From: Amphiscolops sp. MND2022
Taxonomy: Eukaryota
NCBI GenBank assembly: GCA_964187785.1
Contig: OZ076409.1
Coordinates: forward strand, 79,424,001-79,488,000
Length of the DNA stretch: 64,000 nucleotides
Direction: 5' to 3'
Each line of letters opens with the position of its first letter. Position 1 is the stretch's first letter. Below are positions 1 to 64,000 of this stretch, in pieces. The notes under the pieces were generated by a model, which saw only the letters and a program-made list of their open reading frames with translations, made no database searches and was not told the origin of the DNA. Position numbers and translations under genes: made by a program.

Positions 1-845
1 CCTGCCGGCAATTTTTTTGAACCGTGGGAATTGCCTCGTTTGCACCCAGGAAGGTCTACTGGGTCCGTTCCGTTGGAAAATGAAGGCTTTTTGGGTCTGC
101 CTCCTGTACAGCGGAAGTATTGAGGATTTACACTGATAGTTTTTCTGGCGTTTTCGGGATTTTCGTTCAAAACGTGTGTCTGAACAAAGTCAAATTCAGT
201 TTTACCAATCGTATTGGGTACAAAATAACACAGCACGTTTCGTCAGCCACACAAGTCAGAAAAATAACCTTCCGTAGCTGATAATTGCCTCCAGCTTCAA
301 GCTAGAGCCTTTTTCAACGATTTTTGGATTTTTCAATTTTTTTCGAAAATCACTCAGATGGCTTTTACAAGTGCTGAAAACGTGGTATCGGGCTCAAAAT
401 TGGTCACGCGATCGCACGTACAGCCAGCTACACTACAAAAACAATCAATGAGAATTCAGACCACTGGGCAAGATTTAGATCTGATACTGAAGTTCCGTAT
501 CACCGTGTCTCGATTGACACGATTTTTCACATGTAATCAAAGACTCTCGTCCACAGTGCTGAGCTCTCGAGCTCACTTTTTCAGCAACCGTGCACCAAAT
601 GACACTAATAAGAATAGTCCAGGGCAATGTTATCCCAACTTTCCAATAAGGTGCGCCGACAGTTCCAAAAAATGATCCAATTCGTTACAATACACAGGAT
701 ATCACAACTTCAAGTAACAAAATGCTATGATCCAGCAAGGCAGCCCACTCGATACTGATCAAATATCACACGCATAGCAATGAACGAACTACTGGGAGTT
801 CAAACTAGGGGTTTTGACAGGTTTCCAACACGTAGAAAGGACTTT

Positions 846-1045
846 NNNNNNNNNNNNNNNNNNNNNNNNNNNNNNNNNNNNNNNNNNNNNNNNNNNNNNN
901 NNNNNNNNNNNNNNNNNNNNNNNNNNNNNNNNNNNNNNNNNNNNNNNNNNNNNNNNNNNNNNNNNNNNNNNNNNNNNNNNNNNNNNNNNNNNNNNNNNNN
1001 NNNNNNNNNNNNNNNNNNNNNNNNNNNNNNNNNNNNNNNNNNNNN
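846..1045. other. Assembly gap (200 N)
   Basis: Run of N bases. Confidence 0.99.
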
Positions 1046-3347
1046 TTTTGTATCTTACGATAAAAATGGAGTAACTGAAAGGGGGACCCTGTGCACTATC
1101 CTAAATGCGCTCCCCGTTTGCCGGTCCAGTAGTTTAGTACTGTAATTAGTAGTTGAACGTTAATTTTAACGTTCGTCGCTTTGAGTCTGTCTTTTAAAAA
1201 AAGAAAAAAAACGAGTGACTGTAATAGTCGGGCTCTTTTATTAATAAAAGCGCCGGCTAAAAATACAGATGATATCATCGATGGGGAAAAAGAACGAAAC
1301 GTTTGCATTCAGCGTTAAGAAGATGGATGTAAATGGATGAGGAGGAAAAACGTTGAATCAGTTGAGAATAACTGGTTGAACAAGTTGATGCTCGTTTGCT
1401 TCCGGGACAAGCTTTTATTATGGAAACAAAAGACCAAAAGTCACTCCTTTGATTCGTTCTCGAGAATAGGAAACATCTATTTGGCGAATGAGAAAGGGTA
1501 CAAAATAAACCCAGAAATATGGATTCAAAAGCATCAAGGAAAATATTGAAAACTTGAATGTGTTGAAAACAAACATTTTAAATAATTCTTGGATCCCCGA
1601 ATAGAAAAGTTTTTTGAAAAACTGGCTGATGAAATCGAATAGAAAAAAACTAGTTTCAAACAAAGTTTTGAAAGAAAACAACTGTTACAGCATGATAACT
1701 TCTCAAAGAAAAGGATGAATGTAGACAAAATGCAACTGAACTTTAGCTAGACCTAATGGTTAAGGATTCCATTTCAACTGGCGTTAAGCCTAATGTTTTG
1801 AGGGCGATTTACAAGAAACTAATACAACAACAATTGCCAAGAATTATTCAAATAATGGAAATTGTTGATTAAAATTCATCTTTTTTTCAAAAGTCCTCTT
1901 TTAACATGTTGTCAAAATCCAAGGTCAAGATATCATGACCTTGTGCTCGTAGTGATCAAGCCTGTGACGATCAACCACCACGACGAATGCTTTCAGAGGG
2001 AGCTTGTAACTCGGTTCCAGTTGATTCTACAGTGGAAGCTGGTTTTCCTTTATTGTACTATCAGATTCTTCAGAGTTTGCGATTGCAGTTTCGTTTGGTT
2101 CTTCGTTAGAGTCTCAGCGGTCAGCTTCTCCTTCTTGCGGTACAAGACTAACTGGTTTCCTTTTTTCGTGTTTAGGTTTCTCATCGTGTTATTTATTTGC
2201 ATTATTAACTGCTGCTTCTTTTGAGTTGTTACTACATCCCTAGTTGGCGGGGGGATTACTTTTCCTTCTATTTGCCTCACGAGAACAACACAGTATTTTT
2301 GGAGCAGAACCGTTTTTTGGGATAATTGATTGCTTGGATTGTAGAAACGTTACTGTACGTTACTGCCCTTTTGGCGAACGCACCTCATTTTATGCCCCGA
2401 GTACGTTCTGGCACCAGTATGGTGGTGTATTCTCTACTATGAAAATTCTTCTCGTCCATTTTCAGTGATGGGGATTCTAAATTAGACTGACCAGTGCTTG
2501 GTAACAATTTGGTCACATACAAGTCTAAATGGACAGTCTCGTTTGAAAAACTTAATTTACTTAATACATTGGATGGTTTTTTTCTAACGCTTCAATGCCT
2601 TGTCATGTTCAGCTGTGCAGCTTTAATGAAAATTGTTTTTTTTAAAGAAGCCTGAGCGGTGCGCGATCTTGAATGAGATTTGGAACAGATTTCTTCCCAT
2701 AGAAGTCCTCGGTTCTTGGAGAAATTTGGCTTTCAATTTTTACGTAATTGCTTGAATTATCTCATGTAACAGTTTCACTCTTAAGGGAGACAATTTGTAA
2801 CAATGTCACCCATGTTTTCGATCAGCTATCGTGTGTTTTTCCAGTTTAAACCAAAATCAACATCATCATTTAGTAAAACATGTAGCTGTTTCAGATGTTC
2901 TTTCTCTGATCCTTTCGTATTAATTAAAGCATCGTTCATGATGAAATGTTTGCTCCATTGGTGTTATCATCTGATCATTGACGGAATTTGATTACTTCGT
3001 ATTACCTGCCACTTCTAAAAATCTAGCCACTTCTCCCATTCCCTTTCAAGTGGAATTTCTGACACATCCCAATACAACAGCAGTCCAGCAACAGCCGAGA
3101 CTAAATCCTTACTTGCTGTCTGGATGTCATAAAAGATCTCGAAGCGCCTTGTTATCACTTAAGTGATTTCTAATTTCTGAAAAAAAATGAATATAGGAAA
3201 AGTGCCACCAAGTTTCAGCTAGACCATATGGCCGAGAAACACTAAATCAGACTCAAACTCAGTATGAGTTGTTTCTAACAACTGTTTCTTTTGGCGAGGA
3301 AACAATTGGCCGGGAAAAATTATTTTGATGTTTCCTAATTGGCACCC

Positions 3348-3528
3348 TGGAGTTTAGTTAGAGGAGTGAAGACTTGAGACACTATTACTATTTTTTATTT
3401 ACCAATTCGTGTCAAGTACCTGCTAATGTTCTACTATGTTTATATTGTATACTCTACTCAGTAGCAATTGATGAGATTTAAAATTCAGTTTCGTATAACA
3501 CTCAATTCTTGTATTTAAAAAAACAACA
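3348..3528 (+). repeat. 5' LTR of gypsy element
   Basis: TG...CA ends; shares blocks such as TTGAGACACTATTA and CAGTTTCGTATAACAC with 9879-9970 plus 10502-10596. Confidence 0.8.
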
Positions 3529-4071
3529 TGGCTCAGTCAATGTCAGATTAACTGACAATTACCCCAAGGCCAACAAATTGTTATCCTTCCAACAATTACC
3601 AAAGGATGGATCACATCAACAACACCCCTCCACCAACGGGGCGACAGCCTAATCGGACAACCGATCAGTCAACCAACAGCCGGTTGATATCCAAAGAGAC
3701 CTCAATGCGAACGGAGGACCGTACCTGCACCCTAAAAAGACCATTCCCAGATTAGAAGAACACGACAGCTCCAGTGCGAACTTGTGGTGGCGAATTTTTG
3801 TCCAATACATCAAAATGATAAACGACATCGACCTTTCAACCATGACAAACTTGAAAGAAGTTTTGGCACAACACCGCGACTAACTGGAACTGGAGATCAA
3901 AGATAAAATCTGGGCAATCGCACTAAATGCATTTACAGAAAGCACAAAAACAGTAAGAGAACAAAAAACACGTGCTCTACCGTTTCATAGACTATACATT
4001 TCATTCCGGATACATCTGACGCCGGAAAACAACGTGCAACACAGCCGAGCTGACTTCGACATAGAAGAGAA

Positions 4072-4308
4072 ACAAGACGCCCGCTAAGCACCGGGATATT
4101 TTCCGCTATAACAAAGATAGAACTCGAGACGGGGTTCGAACCAATGACCTCGTGCATGGCAGGCAGACGCAATACCAACTGTGCCACGGCGAATAATTCA
4201 TCGAATTACTAAATGGACTAAAAATAAATGGAGATTTGGCAGAATTTGTAAAACAAAAAACCCAACACAGATCATGATTTTCCTCTTCCATTTATGTGGG
4301 AGGAAAAT
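4072..4308 (-). mobile_element. Helentron/DINE-like non-autonomous element carrying a tRNA-Gly-like cassette
   Basis: Minus strand: 5' ATTTTCC...GGAAAATCATGATCTGTGTTG head, 3' GCGGAAAATAT subterminal repeat and CCCG...CGGG hairpin. Same ends as 53231-53650. Internal A box TGGCACAGTTGGT and B box GGTTCGAACCC. Confidence 0.65.
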
Positions 4309-6548
4309 GACAAACAAGACAGCGGCAGATGTCAGGAAAAAAGTCTAGAAGTTGAGAAAAACTGAAAGTTCGAAACCACAATAGCAGCCGAACTTTTAGC
4401 CTCTAAAATCCTATCACTCATAGGAAAATCCACAGGAGAGTATGAGCTAAGAAGAATTCGAAAAAACGACATGTCGGTCGAGGCAATTACAGAAGCATAC
4501 ACGAGTAGAAGTATGAAAACCTGAATGAATCCCTCCGAAACTGAAGAAGAAAAACAATCGACATGTGGAGAAGCGAAAACACAACCATAATAAAGAAAAA
4601 ACCGAAAGAAAGCCGAAAGCCAGAAGACTGGACTGTAACAGATATGGAGCACGCAATTGGTCCAACTAGCACAAGAGTGCCGCAAAAGGGACGAAATTCG
4701 CAAAATGTGGTAAACTGGGATATTATGCAAAATGTTGTCGATCAACACGGAAAAAAAATACATAGCCGATGAAGAAACATAAAGTGCATATGAGGACGAT
4801 TGGACACCGGACAGAATACATTCCATACAACAGAATATCAATTCATGGTGAACCAAAAGTAAGAACGTGCCCCCGTTTTGACCAAAACATTAACAATTAA
4901 TAACCGGCCAATACAAAATCATCGTTGACACAGGTTCACCGGTATCAATAATCTCAGAGGCAAAATTCAACAAAATAACAACAATTTAACCGGTAACGGA
5001 AGATTGTCTAGACGTAAACCCTGATAAAACAAAGTTTGAAGGTAAAACGACCGAAAACATTGAAATAAGCGGTATAAAATAGCAACTAACTGTGGTTACT
5101 AATAACAACCAGACAAACACACCCATTAGTCGGACTGGACTGGGTGGAAAAGCTGGGCATCACCCTAAAAAGAGACAAAAAACACTTAAACAGTCAACCA
5201 CATAAGCAAACCGGACCAAACCAGCTGTAGACCGGACCAAGAAATGGCGACTGAAAGGCAATGCCAGAAATGGAAACAAAGTTCCACAAATTATTTACAA
5301 GAAAATAATACGGTAAAAACGAAAAGTAGACAACCAAATAAAAGAAGGGGCAAAATGGATACAACAAAAGGGTAGACGCATGCCAATTCACTCCCGACCC
5401 GCAGTTGAAAAAGAACTTGAAAAACTAAAAAACCTGGGACACATTGAAAATACCGAGAACTTCGATCAAAACTGTTTCGTGAGTCCCGCGATAATTACCA
5501 ATAAAAAAGACAAGTCAGTAAAAATAGCTCTCGATTCACGAAAACTAAATAAAATAACGCTATAAAGAAAGACACAAATGCCTAACATAGAAGAATTAAT
5601 TTCGACAACGTCCAGAAAAACAGCAAATGGACCGCTTAAAAACAGCAAATGAAATCTAGATTTCCAAATTCGATTTCGATTACGCATATGGTCAACTATA
5701 ACTCTCGAAAAAAGCAATGGACCCATGCATTTTTGGCAGTTATCGGAGGAACCGTTACCGGTTACTACTGAATTCCTTTTTAAAAAAAAACGTTCACGTG
5801 CTACCCGATATCCCAACGTTTTTTTTTTCAAAAAAAAATGACCAAACACTAGAGAACAAGCAATCAGTCTGGCTAAACGACATTATAGTTGTAACAAAAC
5901 GCTCTTAACGAAAACATATGGACAAATTGATAGACATTTTGACGAAAATTGAAAACGCTGGTTACAGACTAAGCGAAACCAAATCAGAACTCTCCAAAAT
6001 CGAAATAGAATGGATCGGTCGAAAACTTTACCAGAACGGTATCAAACATTTACGAGAAAAATTATTCAAAGTCAACGAACTGAAAAAACCGGAGAACGAA
6101 AAAGAACTAAAATCTCATCCTTAGGCGCTGTTGAATGTTTGTCTAAATACTTTTGAAAACCACTCAGCACAAACCGATATTTTAGGCAATTACTCAAAAA
6201 AAACAATGAATAGAAATGGATTGCAGAACATTTGAAAACTTGAAAAAAGTTTCACGGAAATGCCGTGTTCATCACATTACAATCCAGTCTATCCAAACAT
6301 AATAAACACAAACGCAAGCACAAAAGGCCCTAAGAGCCACGCTGTGGCAAGAAAAACCAAACAGTAAATTAAAACCAATTGCATATGTCAGTCGTTTTCT
6401 CCGTGACACGGAAAAGTAATACGCCATCAATGATTTGGAAAATTAGGCGGTGGTATGGGGACTCGAACCTTTCCGTCTATACATATACGGAAAACCAATA
6501 AACTTGCTCCCTGATCACCAAGCCGCACTCGAACCCCTAATTAAACGC

Positions 6549-7001
6549 CATTACGATACATATGCCGCAAAGAACTAGCAACATCTTGCTAGTTTGGTTA
6601 ACAGCCAATAAAAACGCGTTATTATTTCAAATACGCGTTACGTGTTTTGCTTATTACACCGTGTGATTTGGCGTTACGCGTAGCGATCAAAATGCAGTAA
6701 ATGACTACTTTACACTCTCTTCAATTACGTAATTTAATTGGTTTCCACTTCACACACGAATGGAAGAATCGTTTATAGTCATTCTTAGTCACGGTGTACA
6801 TCAAAATTCCGTACTGGTTTCCACTTTTCTCTCTAATTACGCTCAATGATCACAATCCGCAATGTCTGATTACACTGTGCATCACAATTCGCAATGAACA
6901 CGATGCACCTTTTGACTAGAATACGGTTGGCTCTCGTTCTACAGATAGTACACTTTACACTTGATGATAAATTCCACTTTTGCGGCATATGTATCGTAAT
7001 G
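6549..7001. mobile_element. CACTA/EnSpm-type MITE (453 bp) inserted in gypsy RNase H region
   Basis: Perfect 23-bp TIR CATTACGATACATATGCCGCAAA. Removing it restores the frame ...LIKRNQSSRTYSALLTKWLDRLAH. Related 70-bp copy at 53278 starts CACTA and has a 2-bp TSD. Confidence 0.8.
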
Positions 7002-9878
7002 GTAATCAATCTAGTAGGACGTACAGCGCACTGCTAACTAAATGGCTAGATCGACTAGCACACGTTTTTTAACGTAAGCCATACAACCGCTAAACACTTA
7101 GCACTCACGGATTATCTCAGCAGAAATCCGTCCGTGCCACCAGAAGCGGATGACGCATACGACGAAGAATACGTAATCAACAACATCATACACTAAACAT
7201 TTATGACCAAATACGGTTGCCATAGCAACTATTTTGAGCAATCACAGAACGCAAAATGAACAGTGAACTGAAGCATTCCAAAATGCTGGAACAAACTGCC
7301 AAAACTTGCTGAAATCTAACACCAAAAAGCTGCAAAAACTTAGTAACAGCGCAAAACTAAAATGGACGCGAGAACCATTGATTATTTGGAAAACAACGTC
7401 TGCAGAGACAAGAAATCTGAACGTTCGATTGAGAACATCGTTAAACTGGGCGTTTATCGACAATCCGCTGGTCGGAGGAAAAAGTACCGCCAACCGAAAC
7501 TTCTCCGGATTGAAAGGAAAACAATCTAGGAACAACTACAATGAGCCATCCGAAACAACGAGAACGGACAAAGACAACAGCCTCAAGGTTTCGAACCACA
7601 TGAGAGACGAAACGAACAATGGACAGTCGACCAATTCTGGGAATTAGACCGTCCATAACACCAACAAATACAACAAGAAGACCCACCCGGACCCTCATCA
7701 CAAGATAATGAACAGATATAACAAGAGTATAGACCGATGGAAGAGGGGAAATTGGATCGGAACCGGATCAAGATCCATCAATTTTAGAAGTCCGGCAGTC
7801 AACTGCGCAAAATACTTGGGCGTTTGCGTCCTGTACATAAAGATGTGACATGCACCAAAAGTAGAGGCAAAAGAGCCCGATAACTGGAACCTGTGAAACC
7901 TAGTGAGAGAGACGGAAAACAATGTCTCTACCGACTTACAGCTGCTTATGACCGAAACAGCGAACGACCCTAGTCTCCCCAAAACGCTCGACTGCCTCGA
8001 AATACGAAAATACGGCGAAGGAATACATATTGTACAGAAAAAGCTCTCGACCAGTTACGGGCTGGTATTCTACGAGGACCGTAATTCCAAAGAACCTACA
8101 GACAACCGTCATCAGCCTCCTTGAAGATGGTCACCCAGCCATAAACAAAATTTCAATGGCAGCAAGACATTTTTGGTAGCCAAGAATCACCGAAACCACC
8201 CAGAAGAAGTGCGACGGTTGTATCCCGTGCAAATTGTCAGGTAAGAATTTTAAACCTAATCTACCTGATACGGAAAAAACAACTACCACCGCTGAAAATT
8301 TTCAACGATGAAACCCAATTGGATTTCATCTGTCCAAATATCGAAAGGAACCAAAGATTTCATTTTTACTTTCAATGGACCGGTTCAGTGAATGGTTGGC
8401 GGCTAGTTTTTGGAAAACCACCGACTGACAAACAGCGGTTAGATTTCAGGAACGATACTTGAACTTAAACAGCATCCCAAAATCAATCAGAGCCAATTAG
8501 GACGGGCCAAACGTTTACGGAATTCTGCAAAAATCTCCAAATAAAGGTTTTATACAGGACACCGTATATACACACCCCGAGGGATTGGTCGAACGCGACG
8601 TGAAAACACTGAACGACACACTACTGACCAAACTGAACGTGGGAGAAAAATTCGGCAGAGCGCTAGACATAACACTCAATATGATGCGCAAACCACCCCA
8701 TGCGCGGCTAGAGAAATCCGCATTTGAACTACACTGCGATTGCGAACCAAATACGGAAATTAGCAACATGTTAAATCTTGATGCGTTGAAAAACACAACA
8801 ACACATGTATCTCAGCAAGACCAGACACCTTAGAGGTGTTTCCGTTCAACGGAGCTAGCGGTGCTTTTGACCAGTTCCCGATAAAACGGAAGAGAGGAAC
8901 CAAAGGAGTCAGTAATTATCCGTTTGTTTGTCCTTGAGAAAAAAATAACAGAACCGGGGTTTGACAGAGCAATATCCAAACAGAAGTCAAACGGCTTTTT
9001 CGGGCACTAAACAAACCGTAACGACGTCAGACATTGGAATTGTAGATAGAAAACACATAAGTAAACCCATTTCTGAGTTTACACAGTAACCGAACAACAG
9101 AGGAACAGGACTACGAGGACCGGATGGCCATTTCATCAAAGCTCCAAAAATATTCAACATCGAAGATTCAGACAGCGACACTAGAGAATCGCCTGTAACC
9201 CCTACCACCATCACACTAACCAATGGGGAAACAATCACACCTCCACAAAGAAATGCAACATTGGGGATAGCGCGACAGAAACTATTCCGGCTCACGCAAA
9301 ATTCCGGCTCACCCGGGGGCCACCAACACAAATGGACCAACCGCAAAGCGACACCGGACAGTTGACTATAGTAGCAGAAAATGACGGATGCGGAAGTAGA
9401 CCGCATCATTGAAGACCCCAGAAGGGCAAACACAGAAATACACATAAGAGACAACAACAGTAAGGTAATTCCTAATAATTACAAAATCCAAACAGAGGCG
9501 AAGAAAACAACACAGAAAACATTAACATAGAAGCTGAAATCTCAGATACTGAACTAAGCAATCTCACTCAAGCACTGAAATAGAACAGGATACGAAAGAA
9601 AATAACTTACGTAGATCGCCTAAACAGTCCAGTACCATCTGATAACAGGAAATACCGTCAAAAGACTAAATGCTCGGGAAAACGCACCAGACACAGAAGA
9701 CAATACGGACAACCATTAGAACAACTACACAAACGGGCTAATCCGGAAGTATCATTCAGTAACCGGACCACATTAAGGATACAACGCGCAACACTGCGGA
9801 GAACAAAAACAGCTCTGGTTTCAGAAGAAAATCCCATTCCCTCATTGGCCCATTCTCGTCCAATCATGGAGGGGGAAA

Positions 9879-10596
9879 TGAATTACAGTTAGAGTACAAC
9901 CTGAAGAATTGAGACACTATTATTATTATTTCTTATCTACTAATTAGTCTCAAGTACCTCCTACTATTTTTAGTCGGTGCTTTTCGTAGGAAAACGCAGA
10001 CTATAGTAGTGACTTTTTTGAAGACAAACGAACTGACAGATTTTATAAGTTTTATAAGTTGACTGGCACTAACACTAAACTGTGCCACACTACTTCACTG
10101 GCACTTGGCATAGAGTTTACGGCTTTTCTGAGGTCTGCCAAGCAGAAGGACATGGGTTCGATTCCTGCCCTCGACCAAAATTTTTTGTGCAGGTTTTCTT
10201 TGGCTTTGTGAGACTTTTTTCCGCAAATTATTTAAATGTCTCCAAAAGGTCCATCCTTCAATTTTTTCTATTTTGCTCAATGGATGTTCAAAAACTCCCA
10301 AAGGGCCCCATCTCACATTTTTCGGCACTATGCGACTTACCGGAGACCAAAAAAGTTCGAAAGTTTCAAAAAAATTTGGATATTTTCATTCATTTTTTTC
10401 CTCACGTGGGTACTATAGAAGAGAATACTTGACACTTTGAAGTACTTTAGCTGTTTTTGAGCCTTAGATATGGCGCCCACTTGGGCCGTTCCCGGCTTGT
10501 TTATTCTTATAACGTAAACTCTACTGAGTAGAAATTGATGAGATATAAAATACAGTTTCGTATAACACCCAATTCTTCTACTAGAAAGATACAACA
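9879..10596 (+). repeat. 3' LTR of gypsy element (interrupted at ~9971-10501)
   Basis: Follows the polypurine tract, begins TG, ends ACAACA; matches the 5' LTR on both sides of the insertion. Confidence 0.8.
9971..10501 (+). mobile_element. Helentron/DINE-like non-autonomous element inserted in the LTR
   Basis: 5' AGTCGGTGC with local inverted repeat, 3' GCGCCCACT subterminal repeat and GCCG-TTCC-CGGC hairpin, T-rich insertion site, no TSD seen. B-box-like GGTTCGATTCC at ~10155. Confidence 0.65.
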
Positions 10597-12755
10597 CTCC
10601 CATAAAGCAAGCTTTCTACAGTTAGCGTAAAAGTTTGGGATTTGCAACTCCGAAATGATCGTTTCGTTCCATGTGTAATTTTCAAACAAAAAATTCCCTA
10701 TATCAAATTCCAAACCTTAGTTGAGTCTGCAGGAACTTTTTACATGCTTCAGGCCTGCATGCAGGGTAATTGTTTATAAAACCTAGAAAATTCAGGGTAA
10801 TTCAGGTGGTAAATCTTGTAGAAAAACACTGCATTTTCCACTACTGCAATTAAATTTGAAAATAGATACAACATCATCACCGACACGACCTTATTGTATT
10901 TACAATTTGCTTTCTCAACTCATCTGATGTGTCTCACCGCGCATCAATAGGACGCTAAACATGACGGTATATTGCAGTTTATTAGTGCGGTATAGTGCAG
11001 GTGACTGAAATAATTTTGCATTAAAATGGCTGTTAAACTGAGAGCAATTTATTTGCTTTTAAAATTAGAACTGCTTCTTAATGAAACCTGCAAAACTTCA
11101 AGGCGTAAAATTGCCGCCAAAACTTTGATGAATCTTTCAAGCAGCTTGATAAAAGTCGAATACAACAGGTAAATATTTTCTCATTAAAGTTTCCGTAAGA
11201 GTTTTAGAAAATCATAATAAAAGTTGCTGGCAACATTAAAGTACATGCAAAAAGTTCAAGAAGTTTCAACAAGGGAAGTTAGAACAGGGTTTTTGAACGT
11301 GAAGTTTTTCTGCGTTGCCTACTTCAAGCTATTTTTGTTATCATAAGTCAGCACCCAATGAGAAAAACAATATTTCAAAAAAAATTACATCAAAGAGGTA
11401 ATTCGGATGAGAAAAGCTGACATGGAAGCGTGAACAATTTTTTCCTTTTACAGCAACATTATTGTGAATGTTAATCATGCTGGACCGGCCTCGTGAATAG
11501 AAAAAACTTGGTTCTTAAGTTTTCAGACTTCTCAAGAAGTTTTCACGCACAGCGGAAGTTCACTTGATATTTCTATACTGCCACTTGACAATGAAAAGGA
11601 TGGAAATTGTGAGCTATAAACTCCGTTTAATGGGCCAGATTAGCGGACCGGTCCGTTCTACGAAGCATTAGGGTTCCGCCATCGTAATTTTACTTTATAA
11701 TCTTCAATAAAGTCTACGCTTTTATAATTTTAACATCAATTGACTTCTTAGTTGTTAAATAACTATTTCTCTCTAGGATCTTTGCAAATTATCGAGGCTA
11801 GCCAAAGGAATTGAAGTTTAACATATGCCTTTTCACCCAATTTCGCTCAATTAACACTAAGAATAAACTTAGCTCGGAAATTTTCGATCTTTTTCATCAA
11901 TCTTTCCAAACAGTAGACGTTGTAATTTTATCGTCGATATATGGAGAGGGAGGTGGTTTGTTCACGAACAAAAACCGAAAATTCTCTCTTTACTGACAAG
12001 GGGAAATTAAGTCAATTTTTTTTACAAAAAATCAGTAGAAATTCCTAATACCATTTGGTGATACTTTTAAGAAAAAAGATACTTTAAGCAAAGCTGAATT
12101 CAGTTATTTCCCCATTGCCAACGGAAAAATTTAGTTTTGTTTACGTTTTTGTTTACAGTTTAAACGGTTTTGTTTACGGTTTAAACGTAGAAAATAAATT
12201 CATTATTTGAGAACTGATAAAACTGGCTTTCTCTGTTGAGATATAGTCAACCTCGTTGGCTTTCTTGATGAAAAAGAGAGACCATAGACCAGAGTTTTCC
12301 GAATCATTCATTTAAATGTGGATGTGAATTCACTTTCATGCTACTGAAACTTTAAATAAATAAATGAAAAAACCTCTTTCGATACCCTTGTTGAAACTGC
12401 TTGAACTTTTTGCATGTACTTTAATGTTGCCAGCAACTTTTATTATGATTTTCCAAAACTCTTACGGAAACTTTCATGCGAAATTTTGTCCCTGTTGTAT
12501 TTAACTTTTATCAAGCTGCTTGAAAGATTCATCAAAGTTTTGGCGGCAATTTTAAACCTTGAAGTTTTGCAGGTTTCATTAAGCAGCAGTTATAATTTTG
12601 AAAGCAAATAAGGCGCTATCAATTTACCGCTAAATCAATGCAAAATAACTTCAGTCGCATAATAAACTGCAAGTTAGCGTCATCTCTAGCGTGCTATTTG
12701 AGAAGCGGTGATCACATCAGATGAGTAGTTGAGAAAACAAAGTGTGTACACAAAG

Positions 12756-14074
12756 CATGGCTGTCAGAAATATGCGGGACTTATTTCCGCATATTCCCGC
12801 ATTTTTTTAGTTTTTAATTATCCGCATATGCAACTGCATATTTCTGAGAAATTGGCGTGACCAGTTGTCACGCGTGATGGAAATTTGACAGCCAATCAAA
12901 TTGAGTGTTGCTTCTTTCGCACCTAAATAGGCAACTTTATATTTCTGAGAAATCGACGTGACCAGTTTTCACGCGTGATTAAAAGTTAACAATCAATTAA
13001 ATTGCGTGTTGCTTTGAAATTGCGTCTTCGCTTTCAAGTTCACTTGTTTCTATATGATTAAGACAATGTCTGAGAATGCTGATATTTCTCTTGTGACTTT
13101 TACTACAGACCAGTTAACCAAACAATTAGAAAATAATGCACATTCCGGTCATTACTCGAAAATCACTGCACTTCAAAGAGCCCAACAAGCACAGAATCGC
13201 ACAACATTTTATGCTGATGACAATATTTTGTTCTGCAAAACCTGTTCGTGCACTGTTGATCATAGCCGACAATCAAACCTAGAACAACATTGCAAGACTA
13301 AAAAACACATTCGTAACTGCGAATCTACTCAACCAGCAAAGAAGCAAAAAACCATTACCACAACTCTAAACATAAAGAACCCTGCTAGTTTGGAGAAAGT
13401 GAAAATGATTACTGATTATATCCGAGTTTTAGCGTCAACAAACACGCCTTTCCACACAAGAGCAGCAGAAGAAGCACAAATGAAGTTATTGAAATATTTT
13501 GGTTCGAGTGTTGGTGTTCATCCAAGTTTGCAGTTTTTAAAATGTTCCATTTTTCAACCCTCAATGTTGCTTCAATTTTACTGAGCCTAATTCAATTCCT
13601 GGTTTCGATGATGTTACTCCGGGAGAAATTTTTCTATACAAAGAGAAGGCCAAAATGTTCCAAATGCCCTTAGATTGTCCAACAAATATTGAAACACTTA
13701 CTGAAAAAATTTATGCAATCCATCAATTTTGGGTATCCAACAGGACAACACTGCCAAACCTATCAAAAATAGCACTTGATTATGCTTTTTTGCATTCAGC
13801 CTCAGCAGATGTTGAAAGAAGTTTCAAGAAGTTAACTTGTGTTTTCACCGAAGAAAGAAGAAGTTTTAACGAAGAAACTTTGTGTAAAATGCTTTTTCTG
13901 TTTATAAATCTAAATGTTGATGCCTGAAATTGAAGTTTCATCTGCGTTTTTCTCAAGAGTTGACTCAAGGTGTTAGCCGTTTAAGAAAACATAAATTTGC
14001 ATATTTTTCACGATTTTAATTAACGTAAAGTTGCATATTTTGTGGAAAAAAGCCGCATATTTCTGACAGCCATG
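12756..14074 (+). mobile_element. Internally deleted hAT transposon, CGGBP1-like
   Basis: Perfect 22-bp TIR CATGGCTGTCAGAAATATGCGG and exact 8-bp TSD ACACAAAG (12748-12755, 14075-14082); contains transposase remnants. Confidence 0.92.
13054..13927 (+). pseudogene. Deleted hAT transposase: N-terminal CGGBP1-like C2H2 zinc finger joined to the C-terminal hAT dimerisation region, catalytic core missing
   Basis: FYADDNILFCKTCSCTVDHSRQSNLEQHCKTKKH in 13054-13584; LPNLSKIA...SASADVERSFKKL...RRSF in 13655-13927; one frameshift near 13550 links the two. Confidence 0.8.
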
Positions 14075-14430
14075 ACACAAAGTGATCATGTCGGTAATCT
14101 AGTGTAATTTATTTTCAAATTTAATTACAATAGTGGAAAATGCAGTGTAATTGTACATGATTTACCAACCGAAGTTCACTGAATTTTCTAGGTTTTATAA
14201 AAAATTACCCTGCATGCATGCCTGCAGCATGTAAAAAGTTCCTGCAGCTTCAACTAGGGTAGGCAAATTTGAATCGCTGAGCGAAATTTGAACTAACTAC
14301 TCAATGAACTGAATGCGTTGATCACACTGATGTATGAGAAAATACTGTCAAAATTATATTAACTTCAAAAAATCCAATTTTTTCACTACACTTAGTGCGT
14401 TTTTCATCATGTTTGGCATCAAAATTGATT

Positions 14431-14474
14431 CCAATCCGGTGCTTTCGTTTCGGTGCGCCCGTTAGCTATAAATA
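14431..14474 (+). promoter_or_regulatory. Putative core promoter of the H1 gene (CCAAT box and TATA box)
   Basis: CCAAT at 14431-14435 and TATAAATA at 14467-14474, about 140 bp upstream of the ATG. Confidence 0.7.
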
Positions 14475-14608
14475 CGAAGCGCAGTTATATCTCTTCACTT
14501 CCGGCAGTGACAGCAGCAAGCTTAAAGTAACGCGAGATCAGCTTAACTTACGATAGCAACTAGCTCGAACGTACGTAAAGTAAATTGAGCAATAAATTGA
14601 ATTGAAGA

Positions 14609-15058
14609 ATGCCAGCCGCAGTTAAAAAACCAGCAGCCACTAGCGCCAAGAAAGAGTCCAAAAAAACCAACCACCCAACTTACCAACATATGATACAGGA
14701 AGCAGTCGCAACTTTGAATGAACGAAAAGGCGTGAGTCGTGAAGCCATCATAAAATACATCAGCAAAAAATACGACGTGGGCTCAAATGTCAACATGTTG
14801 GTTCGCAAAGCCATCGGCAAAATGAGCGACAAGAAAGAACTCGTCCGGACGAGCACTAAAACAACCGGGGCTATCGGCAAATTCAAGTTGCCCGGCAGCC
14901 AATCAGAACGCTCTGGTCAAAGAGGTCGCCCGAAGAAAATTGTCGATGACATCGCGGCGCAGTCGCCTGTGAAGAGGTCTCCATCGCCCAAGAAAGTGTC
15001 TCCTAAAAAGGCCCCCCTATCGCCGAAGAAGCCAGTCGCAAAGAAGGCCAAAAAATGA
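14609..15058 (+). CDS. H1: Linker histone H1/H5 family protein, 149 aa, intronless
   Basis: Globular domain HPTYQHMIQEAVATLNERKGVSREAIIKYI...GAIGKFKL; Lys/Ala/Pro-rich termini; SPKK repeats; intact ORF. Confidence 0.93.
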   Translation: MPAAVKKPAATSAKKESKKTNHPTYQHMIQEAVATLNERKGVSREAIIKYISKKYDVGSNVNMLVRKAIGKMSDKKELVRTSTKTTGAIGKFKLPGSQSERSGQRGRPKKIVDDIAAQSPVKRSPSPKKVSPKKAPLSPKKPVAKKAKK

Positions 15059-15282
15059 AACTTGGACTAATTTGATTGATGAATTTTTGATGCTACTTTT
15101 GTATCGAATATGAATTTTTGATGCTGCTTTCGTATCGAATAATTTGTGGTATTTGATAGCTAGCATTTTATTTGATTTGAGTTTGCTCCTTGATGCAATG
15201 ACTGCACTTATGAGCTTTGAATTGATTTTGAATTTATCATCTGAGAGATTTTTGTTTTGAAATTTTGACGATGTTCCCAGGA

Positions 15283-15420
15283 TTGTCAGTTTCACAATTT
15301 ATCCAGTTACCAGTGAAATAGAATTTGAAAACAATTGTTACAATTGCTTTATTAAGCAATTGTAACAATTGTTTTCAAATTCTATTTCACTGGTAATTGG
15401 ATAAATTGTGAAACTGACAA
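15283..15420. repeat. Near-perfect 138-bp palindrome (67-bp arms, 4-nt loop)
   Basis: TTGTCAGTTTCACAATTT...AAATTGTGAAACTGACAA with one mismatch seen. Confidence 0.95.
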
Positions 15421-17547
15421 GCTTAAGCCACTAAACTAGCAGGCAAACCAGTGGACATTAAGGTTAACGATTTTGTTGGAAGCACCAATTGAGCAAACCA
15501 GCCGAAAAAATTGACCTGAAGTAAACGCCAATTTAGAAGCGAATAACGTATAAATTACGGAATGTATTGAGCAGACTACGATAAAACTAGCAAATTGAAA
15601 CATTTTTTGCGTTACTCATCAAAAATGAAACCGGTGCCTTCGACGGAGGAGTCTTGTCCGGAGTATCATACGTCCGAAAAAAATTGCTTCATTTGTCCAA
15701 AAATTCAAATGTAAAAATTTGAAAGTCACACAATTCTAATTGCACACGCTCCTTAACCTCAAGCACCCTAAATGCAGGAGTGACGTGCCAGCAGGGATGT
15801 AAAATACTGTATTGAAATATTTTTCAAATAAAAACTTTGTTGCTGGCTAAACATTAAATGTCTTGTCCAATTTTGTATGAGGAAAAAATATTTTGTTCGA
15901 ACTAAGATTTCGTTTTTACATGTCTTGGACTGTATTTATAGTCAATGATTTTACTAAACTTCTTGAATCGATTTTTCTAAACTAGTAACAATTCGAAGAC
16001 TTCATAACAGTTGACCAAGAAATTGAATTGAATTTCGTGTGTGCGATCATAATACATTTGTGTTAATACTTGCCAGTTTCAAAAGTTAAAATGTTTTAAA
16101 ATATCAAATATTGGCCCAAAACAAATGGTTTGGTATCATTTCACCCCAAACTCATTTCACCCCACATTTAAATTATCAAATGCGTCTCAGAATTAATGAA
16201 TATTGCCATACAATTTCCATCTTAGCGGTAATAGAAAAGCGTCTTGAATCTAATTACCAATTAGAGACGCAAACGATGCTTGCTATTTGAACCACAAAAT
16301 CGGAACCGAAAAGTTTCACTTATCGGAATTGTACTACTTCTGAACAAGGCGCTGAAAAAATTTTCTGTCAATCAAAATCTACTATTATGGATGCTGTGAA
16401 TCTTCAGCGAAAAATTTCCTATTCCGTTTTCCTACGGCTGAAAACTTCCTACAGGACAGAAATTGACAAATCAAATCAAAGATAACTCAAAGACAGTAGG
16501 CATCAAAGTTTAATTTATGGAGGCATTTATTGTCAATATATTCAAATACAATACATTATTTTACATCCCTGCGTGCCAGCAACTGGTTTTGAAGGCCGAC
16601 CTCAAAAGGGCGCGCAGCGTCCTGGAAAGAGGAAGGCCGAGTAATACAACCATTGTTTTGACTGGCCTTGCTGCGCAGAGTCGAATTATGTATGTTGGAT
16701 CGAAAAATCATCAAAATTATCTCGGATCGAATTCTGACTTGATTTTGTTTAGGATCGAAAGAGGTTTAAATTTTCATTAATATTTCATCATACCTCTAGT
16801 CTCTAAATACAGTAGAGAAGCGATGTGCCCTTACTTGACCGGTAGGTTTTGACGAAGGGCTATCTGGAGGGGCACAAAGGGTACAATAATAAATTTAGGA
16901 GTGGGTACTAAAATACTTGAAGACGATATTCGCGCCTGTAAATTCGAGTCTCTCTAATAGCACGAACATAATTTTTCTATAATATATAACACTATATAGA
17001 GAATAGATTGATTTTGTACGTTTTGCGTTTATACGTTATCACATAGACGATACTCCCCCTGCAGAGAGGTATTTGCATCGATTGCCTAGCCATGAAAAAG
17101 ATCTAACCTTAGGCCTTCTTTTGGGCTCAGCAAAAAAGGCTAACATCTTGATTCAGGAGGGGTCTTCACTCCCATTATCATTTCACTGATTGCCAATAAT
17201 GAAGTGCACTAAAGTTCGTCAACGAGCCCTAGTCCTAGCATAAAAATCATCATAATTGAAACTTGGTTTTGGAAGATAATTTCTAAAAATTAGCCAAAAA
17301 CGAGTTATCATGTGAATATAGCGACTTCATTGTCGACTCTGTGTTTCGTGGAGAAAGAATTTTTTTATTGAGAATATTGCTTTCTCTTGGAAACACGTCA
17401 ATTGATGTCCTAAAAACGCAGCAAAAACAAGGGACGCAAAGGAACCGATATTTTCCGTGTCCTTTTACACGACGCCCCGAGAAACAACCAACCGGGGAAC
17501 GGCCCGAGTCCCCCCTCCAGATTAAAAAATAAAGACTTTTAGATATG

Positions 17548-17759
17548 TATTCTGGAAATTGATTTGATTTTCTTGAATTTGATGCATGAGTTATTGTTTT
17601 TCGCATTCAAATTTCATTGCCAATTTTGTTCATGATTTGATTCAATCTTATTTGGAAACTAGCAAATTAATGGAATCAAAAGAACAGCATCTTTTCTTTC
17701 ACAAATCCCGGTGAGGCAATTCCAATTTATTTGATAGTTTTAAGTTTGAGTCTCTCACA
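17548..17759 (+). repeat. 5' LTR of BEL/Pao element
   Basis: TATTCTGG...TCACA, highly similar to 24223-24441. Confidence 0.93.
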
Positions 17760-17769
17760 TTAAATTCTG

Positions 17770-18489
17770 GTGACCCCTACGTTTTTTTATTCCTCCTCGA
17801 ATTTGGACGATAACTTTTATTCGAAAAACACAAAATTGAAAAAATGTTCATTGTTTTTTCCGTTGATGTTCATCGTAGCTGCCAGTTCATTACATCATGC
17901 AATTCAAACTCTCCCAAAAAACAGTCGCAAACGCTTGAATACATACGTGTTAGCTATACCTGGTGCCACCCTTCAAACTTTTGTGCGCAACAGGAACAAA
18001 TCCTTGAGTTTCCTTTTGCAATACCCCCTGAGAAAAACTGAAAACATAATTCTCTGGCACGACATCATTAACAATACCATTTCACAGCACAAGAGCAATT
18101 TTTACAAGCCTTGCTCACCTCAAGAACTCATTGGAAGTGTTTTGAAAATAAAACATTGGTTATCTGCTATTATTTTTTGTCAAAGAATTGGTGCCCCAAA
18201 CGATCTCAAACAAGTACGGTCAACTGGAGTACTTGTAATAGACTTAGTTAATGATCTTCTACCTGCTCGACAAGTTCGAAAGCAGTTTTTCCTCGAAGAA
18301 TTTCGACAGCTACACCAAAAAGCCATTTTGGAATTGAGAACATTAACCATTATCAGACGCTGTCAACACCAGTTACACCAATTTACCAAAAAGAAAACAC
18401 GGCTTTCCAAACGCCGTCGAGCAGCTAAAAGGACCAAACAGTCCTCAGCTGTGATATGCCCTGCCTACACAAGAATACTGAAGATCTGA
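17770..18489 (+). CDS. Extra ORF upstream of gag, putative SGNH/GDSL-fold protein with basic C-terminus (first in-frame ATG at ~17866)
   Basis: Uninterrupted 239-codon ORF; IVAASSL, IPGATL, IILWHDIINN and QLH occur in SGNH block order; tail KKKTRLSKRRRAAKR. The fold call is inference. Confidence 0.55.
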   Translation: MTPTFFYSSSNLDDNFYSKNTKLKKCSLFFPLMFIVAASSLHHAIQTLPKNSRKRLNTYVLAIPGATLQTFVRNRNKSLSFLLQYPLRKTENIILWHDIINNTISQHKSNFYKPCSPQELIGSVLKIKHWLSAIIFCQRIGAPNDLKQVRSTGVLVIDLVNDLLPARQVRKQFFLEEFRQLHQKAILELRTLTIIRRCQHQLHQFTKKKTRLSKRRRAAKRTKQSSAVICPAYTRILKI

Positions 18490-18612
18490 CTGTTTTTTTT
18501 AAATTGTTTATCAAGTTTAATATTTCAGAGACGCAGATTGATTTGATGTGACCTGGGTAGCCAAGGTTATTGATAATTTTTCTGCTTCTCATGATTTATT
18601 AGCTTGTACACA

Positions 18613-21600
18613 ATGCCTAACAAACAAAAAACAGATTCAGCCGCAGTTGTGAAATCGAAATTGCGAATTTTCAAACAACGCGTTCAACCAACACTTTCCA
18701 CACTCAATAGAGCAGTAACTGACAATGACTTGACTCTGGCAGCCCAATTGCAGCAAAACCTTGATGATCAACTAACGCAATTGGAAGAACAAACTTTTGC
18801 TGCGATTGACTTAGCAGAATCGACAGACGAGCAGGACCCGCTGACTGATGATCTGCTCCAAGTGACTTTGGAAGCTGACTCTCTCAAATTGCATGTTTGG
18901 AGCTATCTACCAAACGCACAAACCCATTCACAGTTGACCATCCGCATGAGGGAGGTGCCATAACTACTGCATTACCTGCAGAATCAGTTGATGGCAATGG
19001 AATTACACAATCGAACTCACAAGCAATAAACGGCCAAGATACAAATCTAGGCGTTGACACCGCCCTTGACTCATCAGGACGCCAAGCGGATCAAATTACG
19101 GAACCAATCCACTATTCTCAACTTGCCTCGACACAAGCAACGGTTGCAGGTTGCACTGAGTTAAGGGGATCCAATGGTGACAACACACCTTCCACATCAT
19201 CGGCAAACGCACCACCGTTCCCACCAATGGTACAACAGCCATACATTTTTTAACCCTTTCTTACAGTCGCTACCACAACTTCAACTTGATCCGTTTGATG
19301 GTAACCCACTCAAGTGGAGTGATTGGAATAGTAGGTTCCAATTCATGATCGGCAACACTCAAATGACAAAAGATCAGAAGATCGCGTACCTTCAGGGCCT
19401 GACCAAAGGCCGCGCAAAGGAAACAATTGAGGCGTTTTAGTGCAATGGTGATCTTTTCCATCGAGCAACCGAGGAGCTCCGTTTGCGATTCGGACAACCC
19501 ACACTAATCGTAAATAGCTTCATTGAAAAGCTTATTTCATATGCCCCACCCCTACCTTCCCGACCGGAAACATTTTCAAGTTTTTCATCTGTCCTAAATG
19601 CAATGATTCACACATTCAAAGAACATAAGCTTTTTGCCGACGTTGACTCTACAGCAAATTTGAAACACGCAACCGACAAATTGCCTCATAGCGATGCTAT
19701 CAAATGGCATCAATTCTCATCAATAGAAAAATTGACCACCCGACACTTGAAACATTCAACAGCTGGTTGAAACCTATTGCCCAAGCGATGGAACGGGTAC
19801 CTCACGTGAGCACCATGCCTCATCAAGGAAATGTCATGGCGAATTTTAGTGAAACACGTTGCGCTCCGCAAGTTTCAACAATCAGATCCAGTGACACTTC
19901 CAGCTATGGAAATTTTCACTCTCAATGGAAATCTCAAAGCACTCAGCGTTGCGCAAACCCTCAGAAAAATGTTACCACAAACTCACAATTTCCTTCTCGC
20001 AATTCCTCGAGTTTTTGTCCCTTGAACGATGGAAAACATCCTCTGTTCCAGTGCACACTTTTTAAAAACAAATCACCGCGAGAACATTACATCGTTGTAC
20101 AAAAGTTAAACTATTGTTTCAACTGCTTGAGTCCCAACCACAAAGTAACGCAATGTCCTTCGCAACACTCGTGCAAGTTTCCCAATTGCAATGAACGGCA
20201 TAATACTTTACTTCATGGCAGTCTACCATCAATTCCATCAGCACAACGTTCAATTAATGTATCGGTTGACTCCGCTACTACAACCGAACAGGTCCTTGCA
20301 ACACAAGGGGAGCACAATACAACTGTTCTACGTCAAATTTTACCAATTACGATCCACAATAACGATCGCCATGTGACCACGTACGCGGTTTTAGATCATG
20401 GTAGTACTTGCAGCATTTTATCAAAAGACATGGCTCTGGCCCTAAAATTTCGACTTCGTAACCCGAAAGAAATGACTTTGCGTGGAATTAATACTGCTTG
20501 TTTTCAGTACGTGCACGAGGCAGATTTGGAAATAGCAGATTCCTCCAGCTCAGTGAATTATCCTTGGAAAAAAGTTCTCGTGATGGGGAACCCTCAGAGT
20601 CCACAACTAAACGTAAATCGTTCTCACGTTTCTGCTTCTTACAAACACCTGAATGGCATCAATTTTCCAAATCTCAAAACATGCGAAGTCACGGCCCTTC
20701 TCGGATTAGATGTGTTTGATCTGATAGTGGGTAGAAACATCTTATCTGGCCCTGTAAACACGCCTACGGGAGTTCAATGTTTATTGAGCTGGTTTCTCAC
20801 GGGGCCTTGTATGTCTACCAGTGAAACATCCCACCAAAACAAAATAGTTGACACTTACTTTTGTGACGATTGTTTCAGTAGGGAGTCTGCTTTCCTCGAT
20901 AAAGTTTCCGATTGGTGGCAAGTGGAATCGCAAGGAACCCTGAGGGAGAAGGACATAGATACCATTGGCAATCAGAAGGCTCTGAAGATTTTAGAGTCCA
21001 CCTGCAATAAAACTCCTTCGAGTCATTACGAAACGGGTTTACTTTGGATAAATGACCAATGTTTACCAAATAATCGTCGCCTCGCAGAACTTCATCTCGA
21101 AGGCCTACAACGAAAATTGGCAAAAGATGATGGATTACTCGATCGATATGACGCTGAGATTCAAAAGGATTTAAAAGGCGGTTATATCCGTAAACTTAGC
21201 GCACTTGAAGACCTAGATACGAAGTGGTATCTACCTCATTACGGTATTACCAATCCCAACAAACCAGGCAAACTTCGTCGCATAACAAATGCTGCTTCCT
21301 GCTATGCAGGCATTTATCTAAATGACAAACTGCTCGTCGGTCCCGATCTGCCGGGAAATATCTTGGCAATTCAACTTTGATTTCGTGAACGACGTGTGCA
21401 CTTCAATCAGACATTGAAGCCATATTCATGCAGGTGAAAGTCAGAACGGAGGATCGAAAAGTCCTGCAATTTCCATGGAATAAAGAAATTTCTTCTGTCC
21501 CAGACTTTTTCGAATACGAGCGACATATCTTCGGGGCCCGTGACTCTCCAACATGCGCAAACTATGCCGTCCGCAAGTGTGCCGAAGACCAGCAGAAAAA

Positions 21601-24133
21601 ATATCCCGACGCCATCAAACAAGTACAGGCGAACTTCTATATGGATGATTACGTTGCATCGTTCGACACTATAGATGAAGCTGCATCGGTACAACATCAA
21701 CTACAAAACGCCCTTCTGAAAGGAAATTTCAAATTAGACAAGTGGTGCAGCAACTCGCGATCCCTCTGTGAGAGCATGGATCCTGCCCTACTCAGCAAAC
21801 CTGTGGAGGAACTGTTCGCTGCTGATAATTTGCAGCGTGTGCTTGGCGTTCAATGGAACGTGTACGAAGATACAATTTGTTTCACACCTCCTGAAAAGGC
21901 CTTGAAGCTGCCCTCCAAGTTAACACAACGTAGTCTGTTAAGCCTCACCTCACAGTTGTATGACCCTTTAGGTCTTATCGCGCCTTTCCTCATCCGTATC
22001 ACAATTTTGCTTCAAAAAAATTGGCAAACTGGTCAGAACTGGGATCAACTCATAATCGATACTATTTTCCATTGTGAGATCAAACGTTGGATCCAAGAAC
22101 TGGAGTCTCTGCAAAATGTTAGCATCCCAAGACAGCATCCATTCTCTCCAAGCGACAGGGTCGAACTGCATATCTTCTGCGATGCATCTATGTCTGCCAT
22201 GGCAGTTGTTGCTTTCTACGTCTTTCTGTCAGACGAGCACAGCTCGCGAAGTAGCTTCATAATTGGTAAAGCAAGAGTAAGTCTATTGAAACAACAGACT
22301 ATTCCTCGACTGGAGCTGCAAGCAGCAGTTTACGCCATACGAATGCGTCGTACAATATGCAACGAGACTACCTTCAATATTGTCGATGTCCATCACTGGT
22401 GTGACAGTAGTTCTGTTTTACATTGGATCACTAACACGCACGAACGTCACAAAATATTCATTGCTAACCGGTTGAGTGAAAATTTAGATCATAGCAAGCG
22501 ATCAGAATGGCGATATGTTCCGTCAAAGTTAAACCCTGCTGATAACGCTACACGTGGATTGCCGGCCAGCGAAACACATAGCAATAGTGACTGGTTGAGA
22601 GGTCCATCTTTTTCAACCAATAAGGACCAATGGCCTGTGATGCCGTTCTCATATTCATCCAAAGACAATATTTGGACCGAAGCACAATCCTTTTCCGTCA
22701 CAACGGTGACAAATCATACTAAGTTCATTAATTACTCACGATTTTCGAAGTGGAATCGCCTAGTGAATGTTGTTATAGCATGTCTGAAATTCACGAACAA
22801 ATTGAGAAGGATCCGTTTTACTCACACTGAAGCTTAACTGAAAGCAACATCTTTACTATTCAAAATCTCACAGGGAGAAAGTTTTGCAAACGAAATTATA
22901 AGTTTAGGTCGCAATCAACCAATATCCCCGAAAAGCAGAATATTCAATTTCTCACCCTTCCTATCTTCAGAAAGAATGCTCCTGTCAGCGAGTCGAATCC
23001 AACATGCACCAGTTGCTTTTGCAACTGCTAATCCTATCATCTTAGATGCTGCGCATGAAATTGTCCGTCTGTTTCTGGAACATCAGCATGCTTCAAAAGG
23101 ACATGTTGGAGCCGAACATTTGCGCAATGATTTACTGCAGGAGGTTTGGATTTTGAAACTCCGCACCACGTTGAAATCAATCGTTCATCGATGTTTTGTG
23201 TGTCGACGACAGCGTCAATTGCACTCTCAACCAAGGATGGGCAACCTTCCCACATATCGGTTTTCTTTACGTCCTGCAGTTTTCAAAAACGTCGGATTGG
23301 ATAATTTTGGCCCCTTTGGGCTATCGATAACCAAAAGCAAGGTTGAACAATTCTTTTGTAACTTGGTAACTCGACCCGTTCATATTGAACTTTGCGAGAG
23401 AACAACCAGCACTTTCACGCTTTTAGCAATCAAACGTTTCATCTCTCGTAGAGGACTACCTGAATTTTTCGTATCAGATAATGCCAGCAACTTTCAACGA
23501 TGTGCAGCGCTGTTAGACAAAAATGTGAAACCAACTAATGAAGAGGAACAAGCACTTGAGCGTATGCCGTCTCTAAAGTGGAAATTCAATCCTTCCGGAG
23601 CACCTCATCATGGTGGAAGTTGGGAGAGACTGATCGGACTTGCGAAACGAATCTTCTTCAACATTGCGAATTCGCAGTAAATGTCAAGAGAATTATTCAC
23701 ATCTTTAATGTGCGAAATCGAGCAGCTACTCAACAGCCGCCCTTTAACACCAGTCAGCCTAAATGTACATGATGTTGAGAGCCTAACACCGAACCATTTT
23801 CTCCGGCCTGCTCATCAAGTTTGTGAAACTCAAGATCTAATAACTTTGCACCGAAAGAAACAATCCCTTCTAGATCAATTCTGGAAGCGTCCCATGAAGG
23901 AGTATATACCAACTCTGCGTCCGAGACGGAAATGGCAAAATTCTGTGGACGTGTTGAAAGAAGGCGATCTTGTGTGGATATTAGAACACAACACACCACG
24001 AGGAATGTGGCCTATTGGTCTAATAACCAAAGCATTACCGAGCAATGATGGAGTCAACCGTTCTTTTGAGCTGCGATGTCAAAAGGGAAAATTTATCAAG
24101 TCCGCCATAAAACTAGCTCCCATCTTGCCCTGA
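18613..24133 (+). pseudogene. BEL/Pao gag-pol polyprotein with frameshifts and stops
   Basis: DUF1759-like FDGNPLKWSDW...KIAYLQGLTKGRAK; three Cys/His knuckles (e.g. CFNCLSPNHKVTQC); protease AVLDHGST; RT FYMDDY; RNase H LHIFCDAS and TIPRLELQAA; integrase SDNASNF and PHHGGSWERLI; DUF5641-like PRGMWPIG. Confidence 0.93.
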
Positions 24134-24222
24134 CCAATGAACGGAACTCATGCCGAAGATCTAAATATTCTGAGACGATACTACTTCCGACTCAGTTTTG
24201 CTCTGCAAAACGGCGGGGACGA

Positions 24223-24441
24223 TATTCTGGAAATTGATTTGATTGACTTTCTTGAATTTGATGCACGAGTCATTGTTTTTCGCATTCAAATTTCATTGTC
24301 AATTTTGTTCATGATTTGATTCAATCTTATTTGGAAACTAGCAAATTAATGGAATCAAAAGAACATTACCTTTTCTTCCACAAATCCCGGTGAGGCAATT
24401 CCAATTTATTATTTGAAAGTTTTAAGTTTGAGTCTATCACA
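24223..24441 (+). repeat. 3' LTR of BEL/Pao element
   Basis: Matches the 5' LTR and is followed by the TSD ATATG. Confidence 0.93.
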
Positions 24442-24997
24442 ATATGCAAAAGGACACTATTGTGAAAAGTTTATGAAATTGACAGTGCCGAAAAACACCC
24501 GAAGGGATAAGCATGAAGGGAGTCAAAAGCATGAAGTAGTGACCTGGCTCCAATAATTTGGATTCTTCGGTATTCAAAACAAAACATATATACAACACAG
24601 ATGCTCCAAGTTCTCTCGTTGGTGAAACACTTTGATTCTGCTCTTAGTTATGAGACTTGCTCGAGGTTCACTCATAGCTTTTGTTTGGGACTGGACAAGT
24701 ATGTCGCTACGACGATTGGGAAACTACGTTGGGGAGAGTAGAATGGTGTCGATCTTTATCCCTTAGGAGGCATTTTGATCTACCCTATCAAAGCTCTGGA
24801 AACTACTCAGTAAACAGATTTTCTTGCACATACATCTGGCCGAATTTGAATTGGTTCTCCTAGGCTCTGTGTGTTACTGATACTGTTATATCTGCAACAG
24901 GGACCAGCAACCCCAAATGGACATCTCACATAAAACTGGAAATCTATATAAAACAAGGACCACTTTGAAGACCCTAGTTATCCACTTATCTACGTAG

Positions 24998-25462
24998 TAG
25001 AGGTGGGCGCCGGTACTATTCTTTTCAGGGGCGGTGTGAGGCCAAAAATCGATTGGCGGCGGCGTCGTCGCCGGCGTGAAAACAATAAGTCGATAACAAA
25101 AATTGTTCACGTACTGTGTCTGTGGGACGTCTAATTTTACAAAAATTTGCTCCTACATCAAACTTTAGTTGTAAATACAAGTTTTTGAAAGTGATATTAC
25201 AAAGCTCTGAAATTGTTTGCAAAACTGATTTTGAAGTTTCTTTAATAATATTTTTGATTTCCTCCAGAACGTTTTTGATTTCCTCCAGAATCACTCGGGT
25301 TTCAAGCTAATTTGTTTTCAGTCCAAATCATTTTTACAATCAGGGGTCCATTTCATGTATTACAGTATGACATGTGTTCACGCCGGCGTACGCCCAAATA
25401 CATCGGCGTGAACGGCGCGGAGGTCAACCAAGTCGGCGGAAGCGGCGTGACGTCCACCTCTA
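24998..25462. mobile_element. hAT-type MITE
   Basis: TIR TAGAGGTGGGCG / CGTCCACCTCTA; flanks CTACGTAG / CTACATAT (6/8 match); CGGCG-rich subterminal repeats. Confidence 0.65.
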
Positions 25463-25736
25463 CTACATATTAACCTCCAATCTACTGACATCAACAAACA
25501 TTAAAACTGCATCCCAAGTTGACGATAATAAGTGTCCAGTCAAAAAATCTGGAATACCTGAAAACGAAGTTTTGAAATAGCTGAAAACTCTGCTGACAAC
25601 AATGAATGAAACCGAATCATTATAGTCCGAATAATACCCAACATTTTACATGCAGTAAAAACTCCCGTCGAGTGGGAATATAAATTGAAGGAAGAGCCCA
25701 GAAAATTCTATTAATTTCGATATTTTCGGGGGTTTC

Positions 25737-28700
25737 ACGCACCTATCTATCAACTATTTTTTAACGCACCCCTGTCTATCATTTCTTGAGCTCGAAGAGT
25801 CTGAATTGAAACATCCGGGTATTTATCTTTAAACATCTTTCTCGCGGGTTCTCACACCGAAAGGAATAGCCAGGTTACTAGTTTCTTTTCTGTCGCTTCT
25901 TACGCCATATCCGCAATTGGTGCCTTTACCCTGGGATGATCAGCGTCCACCATTCTTGTCAAATCCTCGACAGAAATGGAATATTTGGCCATGACAGCCA
26001 CAGTGAAAAGGTCTAACCATCTCTCCCATTCCATTGCAGAGGATTTCGTGGGGTCAGACCAAAATAACGGCAACCCTGGCAGTAACGAACGGTGATTTTC
26101 TCTCTGGAGAGACGCTGTATCTGCTCGCAAGACTTTGAAGAAGTAAGATGTTGAAGTAAGACTTTGAGAAAGAAAGCAGGAATAGATGATGAAGAATGAA
26201 TTAGCAACTAGATAGCAATGTAAAAGCAACATCATTTGAATGTCTGAATTTCATCGATGTCTAACATTGTTTGCAGGTGTTAGTGATTAAAATGTTCACA
26301 CATATACGTTTTGTCAATCTATCACACTCCCCGTTTTTTAAACAAACTTTGGGATACTAACTTTTCATCAATCTAGTTTCATTCAAGTTTTTACATGGTA
26401 TCGTTATCACTTGTATTCATTTCAGATTACACGACTCCTTTGAGATTCTTTTGGGCTCATTTGTTTGGTTCCGCTTCCAGTTTCCCATTATCTTCAACCT
26501 GCATCACGACGTCAACCCCATATCGTCGGGTCGTCTTTTTCTGGGCTCTCTTTCACTTTCATCGGTCCACTCCACCAATGCTTTTCCGTTAGCGTTTCGT
26601 TAGCCACCTTCTCCTTGTGGTTTTTCATTTTCTTAGGAGTACCAATTTTTCCGGTTCTGCTCTTTCTTTCAAGCTGACCTCATTTTTCTTCTCTGACTTC
26701 TTGCCCACGTTCTCCACTTGAGTACTCTCATCTATTTCGCTCGTTCTGGAACTAGTGTTGTTGGACGTGAAAGTTATCGTCGTCTTCTTCTTCCGACATG
26801 ACATAGACTTCGTCGTCCGTTGTTTCTTCTCCGTTGAGACTTGTGGCCCCCATTGTCCCGGCTTCTTCGGTGTTAGCTTTGACAACATCTCGTTTTGCTT
26901 CACTGCCTCTTTCTTACTCTTTTTGGGCAAGAATGTTATGATGTGTGCTGTTTCCTTCAGCACTATCCCCACTTTTCTTTTATAAGACCCTCTAGTTCTG
27001 ACCCCTTTGTTCGCTCTCGAACTGAGATTGCCGAGTCTATCTCCACCTGAAAATCTGAGACGCTGAAGGCTAGCTTGGACTCTCTTTCTGGAACATTTTC
27101 AGTTCGTTCGACTACATTACTGTTTACGGTATTCGGTTTCCGTCCGTATACTTTTTCAAAGGGCGGTTTTCCATCCGCCTTTTGGCCCGTTAGCAATGTG
27201 TACAATAATTCGCATAAACCGGGTTTGTCTCGCTTTAAGATAATATTTTTATTTGTTCTCAAGCGTTCAATAATCGTTCGGATCAATCTCTCAGTTTTGC
27301 TGTTTCTGGACAGGTTATGTGTTTTATCTGGAACTGGCTACAAAATAGTTTAAATCCCTCACTAGTAACTACTGACCCTGGGTCCGTTCTAATCTGTTTT
27401 GGTATACCCTTTGAGCTATACAGTTTTTCAAAAAATCTATAACATTCTTCGTCGCTGGTTGGTTTATGTAAAAATAGGGCGTCTGGCCAAGCGGAGTAAT
27501 TATCAATTGTCACTAACAATAATTTTGTTCTGTGTTCCGCGTTTTGAAAACGGCCTGCAAAATCAAACGCGATTTCTTCGTTTGGTTCTAACGATTTTGG
27601 TATTCCTTCAAAGTGGTTTTGTTTTTTCAAAGATTAAACTTTTTTTACCTGTTTGAGAGCATTGTTCGCAACAATTGCGGTATTGATGACTTATCTTTGA
27701 ATTTTGGGCCACCAGAAGTCCGGAATATAACGCAGCATAGTGTCCCGGCACGGGTAACCATAATGTAACGAACTCATAATCGAAGCACGTGAATTGAACG
27801 GGATAACTAGTCTTTCGTCCATAAAAAGAAAATCGCGTTCGCCTATACTAAAAGAATTGAATTTATCTCGTCAAGGTGCCGGTAGTCGCGAGAGTTTAGC
27901 TCCATCCTTTCATTTTACTAATGTTATGATTTTTTGAAGCATTTTATTGGCTTGGTAATTCGCCGGAAGATACGAATTATTCCTTTTCTCATACATTCAG
28001 ATGCGGCATTTTCGCGGTTTTGTTTATTTCGTCACGTTGACTAATTTTGGAATTATTGTTAGCTGCAATGATTTTCCTTTCGCGTTCTCTTACTTTACTA
28101 TCCAGCGATTTGATTGGTTGATTACCTTCATGTTTTCTCGCCGTCTTGACTGTCGCTCACTGTGTTTACTTTCCACGCCAAGTACCGAGTCCGGCGCCTG
28201 CGGCAGTTTCATCGATTTTGTCAAATCCGACGGGGTTGTCTCTTCCTCTGAAATAGCAATGTTTTTGCTAACTGGTCATTACTGTGAACCAATCACTCCA
28301 TAGTTTTCCCGTGTTCACTGAATTTTCTTTTATTTCATTGGGTGTCTAGACAGGTTCTCCTCAAAACCTATTACTCCGCCTGGTGCTTGAGTAATTTCAA
28401 ATTCAGATGGCAGCAATGTATCAACCCATCTCGATAGTCTACTAGAGAACGTTTTATTCCCTCTATTGGGTTTAATTCTGATGCTAACCTCTTATGATCA
28501 GAAATCACTTGAAATATTACTCCTTACACGTAATTTTTGAAAAGCTCGATTGCCCATACGACGGTTAATAACTCTAGCTTGTTATTTGAGTATTTAGCTT
28601 CGGAATCCGTTAAAAATCTTGACGCAAGTGACACTGGTTTCCATTCTTGGTTCTCTTGCTGCTGTTGGACTACCGCTTTAACCGCTTTTTGCTAGCGTCG

Positions 28701-31235
28701 CTTATAAATCCTATTTTTCTATTTCGTTTCAAATGTGTCAGTTCCGTAATTCTTCGAACATCTTGGTTACCTTTAAAAAAGGGGTAACCTTCTTCGAAAT
28801 TGATCTAAATGGTGCGCAGATGTTAGCTAACTTTGAGACAAATTTTTTATTCAGTTGATTGCCCCCAAGAATGATCTAAGTTCTTTCAAATTACTCGGCC
28901 TTAGCCTTTCCGTAATCCCTTGAACTTTGCCATTTACTGGGGCAATGCTTTCCCGTGACAATTCGTACCCCAGCCACTCAATTTTTGAACACGCTATTTG
29001 AAAATTTATCAGCTCTCAAATAACTTTATTCAACACTTCTAATACCTACCAAATTTTTTGCATATGTACATTTTTTTCACTCTTTGTAACAATTGAAAAA
29101 CAATTAAATAGTCGTCTATATACACAAACGTGCAATCCATATTTACAAGTGTTATGTCCAATAGTTTTTGGAATTCAGTCGGCATTTTTGTTAGTCCGTA
29201 GTAGCCTGTCACAAGTCTATATGTACCAGTTGATTTTCCGCCCATAATTCGGAAGTTACAGTAGTGTTTTGCCGTACTTTCATCTAGCGGAACTTGTCCA
29301 TAAGTATACTTTCAAATCCACTGACGAATATAACACTTGGCCGTCTTTGCCGTCAATTTTTTCTGCAATCAGGTTCGTTAAATTTTCGAGATTTAGCATC
29401 TGAAACTTATCTCTTTCTATTGAGTTATTCAATGCGCGCGCATCTAAGGCTAATTTTACAGACCCGGTCTTTTTTCACCGTTATTACCACAGGTTTTATA
29501 AGAACCTCATCTTTTAGGTTTTTACTTTTTCAATATGTCGTTATTCCAATAGATTTTTAATTTCTTGATCTACTTGTTCTTGCAGCTGCATTGGAATTCT
29601 CTGCCCCTTTTGCTGATTTACTTGCGTACCGTCCTTTCTTTCTACTTTTATTTTATATTTGTTTTCTCTACCGCGTCTCTTGAATAGATTTGGAAACTCT
29701 TCAACTATTTGTTTTGCGTCCGGACTTATTTTCAGGTTCTGTGCTTTCACAGAAAATGCTATTTACTGAATTCTCACCTTTCGCGGTTGGTTGCTCGATA
29801 TTTTACTTTGGTGCTGTGAGACAATCACCGCCGACAATGGACTTCGATCCCTTCTTTGCAACCAGCACCCTCGCTTCTGACATTCTTGTCTTTCCCACTT
29901 ACACACTCACAAACATGTATCTCAGTAATGGTACAGGGCGTCTATTGAAATCCGTGTATCTTTGGTTGTCGATCATTTTTCTAACCACGACCCAGTGTTC
30001 TCCAATGATTTTCTTGAGCTCGTCAACTGCAAATATGGATACTCGCAATCCCGTGTCAATAATCGTTTTGAATTTTTACCGCACATCAGGCCTTCCATCA
30101 GGAAGGGTTTCACTCCAGCGCCTTCTACTTGCAGTTCTCTCATCGTCTTCTAGTTTTTCGGAGTCTCCTGATACATAGGTAATTCTTGGTTGCCTTCTTC
30201 GCCTGTTCTTCAACCTTTGTTTCACTTGCTGTTTTCTCTCGGGATATTTTTGATTGCAGCTCTTTTCCATATGGCCCATACTGTCACCATACTCACAATT
30301 CAGGTCGGTGGCAGGGTATCTCTTTATATGCTCAATGGTAAAATTTACTGCGCAGCAATAAAAGCATTTTCTTTTATTTAACGTCTACAGCAAATACCAG
30401 CTTGTTCTTTATTGCCATTTTCGAGCCTTCTGTCACTCCCACGCCCATTGACTTCTGTCTCTTGCTGCCTTCTTCGAAGGAAATGGTGTATTACAGGTCG
30501 TCTTGAGGATTCTCGTAAGGCTCCACACATTTTCGCCTGCACCTCTTTTTTGTTCATATCCAGGATAAATACGTCGTACATTAGTGTTTGTGTAATATCC
30601 TCCAATTCACATCTAGACGTCAGACTATTTAGTCCGGTTGTTGCTTTCTTGATCACAATTTGTGCATGAACAACGTTCTATTGCGGGAACATGGAAGCAA
30701 CTTACGCACCTATCTATCATTTCTTGAGCTCGGAATGTCCAGACTGAATATTCCGGTTATTCATCTTTGAACACCTTTCTCGCGGGTCCTCCCACCGAAA
30801 GGAATAGCCAGGTTACTAGTTTATTTTTTGTCGCTTCTTACGCCATATCCGCAATTGGTGCCTTTACCCTGGGATGATCAGCGTCCACCATTCTTGTCAA
30901 ATCCTCGACAGAAATGGAATATTTGGCCATGACAGCCACAGTGAAAAGGTCTAACCATCTCTCCCATTCCATTGCAGAGGATTTCGTGGGGTCAGACCAA
31001 AATAACGGCAACCCTGGCAGTAACGAACGGTGATTTTCTCTCTGGAGAGACGCTGTATCTGCTCGCAAGACTTTGAAGAAGTAAGATGTTGAGAAATGGA
31101 CAATGAAGCGTGAATTAGCAACTATATGGCAATGTAAAAGGCAACATTAGATGAATATCTTAACTTTATTGGTGTTTAATATTGTTGGGAGGTGTTGGTA
31201 ATTAAAGTGTTCACACATATGCGTTTTGTCTAACA
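25737..31235 (-). mobile_element. Decayed Ty3/gypsy element (LTR-gag-pol-LTR) followed in tandem by a second truncated gag start
   Basis: LTR-like segments at ~31074-31235 and ~26136-26326, with a polypurine tract (minus AAAAAACGGGGAG) before the latter. gag WERWLDLF occurs twice; protease IIDTG (~30055); RT VYIDD (~29115); RNase H at ~28450-28680; integrase DFAG...IDNYS..RTDPG at 27283-27630. Confidence 0.88.
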
Positions 31236-31459
31236 CTAAGTTTAATTTTCAATGTCAATCTATCACTGGCTCTTCCTTCATGAAGCAACCAAGTCAAAAG
31301 TATTTGAAAGCGGCCTGGGTTTCCCAAAAAGTCTTCGAAAACGAACGCCAACTACTAAAAACACGATTTCGGAACACAACAGAGAATAGCAAAATCAAAA
31401 GAATAAAGCTCTACAATGTACGAAAAGCGATCGGATTAGGATGATTCGAGTTGATCTAT

Positions 31460-32900
31460 TTCAATTACTGCAACATTCAGGGAGTACTCGATATAAAGAA
31501 ACGAACAACTCGTCGGAAAAGTTCATTTGAGAAATGGACAGGTGCTTCTAACGGCAGAAACATGTTTCAAGTCAACTATTCTGGTAACAAAATTCATCAC
31601 TGACGCTCCGGTTCTTTTATTCCGGGCCGATAGAAAATGCGTTGACCCAGGCGGTGTTGCAATTTTTTCTCAACACGACTTCAAAGCACTATTGTTATCT
31701 CCCAAGTCGTATATTTGTTGCTCAAAGCACTCTGAGAAAAACTTGACTATCCTTATTGTTAGTAACTCCGGAAAGAATCCCTAAGGAATGACCAATGAAC
31801 AGATCTTGCAATTCAATCATGTATTTGATTTATCAGTGTTTGAAAGAGTTTTCTTGGTAGCCAACTGATAACATTCTAATCATGGGCGAGTTCAACAATA
31901 AACTAGATTGCGTTTCCTGTCAAGTGTCCTCGTGAAGACCCGAATTCCCTCGAAAATATGTTTGAGAATTTTTTTTCAAAACAGAGATAGACAAACACAT
32001 GAAACTCTAAAAACCACCGACCTCATCTTTCGTTTCTTTTTTCCTCCTGTGAACATCAATGGACTATAGTTCCGATCTGATTGAGCAATTCGACAATCTC
32101 AACTCTCTTTTTTTCGGAAAAATGGTAAAAGTCTATTGCCTACTTATTTTAGTCCTCACAGTGTACATTTGTTCCACAATTTTGAGTTTGTACTGCTGGG
32201 ACCAAAAAAGCATAAATGTTTTTTTTGGAATGAAATTACAGCTTATTGATACCATTGAGCTAGATACCCACTGTTTGGTGAACAGCTTTCCAAAACTTAT
32301 TCAGAGCTTAACCTGAAAACTTGAACTGAAAAAAGTGATAGCGACATCTAACATGTACCAATTCAAATAATTCGAAACAATAAACAATAGAAAAGCAGTT
32401 GCCGCATTGCTTCAGCCTTTATCGACTTCATTTCTGAACACATTCGGCAGTTTCATGCCAGTTAATTTCTCATTTCAAAATCAGCACTCTGGCGGTTGGA
32501 ATTGATGAAATATCAAACGCGATATCAGCATGCAGCTTGGGTTGGTTGTGGGCATGATCAGCTCAGTCATTCGTGGTCATTCGAAAACGTTTACATGAAA
32601 CTTTCACGAAAGAAAGCAGAAAAAAAACGACTTCGAAATCTAACTATCATCCTTTATCAAATATTTCAAAAAATCTCTTTTGAGAGACTGCTTTTTCGAA
32701 GCTTTACTAAAACTAAAACCACACTTCCACAACAACGAAAATGGGTTTCTAAAAAGTATCTACCACAACTAAGGAGCTATTTGAACTCCTTCGGGACACC
32801 TTTGACGGAAATAAAGACGTCTATACCTAAACTTGAATTTCAAAAAGTCTTTTGATAAGGTCCCGAATCTTTTTACAGAAGAAAACAAAAACTTTTGAAT
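31460..32900 (+). mobile_element. Highly degenerate CR1/L2-like LINE fragment
   Basis: APE-endonuclease-like LTAET...FRADR...GGVAI (31527-31784) and RT-like LEFQKVF*KVP (~32830-32865). Confidence 0.5.
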
Positions 32901-33728
32901 TCTCGGTACTTGCTGAACCACTCATGATTGTTTTAGAAAACGAAGAAGTTTTTCCTATACACTTTATTCCTTTTCCCTGGGATTTGTGTGTGCATCACCG
33001 AAAACTTTGCCTTCTGTAATCCATGTATTCCTTTGTTTTTGCACGATGTCTGTGGACTCTCCGATCTCTCTTCCTTTGGCTCCTGGGGTTTACATTCTTC
33101 CGCCGGTAGTGTCATGATCTATAACAAAACCTCTAACATAGACATGCCCAAAGATGGTACGGCCCAATTAGAAGAATAACCAATAAGAAGATGCCATGAG
33201 ATGTAACTGGAACAGAGAACAGAAAGAGAACACTTGAACAAAAAACTTGCTGATAATCTACCGACACTGGACTGGAGTCAATAGTCCGTACACTGATAAA
33301 CTTTCTCAACTTGTGAATTTTTAACCTCTACTGCTTGTTTCTTATGACTCTACAAAAATTTATAATTCTCTGTGCGAAACTTTGATTAAAAAACTCAATT
33401 TCTAACTGAACTTGATAAAAAGAGAACTCCCAGCAGAACGCATCTTTGAAAATAAAACAAAAGATGATCATGTATGAATCACAAATTCATCACAATTCAA
33501 TGAAAATGGCCGAGTCCTTCGGCTCGAAATCCAATTATGACACGGTGACAGGAGTCATTTCTCACCGTTGTGACTGTTGATCAACAACCATTAAATCTTC
33601 ACAATTCAATAATCCATTTTCCATCTCTCTCCAAAGAAAACCAAGAAACAAATTCAGTCAACAATCAACTCCGGAAAAATATTTCTTTTCAACTTTTTTT
33701 ACTAACACATTCTTCTTGAAACCGTTTA

Positions 33729-34225
33729 GTGAACTTACAGCCTTTTAAAGACACAGAATCTGAAAACATTGAAGAATTCTTCAGACAAATAGGTAGCTGT
33801 CTACAAGTCGCTGGTATACATGATGACAATAATCATCAATACCTGCACCTCCACTCCATACCTTCTTGGATCAATTACCAGATGATACACGTTATGACTT
33901 TGAACAAGCAGTCCAAGCACTCCAAAACCGCTGTAAGAATGACCATAGAGTCCAAATTCATTAACTTATATTCCAGTCACGTAAACTCATTTTTACAGAT
34001 GAATAAGCCCAAGATTCCTCAAGAGAATTTTAACGACTTGCTTTTGAAGCATACCCTGACATTCAACAAAGAGCAGCAGAATGAGGACGCCCAGCAGTTG
34101 CAGCAGAAGGCCGTGCAAGCGAGCGCATCCCACGAGTTTGCTTAATGTTTCATTAACGGAATGCCAATAAAACTTCGACCTTTTGTTCTCACTCAACCTG
34201 GAGACACAACACGCCAGCAATACTA
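33729..34225 (+). mobile_element. Gypsy-type gag fragment
   Basis: ENIEEFFRQIGSCLQVAGI...YLHLH; the downstream frame RLAFEAYPD...FINGMPIKLR resembles 62390-62560. Confidence 0.55.
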
Positions 34226-34299
34226 AAGGAGCGTTCCAATAGGCTTGATGTTGGGAGTAGAGGCTTTCAGCTGTTACAAATCTACTTCAAGATATGTTG

Positions 34300-34950
34300 C
34301 GGTCTCTTAGCGAGCACTTGTGAATCGAAATTGTCCAAATCATCTTCAGTCTCGACACCTTCAACATCTCCGACATTCGTTTTTGAAATTTTTGTCTTGC
34401 CACATGCCCACCAACAGTGAGAGCGTTCTTTCTCCATTCAGGATCTAACAATTCCAATTTCTGCGTTTGTCGCAGCAGTTCGTCAGAAAATAGTCTGGAG
34501 AAAGCCATGTCTTTTCATTGCATTGAAGAGCAAGTGTAACACACTTCATCGGAGTTAGTGCTTTATTCAGCTCCTTTTCTTGGTTGTCCTCCACAGGAGA
34601 GAGTAGTATCTCGATAACACCTGCAATGTGGTGGTCTTCCAGCAACAAGTATCTCTCAAAAATTTGCATACCACTGAGCCAATTGTAGTTTTGTACAGAT
34701 TGGGGCAAAGACTTGAGCGCTTTCGCAGTTCAGCGTTAATTTCTGGAATCCTTAGCTTACCCATCCGCGCAATAACTTTGGAAATTAGCTTTTACCATGT
34801 TGCTTCAGATATTCTTTTCCTGCCAAAGCGAGCCGAAGGGAATGATTGCCCATGGAGAGATACTTCACACAAGCGAGCAAATGTCTTGTTCGTTTCATAA
34901 TTGTCGGCAGTAATAATTCCAACATCGTCGGACTGGATTGAATTAAAAAC
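34300..34950 (-). mobile_element. Degenerate hAT-like transposase fragment
   Basis: Broken frames giving ADNYETNK, MGKLR...AELRK, WLSGMQIFERY and VTLALQ in the order expected for hAT transposases. Confidence 0.5.
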
Positions 34951-35006
34951 AAACTATAACTAATCTACGTCACAGCTTCGCCAATACGACTAGAAACCAT
35001 TCCAAC

Positions 35007-35221
35007 TTTACGTCCACGCTACGTTCACTATAAGTGCGGACTAAGTCTAATATCAAGTTCACGTCCACGCTACGTCCACTATAAAGGCGGACTAAGTCTA
35101 ATACCAAATTTACGTCCACGCTACGTCCACTATAATGGCGGACTAAATCTTATACCAAATTTACGTCCACGTTACGTAAACTACATTAGCGGACTAGGTA
35201 TAAGATCAAACTTACGTCCAC
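35007..35221. repeat. Minisatellite, 51-bp unit, ~4.2 copies
   Basis: Units begin at 35007, 35058, 35109, 35160 and 35211 (TTTACGTCCACGCTACGTCCACTATAA..GCGGACTAAGTCTAATACCAAA). Confidence 0.92.
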
Positions 35222-36639
35222 TCTACCATCCAAATTTACGAAATTAGACGTTTTAGTCAGTATTAAATTAAAAAGAAGCCTTATTTTACTACGGTAAAAC
35301 TAATCGAAGATAGAATATAATCAACGTCAACACTACGTCGCAATGTAACAAAGCAAGACAAATTTTGGATCTACGTCAACGCTACGTCAGCTAAAAAACT
35401 AGTTGTTGAGAAAACACATTTCTACGTCAGTATTGCGTCGACTAAGATTAAATTCGAACGGAACATGGTATCTAAACCAGCTCTTTTTTCAGACTAACTT
35501 AAAATAACAGTATTTTAACGCTATTTAAACTGGAGAGTCACAGTTTATATTCAATTTGTGTTGATGAAGTGCAGTCTAAGCAGGCTTTTTAATTGTATGC
35601 TTTGATTACCCAATTTTAAAAAATCATTGGCTGTTTGACGATGTCACGTCGTCCTTTATTGTTGCCCAAAGGTGTTGCTCTTAACTTTAATCAGATAAAT
35701 AATCAGTAATGGTTGAAATGTTTAATTGTTTAGCCTCATGTAAATCAGTCGCTCTCTTAGCATCACCAAATTGCCTAATCAAGATATTTTTTCATAATTT
35801 CTCAAGTTGAAATTCACATACAGGTATTAGTTGTTCACGCCAACGTTAGCTTCGCGTCAAAGTTCCCGCAAACCAAAGCAGGAAAACAGGGAAACATTTC
35901 TGGTTTGACAGACTGAAGTAAAGTCTACTTCCTGCTTGGGAAGAAATAAAAAGACGCTGGAACCAAATGATTTGCCACAGGCTGATGACTAATATCAATC
36001 TAACTATGGAAATAACACAAAAATTGGCGAAATGCTGACGCAGATCAAAATTTTGCCTCGAAAATACAGGAAGTGACTACATCTAGAGGAAATTCATGGT
36101 ACGCTGATATGAACAAATGATGCTAGGAGGGTATAAGTAGTTTGTACTTGTAAAATTATTCATTCAAAATTGTTCTTCAATCTGTGATCCAACGTTGTTT
36201 TCAATTTCGATTTAATCTCAACCTTTGTAAAGCGCAAAAACTAAACGCTAAATGTGAAATACAATTTACAAACCAATCATATCTTCACCAAGATGTCAAC
36301 TAGAAGTCGGTAAAGGAAAATCGTCCAGCAAGTGAGCAACACAAACAACCCGAAATAGCGAAATGAACAAAGTTCGTAACATGGCGACAGGAGTTTTGGA
36401 CCACTCAACAAATGTTCAAGAACACCTCAGAACAAGCTACCGTCCAAACATCGTCCCTCCACACCGCGGAAACTCTGCGCCCTGAAATTGAACACGAACG
36501 TAAACTAATCCAACGCCGAATTCCCAAGGAAATATTCGAACTCATCGAGTGTGAAGAATTTTGACCCAACGAAAACTGCAGCTTCACCAAGGAAACGATA
36601 TGTTCCAAAATGAAGACTCCATTCTAAATGGCAATAGTA

Positions 36640-36990
36640 TTCCACCATAGTCGAATACAATGACATCTATACGAGAAACCGACTCAACATTGGAGTCTAC
36701 AACACTTTCAAAGTGAAATTAACCCACAGAACGACAGCTTCGTCTACACCCAAAGTCTAGCTGTACCCCTAAATCTCATAAAAGACCTCACAGTCGCACT
36801 TGCACCTATGCGATAACCATCACCCTCCCATTTTTCAAACCCGCAAACCCCATAACTAAGCTACGCAACCCAAAGGGCAATCGGAGACTTGTTGACCTAC
36901 TCATGATAAACGAGTTGAAAATCGACGACTACAATAACAGCAACTATCCCGTCAGTACATCGTCAGTTGCAGTCCAACACTTGTCGAGGA
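36640..36990 (+). mobile_element. Degenerate gypsy RT 5' fragment
   Basis: VYTQSLAVPLNL... and INELKIDDYNNSNYPVSTSSVAVQHL resemble the N-terminal part of gypsy RT. Confidence 0.5.
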
Positions 36991-37298
36991 CATCGATTAC
37001 CACAAAACGTGGTTCCAAAAGCTGGCAACATGCTCTGTGGGAGTTACTTTCCCCCCGATACACGTGAATTAGCTCACAATCGTGAGTAAAAAACAGACTC
37101 TTCTGAGGCTGAGATGTGCGGTAACAAGATGACAATGGCGTAGTCGCTGAAGCACACAATCCTGACGAGAGAGACGCGTCAGAAAATCTAATCTCTGGAA
37201 ACACTGATCGAGAAAGTATTAAACACAGAAACTTGATGGAACGACGAATTTTACAAACCTAAATGTTGTTGAATAACCAGCGCGTCAGCGTCAAGTAT

Positions 37299-37498
37299 NN
37301 NNNNNNNNNNNNNNNNNNNNNNNNNNNNNNNNNNNNNNNNNNNNNNNNNNNNNNNNNNNNNNNNNNNNNNNNNNNNNNNNNNNNNNNNNNNNNNNNNNNN
37401 NNNNNNNNNNNNNNNNNNNNNNNNNNNNNNNNNNNNNNNNNNNNNNNNNNNNNNNNNNNNNNNNNNNNNNNNNNNNNNNNNNNNNNNNNNNNNNNNNN
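37299..37498. other. Assembly gap (200 N)
   Basis: Run of N bases. Confidence 0.99.
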
Positions 37499-37519
37499 AC
37501 ATGTCAAACAGTAGTCATT

Positions 37520-40500
37520 TGGTCAAATTCAACAAATTGTAAGGTATTTGTTTAGGTATTCAAACCTTCCACTATTTTTTAGACATTCTATCAGTTCAGT
37601 ACAGTTACTTTTGTCATACAAGTTGAATTTTCCTGTGGACAGATTTCTTGTAACAAAATTCCGGCAATTGAATAGAAAGTGGGTGGCAGTTTCTTCAGTT
37701 ATGCGACAGGAGCACATCGGACTGGCAGTCAAGCTTCTATTATAGGCAAAGTTTTTCAGGGATGGATTGATGTCCAGGAGTACTTCGATGGCGGTCCTCA
37801 TGAGTTCCTTCTGTAAAGAGAGTTTTATCAAAGCGGGGTCAGTGTCTACTCGAGGAACAATTTTTTTAAGGTTAGTTTCAAAGTCTGGGTATTGCCATCT
37901 GGAATTCCATTGTCGCAGTATATGGGTCCGACAAATGGCTTCAGTGTAGCTCAAGGGGTCAGTTAAGTCAAGGTTCTTTTTGTTGTAGAAAGTTTTGAGT
38001 ATGTTTCTGTGGATAGTCACAAAAGTTACAGTTGCTTCTTTTTTTTTAGAAATAGCTCTGATAAAAGGTCTCTCTGCTGTAGTACTTCGGTGAGGAACTT
38101 AGCGGATATATTTTGTCAAACAATATCAATAGGTGGGGTGCCCAGTATGACTTCAGCAGCACTCTCCTTTGGATTACACCTGGTTTGGAGTATACTTCGA
38201 TTGACAAAAGCTTGGAAGGTTTGCAGTTTTGCCGCATTTTTTTCTACCAAACAGGCTCACAGTACAGTAGAGTTGGTAGGATCTGCGTTTTGTTTAAAGT
38301 AGCAAGTGTGTTCCGGGACAGACCCTATCTACTAGTACAATGATTTCGTAGCTCTCTCCATTGGTTCTTGCAACGGGCTACCACCAGTTCCGTGTGATCC
38401 TTGAAACTGCAAGCATTATCGACAATCAAGCCAATATTTTAGTTTTGATTTTATTTTTGCATGCTTCATTTCCCAGTGTGAAGACAGAAGTCGTCAGTCC
38501 ATCGGAGTTTATGTGCAATATTTCCGTTTTGGAACCATTTATCTGAATTTTCCATATCCTGCACCATTTTTCGACGATGTTGAGGTTCCTTTGTACAATT
38601 TGAAGAGAGCTTTCCACAGGAGCGGACAAAAGTATTTGCGAATCATCTGCGTACTTGAACTTGATACCTGTGGTATTTGTAAGCATTTCTGCTATATAAA
38701 ATATGAAGAGTAGTGGTGAAAGTACGCTGCCCTGGGGAACACATTGTTTCGGCTGTACTTGGAGACTGATTCGCCCTCTAGTCGTGTTCTGACCAACCGA
38801 TTTTTGGAGAAAGTTTGGAGAATCTTGAATAAGGGTCCGCGAATACCTGCTATCCAAAGTTTAAACAGTAAACCATTATGCCAGGCGCTATCAAACGCTT
38901 TCTCAAGATCGAGAGTTATTAGGGCAGCTTTCAACTTACTTTTCTTCATAATTTCGAATTCGACTTTCAATCGGAAAAGTGATCTCGTTGTGTTCTTGTT
39001 TTGCATGAATTCTTCTTGTTCTTGGTCGATCAGATTATTTTCCAACATGAACGTCTTCAGCCGGTTGTTTAGTATTCTCTTGAAAAGTTTTCCCATGTGA
39101 CTACTAATTGAGATCAGTCTATATGCGGAAGGTTCACTGTAATTAGGTTTCAATGGCTTCTTCAAGAAGAGTACTCGTGTTTCGTTCCATGGCCAACTCG
39201 CAGAACTTAGGCAAATCTTGAAGAGGTTAATCAGGTAGGTTCTGAAAGTTGGGAATGTCATTGCAATCATTTTCGGGTGAATGTGAGGATCGCCAGGAGA
39301 ACAATTCATTTTGCTGACTGTCTCAATGACATGATTCAACTCTCTCGAACTGATAGTCCCATTGAATCTCAAATTTCGCAGTTCTACAACCTCAGACTTT
39401 TCCAAGAATTCAATCATTTTCAATTTACCATTAACCGCTTTCTTGAAATCTTCATCGAAATTTTTTTCTTTCAGATGCTTGCCGCTGAAGAAGGTGTCAA
39501 GAAGTATTCGTGCCTTTTGATCACAATCAAAACAGAGTCCAGATGTAGACTTTAGTGTGGATGGAATCTGATCCTTATTTGTTGGAAAGACCCTCTTGAT
39601 ACTTTTCCAAAACGCATTTCCGTGTTTTGCTTGGTTGACGTCTTGCAATTTTCTGAGGGTCCACAGTGAAGCTGCGGTGCTCAGTGTTTCTTTGAATATG
39701 GCTCGAGCCTTCAGGAGTGCCTCATGGTTTTGCGGCGTCGATTTCCTTTTGTATGTCTCCCGAGTGATCGTACTTCATTACTGAGTTGTGTCAGCTGATC
39801 ATTCCAGAAAGGTTTGCTATGTTTCGTAATTGATTTTGTGGGAATGCATTCTCGGTTTACATCGTTGGTTGCTTCTTTCAGATGCATCCATGCTGCAATG
39901 GGGTCTTTGAATTATGAGTTGTCCGGAAAAGACATATCACGAAGTATGTCTTCTAAGCTGTCCCGCCATTTCTTCCAATTAACGTCTTTAAGTTTGAACG
40001 TAGTAACTTTTTCAGTTGAGTACGAGCTCGGCAGAACAAATTTGGCGTATACAGGGACGTGCCCACGACTGGGGTACCCAGTTAGTAACTCCGCGTCAGT
40101 GTCAGTAAAAAAGTTGACTTCCAATTTGTAAGTTGGTCGGAAGTCATACATAGGTCGATAACTGAGCTACCATTGACAGAGTAAAAAGTTTTTTCACCAT
40201 TGTTTAGTATTTTCACCAGCTTGTTCTCGATATAATGCTCCAGAGTGCCACCATTCTTGTTATTTCGTGAATCTCCCCATAAAGTGCTTCTGGCATTGAG
40301 ATCTCTTACGAAGAGAACTCCTTTCATGTTATTTTTTTTGCAAAATTGATTGGACTTCCAAAAGTATTGATAAATTCCTCCATTTCGTTCACGTCCTCCA
40401 GGGGTATGTAGGCGGTAGCAACAAGGATGGATTGTTTGCGGTATTGTACAGCACACCAAAGAGAGTCGAACGTTTCATTTTTCAATTCTTGTATTTCGCA

Positions 40501-41660
40501 GCAACTGGTGTCTTTCGGTACTGACAGTGACACACCACGTTGATTTAGTCCTCTACATCTCAAGAAAGTGCGGTAGTTCGTGCAAAAGTTTTCGGGTACT
40601 TGTTTCTTGGTTTCGTTCAACACAACAAAATCAGGTTTCTGATCTTCGAAATATTTGTTTAGAAGTAGTTGTTTGGCATTTGAAAGTCCGGTTGGATTTA
40701 GCTGCAGTACAGTAGTAGAATTCCTGTTAGTCATTACTTGTATAGAACTCAACTCTTTCTTGTAAGTGCTTCGGAAGGTGAACGTTTCTTTGGTGATAGA
40801 CTTTCCTTGCATGGTTTAGGTAAGCTTCACAGTTGGGATCGTTTGAAGCCTGTCTTGATTGGCAATTTGCACATGTGGGTTCTTCTGAGTTACAGTCTCC
40901 AGTGCTGTGATTTCCTGCACATTTGCCACTTTTTGGAGCGCTCTTGCACGTTTTGGCTATATGCCCGAAGTTCTGGCAATCATAGCATCGGACAATTGGT
41001 ATTCTCTCCACTTCAATGAACTCATTTGTTCGGAAGTATTAATCGTTTAGAAAGATTCCATTTGTTATTGCTCTTTCGATGTCATTTCGGTTGGGAAAAT
41101 CAATTTTGACAGTATTTAGGGTACTTTTGTCTTTTTTCACAAATCTACGAGCAATAGCATCGGGGAAGCTCTCTTGTAGTAGTGCAGTCATTTTGGAGTC
41201 CGTGAAAACGTCTTCTTTCGGGACGTCTTTAATGATAGCGGAGTGATTCTTTTGCAGCTTTCGTGGTATCCTACAAATAGTTTCTGTGCCCATGAAGTTG
41301 ATTTCCCTAATTCCTCGATTTCTTTGGATTCTTCGTGGGACGCGAATTCCAGATGTTTAAGGCCCCTCGTTGTTCTGAATGCATATATCAATTCCTTTTT
41401 CGGGAATGCCGTGGAGAAACTGCGTTTGATGTCTGTGCTGTTTTTGAAAGACGGATCTGCGTTCTCGATTAGGAGCACTGCTGTAACATCTTGCTCAATT
41501 GTTGCATTTTGTGTTATCGCCTTAGACGTTCCTGTCGATGCAACTGCGGCATAGGTTGATGCTATCTTTCCACTGCACTTTAGACAGATCAGCGTCAATA
41601 TTACGTACATCTCCCTCAGACAACAAAACTGGAGTGTCATTATCACTTTGCAGGTCATGA
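37520..41660 (-). mobile_element. Near full-length decayed LINE, I/Jockey/R1 group (ORF1 with CCHC knuckles; ORF2 APE-RT-CCHC)
   Basis: ORF1 RCYDCQNFGHIAKTC..CAGNHSTGDC..CANC; endonuclease VLNET, DLNARSTLWG, SVIDL; RT YRLISISS, LDLEKAFDSAWH, VPQGSVLSPLLF, KYADD; C-terminal CSCRITEETATHFLFNC; many frameshifts. Confidence 0.9.
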
Positions 41661-42886
41661 TCTTTTAAGATCAAATGGATCTGAGAATGACCGTGTTCAA
41701 ACAGCCCACAAACAATGACGCAAGATTGGCGTCAAAAATGACCAGGGTTAAAACAGCCCAATACTGATACGACGTCATTATGATGTCGACAGTGACCGAA
41801 AAGAAAAACAAACAAAAGCCGACGTTAGCGAAAATTAACGTAATCAAAACTGTGACAAAAAAAATTGAAGTTGGATAATCGCTAAGGAAATTGACGTAAT
41901 CAAATTGGTGACAAAGAAAATTGAAGTTGGCTAATCGCTAACGAAATTGACGTCAGCAAAACGTTGACATTTTTGGTCAAACGAATTAATTCGATTCGTG
42001 GCCAATAAAACCGCGACGTTGGCAAAACGTCAACTCCTGGGATTACAAAGGAATTAAAAGACAGCTTCAAAGCCCTCCCAAAGATTGCTATACCGAATCA
42101 CAGAGTGGTACCGGAAATCTCACATTCCTTTGGGAAAGCGTACAACCCTAAGAATCCTCTCTTCAATTTCGACAACCCCACGAGATCTCTTCGTCCCATG
42201 ACAGTGGCCCTGTCATAGTCCGCGCCCAGCCTGGAGTGTGCTTGCCAAGAGGCGCAGTTTGGCCGTGATCATGAATGCATTATGAAAACAGTTACACTAC
42301 ATTATTAAACTGAAACAAACTGTGACAAGTTAAGACCATCAAAATCTAAAGTGATGACAGTAGAATTCTAATCGTTTTCCTGCAAAATACAACCGATACA
42401 TATCATTGCAAGTAGCCACCGCAGAAGATTGAAACTACGTCATATTTAAAATAAAAGGAAACAAAATAAATCGATAACCAATTACTTCCCTAAAATACTC
42501 TCTTCTATTTTATAAAGCCCTCGAGATCCATTCGTCTCATGACAGTGGCTTACCTGCCACTGTGGTAAAAGAGTTGAACGGGACAGTTTACACGGCCATT
42601 CTTGCACCAAAAAAGCTGGTCGCTTCCCACGTCATGGTATTCTCAATTATCTCATAAAGCAGAAGTTGGAATCTCTCGATTTGCCTTCAATGCTCCAATC
42701 GCGCGGACTGTACCGAACTTATGCCAAACGCCCAGACGGTGTTACCGTGATTCCGTGGGAAATGGGTAAACAGCTGGTGTGGGATGTCACGGTTGTTGAT
42801 GCTCTTGCACCCAGTCGCCTGAATCATGGCTCTATATGCAACCCGGGAACCACCGCCACCGAAGCTGAAGAGGGTAAAATTGGGGT

Positions 42887-43396
42887 GGGTTCCGGACGTT
42901 TCGGCACAAGACGTTTCGGCAACAAGATGGCGGAAGACGTTTCGGCAACTTTTTGTTGCCGAAACGTCTTTGGTGCCGAAACGTCTTCACAGCAGGTGAA
43001 AGACGTTTCGGCAACAAATTTTCAGTACTTTCCCCTTCTAATGTGGGGGCATATTCGGTGTATGCACGCTCGCCCTCACCGTCGCAAAGACCAGCTCCCA
43101 CTACGATCGCTTCGCGATCTCCGTTTCTGCTAGGTCTTTGCTCCTGTTCGACCTCGCTTAGCAAGATGGGAATATAAGCGGCCCCAAGGGGCCGCGGGGC
43201 ACTAGAGGAAATGGGGACATATATGGGGCACGTTTCATACTAAAGAAAACTACAGATTATTCTTCTTGTTGCCGAAACGTCTTTGGTGCCGAAACGTCTT
43301 CACAGCAGGTGAAAGACGTTTCGGCAACATTTTGTTGCCGAAACGTCTTCCGCCATCTTGTTGCCGAAACGTCTTGTGCCGAAACGTCTTGTTTCC
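42887..43396. mobile_element. MITE with TIRs built from GACGTTTCGGCA repeats (possibly Mutator-like)
   Basis: ~60-bp inverted termini, GG...CC ends, flanked by the direct repeat ATTGGGGT (42879-42886, 43397-43404). Confidence 0.75.
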
Positions 43397-43399
43397 ATT

Positions 43400-43822
43400 G
43401 GGGTTAGGGACAATTTGCCGAACGTGAAGGACAATTTGCCGAATTTTGTAGGGACAATTTGCCTTATACCCAGGGTTTTCAACTAACGTTTTTGGCCGTC
43501 GGATATGCCCCCATTTCCTCCAGTGCCCCGCGGCCCCTTGGGGCCGCTTATGTTCCCATCTTGCTAAGCGAGGTCGAACAGGAGCAAAGACCTAGCGGGA
43601 ACGGAGATCGGGAAGCGATCGTAGTGGAAGCTGGTCTTTGCGACGGTGAGGGCGAGCGTCCATAAACCGTATATGACCCCATGTTAGGTGGAGATTTTAA
43701 ACGCTTCGCAGGAACAAAAACCGGATAAGGGACAATTTGCCGAAAGACAATTTGCCGAAACCCAATTTGCCGAACGTGAAGGACAAAATGCCGAGAATTA
43801 TTCGGCAAATTATCCCTGAGTC
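43400..43822. mobile_element. MITE with GGACAATTTGCCGAA repeat arrays
   Basis: Start GGGTTAGGGACAATTTGCCGAA, end TTCGGCAAATTATCCCTGA; several internal copies of the motif. Confidence 0.65.
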
Positions 43823-43999
43823 AATTTTCGTCAAATTGTCACGTATCATAAAAGTGAGAAGTATCGCTAATTATTAGACAATGGATACATTTTTCATTCG
43901 GTGGCCTTGGAAGTACAGGGTTGTTTATGCGAGAGCAGTGAAATTTTCAGGTGGCTGTAAATAGGTCGAAATTTTGGGTGGCTGTAAACAGGTCGAATT

Positions 44000-44665
44000 T
44001 TTCTGGTCGAAAGGACAGAGGTCGAACCTTTTGATCGAATTGCTGGGATCGAATGGAATGCGGTCGAATTTTATCGTATTTGTTGTATGGCTCGGTCGCT
44101 TCGCTCCCTTCGCCAAGTAGCAACATTGAGGCATGGCCATAATGGCACGTCGCTCCGCTTCGCTTCGCTCCTGCATTTAGGGCACTAGGGGTATGTGAAC
44201 ATATCTGACTACGTTTTAAAAATTTCGATCCGAGTTGTTTCGATCCCATTCAAAAAATTTGGTATGTCGACCTGAGGACTAACTCTGATTTTCGATCCCG
44301 TTCCTTCGACCTATTTCCGCCCACCCCGAAATTTTCTGGTCGAAAGGACAGGGGTCGAACCTTTTGATCGAATTGCAGGGATCGAATGGAATGCGGTCGA
44401 ATTTTATCGTATTTGTTGTATGGCTCGGTCGCTTCGCTCCCTTCGCCAAGTAGCAATATTGAGGCATGGCCATATGGCACGTCGCTCCGCTTCGCTTCGC
44501 CCCTGCATTCAGGGCACTAGGGGTATGTGAACATATCTGACTACGTTATAGAAATTTCGATCCGGGTTGTTTCGATCCCATTCAAAAATTTGGTATGTCG
44601 ACCTGAAGACTAACTCTGATTTTCGATCCCGTTTCTTTGACCTACTTCCGCCCACCCGAAATTTT
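44000..44665. repeat. Tandem duplication, ~333-bp unit, 2 copies
   Basis: TTCTGGTCGAAAGGACAG... occurs at 44001 and 44334 with highly similar continuation. Confidence 0.9.
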
Positions 44666-44956
44666 CATCACGCGTCACTGTAAAATGCTCTGTCGTTCGC
44701 ACGACGATCAACGTTCTGGCAGCTTTTTGAAGCAACGGTTTTTAAGGGCTCTTCAGATCGGCAATGCGGCCTGTGTTCTAGGAAGTGTGAGCGACAGAGA
44801 TGCGTTCGAAGAAATTTATCACATATAGTTTATTTTTTAAACCTCTATATCATTGCAGCTTTTAAAAAAGTTTTTATCGGTCGGCTGGGATAGTGGCTTG
44901 TATGAGTAGTTTGTTCGTTGTATAACAACCCAAGCTCGACATGATTGTGAGAAAAT

Positions 44957-45036
44957 AGCCATTACAGGACTCCAACCTGCATCTCAAGACAGATCTAGCT
45001 AGCAGTCAAGCGCCTTAACCCTTAGACCAAATGGCT
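44957..45036 (-). pseudogene. tRNA-Ser(GCT)-like sequence, copy 1 (pseudo-tRNA or SINE head)
   Basis: Acceptor AGCCATT/AATGGCT, GGTTAAGGCG..GACTGCTA, long variable region, T-stem GCAGG/CCTGT. Anticodon stem pairs poorly and the T-loop is TTGGA rather than TTCGA. Confidence 0.6.
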
Positions 45037-45214
45037 TATTTAATCTCACCAATCAGTCGACTCATCACTAACAACGCCGTTGTTATATTATCCCCTTCTA
45101 ACTGAAGCTGATGCCACCCAGCTCCCAGTTGAACACAACACAACTGGGGATTCAAGCCACTTATGTAATGGCTACCAGTATAACAACCCAAGCTCGACAT
45201 GATTGTGAGAAAAT

Positions 45215-45294
45215 AGCCATTACAGGACTCCAACCTGCATCTCAAGACAGATCTAGCTAGCAGTCAAGCGCCTTAACCCTTAGACCAAATGGCC
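45215..45294 (-). pseudogene. tRNA-Ser(GCT)-like sequence, copy 2
   Basis: Repeat of copy 1 at a 258-bp offset, within a duplicated ~165-bp unit. Confidence 0.6.
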
Positions 45295-46780
45295 TTTTTA
45301 ATCTCACCAATCATTCGACTCATCACTAACAACGCCGTTGTTATAGTTGTTTTTTTTTGTTTCTGGTCTACTGATATAGTGGCTAATTCAGCAGTAGAGT
45401 CTGATTTATTTTTTCACTTTTTCCTGTCGTGGCCACTTTCAATTAATACTCTCCCATTAGTGATGGCTTGCCCCAGGTGAAGAAATTATACTCGATAAAC
45501 CTCTTTACCATCGATTGGCTTAAAACGTGGAGCCGCTAGTAGAAGCTAACGCCTAAGATCTAATTCCATACGCCTGTGAGCTTATGCGTACAATCTAACA
45601 TGAGTTAGAAAAAAATGAAATAACGCAGAAGACGTGGAGGCTTGAAATAACGTCTTCTTGAGAGAAGGCATTGGCATAGCTGTTGCATGCTTGCAGGCCC
45701 TCGGCGTTGAAAAGGCCTACTCCAACTCGATCGCTGCGCGACTTTAGCTTTCGCTAAGATTTCTTATGATTGACCTCTATTTGCCGTGGTCCATACCTCA
45801 TAAAGGGTGCGAGCAACTGTTGTTTTTCCATGGAAGCTACATAGGAAGACTACAAAGACTGTTTAAATCTACCACAAACCCGGTGTTAAACAACCCGATG
45901 AGTGGTCTTGGCGTCTCTCCTGCATCCTTATTAGCACTTCCCGCCTTTTTGGCCACAGTTTTTGGTGCGAGTGACTTTCTCACGACAATTTTCTCGGAAA
46001 CACTCGAAGATATATCTGATAGAGAAAAAAATGTATCAATGATTGTGCATTCCCTTCATTGATATGGAGGCTTGTAGAGACGCCACTTATTAAAAAAGAC
46101 ATCGTTGACCCGTTCTGATATTGCCTCATTTCAATCACTAATTCATTCAAAGCAAATAATTCACTGTGAGAGTAGGTTATTTACACCTCTTCAACATGTG
46201 TGCCATCTCTCAAGCCCTCCCTTTAAATGATGATCAACATAGCACCAGATTAATGACGTCAATCTATGTTTCAAATCTATATACTTTGATGTTTGGTTGG
46301 TTGTTTTTTTGTTACTGGTCTGACATAATGATACACATGGCACTTGATTGATGACGAAGATCCATGATATCTGATAGAGGAGAAGAAAAAACAAAAAAGA
46401 AGGAAAAGGAAAAGAGGTAAAAAAAAGTGGAGGAAAAGATTATAATTAAGCTCGAAGAGATAATGCAAAGTGTAGGTGAAAGCTTTCAACTAGCAATTCC
46501 CCAAATATTGTTTAAAAGTTGTTTCACAAGAATAACCTGAAATGGTCTGTATTCAGTTTTTACAAAATTTTTGCTCGCAAAAAATGGCCACTATCAATGA
46601 CGTTCCTCGATCGATTAGACATGTGACCTTTGCCAGATATTGATAATCTCAGAGATTTTACTATTCCTGGTTCCAATGAGTTTTTTATTTAAAACTTTAT
46701 TGTGTGCCTTATCTCTGATGGGTTTTTGATGTCGCTTTTGAATTACTCTTGTGGTTTCTTTCAGAAGCAGGTGGTCCATC

Positions 46781-49700
46781 ATGAGTAGTAAACTTCGCAA
46801 ACAAAATACTATGACCGACGAGGAACGGGCGGAATACCTCAAAATCAACGAAGAAGAGCTGCTTTTTGAATTAGATGAGCAAGAGTTAGAGGACCTTGCT
46901 TTGTTCTTAGATGATCTTGACCCAGAGGTGAGTACTTTTCTTGTATAAAAGACGATAGCTGAAGTATGTCAAGTGTTCTCCGGATTCCGTGCGAAACGAA
47001 TACACTTACCGTCAAAATTTCTTCTGAGTCCTTTTGTAGTAGCACTACAGCATTTTCTCTCTTGAATGAATGTTCTTTTTTTGTCGAAAACCTTGGAAAT
47101 TAAACTCCTCCCCCTCAGTCTCTGAATGGAAATGCACGACATCCTGATGTTGCTGGCTATGCTCAGTGACAAGTATGACGTACTCAATGAAATCTTACCA
47201 CATGCCTATGATTCAACCAGGCAATTTCGAAGAGGAGAGCTACCAATAGCCCAGACTCGACTCTAAAAGACATGACTATTTCTTGCAGATGTGGAAGCTG
47301 CAATATCTTTGAAAAACTGAAACTAACTTAAAACTCGGATTATCAAAGGGGGAAGTCCTGAAGGCCATTCTACTAAATGGCTTTGCACATTACTTTCTTG
47401 AAAAAAAGGGAAAATTTTAGTTCGATGTCTTTTTCGTTTTCTTGGGAAATGGACAATCTTGGTTTTCTGGAGCAAGCTAAGGTAAGTTCACACCCCGCGT
47501 TTTGCTGAAAGAAACGTGTTTGCGAAAGTTTGTCGTCGCATTCTAGTTTCTGTTTCCGGTACCGCCGCTTCGCGGCCACTTCGTGCAGGGGCTTGTACTA
47601 ACCAGAGCCGCATATGCGGTAAAGGAGTCGGCTTAGGTCTTTTTCCTTCTGACTCGCTCCAATCCCAATCATACCACTTTATTGGAATTGCACACATAGG
47701 ACCATACTATGGTGAAGAAAATGACTGTCACAGTCATTTTCTTCACCATAGTATGGTCCTATGTGTGCAATTTGCTGGGATATTCACCATATTATGGTCC
47801 TATTATTTTTTCCTATTATCATTTTTATGGTCCATATTATTTTCTTGACCATAGTATGGTCCTATGTGTGCAATATTGCTGGGATGTGAGAAACCCCTAA
47901 ATTAACCCAAAAATGGCCAAAAAACAGCCATTTTTCGTCTTTTTTGACTTTAGCTAAAACTGTTCATACGATTCGAACTAAAATTTCTACGGTAGAAATT
48001 TTAGTTCGAATCGTATGAACAGTTTTAGCAAAAGTTGAAAATGGCTGTTTTTTGGCCATTTTTGGGCTAATTTTGGCTATGTTTCTCACATCCCAACCAT
48101 ACGATTTTGATGCCATTGCACATATAGGACTATTATGAGCTAGAATGACTGTAGAAAATTTCGTTCGAATCGTATGGACAGTTTTTGAGAAAATCGAAAA
48201 AAGGCTAATTTTGGGCTAATTTTGGCTATGTTTCTCACATTCCAGTCATACTATTTTGATGCCTTCGCGCACGCAGGGGCCCCTTTGGGTGTAGAATGAC
48301 TGTGCAAAATTTCGTGAAAATCGTATGGACAGTTTTTGAGAAATTTGAAATTTTCATGAAAAGGTCGGGAAAAAAAACAGCACGATTGCATAAGTAGTCG
48401 AAAATTTTTTCCGACTCCTAAAAAGTATTGTTTGGTTTTGATGCATAAGGTCTTTGGTGCATAAACAAAAATGCAGTTCTGGCTGCACGTGACTTGTCAG
48501 TGTTGGTGGGGGAAACTGCTTCCTGAAAATGTGCGCAGGGTCCTTAAGGAAGCTGGCATGAAATCGATGAAGAAAAAACGTTGCTCTATGCAAAAAATAG
48601 AAAACGTAGATCGAATTTGTCAAAAAATATGCCAGTTGGAGAGCACATTTCTAAGTTATATTGTCTCTGACGTTACAAAAATAAACATGACGGGCTAAGC
48701 TTGGTGATATGGGGTTGCGTGACATGAAATGGCATTGGGCAAACATGCAAGCTCGACGGTGTCTTAGACAGTATGTCGCGCTGTTAGATTCACAATGGTA
48801 CTTTGCTCGACACTGGAGAATACTTGAAATGGAGCCCAATTTCTTAGAAGATAATGATCCCAAAAACATGTCACGACTAGTACGTGAGTGGTTCAATCCG
48901 GGTGGAGTGACAGTAATTGGCTGGCCGCCTCCATTACCAAACTTGAACTCAACTGAACACCTTGGGCATGCTTCAAAGCAGTGGTTAATGGTTTTATTAA
49001 GAAAAGTATATTAAAGAATATTGGGTTCGGAATTTTGTTACAATTCTGTGAGGCATTGTATGTCGTGGGTTTCTTCGATTTAAGGCTTTCTATCGCCCAA
49101 AAAGAGTAAAATGCTCGTTTTACTCGTGGAATTTCTTCCAGGCATGAGATCAATCTCTCAGAGTGTAGATTATCAATTTAACATTGAAGAAGGTTGTAGA
49201 TATATATGTTCCAAGATTAAGACATGCCTCAATTCTATTAACATCATGAAGTTTCCTGACTATTTCAGAACAACGCTTTACCAGCGTGCGACAGGACACG
49301 ATACCATACCGAAAAGACACCCACTGGTTATGACAGGGATGGTTTGTTGAACTATATTGATCGACTAGCTGACGAGTATGTTGAGCCTGAAGGAACTGTT
49401 CCATACACAGGCGAAAAGAAAGGTATTTCATTCAATTTATCACTGTAATGCTTTATTTCTGCCTAGATTTAGTCGTTAATTTTCTTCAGCGCTCACTAGT
49501 ATCTCGTAGAATCTGGCGAATCTTATTGATTCATGAATGATATGTTCGAAGATGTTTAGGTAAAATATGGCAAGCGCCGGAAAAACCGATACCAAGAGAT
49601 GCTGAAGAGTTAGAAATGGACTTCAAACTTGATGGCGAAACTTGGGAGCATGCCTTTGAGACCATCACCGACAACGATTTGATCGACTTAGCATGTAAGT

Positions 49701-52700
49701 CTTTCTATAAATTGCAGCAATAATTCTTTTTTAATTGCTAATCTACATACACACATGCCACGTGAGTCATTGTGCCCAACTGCTTTGTGTTACGCGTCAA
49801 AAGCCAGAGCTTGAAATAAAATGTGTAAATAAAATAATTTTTCTCCAAAAAAGCCCCCTCTTCAAACTTTTCCTATATTCCGAGCTGCTCATGCTTCAAG
49901 CGGAGTGCCGACTTTTATATGCTTCACAATTTAAACATTGTATTCTACTTAATCTACATGCATTTGTATTTCAGCTATTCTGGGGTTGCATCAAATGGTG
50001 GACCAAAGACAATACTGGGCTGCACAGACGGCCATCAAAAAAGGAGACTACCAACATAACGAAGTCTCAGGTATTTCACTTGAAGTTTTTCAACCAAACG
50101 TCATCAAATGAAGTCTTCGCTAACCCACTTTTTTCTCTACAGCGCTGATTCCACATGGTAAGTTGTGATGTCGTCGTTTGACCGGTTGGTTTTAACGATG
50201 GCGAAACTGGAAATATGAGGGCCCATCACATTAACTGTGTGAAACACTGACATGCACTCGCCATCTGGTTTTTCGTTGGCACTCATCCGCTCTAACCCAA
50301 CAATAACCTGCCTATCTCTTCGGCCTAAATTCATTGATTGGAGCCATTAACTTCAATAATTACCACAAGTTAGTAATTACAATTTTTCTCCAGCTTTTAA
50401 TTAGGTATCATTTTCCTCTTTTGGGAAAAATGTTCAATCTCATTAATAGGTTCAAAAGGTTGCTGTATGTTCCATAGAGTTTTGTGAGCGTCAAATCTTT
50501 CAGTAACCGGATTTGGTTTTTGAAACTCCTTCTAATTGCTATCACTAACAATAGAATTGCTTCACATCGGCTTTTGCTATTTCGTGTTTGCCAGCAATAT
50601 GCAGCCTGGTCGTTTTTCTAAACTGATTTTGTGAAAAACAATTTCATAAAACACCCTTTTCGATAAAACTATCAGTGAATCAGGAAAAATTCTCTGATTA
50701 TATTTGTAGTTCAACTCGAATTTAATTTTCTGTCTCAAGTCAAAAGCGTCGTTATGCTTCTCTTGATCTTTGGAAACTCTGTTTAGCAGATTAGGATATT
50801 TTTGTATTAGTTTTTATGACAAGCTGGCTGATATTTGCAGAGATGCCCTGTTTTTCTGTGCCTGCCAGTCTGGACCCCGAAGACGTGAACAAAACTGATG
50901 TTCAGCTCACCATCCAAATGGTGAAGGACAATGACCCCAACTGTACAGAGATCAACTTCAACAACATACCTGTCAGTACCCGTTCTAGCATTACTTTCAC
51001 AAGCCAAAAACAATGGATAAGAAAATTGGTTGTTGATCTTTCAGAAAATCCCCAAGTATCAATATACAGAGTTCTTGGAGGCCCTTAAAACGAACACGAA
51101 CGTTGTGAAGCTCAATCTAGCAAATACTGGAATGGATGACATTTTAGCTTATGTGAGTTTGTTTTTACTGGGTAGTTGTTCAAATTGATACCTGCATGTA
51201 TTAGTGGTAACTCTCTGAGTGATAGGAAGATAATTTGATGCTTAATTTGCTCCCTACCCGTCTTAATATATTGAGACCCGAATCATAGCAGGCCCTTGAA
51301 GCAGTTGATTCATTCCATACTCAGCAGTTGTCAAAAATGATCAAACTATTGCAACTGGTATAATGAGTATTTTTAGGCTTTGGCCGATGTGTTGGAAATG
51401 AATACTACCTTGACAAGTGTCAACATTGAAAGCAACTACGTCACAGGGCACGGAGGACTCACTGTAAGAACTGGATAATCTTACCATTTTTTTTCAACTA
51501 ATTGAACCACTTTACGACGTATTTTGATTTTAGAGAATTGCTGAGATGGTGGAGGAAAGCTTGAATATCCGCGAACTCAGATTTTGCAATCAGGTTTGGC
51601 AGTGTTCTACCGGGAATTGTAATTTTAGGGCCGTTATATGTAGATACTAAGTTTCATTGTTTTGGAAAAATTTTTTTCCGTGTTTCTTGGTTAACTTTTT
51701 TGTAACTACGATACCTGAAAAAGTTTCATCGAGTAATAATCACTTTCTAAGGAACTGTAGTTACGTGAAATTCTAATGTATGCCTCTTCTTTCTTTCAGA
51801 TTTTTGCACATTCAAATTCAAAACAATTTGTCTGGCACTATCGAGCCTTTGTGGCCTCCAGTGTGGTGACATGAATTCAAAAACGGTTCCTGGCTATTAA
51901 TCATGGGTTTGCATATACAAACGGCTTCCTACAATATTTTTCATTTCAGTACAATATTGCTGGTCAGAAATGTGAACTACGATTCGCGGAAATGCTAGAA
52001 GCGAATAAAACAATTTTGAAGTTCGGGTACAACTTTCAACTGCCAGGACCTTGCAGCAGAGCCAGAAACGCCTTGAGAAGAAACATCGAACTGAGTAGGA
52101 TTTATTCGGAATTCGTTACAATTTTTTAAAAAGAAGCATCACACCGTTATCTATTTTGAAAAAGGGACACGTCCATGGATGTTTTTTGTGTCAGTTGTTG
52201 CTTTTCTTTTCTGAAAGTTGCTGCTATGATCCACTGGTTTCATGTTTCGAAAACTAATTGAGCAAGTTCTCAACTAATGTTAACAAAAATATGAAAATGG
52301 AAAGCAAAATAATAATTGAGATTCTACAAACTTTAGATGATTAGATCAAAAATTCTAGTTTGATGTTCAAATTCTATAGTCGGGATTCATGCCAAGCAAC
52401 ATTAGATTATATTGATCACTAGCGTTATTGTGAAAAAAATGCTATCTACCGCAAGTCGAGAACAAAATAGCTAACTGAAATAGACACATTTTGTTGCACG
52501 GTTGTTTCAAAAAAAGTTGATAACTCTCTGGCAGTACATTGAGAGTTATCAACCTTTTTTGAAACAACTGTGCAACCAAATGTGTCTATTTCAGTTAGCT
52601 ATTTTGTTCTCGACTTGCGGTAGATAGCATTTTTTCACAATAACGCTAGTGATCAATATAATCTAATGTTGCTTGGCATGAATCCCGACTATAGAATTTG

Positions 52701-55700
52701 ATCATCAAACTAGAATTTTTGATCTAATCATCTAAAGTTTGTAGAATCTCAATTATTATTTTGTTTTCCATTTTCATATTTTTGTTAACATAAGTTGTGA
52801 GAACTTGCTCAATTAGTTTTCGCAAACATGAATTTCAGATGCTAGATTGCTGTTCAAAAGTGATGAACAAATGAGTCGAGTTTTAGATATTTTTTCACTT
52901 TGTCGTTCATCTCGAAGTGTCTCCAAGCGTTTAGAACATTTATGTGATGAATACTTGCTACTTTTGACCCATGATTTTAAGCTGTGGTTCTGAACTTGGT
53001 TTTAATTTTTTGATTTTTCTGCTAGGTTGCGGTTGAAAAGTGATAACCCTTTCAGTCGTGTGAATTCTGATATACGCTGTTTTTCTGTTCACATGGAACT
53101 AATTAGTCGCTTCCACATTCTCTGTCTTCGATCTCAGCTTGTCTTAGAGCACTTGAACGTCCATGTGATGAGCACTCGCTACTTTTGACCCATGATAAGC
53201 TCTGGTTCTGGACTTTTTAAATATATTTTTATTTTCCGCCCAATTATAATGGGAGAGGAAAATCATGATCTGTGTTGCACTACGATACATATGCCGCAAC
53301 GAACTAGCAAGATCTTACTAGTTCGTTGCGGCATATGTTTCGTAATGTGCGTTTTTATTTTCCGCCCACATATAATGGGGGAGGAAAATCATGATCTGTG
53401 TTGTTATTTTCCGCCCACATATAATGGGGGAAGAAAATCATGATCTGTGTTGCGTTTTTTTTTACAAATTCTGCCAAATCTCCACGATCTCCATAAATAG
53501 TCGAGTAACTAAAATAGTCAAGTAGTGGATAGTCAAGTCCGTTTTTTTCTAGCTCAGTTTTATGTGGTATGATGCAGAAAACAATCCAATTCGTGGATAA
53601 AAACAGAAGAACAAGGCGGAAAATATCCCGGTGCTTACCGGGCGTTTTGTTTTTTTTTTGACTTTTGATGCTAGGTTGCTGCTACAAAGTTTGACAATTT
53701 CAGTCGTGTAAAGCTGATCTTCGCTGTGGTCAGCTTTTGTGGGTTTTGATCACATGGACTCGAGCTTCAGATATTTTTTGCACTTTATCTTCTATCTCAA
53801 TTTGCCTCCGAGCGCATTGAACGTCCATGTGATGAATACTTCCTACGTCCGACTCATGATGTTAAGCTGTGGTTCTGAACTTGTTCGTGTATTTTTATTA
53901 TTTTCTGATGCTAGGGTTTCTGTTGAAAAGCGATGACGATTTCAGTCGTGTAAATCCTGATAAACGTTGTGCTTTTCTGATCACATGAAGCAAATGACTC
54001 GAGCTTCAGGCATTTTTACACTTGCGATAAGCAAGTGTTATGATGAAGTGCGGGTGATTTTTCCGCGCGAGAACTCTCCTTTCAGCCGGCAAATCGCACA
54101 CAGTTCAGGCGTTCGTGATCTAGTGGTAAGATGCTTTGCTTTTCAACCCAAAGGGTTCGTGTTCGAACCGGTGCATATGCGCTAATTTTTAATATTTCTG
54201 CGATAGCAGGAATATTATTGAAATATCAAGAATCCAACTTTTTTTCAGTACAATTATCAAGATATTGAGTACCTACCAAAAAATTCAGGTGAATCGTTCG
54301 GCAGTGAGTTGTAAGCGTGAGAATTCAATTTCTCAAGCTGCCGACAACAATTCCTTTCTCGTGCGATGGAACGAACGAGTGGTAATTATTCGTCCGCCGA
54401 GAGCTTCGCCTGCATTTAAATGCGAATGCGAAACTTCGTCTACGCTCAGTAGTTGTATATTTTTCAATCCGAGAAGAATTGAAGGCGGTGTAAACTTGTA
54501 GAGTGAATAATTGTGCGCTATATAATTGATCAAGATATGATTCTATTATTGAATATGAAAGCCTGAAAGCAGAAATTTTTTATACACGGATTCCGAAGCA
54601 GGTTTCCACTTGTTTCGGCACTATGAGGCCTCCCCCTTTCGGCTTTGAGACTTTTTTCCGAAAGTTTTGTAACCTCCCCTCAATTTTTTTGATATTTTCA
54701 ACAGAACGAATGGTAAACAATTCTAAAGGGTCCCTTCTTTCAGATTTTTTGGCACTATCAGACTGTTCAAAATTCTCGAAACGAAACGTTTTGCGAGCAT
54801 AAAGGACCCCTCAGGGTTTTCCTCACTATGTGACTTACCGGCAGTAAAAAAATTCGTCAGTTTTTCTTTTTTCAATGGTTTTGGTTGGGGAAGATGGGTT
54901 TTTTGCTGTTTCCAGTTGGCTAAAATGGTTTTCGAGTATATGCGGCCCCTTTGGGTTTTTAATGTCCTTTTACCCTTCGTTCTCCGTATGTTATTGATTA
55001 TTTGGTTTTCTCTTCAAAGTTCGCAACTTCACAAATCTTTGCGGAGCATGGCTTCGCCTCTTTTACATTGTCGTTCATCTCGAATTGCCTCCAAGCGCTT
55101 ATAACGTCCAGGTGATGAAAACTTGCCATTTTTGACACATGATTTTAAGCTGTGGTTTTGAACCTGTTTTTATATGTATATATATTTTCATTTTTGCTTC
55201 TGATGCTGCGTTGCTTCTGAAAAGGGATGACGATTTCAGTTGTGTGAATCCTGATATACGCTGTGGTTTTCTGATCACATGGAGCAATTGAGTCGTGCTT
55301 TAGATATTTTTTCACATTGTCGTTCATTTCGAATTGCCTCCAAGCGCTTGGAACATCCATGTGATGAATACTTGCTACTTTTGACCCATGATTTTAAGCT
55401 GTGGTTCTGAACTTGGTTTTATTAATTTTGATTTTTCTGCTAGGTTGCTGTTGAAAAGTATGACGATTTCAGTCGTGTGAATCCTGATATACGCTGTGAT
55501 TTTCTGATCACATGGAGCAAATGAGTCGTGCTTTAGATATTTTTTCACATTCTCGTTCATCTCGAATTGCCTCCAATCGCTTAGAACATCCATGTGATGA
55601 ATACTTGCTACTTTTGACCCATGATTTTAAGCTGTGGTTCTGAACTTTTTATATATTTGATTTTTCTGCTAGGTTGCTGTTGAAAAGTGATGACGATTTC

Positions 55701-58700
55701 AGTCGTGTGAATCCTGATAAATGCTGTGGTTTTCTGATCACATGGAAAAAATGACTCGAGCTTCAGATATTTTTTTACCTAGACGTTCATTTTGAAATGC
55801 CTCCAAGCGCTTAGCGCTTAGAACATCCATGTGATGAATACTTGCTACTTTTGACCCATGATTTTAAGCTGTGGTTCTGAACTTTTCATATATTTTTGAT
55901 TTTTCTGCTAGGTTGCTGTTGAAAAGTGATTACGATTTCAGTCGTGTGAATCCTGATATATGCTGTGGTTTTCTGATCACATGGAGAAAATGACTCGAGC
56001 TTCAGATATTTTTTTACCTAGTCGTTCGTTTCGAATTGCCTCCAAGCGCTTAGAACATTCATGTGATGAATACTTGCTACTTTTGACCCATGATTTTAAG
56101 CTGTGGTTCTGAACTTGGTTTTATTATTTTTGATTTTTCTGCTAGGTTGCTGTTGAAAAGTATGACGATTTCAGTCGTGTGAATCCTGATATACGCTGTG
56201 ATTTTCTGATCACATGGAGCAAATGAGTCGTGCTTTAGATATTTTTTCACATTCTCGTTCATCTCGAATTGCCTCCAATCGCTTAGAACATCCATGTGAT
56301 GAATACTTGCTACTTTTGACCCATGATTTTAAGCTGTGGTTCTGAACTTTTTATATATTTGATTTTTCTGCTAGGTTGCTGTTGAAAAGTGATGACGATT
56401 TCAGTCGTGTGAATCCTGATAAATGCTGTGGTTTTCTGATCACATGGAAAAAATGACTCGAGCTTCAGATATTTTTTTACCTAGACGTTCATTTTGAAAT
56501 GCCTCCAAGCGCTTAGCGCTTAGAACATCCATGTGATGAATACTTGCCCATGATTTTAAGCTGTGGTTCTGAACTTTTCATATATTTTTGATTTTTCTGC
56601 TAGGTTGCTGTTGAAAAGTGATGACGATTTCAGTCGTGTGAATCCTGATATATGCTGTGGTTTTCTGATCACATGGAGAAAATGACTCGAGCTTCAGATA
56701 TTTTTTTACCTAGTCGTTCGTTTCGAATTGCCTCCAAGCGCTTAGAACATTCATGTGATGAATACTTGCTACTTTTGACCCATGATTTTAAGCTGTGGTT
56801 CTGAACTTGGTTTTAATTTTTTGATTTTTCTGCTAGGTTGCTGCTGAAAAGTGATGACGATTTCAGTCGTGTGAATCCTGATATATGCTGTGGTTTTCTG
56901 ATCACATGGAGAAAATGACTCGAGCTTCAGATATTTTTTTACCTAGACGTTCATTTTGAAATGCCTCCAAGCGCTTAGCGCTTAGAACATCCATGTGATG
57001 AATACTTGCCCATGATTTTAAGCTGTGGTTCTGAACTTTTCATATATTTTTGATTTTTCTGCTAGGTTGCTGTTGAAAAGTGATGACGATTTCAGTCGTG
57101 TGAATCCTGATATATGCTGTGGTTTTCTGATCACATGGAGAAAATGACTCGAGCTTCAGATATTTTTTTACCTAGTCGTTCGTTTCGAATTGCCTCCAAG
57201 CGCTTAGAACATTCATGTGATGAATACTTGCTACTTTTGACCCATGATTTTAAGCTGTGGTTCTGAACTTGGTTTTAATTTTTTGATTTTTCTGCTAGGT
57301 TGCTGCTGAAAAGTGATGACGATTTCAGTCGTGTGAATCCTGATATATGCTGTGGTTTTCTGATCACATGGAGAAAATGACTCGAGCTTCAGATATTTTT
57401 TTTACCTAGTCGTTCATTTCGAATTGCCTCCAAGCGCTTAGAACATCCATGTGATGAATACTTGCTACTTTTGACACATGATTTTAAGCTGTGGTTCTGA
57501 ACTTTTTCTATATTTTTATTTCTGATGCTAAGTTGCTGCTTGAAAATAAAAGAACGATTTCCGTCGTGTGAATCCTGATAGTGTTAAACAAGTTTTTTTC
57601 TTGACTTGCCTCCGTCCGCTTAAATATTCTGTCCATGTGATGACGTCATGCGCTATGTGTGTTGTTAAAAATGTATGGATCTTGGTCGAGTGAGTCTTGA
57701 ATTTTGCTGTTATTTGACTTTCTAGATTTCATTTCTGTTTCCCCAAAAGTCTTGGATTCTGTTTTGATCAGCTCGATCTTGATCCGATAATTTTGCTCTG
57801 TGTTTTGGACATTCTCTTTTCTTTGGAAGAGTCAAACGAAATTGAGTAAATTAACCTTTGGCAAACGTGATGGTAAATTTCGGTATATTGAGTGAATTCT
57901 TATGGTTAGCTGTGGATTTTATTCCTCGTTACGTCTTAATGCAAGCTGTCATTTAATGAATACCTTCTGTTTATTCCTTATCTAGGGCAATATAAAATGT
58001 CTAATTTGGTTCAAAAAATCCATAAACTAGAGTCTCACTTTTCAGTATATCAAAGGATTTTTAGTTTGACAATTTCAGTGTTAGCAAACCAAATTTAGTT
58101 TCAATTGTCCGTGAAATAAATTCCATGAAGACCGCAAAATGTTGTTTGTCATTAGACCGAAGGATTGCACGTGGGGAAGTTGATGACCCCGTGAAAGAGA
58201 AGAAACCAAATCCTAAAATTCGAGACGACCTTTTGATCCAACTCGCCGAGAAGAAGCGACAGAACATTGCTGCTTTGCGGCGAAAAATTATTGAACTCGA
58301 GAAGGCAGGACTGGACAAGGAAGTTCCGGTCAGAAAGCCAGTGAAACTGACCCCAAATCATATTCGTCGACAGAGGGCCAAAATGGGAATTGTCTCTAAT
58401 GGTACGCAGCTTTTTTCTTTCCAAGCCGAGATATGGAGGTTTTTCTCTTCCTTCTTCTGGAAGAACTGTCTGAAGTCAATAAGAAAAATAGAAATTTTCA
58501 CATTTTTCACTTCAAGTAAGACTCATCTTTTTTTGAAAATTGAAAGGTCTACTTTTTCTGTGGTACTGTGTTAGAACGATCTCTTCGTTGAAAATGCTCT
58601 CGAAATTTACGTCGTAGTTTTTCTTTGCAGCAATTGACGATGCGTTGAAATCTAACTCGGACAATGAGGAAGAAAAAGAGAAGGATTCGGAAGAGAAGGA

Positions 58701-60480
58701 AAAAACCGACGAAGAGAAAGAAGACGAAGAGGCAGAAAAGGTAAATGGAATGTTTTTCCAAATTGTGCCTTTTTCATTGGCGAGGTTCACTTTTTCTCCA
58801 GTCCCGTCTTTTGTGACCTCGTGGTTTTCAAACTTTTATTCAAAACCCCTAAACTATGATGATGGATACGCATTTGATTCAATTCAAAAGACTCTTGTTC
58901 TGACCTTTTGTTCTGGCTTCATGCTTTTTTGAAGGAATACTTGGAAAAATGAAAAACGCATTTCTTTTAGTTCTTTATCTCGGAACTGAGAATAAACATC
59001 GTAAATGGCTTCATTTCAGGAATTCTTGATGTTTGCTTAGCAGTGTTTCTCGTTTCCAGTTTTGCAAGCTCAATATCTTCATACTGGAGATAGTTGCAGC
59101 AATCAAATGCACACATCCAAGAGGCAGAATAATGGGCTACATTTGAGTTGAAAACAAATCGGCGTCATGCGTTTTTTGACAAAAACGAGTTTCTTCTACT
59201 TTGATGTCCCTTATCGCGAAAGTGAGGATAGATGCGTCAAAATGTTTTCACTTCTGATGGTGCCAGGCTCTACATCGTTTTGACCTACGTTACAATGTGC
59301 TGAAGTTGTGTTTTTGGTAGAAAACTCGAAGTTTCAATTTTCCTTTAGTTTTCCACTTTTGTCTGCTTGATATCATTAAATTTAAGTTGAACTTCAGTTG
59401 TTGAAGCAACTGACGCTAAAGCAACCATGTACACAACCATTCAAAACTTCAGAAGTGTTAGTTTAGAAAGTATCTCAAAAAATTCGGCTTCGTGCTTTTT
59501 TTGACGGTAGAGACTTGAACATATTGAATGGTTAATTCAACAAGTGAATTTTTGCGAGTCTTGCGCCTATGTTTTGAAATTCTGTGAAACGATTATTTTA
59601 TGTGATAATCGCATTTCTTGAATGATGCATATTGTCTGTGTAGGAAGATGGGCAAAAGGGCGAGGATGAAGAAGACGGAGAAAAAGAGGAGAAAGAAGAT
59701 GAAGAAGAAAAAGAGGATGAAGTAAGTAGCACAGTGTTCATTCTATTTGACATAACTGTTTTGACATTATTCTGTTGCTTTTCGTAATTTTCCAAAATGT
59801 ATCCCAGCTCATTGAGTGAAACAATTCCGTTCATTCAAGGTAACAGATGATACTATTCTGCTTTTGCATGTTTATTCCCCGAATAGTCTAAAAACATTGA
59901 AGTTTAGCCTGTTTTATTCCGAAACAGTTCTCATGGAAAAAATCATGAGGATATCAAGTTTTAGACAGCACTGATCAGTCAAACCGACCTTTATGATATG
60001 ATTTTACAGGAGGAAGACGAGAAAGAGGATCAAAAGGAAGACGAAGGAGAAGCAAAAGATGATGGAAATGAAGTAGAAGATGAAAATGAAGACGACGAGG
60101 CGAAGAATAAAGAAGACGACGAAAAAGATGAGAATGAAGATGAAGATGGCGACGACGAAGCTGAGGAAAAAGATGAAGAAGCCGAAGAAAAAGACGAAAA
60201 CGCAGAGCAAGAAGGCGAAGCTGAGGAAGAAGCCGAAGAAAAAGACGAAGACGCAGAGGAAGACGCCGAAGAAAAAGACGAAGACGCAGAGCAAGAAGAC
60301 GACGCTGAGGAAGAAGCCGAAGAAAAAGACGAAGACGCAGAGGAAGAAAACGAAGAAGCCGAGGAAAAAGATGAAGACGAAGAAGCCGAGGAAAAAGATG
60401 AAGCAGAAGAAAAAGACGAAGCCGAGGAAAATGAAGAAGAATCAGAGGAAGATGAAGACGACGAAGAAGAGGAAGATTGA
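46781..60480 (+). CDS. TMOD: Tropomodulin/leiomodin-family actin-binding protein, 14 coding exons, 660 aa: 46781-46927, 49269-49422, 49560-49694, 49975-50070, 50143-50157, 50841-50971, 51045-51152, 51377-51463, 51534-51593, 51950-52094, 58156-58401, 58631-58740, 59644-59721, 60010-60480
   Basis: All introns are GT-AG and phases are consistent (1983 nt total). Tropomodulin motifs: LDDLDPE/NNALPA, VPYTGEKKGKIW, DLASILGLHQM, NDPNCTEINFNNI, LTSVNIESNYVTG, LKFGYNFQLPGP, NALRRNIELNRR. Exons 1-10 are high confidence; joining of exons 11-14 rests on splice sites and frame only. Confidence 0.88.
47690..48425. repeat. Interspersed repeat in intron 1 with internal tandem subrepeats and a fold-back centred at ~47991
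   Basis: TTCGAATCGTATG(G/A)ACAGTTTT repeated; perfect inverted repeat at 47953-48029, imperfectly extending to ~47880-48095. Confidence 0.75.
48480..48990 (+). mobile_element. Degenerate Tc1-family transposase fragment in intron 1
   Basis: NVRRVLKEAGMK..KKK and FLEDNDPKNMSRLVREWF...IGWPPPLPNLNSTEHL resemble the Tc1 motifs QQDNDPKH and WPxQSPDLNPIEHLW. Confidence 0.7.
52241..52830. repeat. Long near-perfect palindrome (~288-bp arms, ~12-nt loop) in intron 10
   Basis: CATGTTTCGAAAACTAATTGAGC...GATAACTCTC, loop, GAGAGTTATC...GCTCAATTAGTTTTCGCAAACATG; few mismatches. Confidence 0.95.
53231..53650 (+). mobile_element. Helentron/DINE-like element with a triplicated 5' head, inserted in the satellite
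   Basis: ATTTTCCGCCCA...GGAAAATCATGATCTGTGTTG three times; 3' GCGGAAAATATCCCGGTGCTTACCGGG hairpin; T-run insertion site; same family as 4072-4308. Confidence 0.7.
53278..53347. mobile_element. 70-bp fully palindromic CACTA-type mini-element
   Basis: CACTACGATACATATGCCGCAAC...GTTGCGGCATATGTTTCGTAATG with TG duplicated on both sides; the empty site GATCTGTGTTGCGTTTTT is present at ~53442. Confidence 0.8.
54109..54182 (+). pseudogene. tRNA-Gly-like degenerate sequence inside an inserted repeat (~54030-55050)
   Basis: GCGTTCGTGATCTAGTGGTAAGAT (A box) and GTTCGAACC (B box); stems pair imperfectly. Confidence 0.5.
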
Positions 60481-62049
60481 ATTTAAAGTGCTGGCAACTT
60501 CTCAAAGACTAACAGTGTATTTTGCAAGCAGAATGATAAGTGAATAATGACGTCCATCATTTGTTGATGAATTGCAGTAAATTCGGAGTAGATGGCAATC
60601 TGGTCATTCTCTTGAACTCTGTGCAGGGCAAAAAGTATTTTTACAGCTTGCTGTTGAGTTGCGCTTATGTAACCTTACTTCTATTTTGTTCGTTTATCAC
60701 GCTTCAACTGAATGAAAATTGAAATGAATATTTATTTAAATAGTTAGCTAATTGATCATTTCATTTGCAATTCAAATCTACACTTTCATTTTGTATATCC
60801 CTACTTTCCTCCAAGTTATTCATTCCTGTCTTGAATTAGACAACATCCAAGGTCAAGTTGACCGCGCAAGACTTGAAAGTGTTAGCGTATCTACACAAAA
60901 TAGAACAATATAAGCAACCACCTAAAGGCAGCTGCGGCTTATAATGCACAATTCTTAAGCAGTTTGCCTCACCTGGAAAAAATCAACTTCATTGTTATAA
61001 ATTTTTCGCGAGTTAAGGAAATGTCCTTTGAAAATCATGGCAAAATTTAACGATCTAGGTGGTTAATTTGTTCGAGGAAATTGTTCACGGTATGATCTTC
61101 GCATTCTGAGACACGATTTTCGTAAAAATTATCATGCACGCTTAGCACATGCAATATTGATCACATACGAAACTAGAGTAGAAATGCCCTCAAAAGGCTC
61201 AAGAATTTAAGCAATCACCCTCGTTAAATGAGGTGTTTATGACATAATTTGGCTGTAATATATATATCAGTTTAATGTACATTGCAGGGTTGATATGGAT
61301 ACTTCTCTCATGCAGAACCTTGATTTTGAAAATACCAAAAAATGCCCTTGAAGCTCTCAACATGGGCGAGCTAAGGTTAAGAAAATCATGATTTCAAAAA
61401 GAAGACACTGAAAATTGAAGTGCATACTGTCCAATAAACAATATCTTGAAAAACAATACTGCAGAACGAGTTGACTGGAAATTTTGAAATAGAACTCTCA
61501 CATGGCAAGTGAAACATTAAGATTTTCTGTGATTAGGGAGCTAAACCGTCATTGATGTAAGCTTAGTTGGGCAATGTTAGAATTTGTTCGGATGGTAGCC
61601 ATCTGAATATTAAAAATGAAACCTATACCATGAGAAAGTTGACTCAATCTATTGTCATCCCGCAGTGGACATACTTAGCGTTTCTATGGGGACAATCACA
61701 AATTTCTGAATTCAACGTTGTGTTTGGAAAAACTAGAATTAATTGTCCAAAGTTCGTGGCCCCAAGGAAAAAAATGATAAAAACTGACTTTCAGACAAAA
61801 GGATGCTTTTACTCGGCGCTTTTTGCGAAACAGAAAATGCCCGACTTTGACAGTGAGTTTTTAGTTAGCGCTTTTCTAGTGAAAAGGTCGTGACTATTAC
61901 AGTGGCTTGTTTCCTTTCGTAAGGCCAAAAAGCTCATTTTATTTACCACAATTTGTGCACTTGCACCATAAGTACTTAACATGTCATGATTCCCATCATG
62001 AAATCTGGGAGGATTCTACAAGAATCACTGGACCTACTCAGAAACGGAT

Positions 62050-63700
62050 GAATAACAATCACAAATGAGAGAGAGAGAGCCATCTTAACAACGAGCAGCA
62101 GAAAAAGCAAATAGAAATATGCACGACACAACTGAAAAAACTCTTAAAGATAACGGAATAATAGCACTCTAGTTCCACTTGACAAAGCTCACATCCACTT
62201 TAAAACCTCTCATCAATTTCGCTTTTATTGTTCAAAGTAACTAATTTTTCAATGATTGCTTTTCTCAGCTATTAAAGTAGAGAACTCAAGTGACCCGCAC
62301 TGAACATCCCATAAACATGAGTGCAATCATGATAAAAGTGTCTACAAATTATACTATAAAATGAGCGTCACCAAGCCTTTCTCACAGAACTACAACGCTT
62401 AGCCTTAGATGCGTACCCGAATATAAAAGCTCCAGCAGCTGCAGATGGTGACCCAGCAGTTGCAGCAGAAGACCGAGCTCAAGAACGTACTCGTCCGGTT
62501 AGAGAACCTTTCATCAATGGAAAACCTCTCAAACTAGAACGATTCCCTCTCACACACCCAGAAGATACAACAAGAGAGGATCTCTGCGCTAAAGCTGCTA
62601 GTCGTTTAATAGTAGCTCGTCTCTACCCAGAAGACGATGACAGAGCATTCGACGAACTTCGAGGTAGTTCCTCCAAAGTTTTATCCGGAATCGAGGAACT
62701 CACTAAGGCCCTGACCAAAGTTCAACAAGAAACTTGTAAATTGACTGACGAACTCAAAAAGATCAGAAAAACCCTTACTCAACTCTTAACCAACTTGGCA
62801 ATAATAATTGTCATAATATTAAAAACAACCAACAACAACAAAACGATAATGGAACAACTAAAACAACCGAAACAAAAATGGCTACAACTACAGTCGAAGT
62901 AAAAACTGCTACTTTGGATTCAATTGAAACTATAACCAACAACACTCACACAACCAACAACAAAACCGTAACAATCGACAGATTTCATGCGATCGCAATC
63001 GGAAAGGACAAAGCAAACAGTACCAAAATAGAGTTCAATCAGGACATGCACATTCGAATATTTACAACAAGTGTGTTCATACACCAGCAGCATGTTGATT
63101 TCGTCCAACATAAAGAGGAGCTGCCTCGCTCCCTCATCACCACGTCTCTACTGCACTTTATATAATCCAATGTCCTCACAGTATCAGATGCCGTCATCCC
63201 AACAAATGATGCCACCACAAATGATGCAACAACAGATGTATAACCAACAAAAGAACCAGAGCCAAGCGAACTACGTGAGCCACGTATAGTCCTCCTTCTA
63301 CTTTAGCTGCTATCAACGTATTATCTATTAACAAGCCTCTTACATAATTTTTTCCATTAACTTTAAACTTTTCATTTCCTATAAGAGCATTAATAGATAC
63401 TGAAGGCTTCACTAGTGCCATGCCTTCATATAACTTCCCTCTGTCATTTCTAACTATAATTCCCAAGAGAGCACCGTCAAAGTTGCTAATGGTGCTTCTT
63501 CACCGACCTTTGGCACTTTCAAAGCCATTCGTTTTGCCTATGAAACCTCTTGTGAAAACTTCATCATCCTAAAAACCATGAACCAAACGATACTTGGTTT
63601 GCCTTTCTTTGAAGAGAATGATATTCTGATTCAACCCAAATCACGCACCTTGAAATTACCGAACACTGCTTTACAGCTAAGAGAACGTATCCATTAAAAC
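62050..63700 (+). mobile_element. Decayed gypsy-type gag-protease fragment
   Basis: QRLALDAYPNI...FINGKPLKL, Gln/Asn-rich linker, protease-like ALIDTEGFTSAM (~63385) and ILGLPFFEENDILIQP. Confidence 0.65.
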
Positions 63701-64000
63701 GGATATATTAGTTCACTTCACTAGGAGTTTCAAATATCTTGCCGTACAACATTACCATTTGAAACAATTCCTAAAAAGCCCAACTAACTATACTCAAACC
63801 AAAACAAGCAGTTTTATTCACAACCTGGTAATTCAGGGCTTCAAATGAATTTTTTCTGAAAAAATAAACACGCTTGTTAAAGACTCGAATACCACAGTGT
63901 TCCCGAGTAAGGAAAATTGCTCGAAGGCAGAGAAACTTACTGGAATTCACAAAAATTTATGATGAAAAAGCAAAACCCAAATCAAATTAGAAAATAGACA

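Follow-up and report, generated by a model that had tools for sequence, protein, structure and literature searches.

Does a tropomodulin gene whose frame continues past the LRR domain encode a leiomodin-like nucleator of actin, or a tropomodulin that has gained an extension of another kind? The question is raised by positions 46781-60480 (+ strand) of the window, the whole 64,000-nucleotide stretch of DNA analysed here, where we model, from the sequence of 44500-64000, a tropomodulin gene of 14 exons with a single frame of 660 amino acids (aa). An earlier note on this DNA had singled out exon 11, and proposed a tropomodulin extended by a WH2-like motif, with a leiomodin-like architecture. Our reading, to which we give a probability of about 0.5, is that the gene encodes a pointed-end cap carrying a putative filament-binding helix, specific to its lineage, and a regulatory tail of acidic residues. 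The features of the gene are as follows.

46781-46927 (+): coding exon 1, with the start codon and the TMBS1 region (PF03250 at E 0.0012, under the cut-off when taken alone)
49269-49422 (+): exon 2, the ABS1 capping element (PF03250 at 42.4 bits, over the cut-off; Tmod1 42-92 at E 1.3e-5)
49560-49694, 49975-50070 and 50143-50157 (+): exons 3-5, the rest of ABS1, TMBS2 and a linker (TMBS2 by alignment to Tmod1-4)
50841-50971, 51045-51152, 51377-51463, 51534-51593 and 51950-52094 (+): exons 6-10, the LRR domain with ABS2 (alignment and structure-chain matches)
52095-58155 (+): intron 10, 6,061 bases, phase 1, with a weak donor
58156-58401 (+): exon 11, a basic linker, a conserved helix and a second basic patch
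58212-58304 (+): conserved block PK.RDDLL..LAEKKRQ.IA.LR.K..E.EK, aa 379-409 (orthologue alignment; predicted single helix)
58221-58286 (+): the WH2-like stretch inside the conserved block, aa 382-403
58353-58382 (+): second short basic helix, PNHIRRQRAK, before a [KR][LM]GI motif common to the paralogs (AlphaFold2 and alignment)
58631-58740 (+): exon 12, start of the acidic tail
59644-59721 (+): exon 13, acidic tail
60010-60480 (+): exon 14, last part of the acidic tail, with the TGA stop

Exons 1-10 encode a tropomodulin core in which TMBS1, ABS1, TMBS2 and the LRR domain are intact. It is 30-38% identical to ten other Tmods in an alignment, vertebrate and invertebrate members among them. 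The ABS1 element in exon 2 matches Tmod1, and a structure-chain search with it returns no leiomodin chain at E ≤ 10. TMBS2 aligns without gaps to Tmod1-4, and ABS2 is present in the LRR domain. The capping loop before the LRR (Tmod1 164-186) is present but diverged, with a short insertion. Set beside Tmod1-4, which combine PF03250 and the LRR, the four-site core is alike and ABS1 and TMBS2 are kept, so that the N-terminal capping region that the earlier note had taken to be retained is indeed there; from what is known of the family, such a protein would cap pointed ends. In the linker, exon 5 is a micro-exon of 15 bases (50143-50157); it preserves frame and phase and may be alternatively spliced.

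The protein differs from typical Tmods in what follows the LRR domain. About 300 residues come after the LRR cap, versus a median of 12 among 117 scored tropomodulin hits. A tropomodulin ends shortly after the LRR, and the modelled 660-aa form does not; a 370-aa form, produced by unspliced read-through into intron 10 to an in-frame stop 11 codons in, would do so. Seven long-tailed vertebrate Tmod models were considered as relatives of the extension and rejected: on a profile of the extension the best of them scores -0.7 bits (four of the seven were reported), compared with 23.8 and 14.3 bits for the two paralogs described below. Six of these seven mis-ended models diverge directly after NNDL, which is the site of intron 10 here.

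Is the extension part of the protein at all? Exon 11, with AG before it and GT after it, translates to KPNPKIRDDLLIQLAEKKRQNIAALRRK, in frame with exon 10 (51950-52094); it has 82 codons and a net charge of +12, and all 13 introns of the model are GT-AG. The donor of intron 10 is weak, as 79% of 470 background GTs score equally well on a matrix made from only 9 introns, and the donor of intron 11 is also weak on the same matrix. Together with a repeat-filled intron of 6 kb and the early in-frame stop, this is what one would expect if exons 11-14 were rarely or never joined and the main product were a plain tropomodulin of 370 aa whose frame stops within intron 10. We regard that as very unlikely, since the homology runs ungapped over the junction. 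Over 10 residues, the exon 10-11 junction scores BLOSUM 30 against an intronless paralog in the same genome and 34 against P0003, a paralog from another species, where the intron-10 read-through scores -6 and -5. Exon 11 matches the intronless paralog directly behind the paralog's LRR (E 3e-6), the joined model aligns to it as one stretch (aa 53-420), and exon 11 is kept in three other genomes. There is also no AATAAA or ATTAAA in the 800 bases downstream of exon 10, though the distal stop has none nearby either, the first being at 61433. The exon 10-11 join is thus well supported by homology, and we infer the splicing of exons 10-14; that the frame passes from the LRR domain through exon 11, as the earlier note had read it, agrees with the GT-AG borders and the ungapped paralog junction. 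Word-index protein searches did not find the spliced product, exon 11 returning only the window's own open frame (one of 124 candidates) and exon 10 no match. Within intron 10, a 233-base tandem repeat spans 55210-57580 (10.2 copies, 89% matches), and pieces related to it also lie upstream in the same intron.

Relatives of the extension are few. Beyond the window gene itself, exon 2, exon 11 and the LRR match nothing in the 1.07 Gb assembly but the intronless paralog, which lies on contig C10 and has 508 aa. Its predicted structure superposes on the Tmod LRR 1io0 at 1.1 Å, and it is an intact and probably retroposed gene. It lies inside a perfect tandem duplication of 6,959 bases without a mismatch (G000:C10:738701-752618, L023 and L024), which points either to very recent copying or to an artefact of the assembly. 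P0003, from another record, is 70% identical to it. A profile made from the three extensions and searched against 1.84 billion representatives identifies five proteins at E ≤ 0.001, all of them family members. Two are the paralog and the frame of the window itself; the other three are exon-sized frames with identities of 89, 58 and 57%. For the closest of these orthologous frames, the similarity begins and ends at the borders of exon 11. Among JGI metagenomes, 595 pattern matches gave 0 confirmed, and a protein atlas held no usable match for exon 11 and only Tmod/LRR clusters for the paralog end. In a tree from the core alone (18 rows: 17 of the 120 listed hits plus the window model, all Tmods with no leiomodin), the three full-length extended proteins group together with support 100/99, a grouping that long branches could bias. 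Their grouping on the core alone fits a single gain of the extension before the gene duplication.

The orthologues locate the constraint inside exon 11. Invariant in four orthologues are 22 of the 31 positions of the conserved block, versus 7 of 18 on its N-terminal side and 1 of 32 on its C-terminal side, so the earlier note flagged a peptide of real significance. None of the four varies in R..LL..L or LR.K, and the invariant residues cover the whole linker between them and all faces of the helix. RDDLL..LAEKKRQ.IA.LR.K is nearly invariant, and therefore likely a real binding helix. AlphaFold2 predicts for the window's exon-11 peptide one continuous helix at residues 19-55, with pLDDT 87-94 over residues 21-50. 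The helix has a Leu/Ile stripe made of L385, L386, L389, I397 and L400. We classify it as likely a constrained binding helix with WH2-like ends, outside the WH2 family.

That classification depends on how the helix compares with WH2 motifs, for which we number Arg as P1 and map the published definitions onto this numbering. The R..LL..[IL] start of the WH2 N-terminal helix is present in the window peptide, and to that extent the claim of a WH2-like motif stands; it does not extend to the spacing and the last residue, which are non-canonical, nor to the paralogs, where the motif is degenerate. Both paralogs keep the helix and its heptads, lack the R..LL..[IL] start, and have the WH2 consensus replaced (DRFFQQL...ILTK and ERQSAQM...ILER). 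The profile check suggested for the claim came out negative: PF02205 matches neither exon 11 nor a single one of six aligned family members, yet it detects three WH2s elsewhere in the genome over the cut-off. Published descriptions give the WH2 a length of about 17 residues, with a loop ahead of LKKV (10.1101/467431), and place its basic segment at P16-P19 (PMC13364712). Here the downstream Leu is at P19 (tetrapeptide P19-P22), versus P14-17 in four WH2s of this genome, and P8 is Leu in place of Ile. The tetrapeptides in the orthologues are LRRK, LREK, LRKK and LRAK, with a last residue that is always Lys and never Val or Thr. The linker, ten residues and invariant, has one helix-breaking residue in ten, versus 1/5 to 4/8 in the four own-genome WH2s, whose linkers vary. 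A profile made from four of the five PF02205 hits in the genome (L019 left out; L018 under the Pfam cut-off) gives exon 11 only 2.1 bits, a score equalled by 250 of 3000 shuffles; the same profile gives 20-31 bits to three of four held-out WH2s and misses the one with a short linker. A strict WH2 pattern has no match in the exon-11 peptide. The start RDDLL is shared with one recognised WH2 of this genome. Two tandem WH2 motifs (L015 and L017, G000:C6 about 54682200-54682400) occur in a single open frame of 140 aa.

The helix could still be a WH2/DAD-like motif of atypical kind, with a long linker, that takes hold of an actin monomer. The protein would then be a leaky cap or a weak nucleator of an origin independent of leiomodins, and the paralog would have lost the motif; we consider this possible but doubtful. 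The invariance of R..LL..L and LR.K in 4/4 orthologues speaks for it, and WH2-like borders of the conserved block, from R..LL..L to LR.K, count against the filament-helix reading. The motif matches a WH2/DAD outline of LLXXL plus basic residues, for which other last residues of the tetrapeptide are occasionally allowed (PMC12871907). The loose pattern R..LL..[IL]-x(4-11)-L[RK][RK], defined post hoc, is rare, occurring in 0.25% of 100,000 shuffles (1.0% with heptad positions kept). On Lmod1, exon 10 reaches 41.0 bits, slightly more than the 35.9-38.6 that it gets on Tmod chains, though its score on Lmod2 is lower (about 31). The predicted single helix is no argument against a WH2, because the free INF2 WH2/DAD peptide is also a single helix by NMR (PMC12871907). 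What weighs against an actin-monomer site is the silence of PF02205 on exon 11 and the six aligned members, the Leu at P19 and the constant fourth Lys (one orthologue having LREK), the low score on the genome's own WH2 profile, and the extension profile, whose five matches are all family members. No WH2, DAD, leiomodin or troponin chain in the PDB matches the extension at E ≤ 10. In addition, WH2 look-alikes of Sca2 that lie inside helical regions do not bind actin (10.1101/467431), and Tmod1 carrying the Lmod2 extension is a poor nucleator (PMC4571291). A complex prediction of the peptide with an actin of this genome, in which the alignment was unused (score 0.01, mark 0.34), is counted neither way. 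The actin used (L007:1498-2628, - strand) is intronless, somewhat divergent and 376 aa long, one of 35 actin-family matches.

We also tried a reading of the helix by troponin I, whose helix H1 it presumably resembles, and rejected it on the lack of any troponin PDB chain at E ≤ 10. The genome has two troponin-family exons, on contigs C5 and C3 (L025 and L026; PF00992, one over the cut-off), and the exon-11 motif was not seen in the frames neighbouring them.

The heptads suggest a different use of the helix, as a coiled coil for dimerisation or for anchoring to a non-actin partner, which would pair caps or fasten the ends of filaments to the membrane skeleton or a dense body, with the tail as a spacer. 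Hydrophobic heptad columns 30/37/44 and 40/47 are found in the window protein and in both paralogs, and the helix predicted in the paralog extension is 47 residues long (401-447). We find this unlikely, as the window helix has only two or three heptads with Lys within the stripe, and two orthologues are polar at columns 44 and 47.

Is the protein as a whole a leiomodin? The frame continues through three more exons, and therefore the motif is not C-terminal. About 260 residues follow it, and together with the missing PF02205 match this leaves no leiomodin-like architecture ending in a WH2. Leiomodin identity is rejected also on the retention of ABS1 and TMBS2 and the lack of a proline-rich region: the absence of a polyproline tract had been noticed before and holds, with six scattered Pro in the 82 aa of exon 11 and none in the tail. 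Lmod1-3 and the Ciona Lmod are like the window protein in that a Tmod-type LRR precedes a long extension containing helices and basic patches. They are unlike it in that the acidic stretch replaces TMBS2 in Lmod (PMC4571291) and is C-terminal here, and the extension has no sequence match to Lmod2 chains. Lmod-like LRR loop residues such as LANT also appear in the alignment in protostome-group Tmods, and are probably ancestral. The premise that leiomodins are vertebrate proteins is not strict, as Ciona has one (PMC10605842). What survives of the earlier proposal is an independently acquired, real extension on a tropomodulin, borne out by the sequence and the orthologous exons. The further step from extension to nucleator is weak. 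In the account of Boczkowska 2015 (PMC4571291), Lmod nucleation arises from loss of ABS1 and TMBS2 and from altered LRR loops, where eleven ABS2 residues matter for nucleation, and Tmod1 carrying the Lmod2 extension nucleates little; because of the latter, even a true WH2 here would probably leave the tropomodulin a non-nucleator.

The acidic tail encoded by exons 12-14 has 219 residues, of which 146 (67%) are Asp or Glu, with a net charge of -121 and no Trp, Phe, Tyr, Pro or Arg. These exons are supported by the window model, the orthologue matches covering exon 11 only; P0003 also ends acidic (33 of 59 residues). WCA activators end in an acidic stretch with a conserved Trp, and we rejected a WASP/WAVE-type WCA activator of Arp2/3 for a 219-aa tail with no aromatic residue. 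Insect troponin T offers a closer likeness, a long acidic tail on a thin-filament protein in a single lineage; its Glu-rich tail is needed for muscle function and is proposed to buffer Ca2+ (PMC7581897). The two proteins are unrelated, and the likeness is one of analogy only.

Under the main reading, a cap with a filament-binding helix, the core would keep its capping sites and cap the pointed end as known for the family, and exons 10-14, spliced together, would give the extended 660-aa protein. An extended linker of about 16 residues could carry the helix a distance of about one actin subunit along the filament. There it might grip the thin filament next to the capped end, on the side of actin or on tropomyosin, with the Leu/Ile stripe and basic flanks adding avidity and no need for the barbed-end cleft that a WH2 occupies. 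The tail, which likely modulates this grip, may shield the basic exon 11 or buffer Ca2+ as in insect troponin T, and the weak intron-10 donor may also yield the plain 370-aa isoform. Binding of the helix to the filament is likely, judging by charge, position and analogy; in Lmod2, non-WH2 regions of the extension bind filament sides (PMC13292838; PMC5638494). In a bolder version, which we hold quite unlikely, the protein would combine the cap with monomer delivery by a long-linker WH2-type helix, independently of chordate leiomodins, with a Ca2+-sensitive tail as the switch; if so, one invertebrate protein would do the jobs of both Tmod and Lmod.

For invertebrates outside tunicates, the length of thin filaments is considered to be set by plain tropomodulin and unrelated helpers such as Drosophila SALS (PMC9140763, PMC10605842). 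We found no report of such an extended invertebrate tropomodulin in the open-access literature, which contains few of the subscription papers. The two tropomodulin genes found in this genome each have an extension without known relatives and with a strongly constrained core. They amount to a natural experiment on how an extra helix changes a cap with intact capping sites, and bear on the question of how leiomodin-like functions originate. If the helix only adds grip on the filament, this is a lineage-specific refinement of moderate interest.

Elsewhere in the window we observe, by eye, four other groups of frames. At 13018-13924 (+), two frames resemble a zinc finger and a hAT transposase's C-terminal dimerisation region. 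An open frame rich in Lys, Pro and Ser at 14606-15055 (+) is like linker histone H1. Frame-broken open frames at 18595-24130 (+) look like a BEL/Pao retrotransposon, and fragmented frames at 37532-41664 (-) like a non-LTR retrotransposon with a zinc knuckle, endonuclease and reverse transcriptase.
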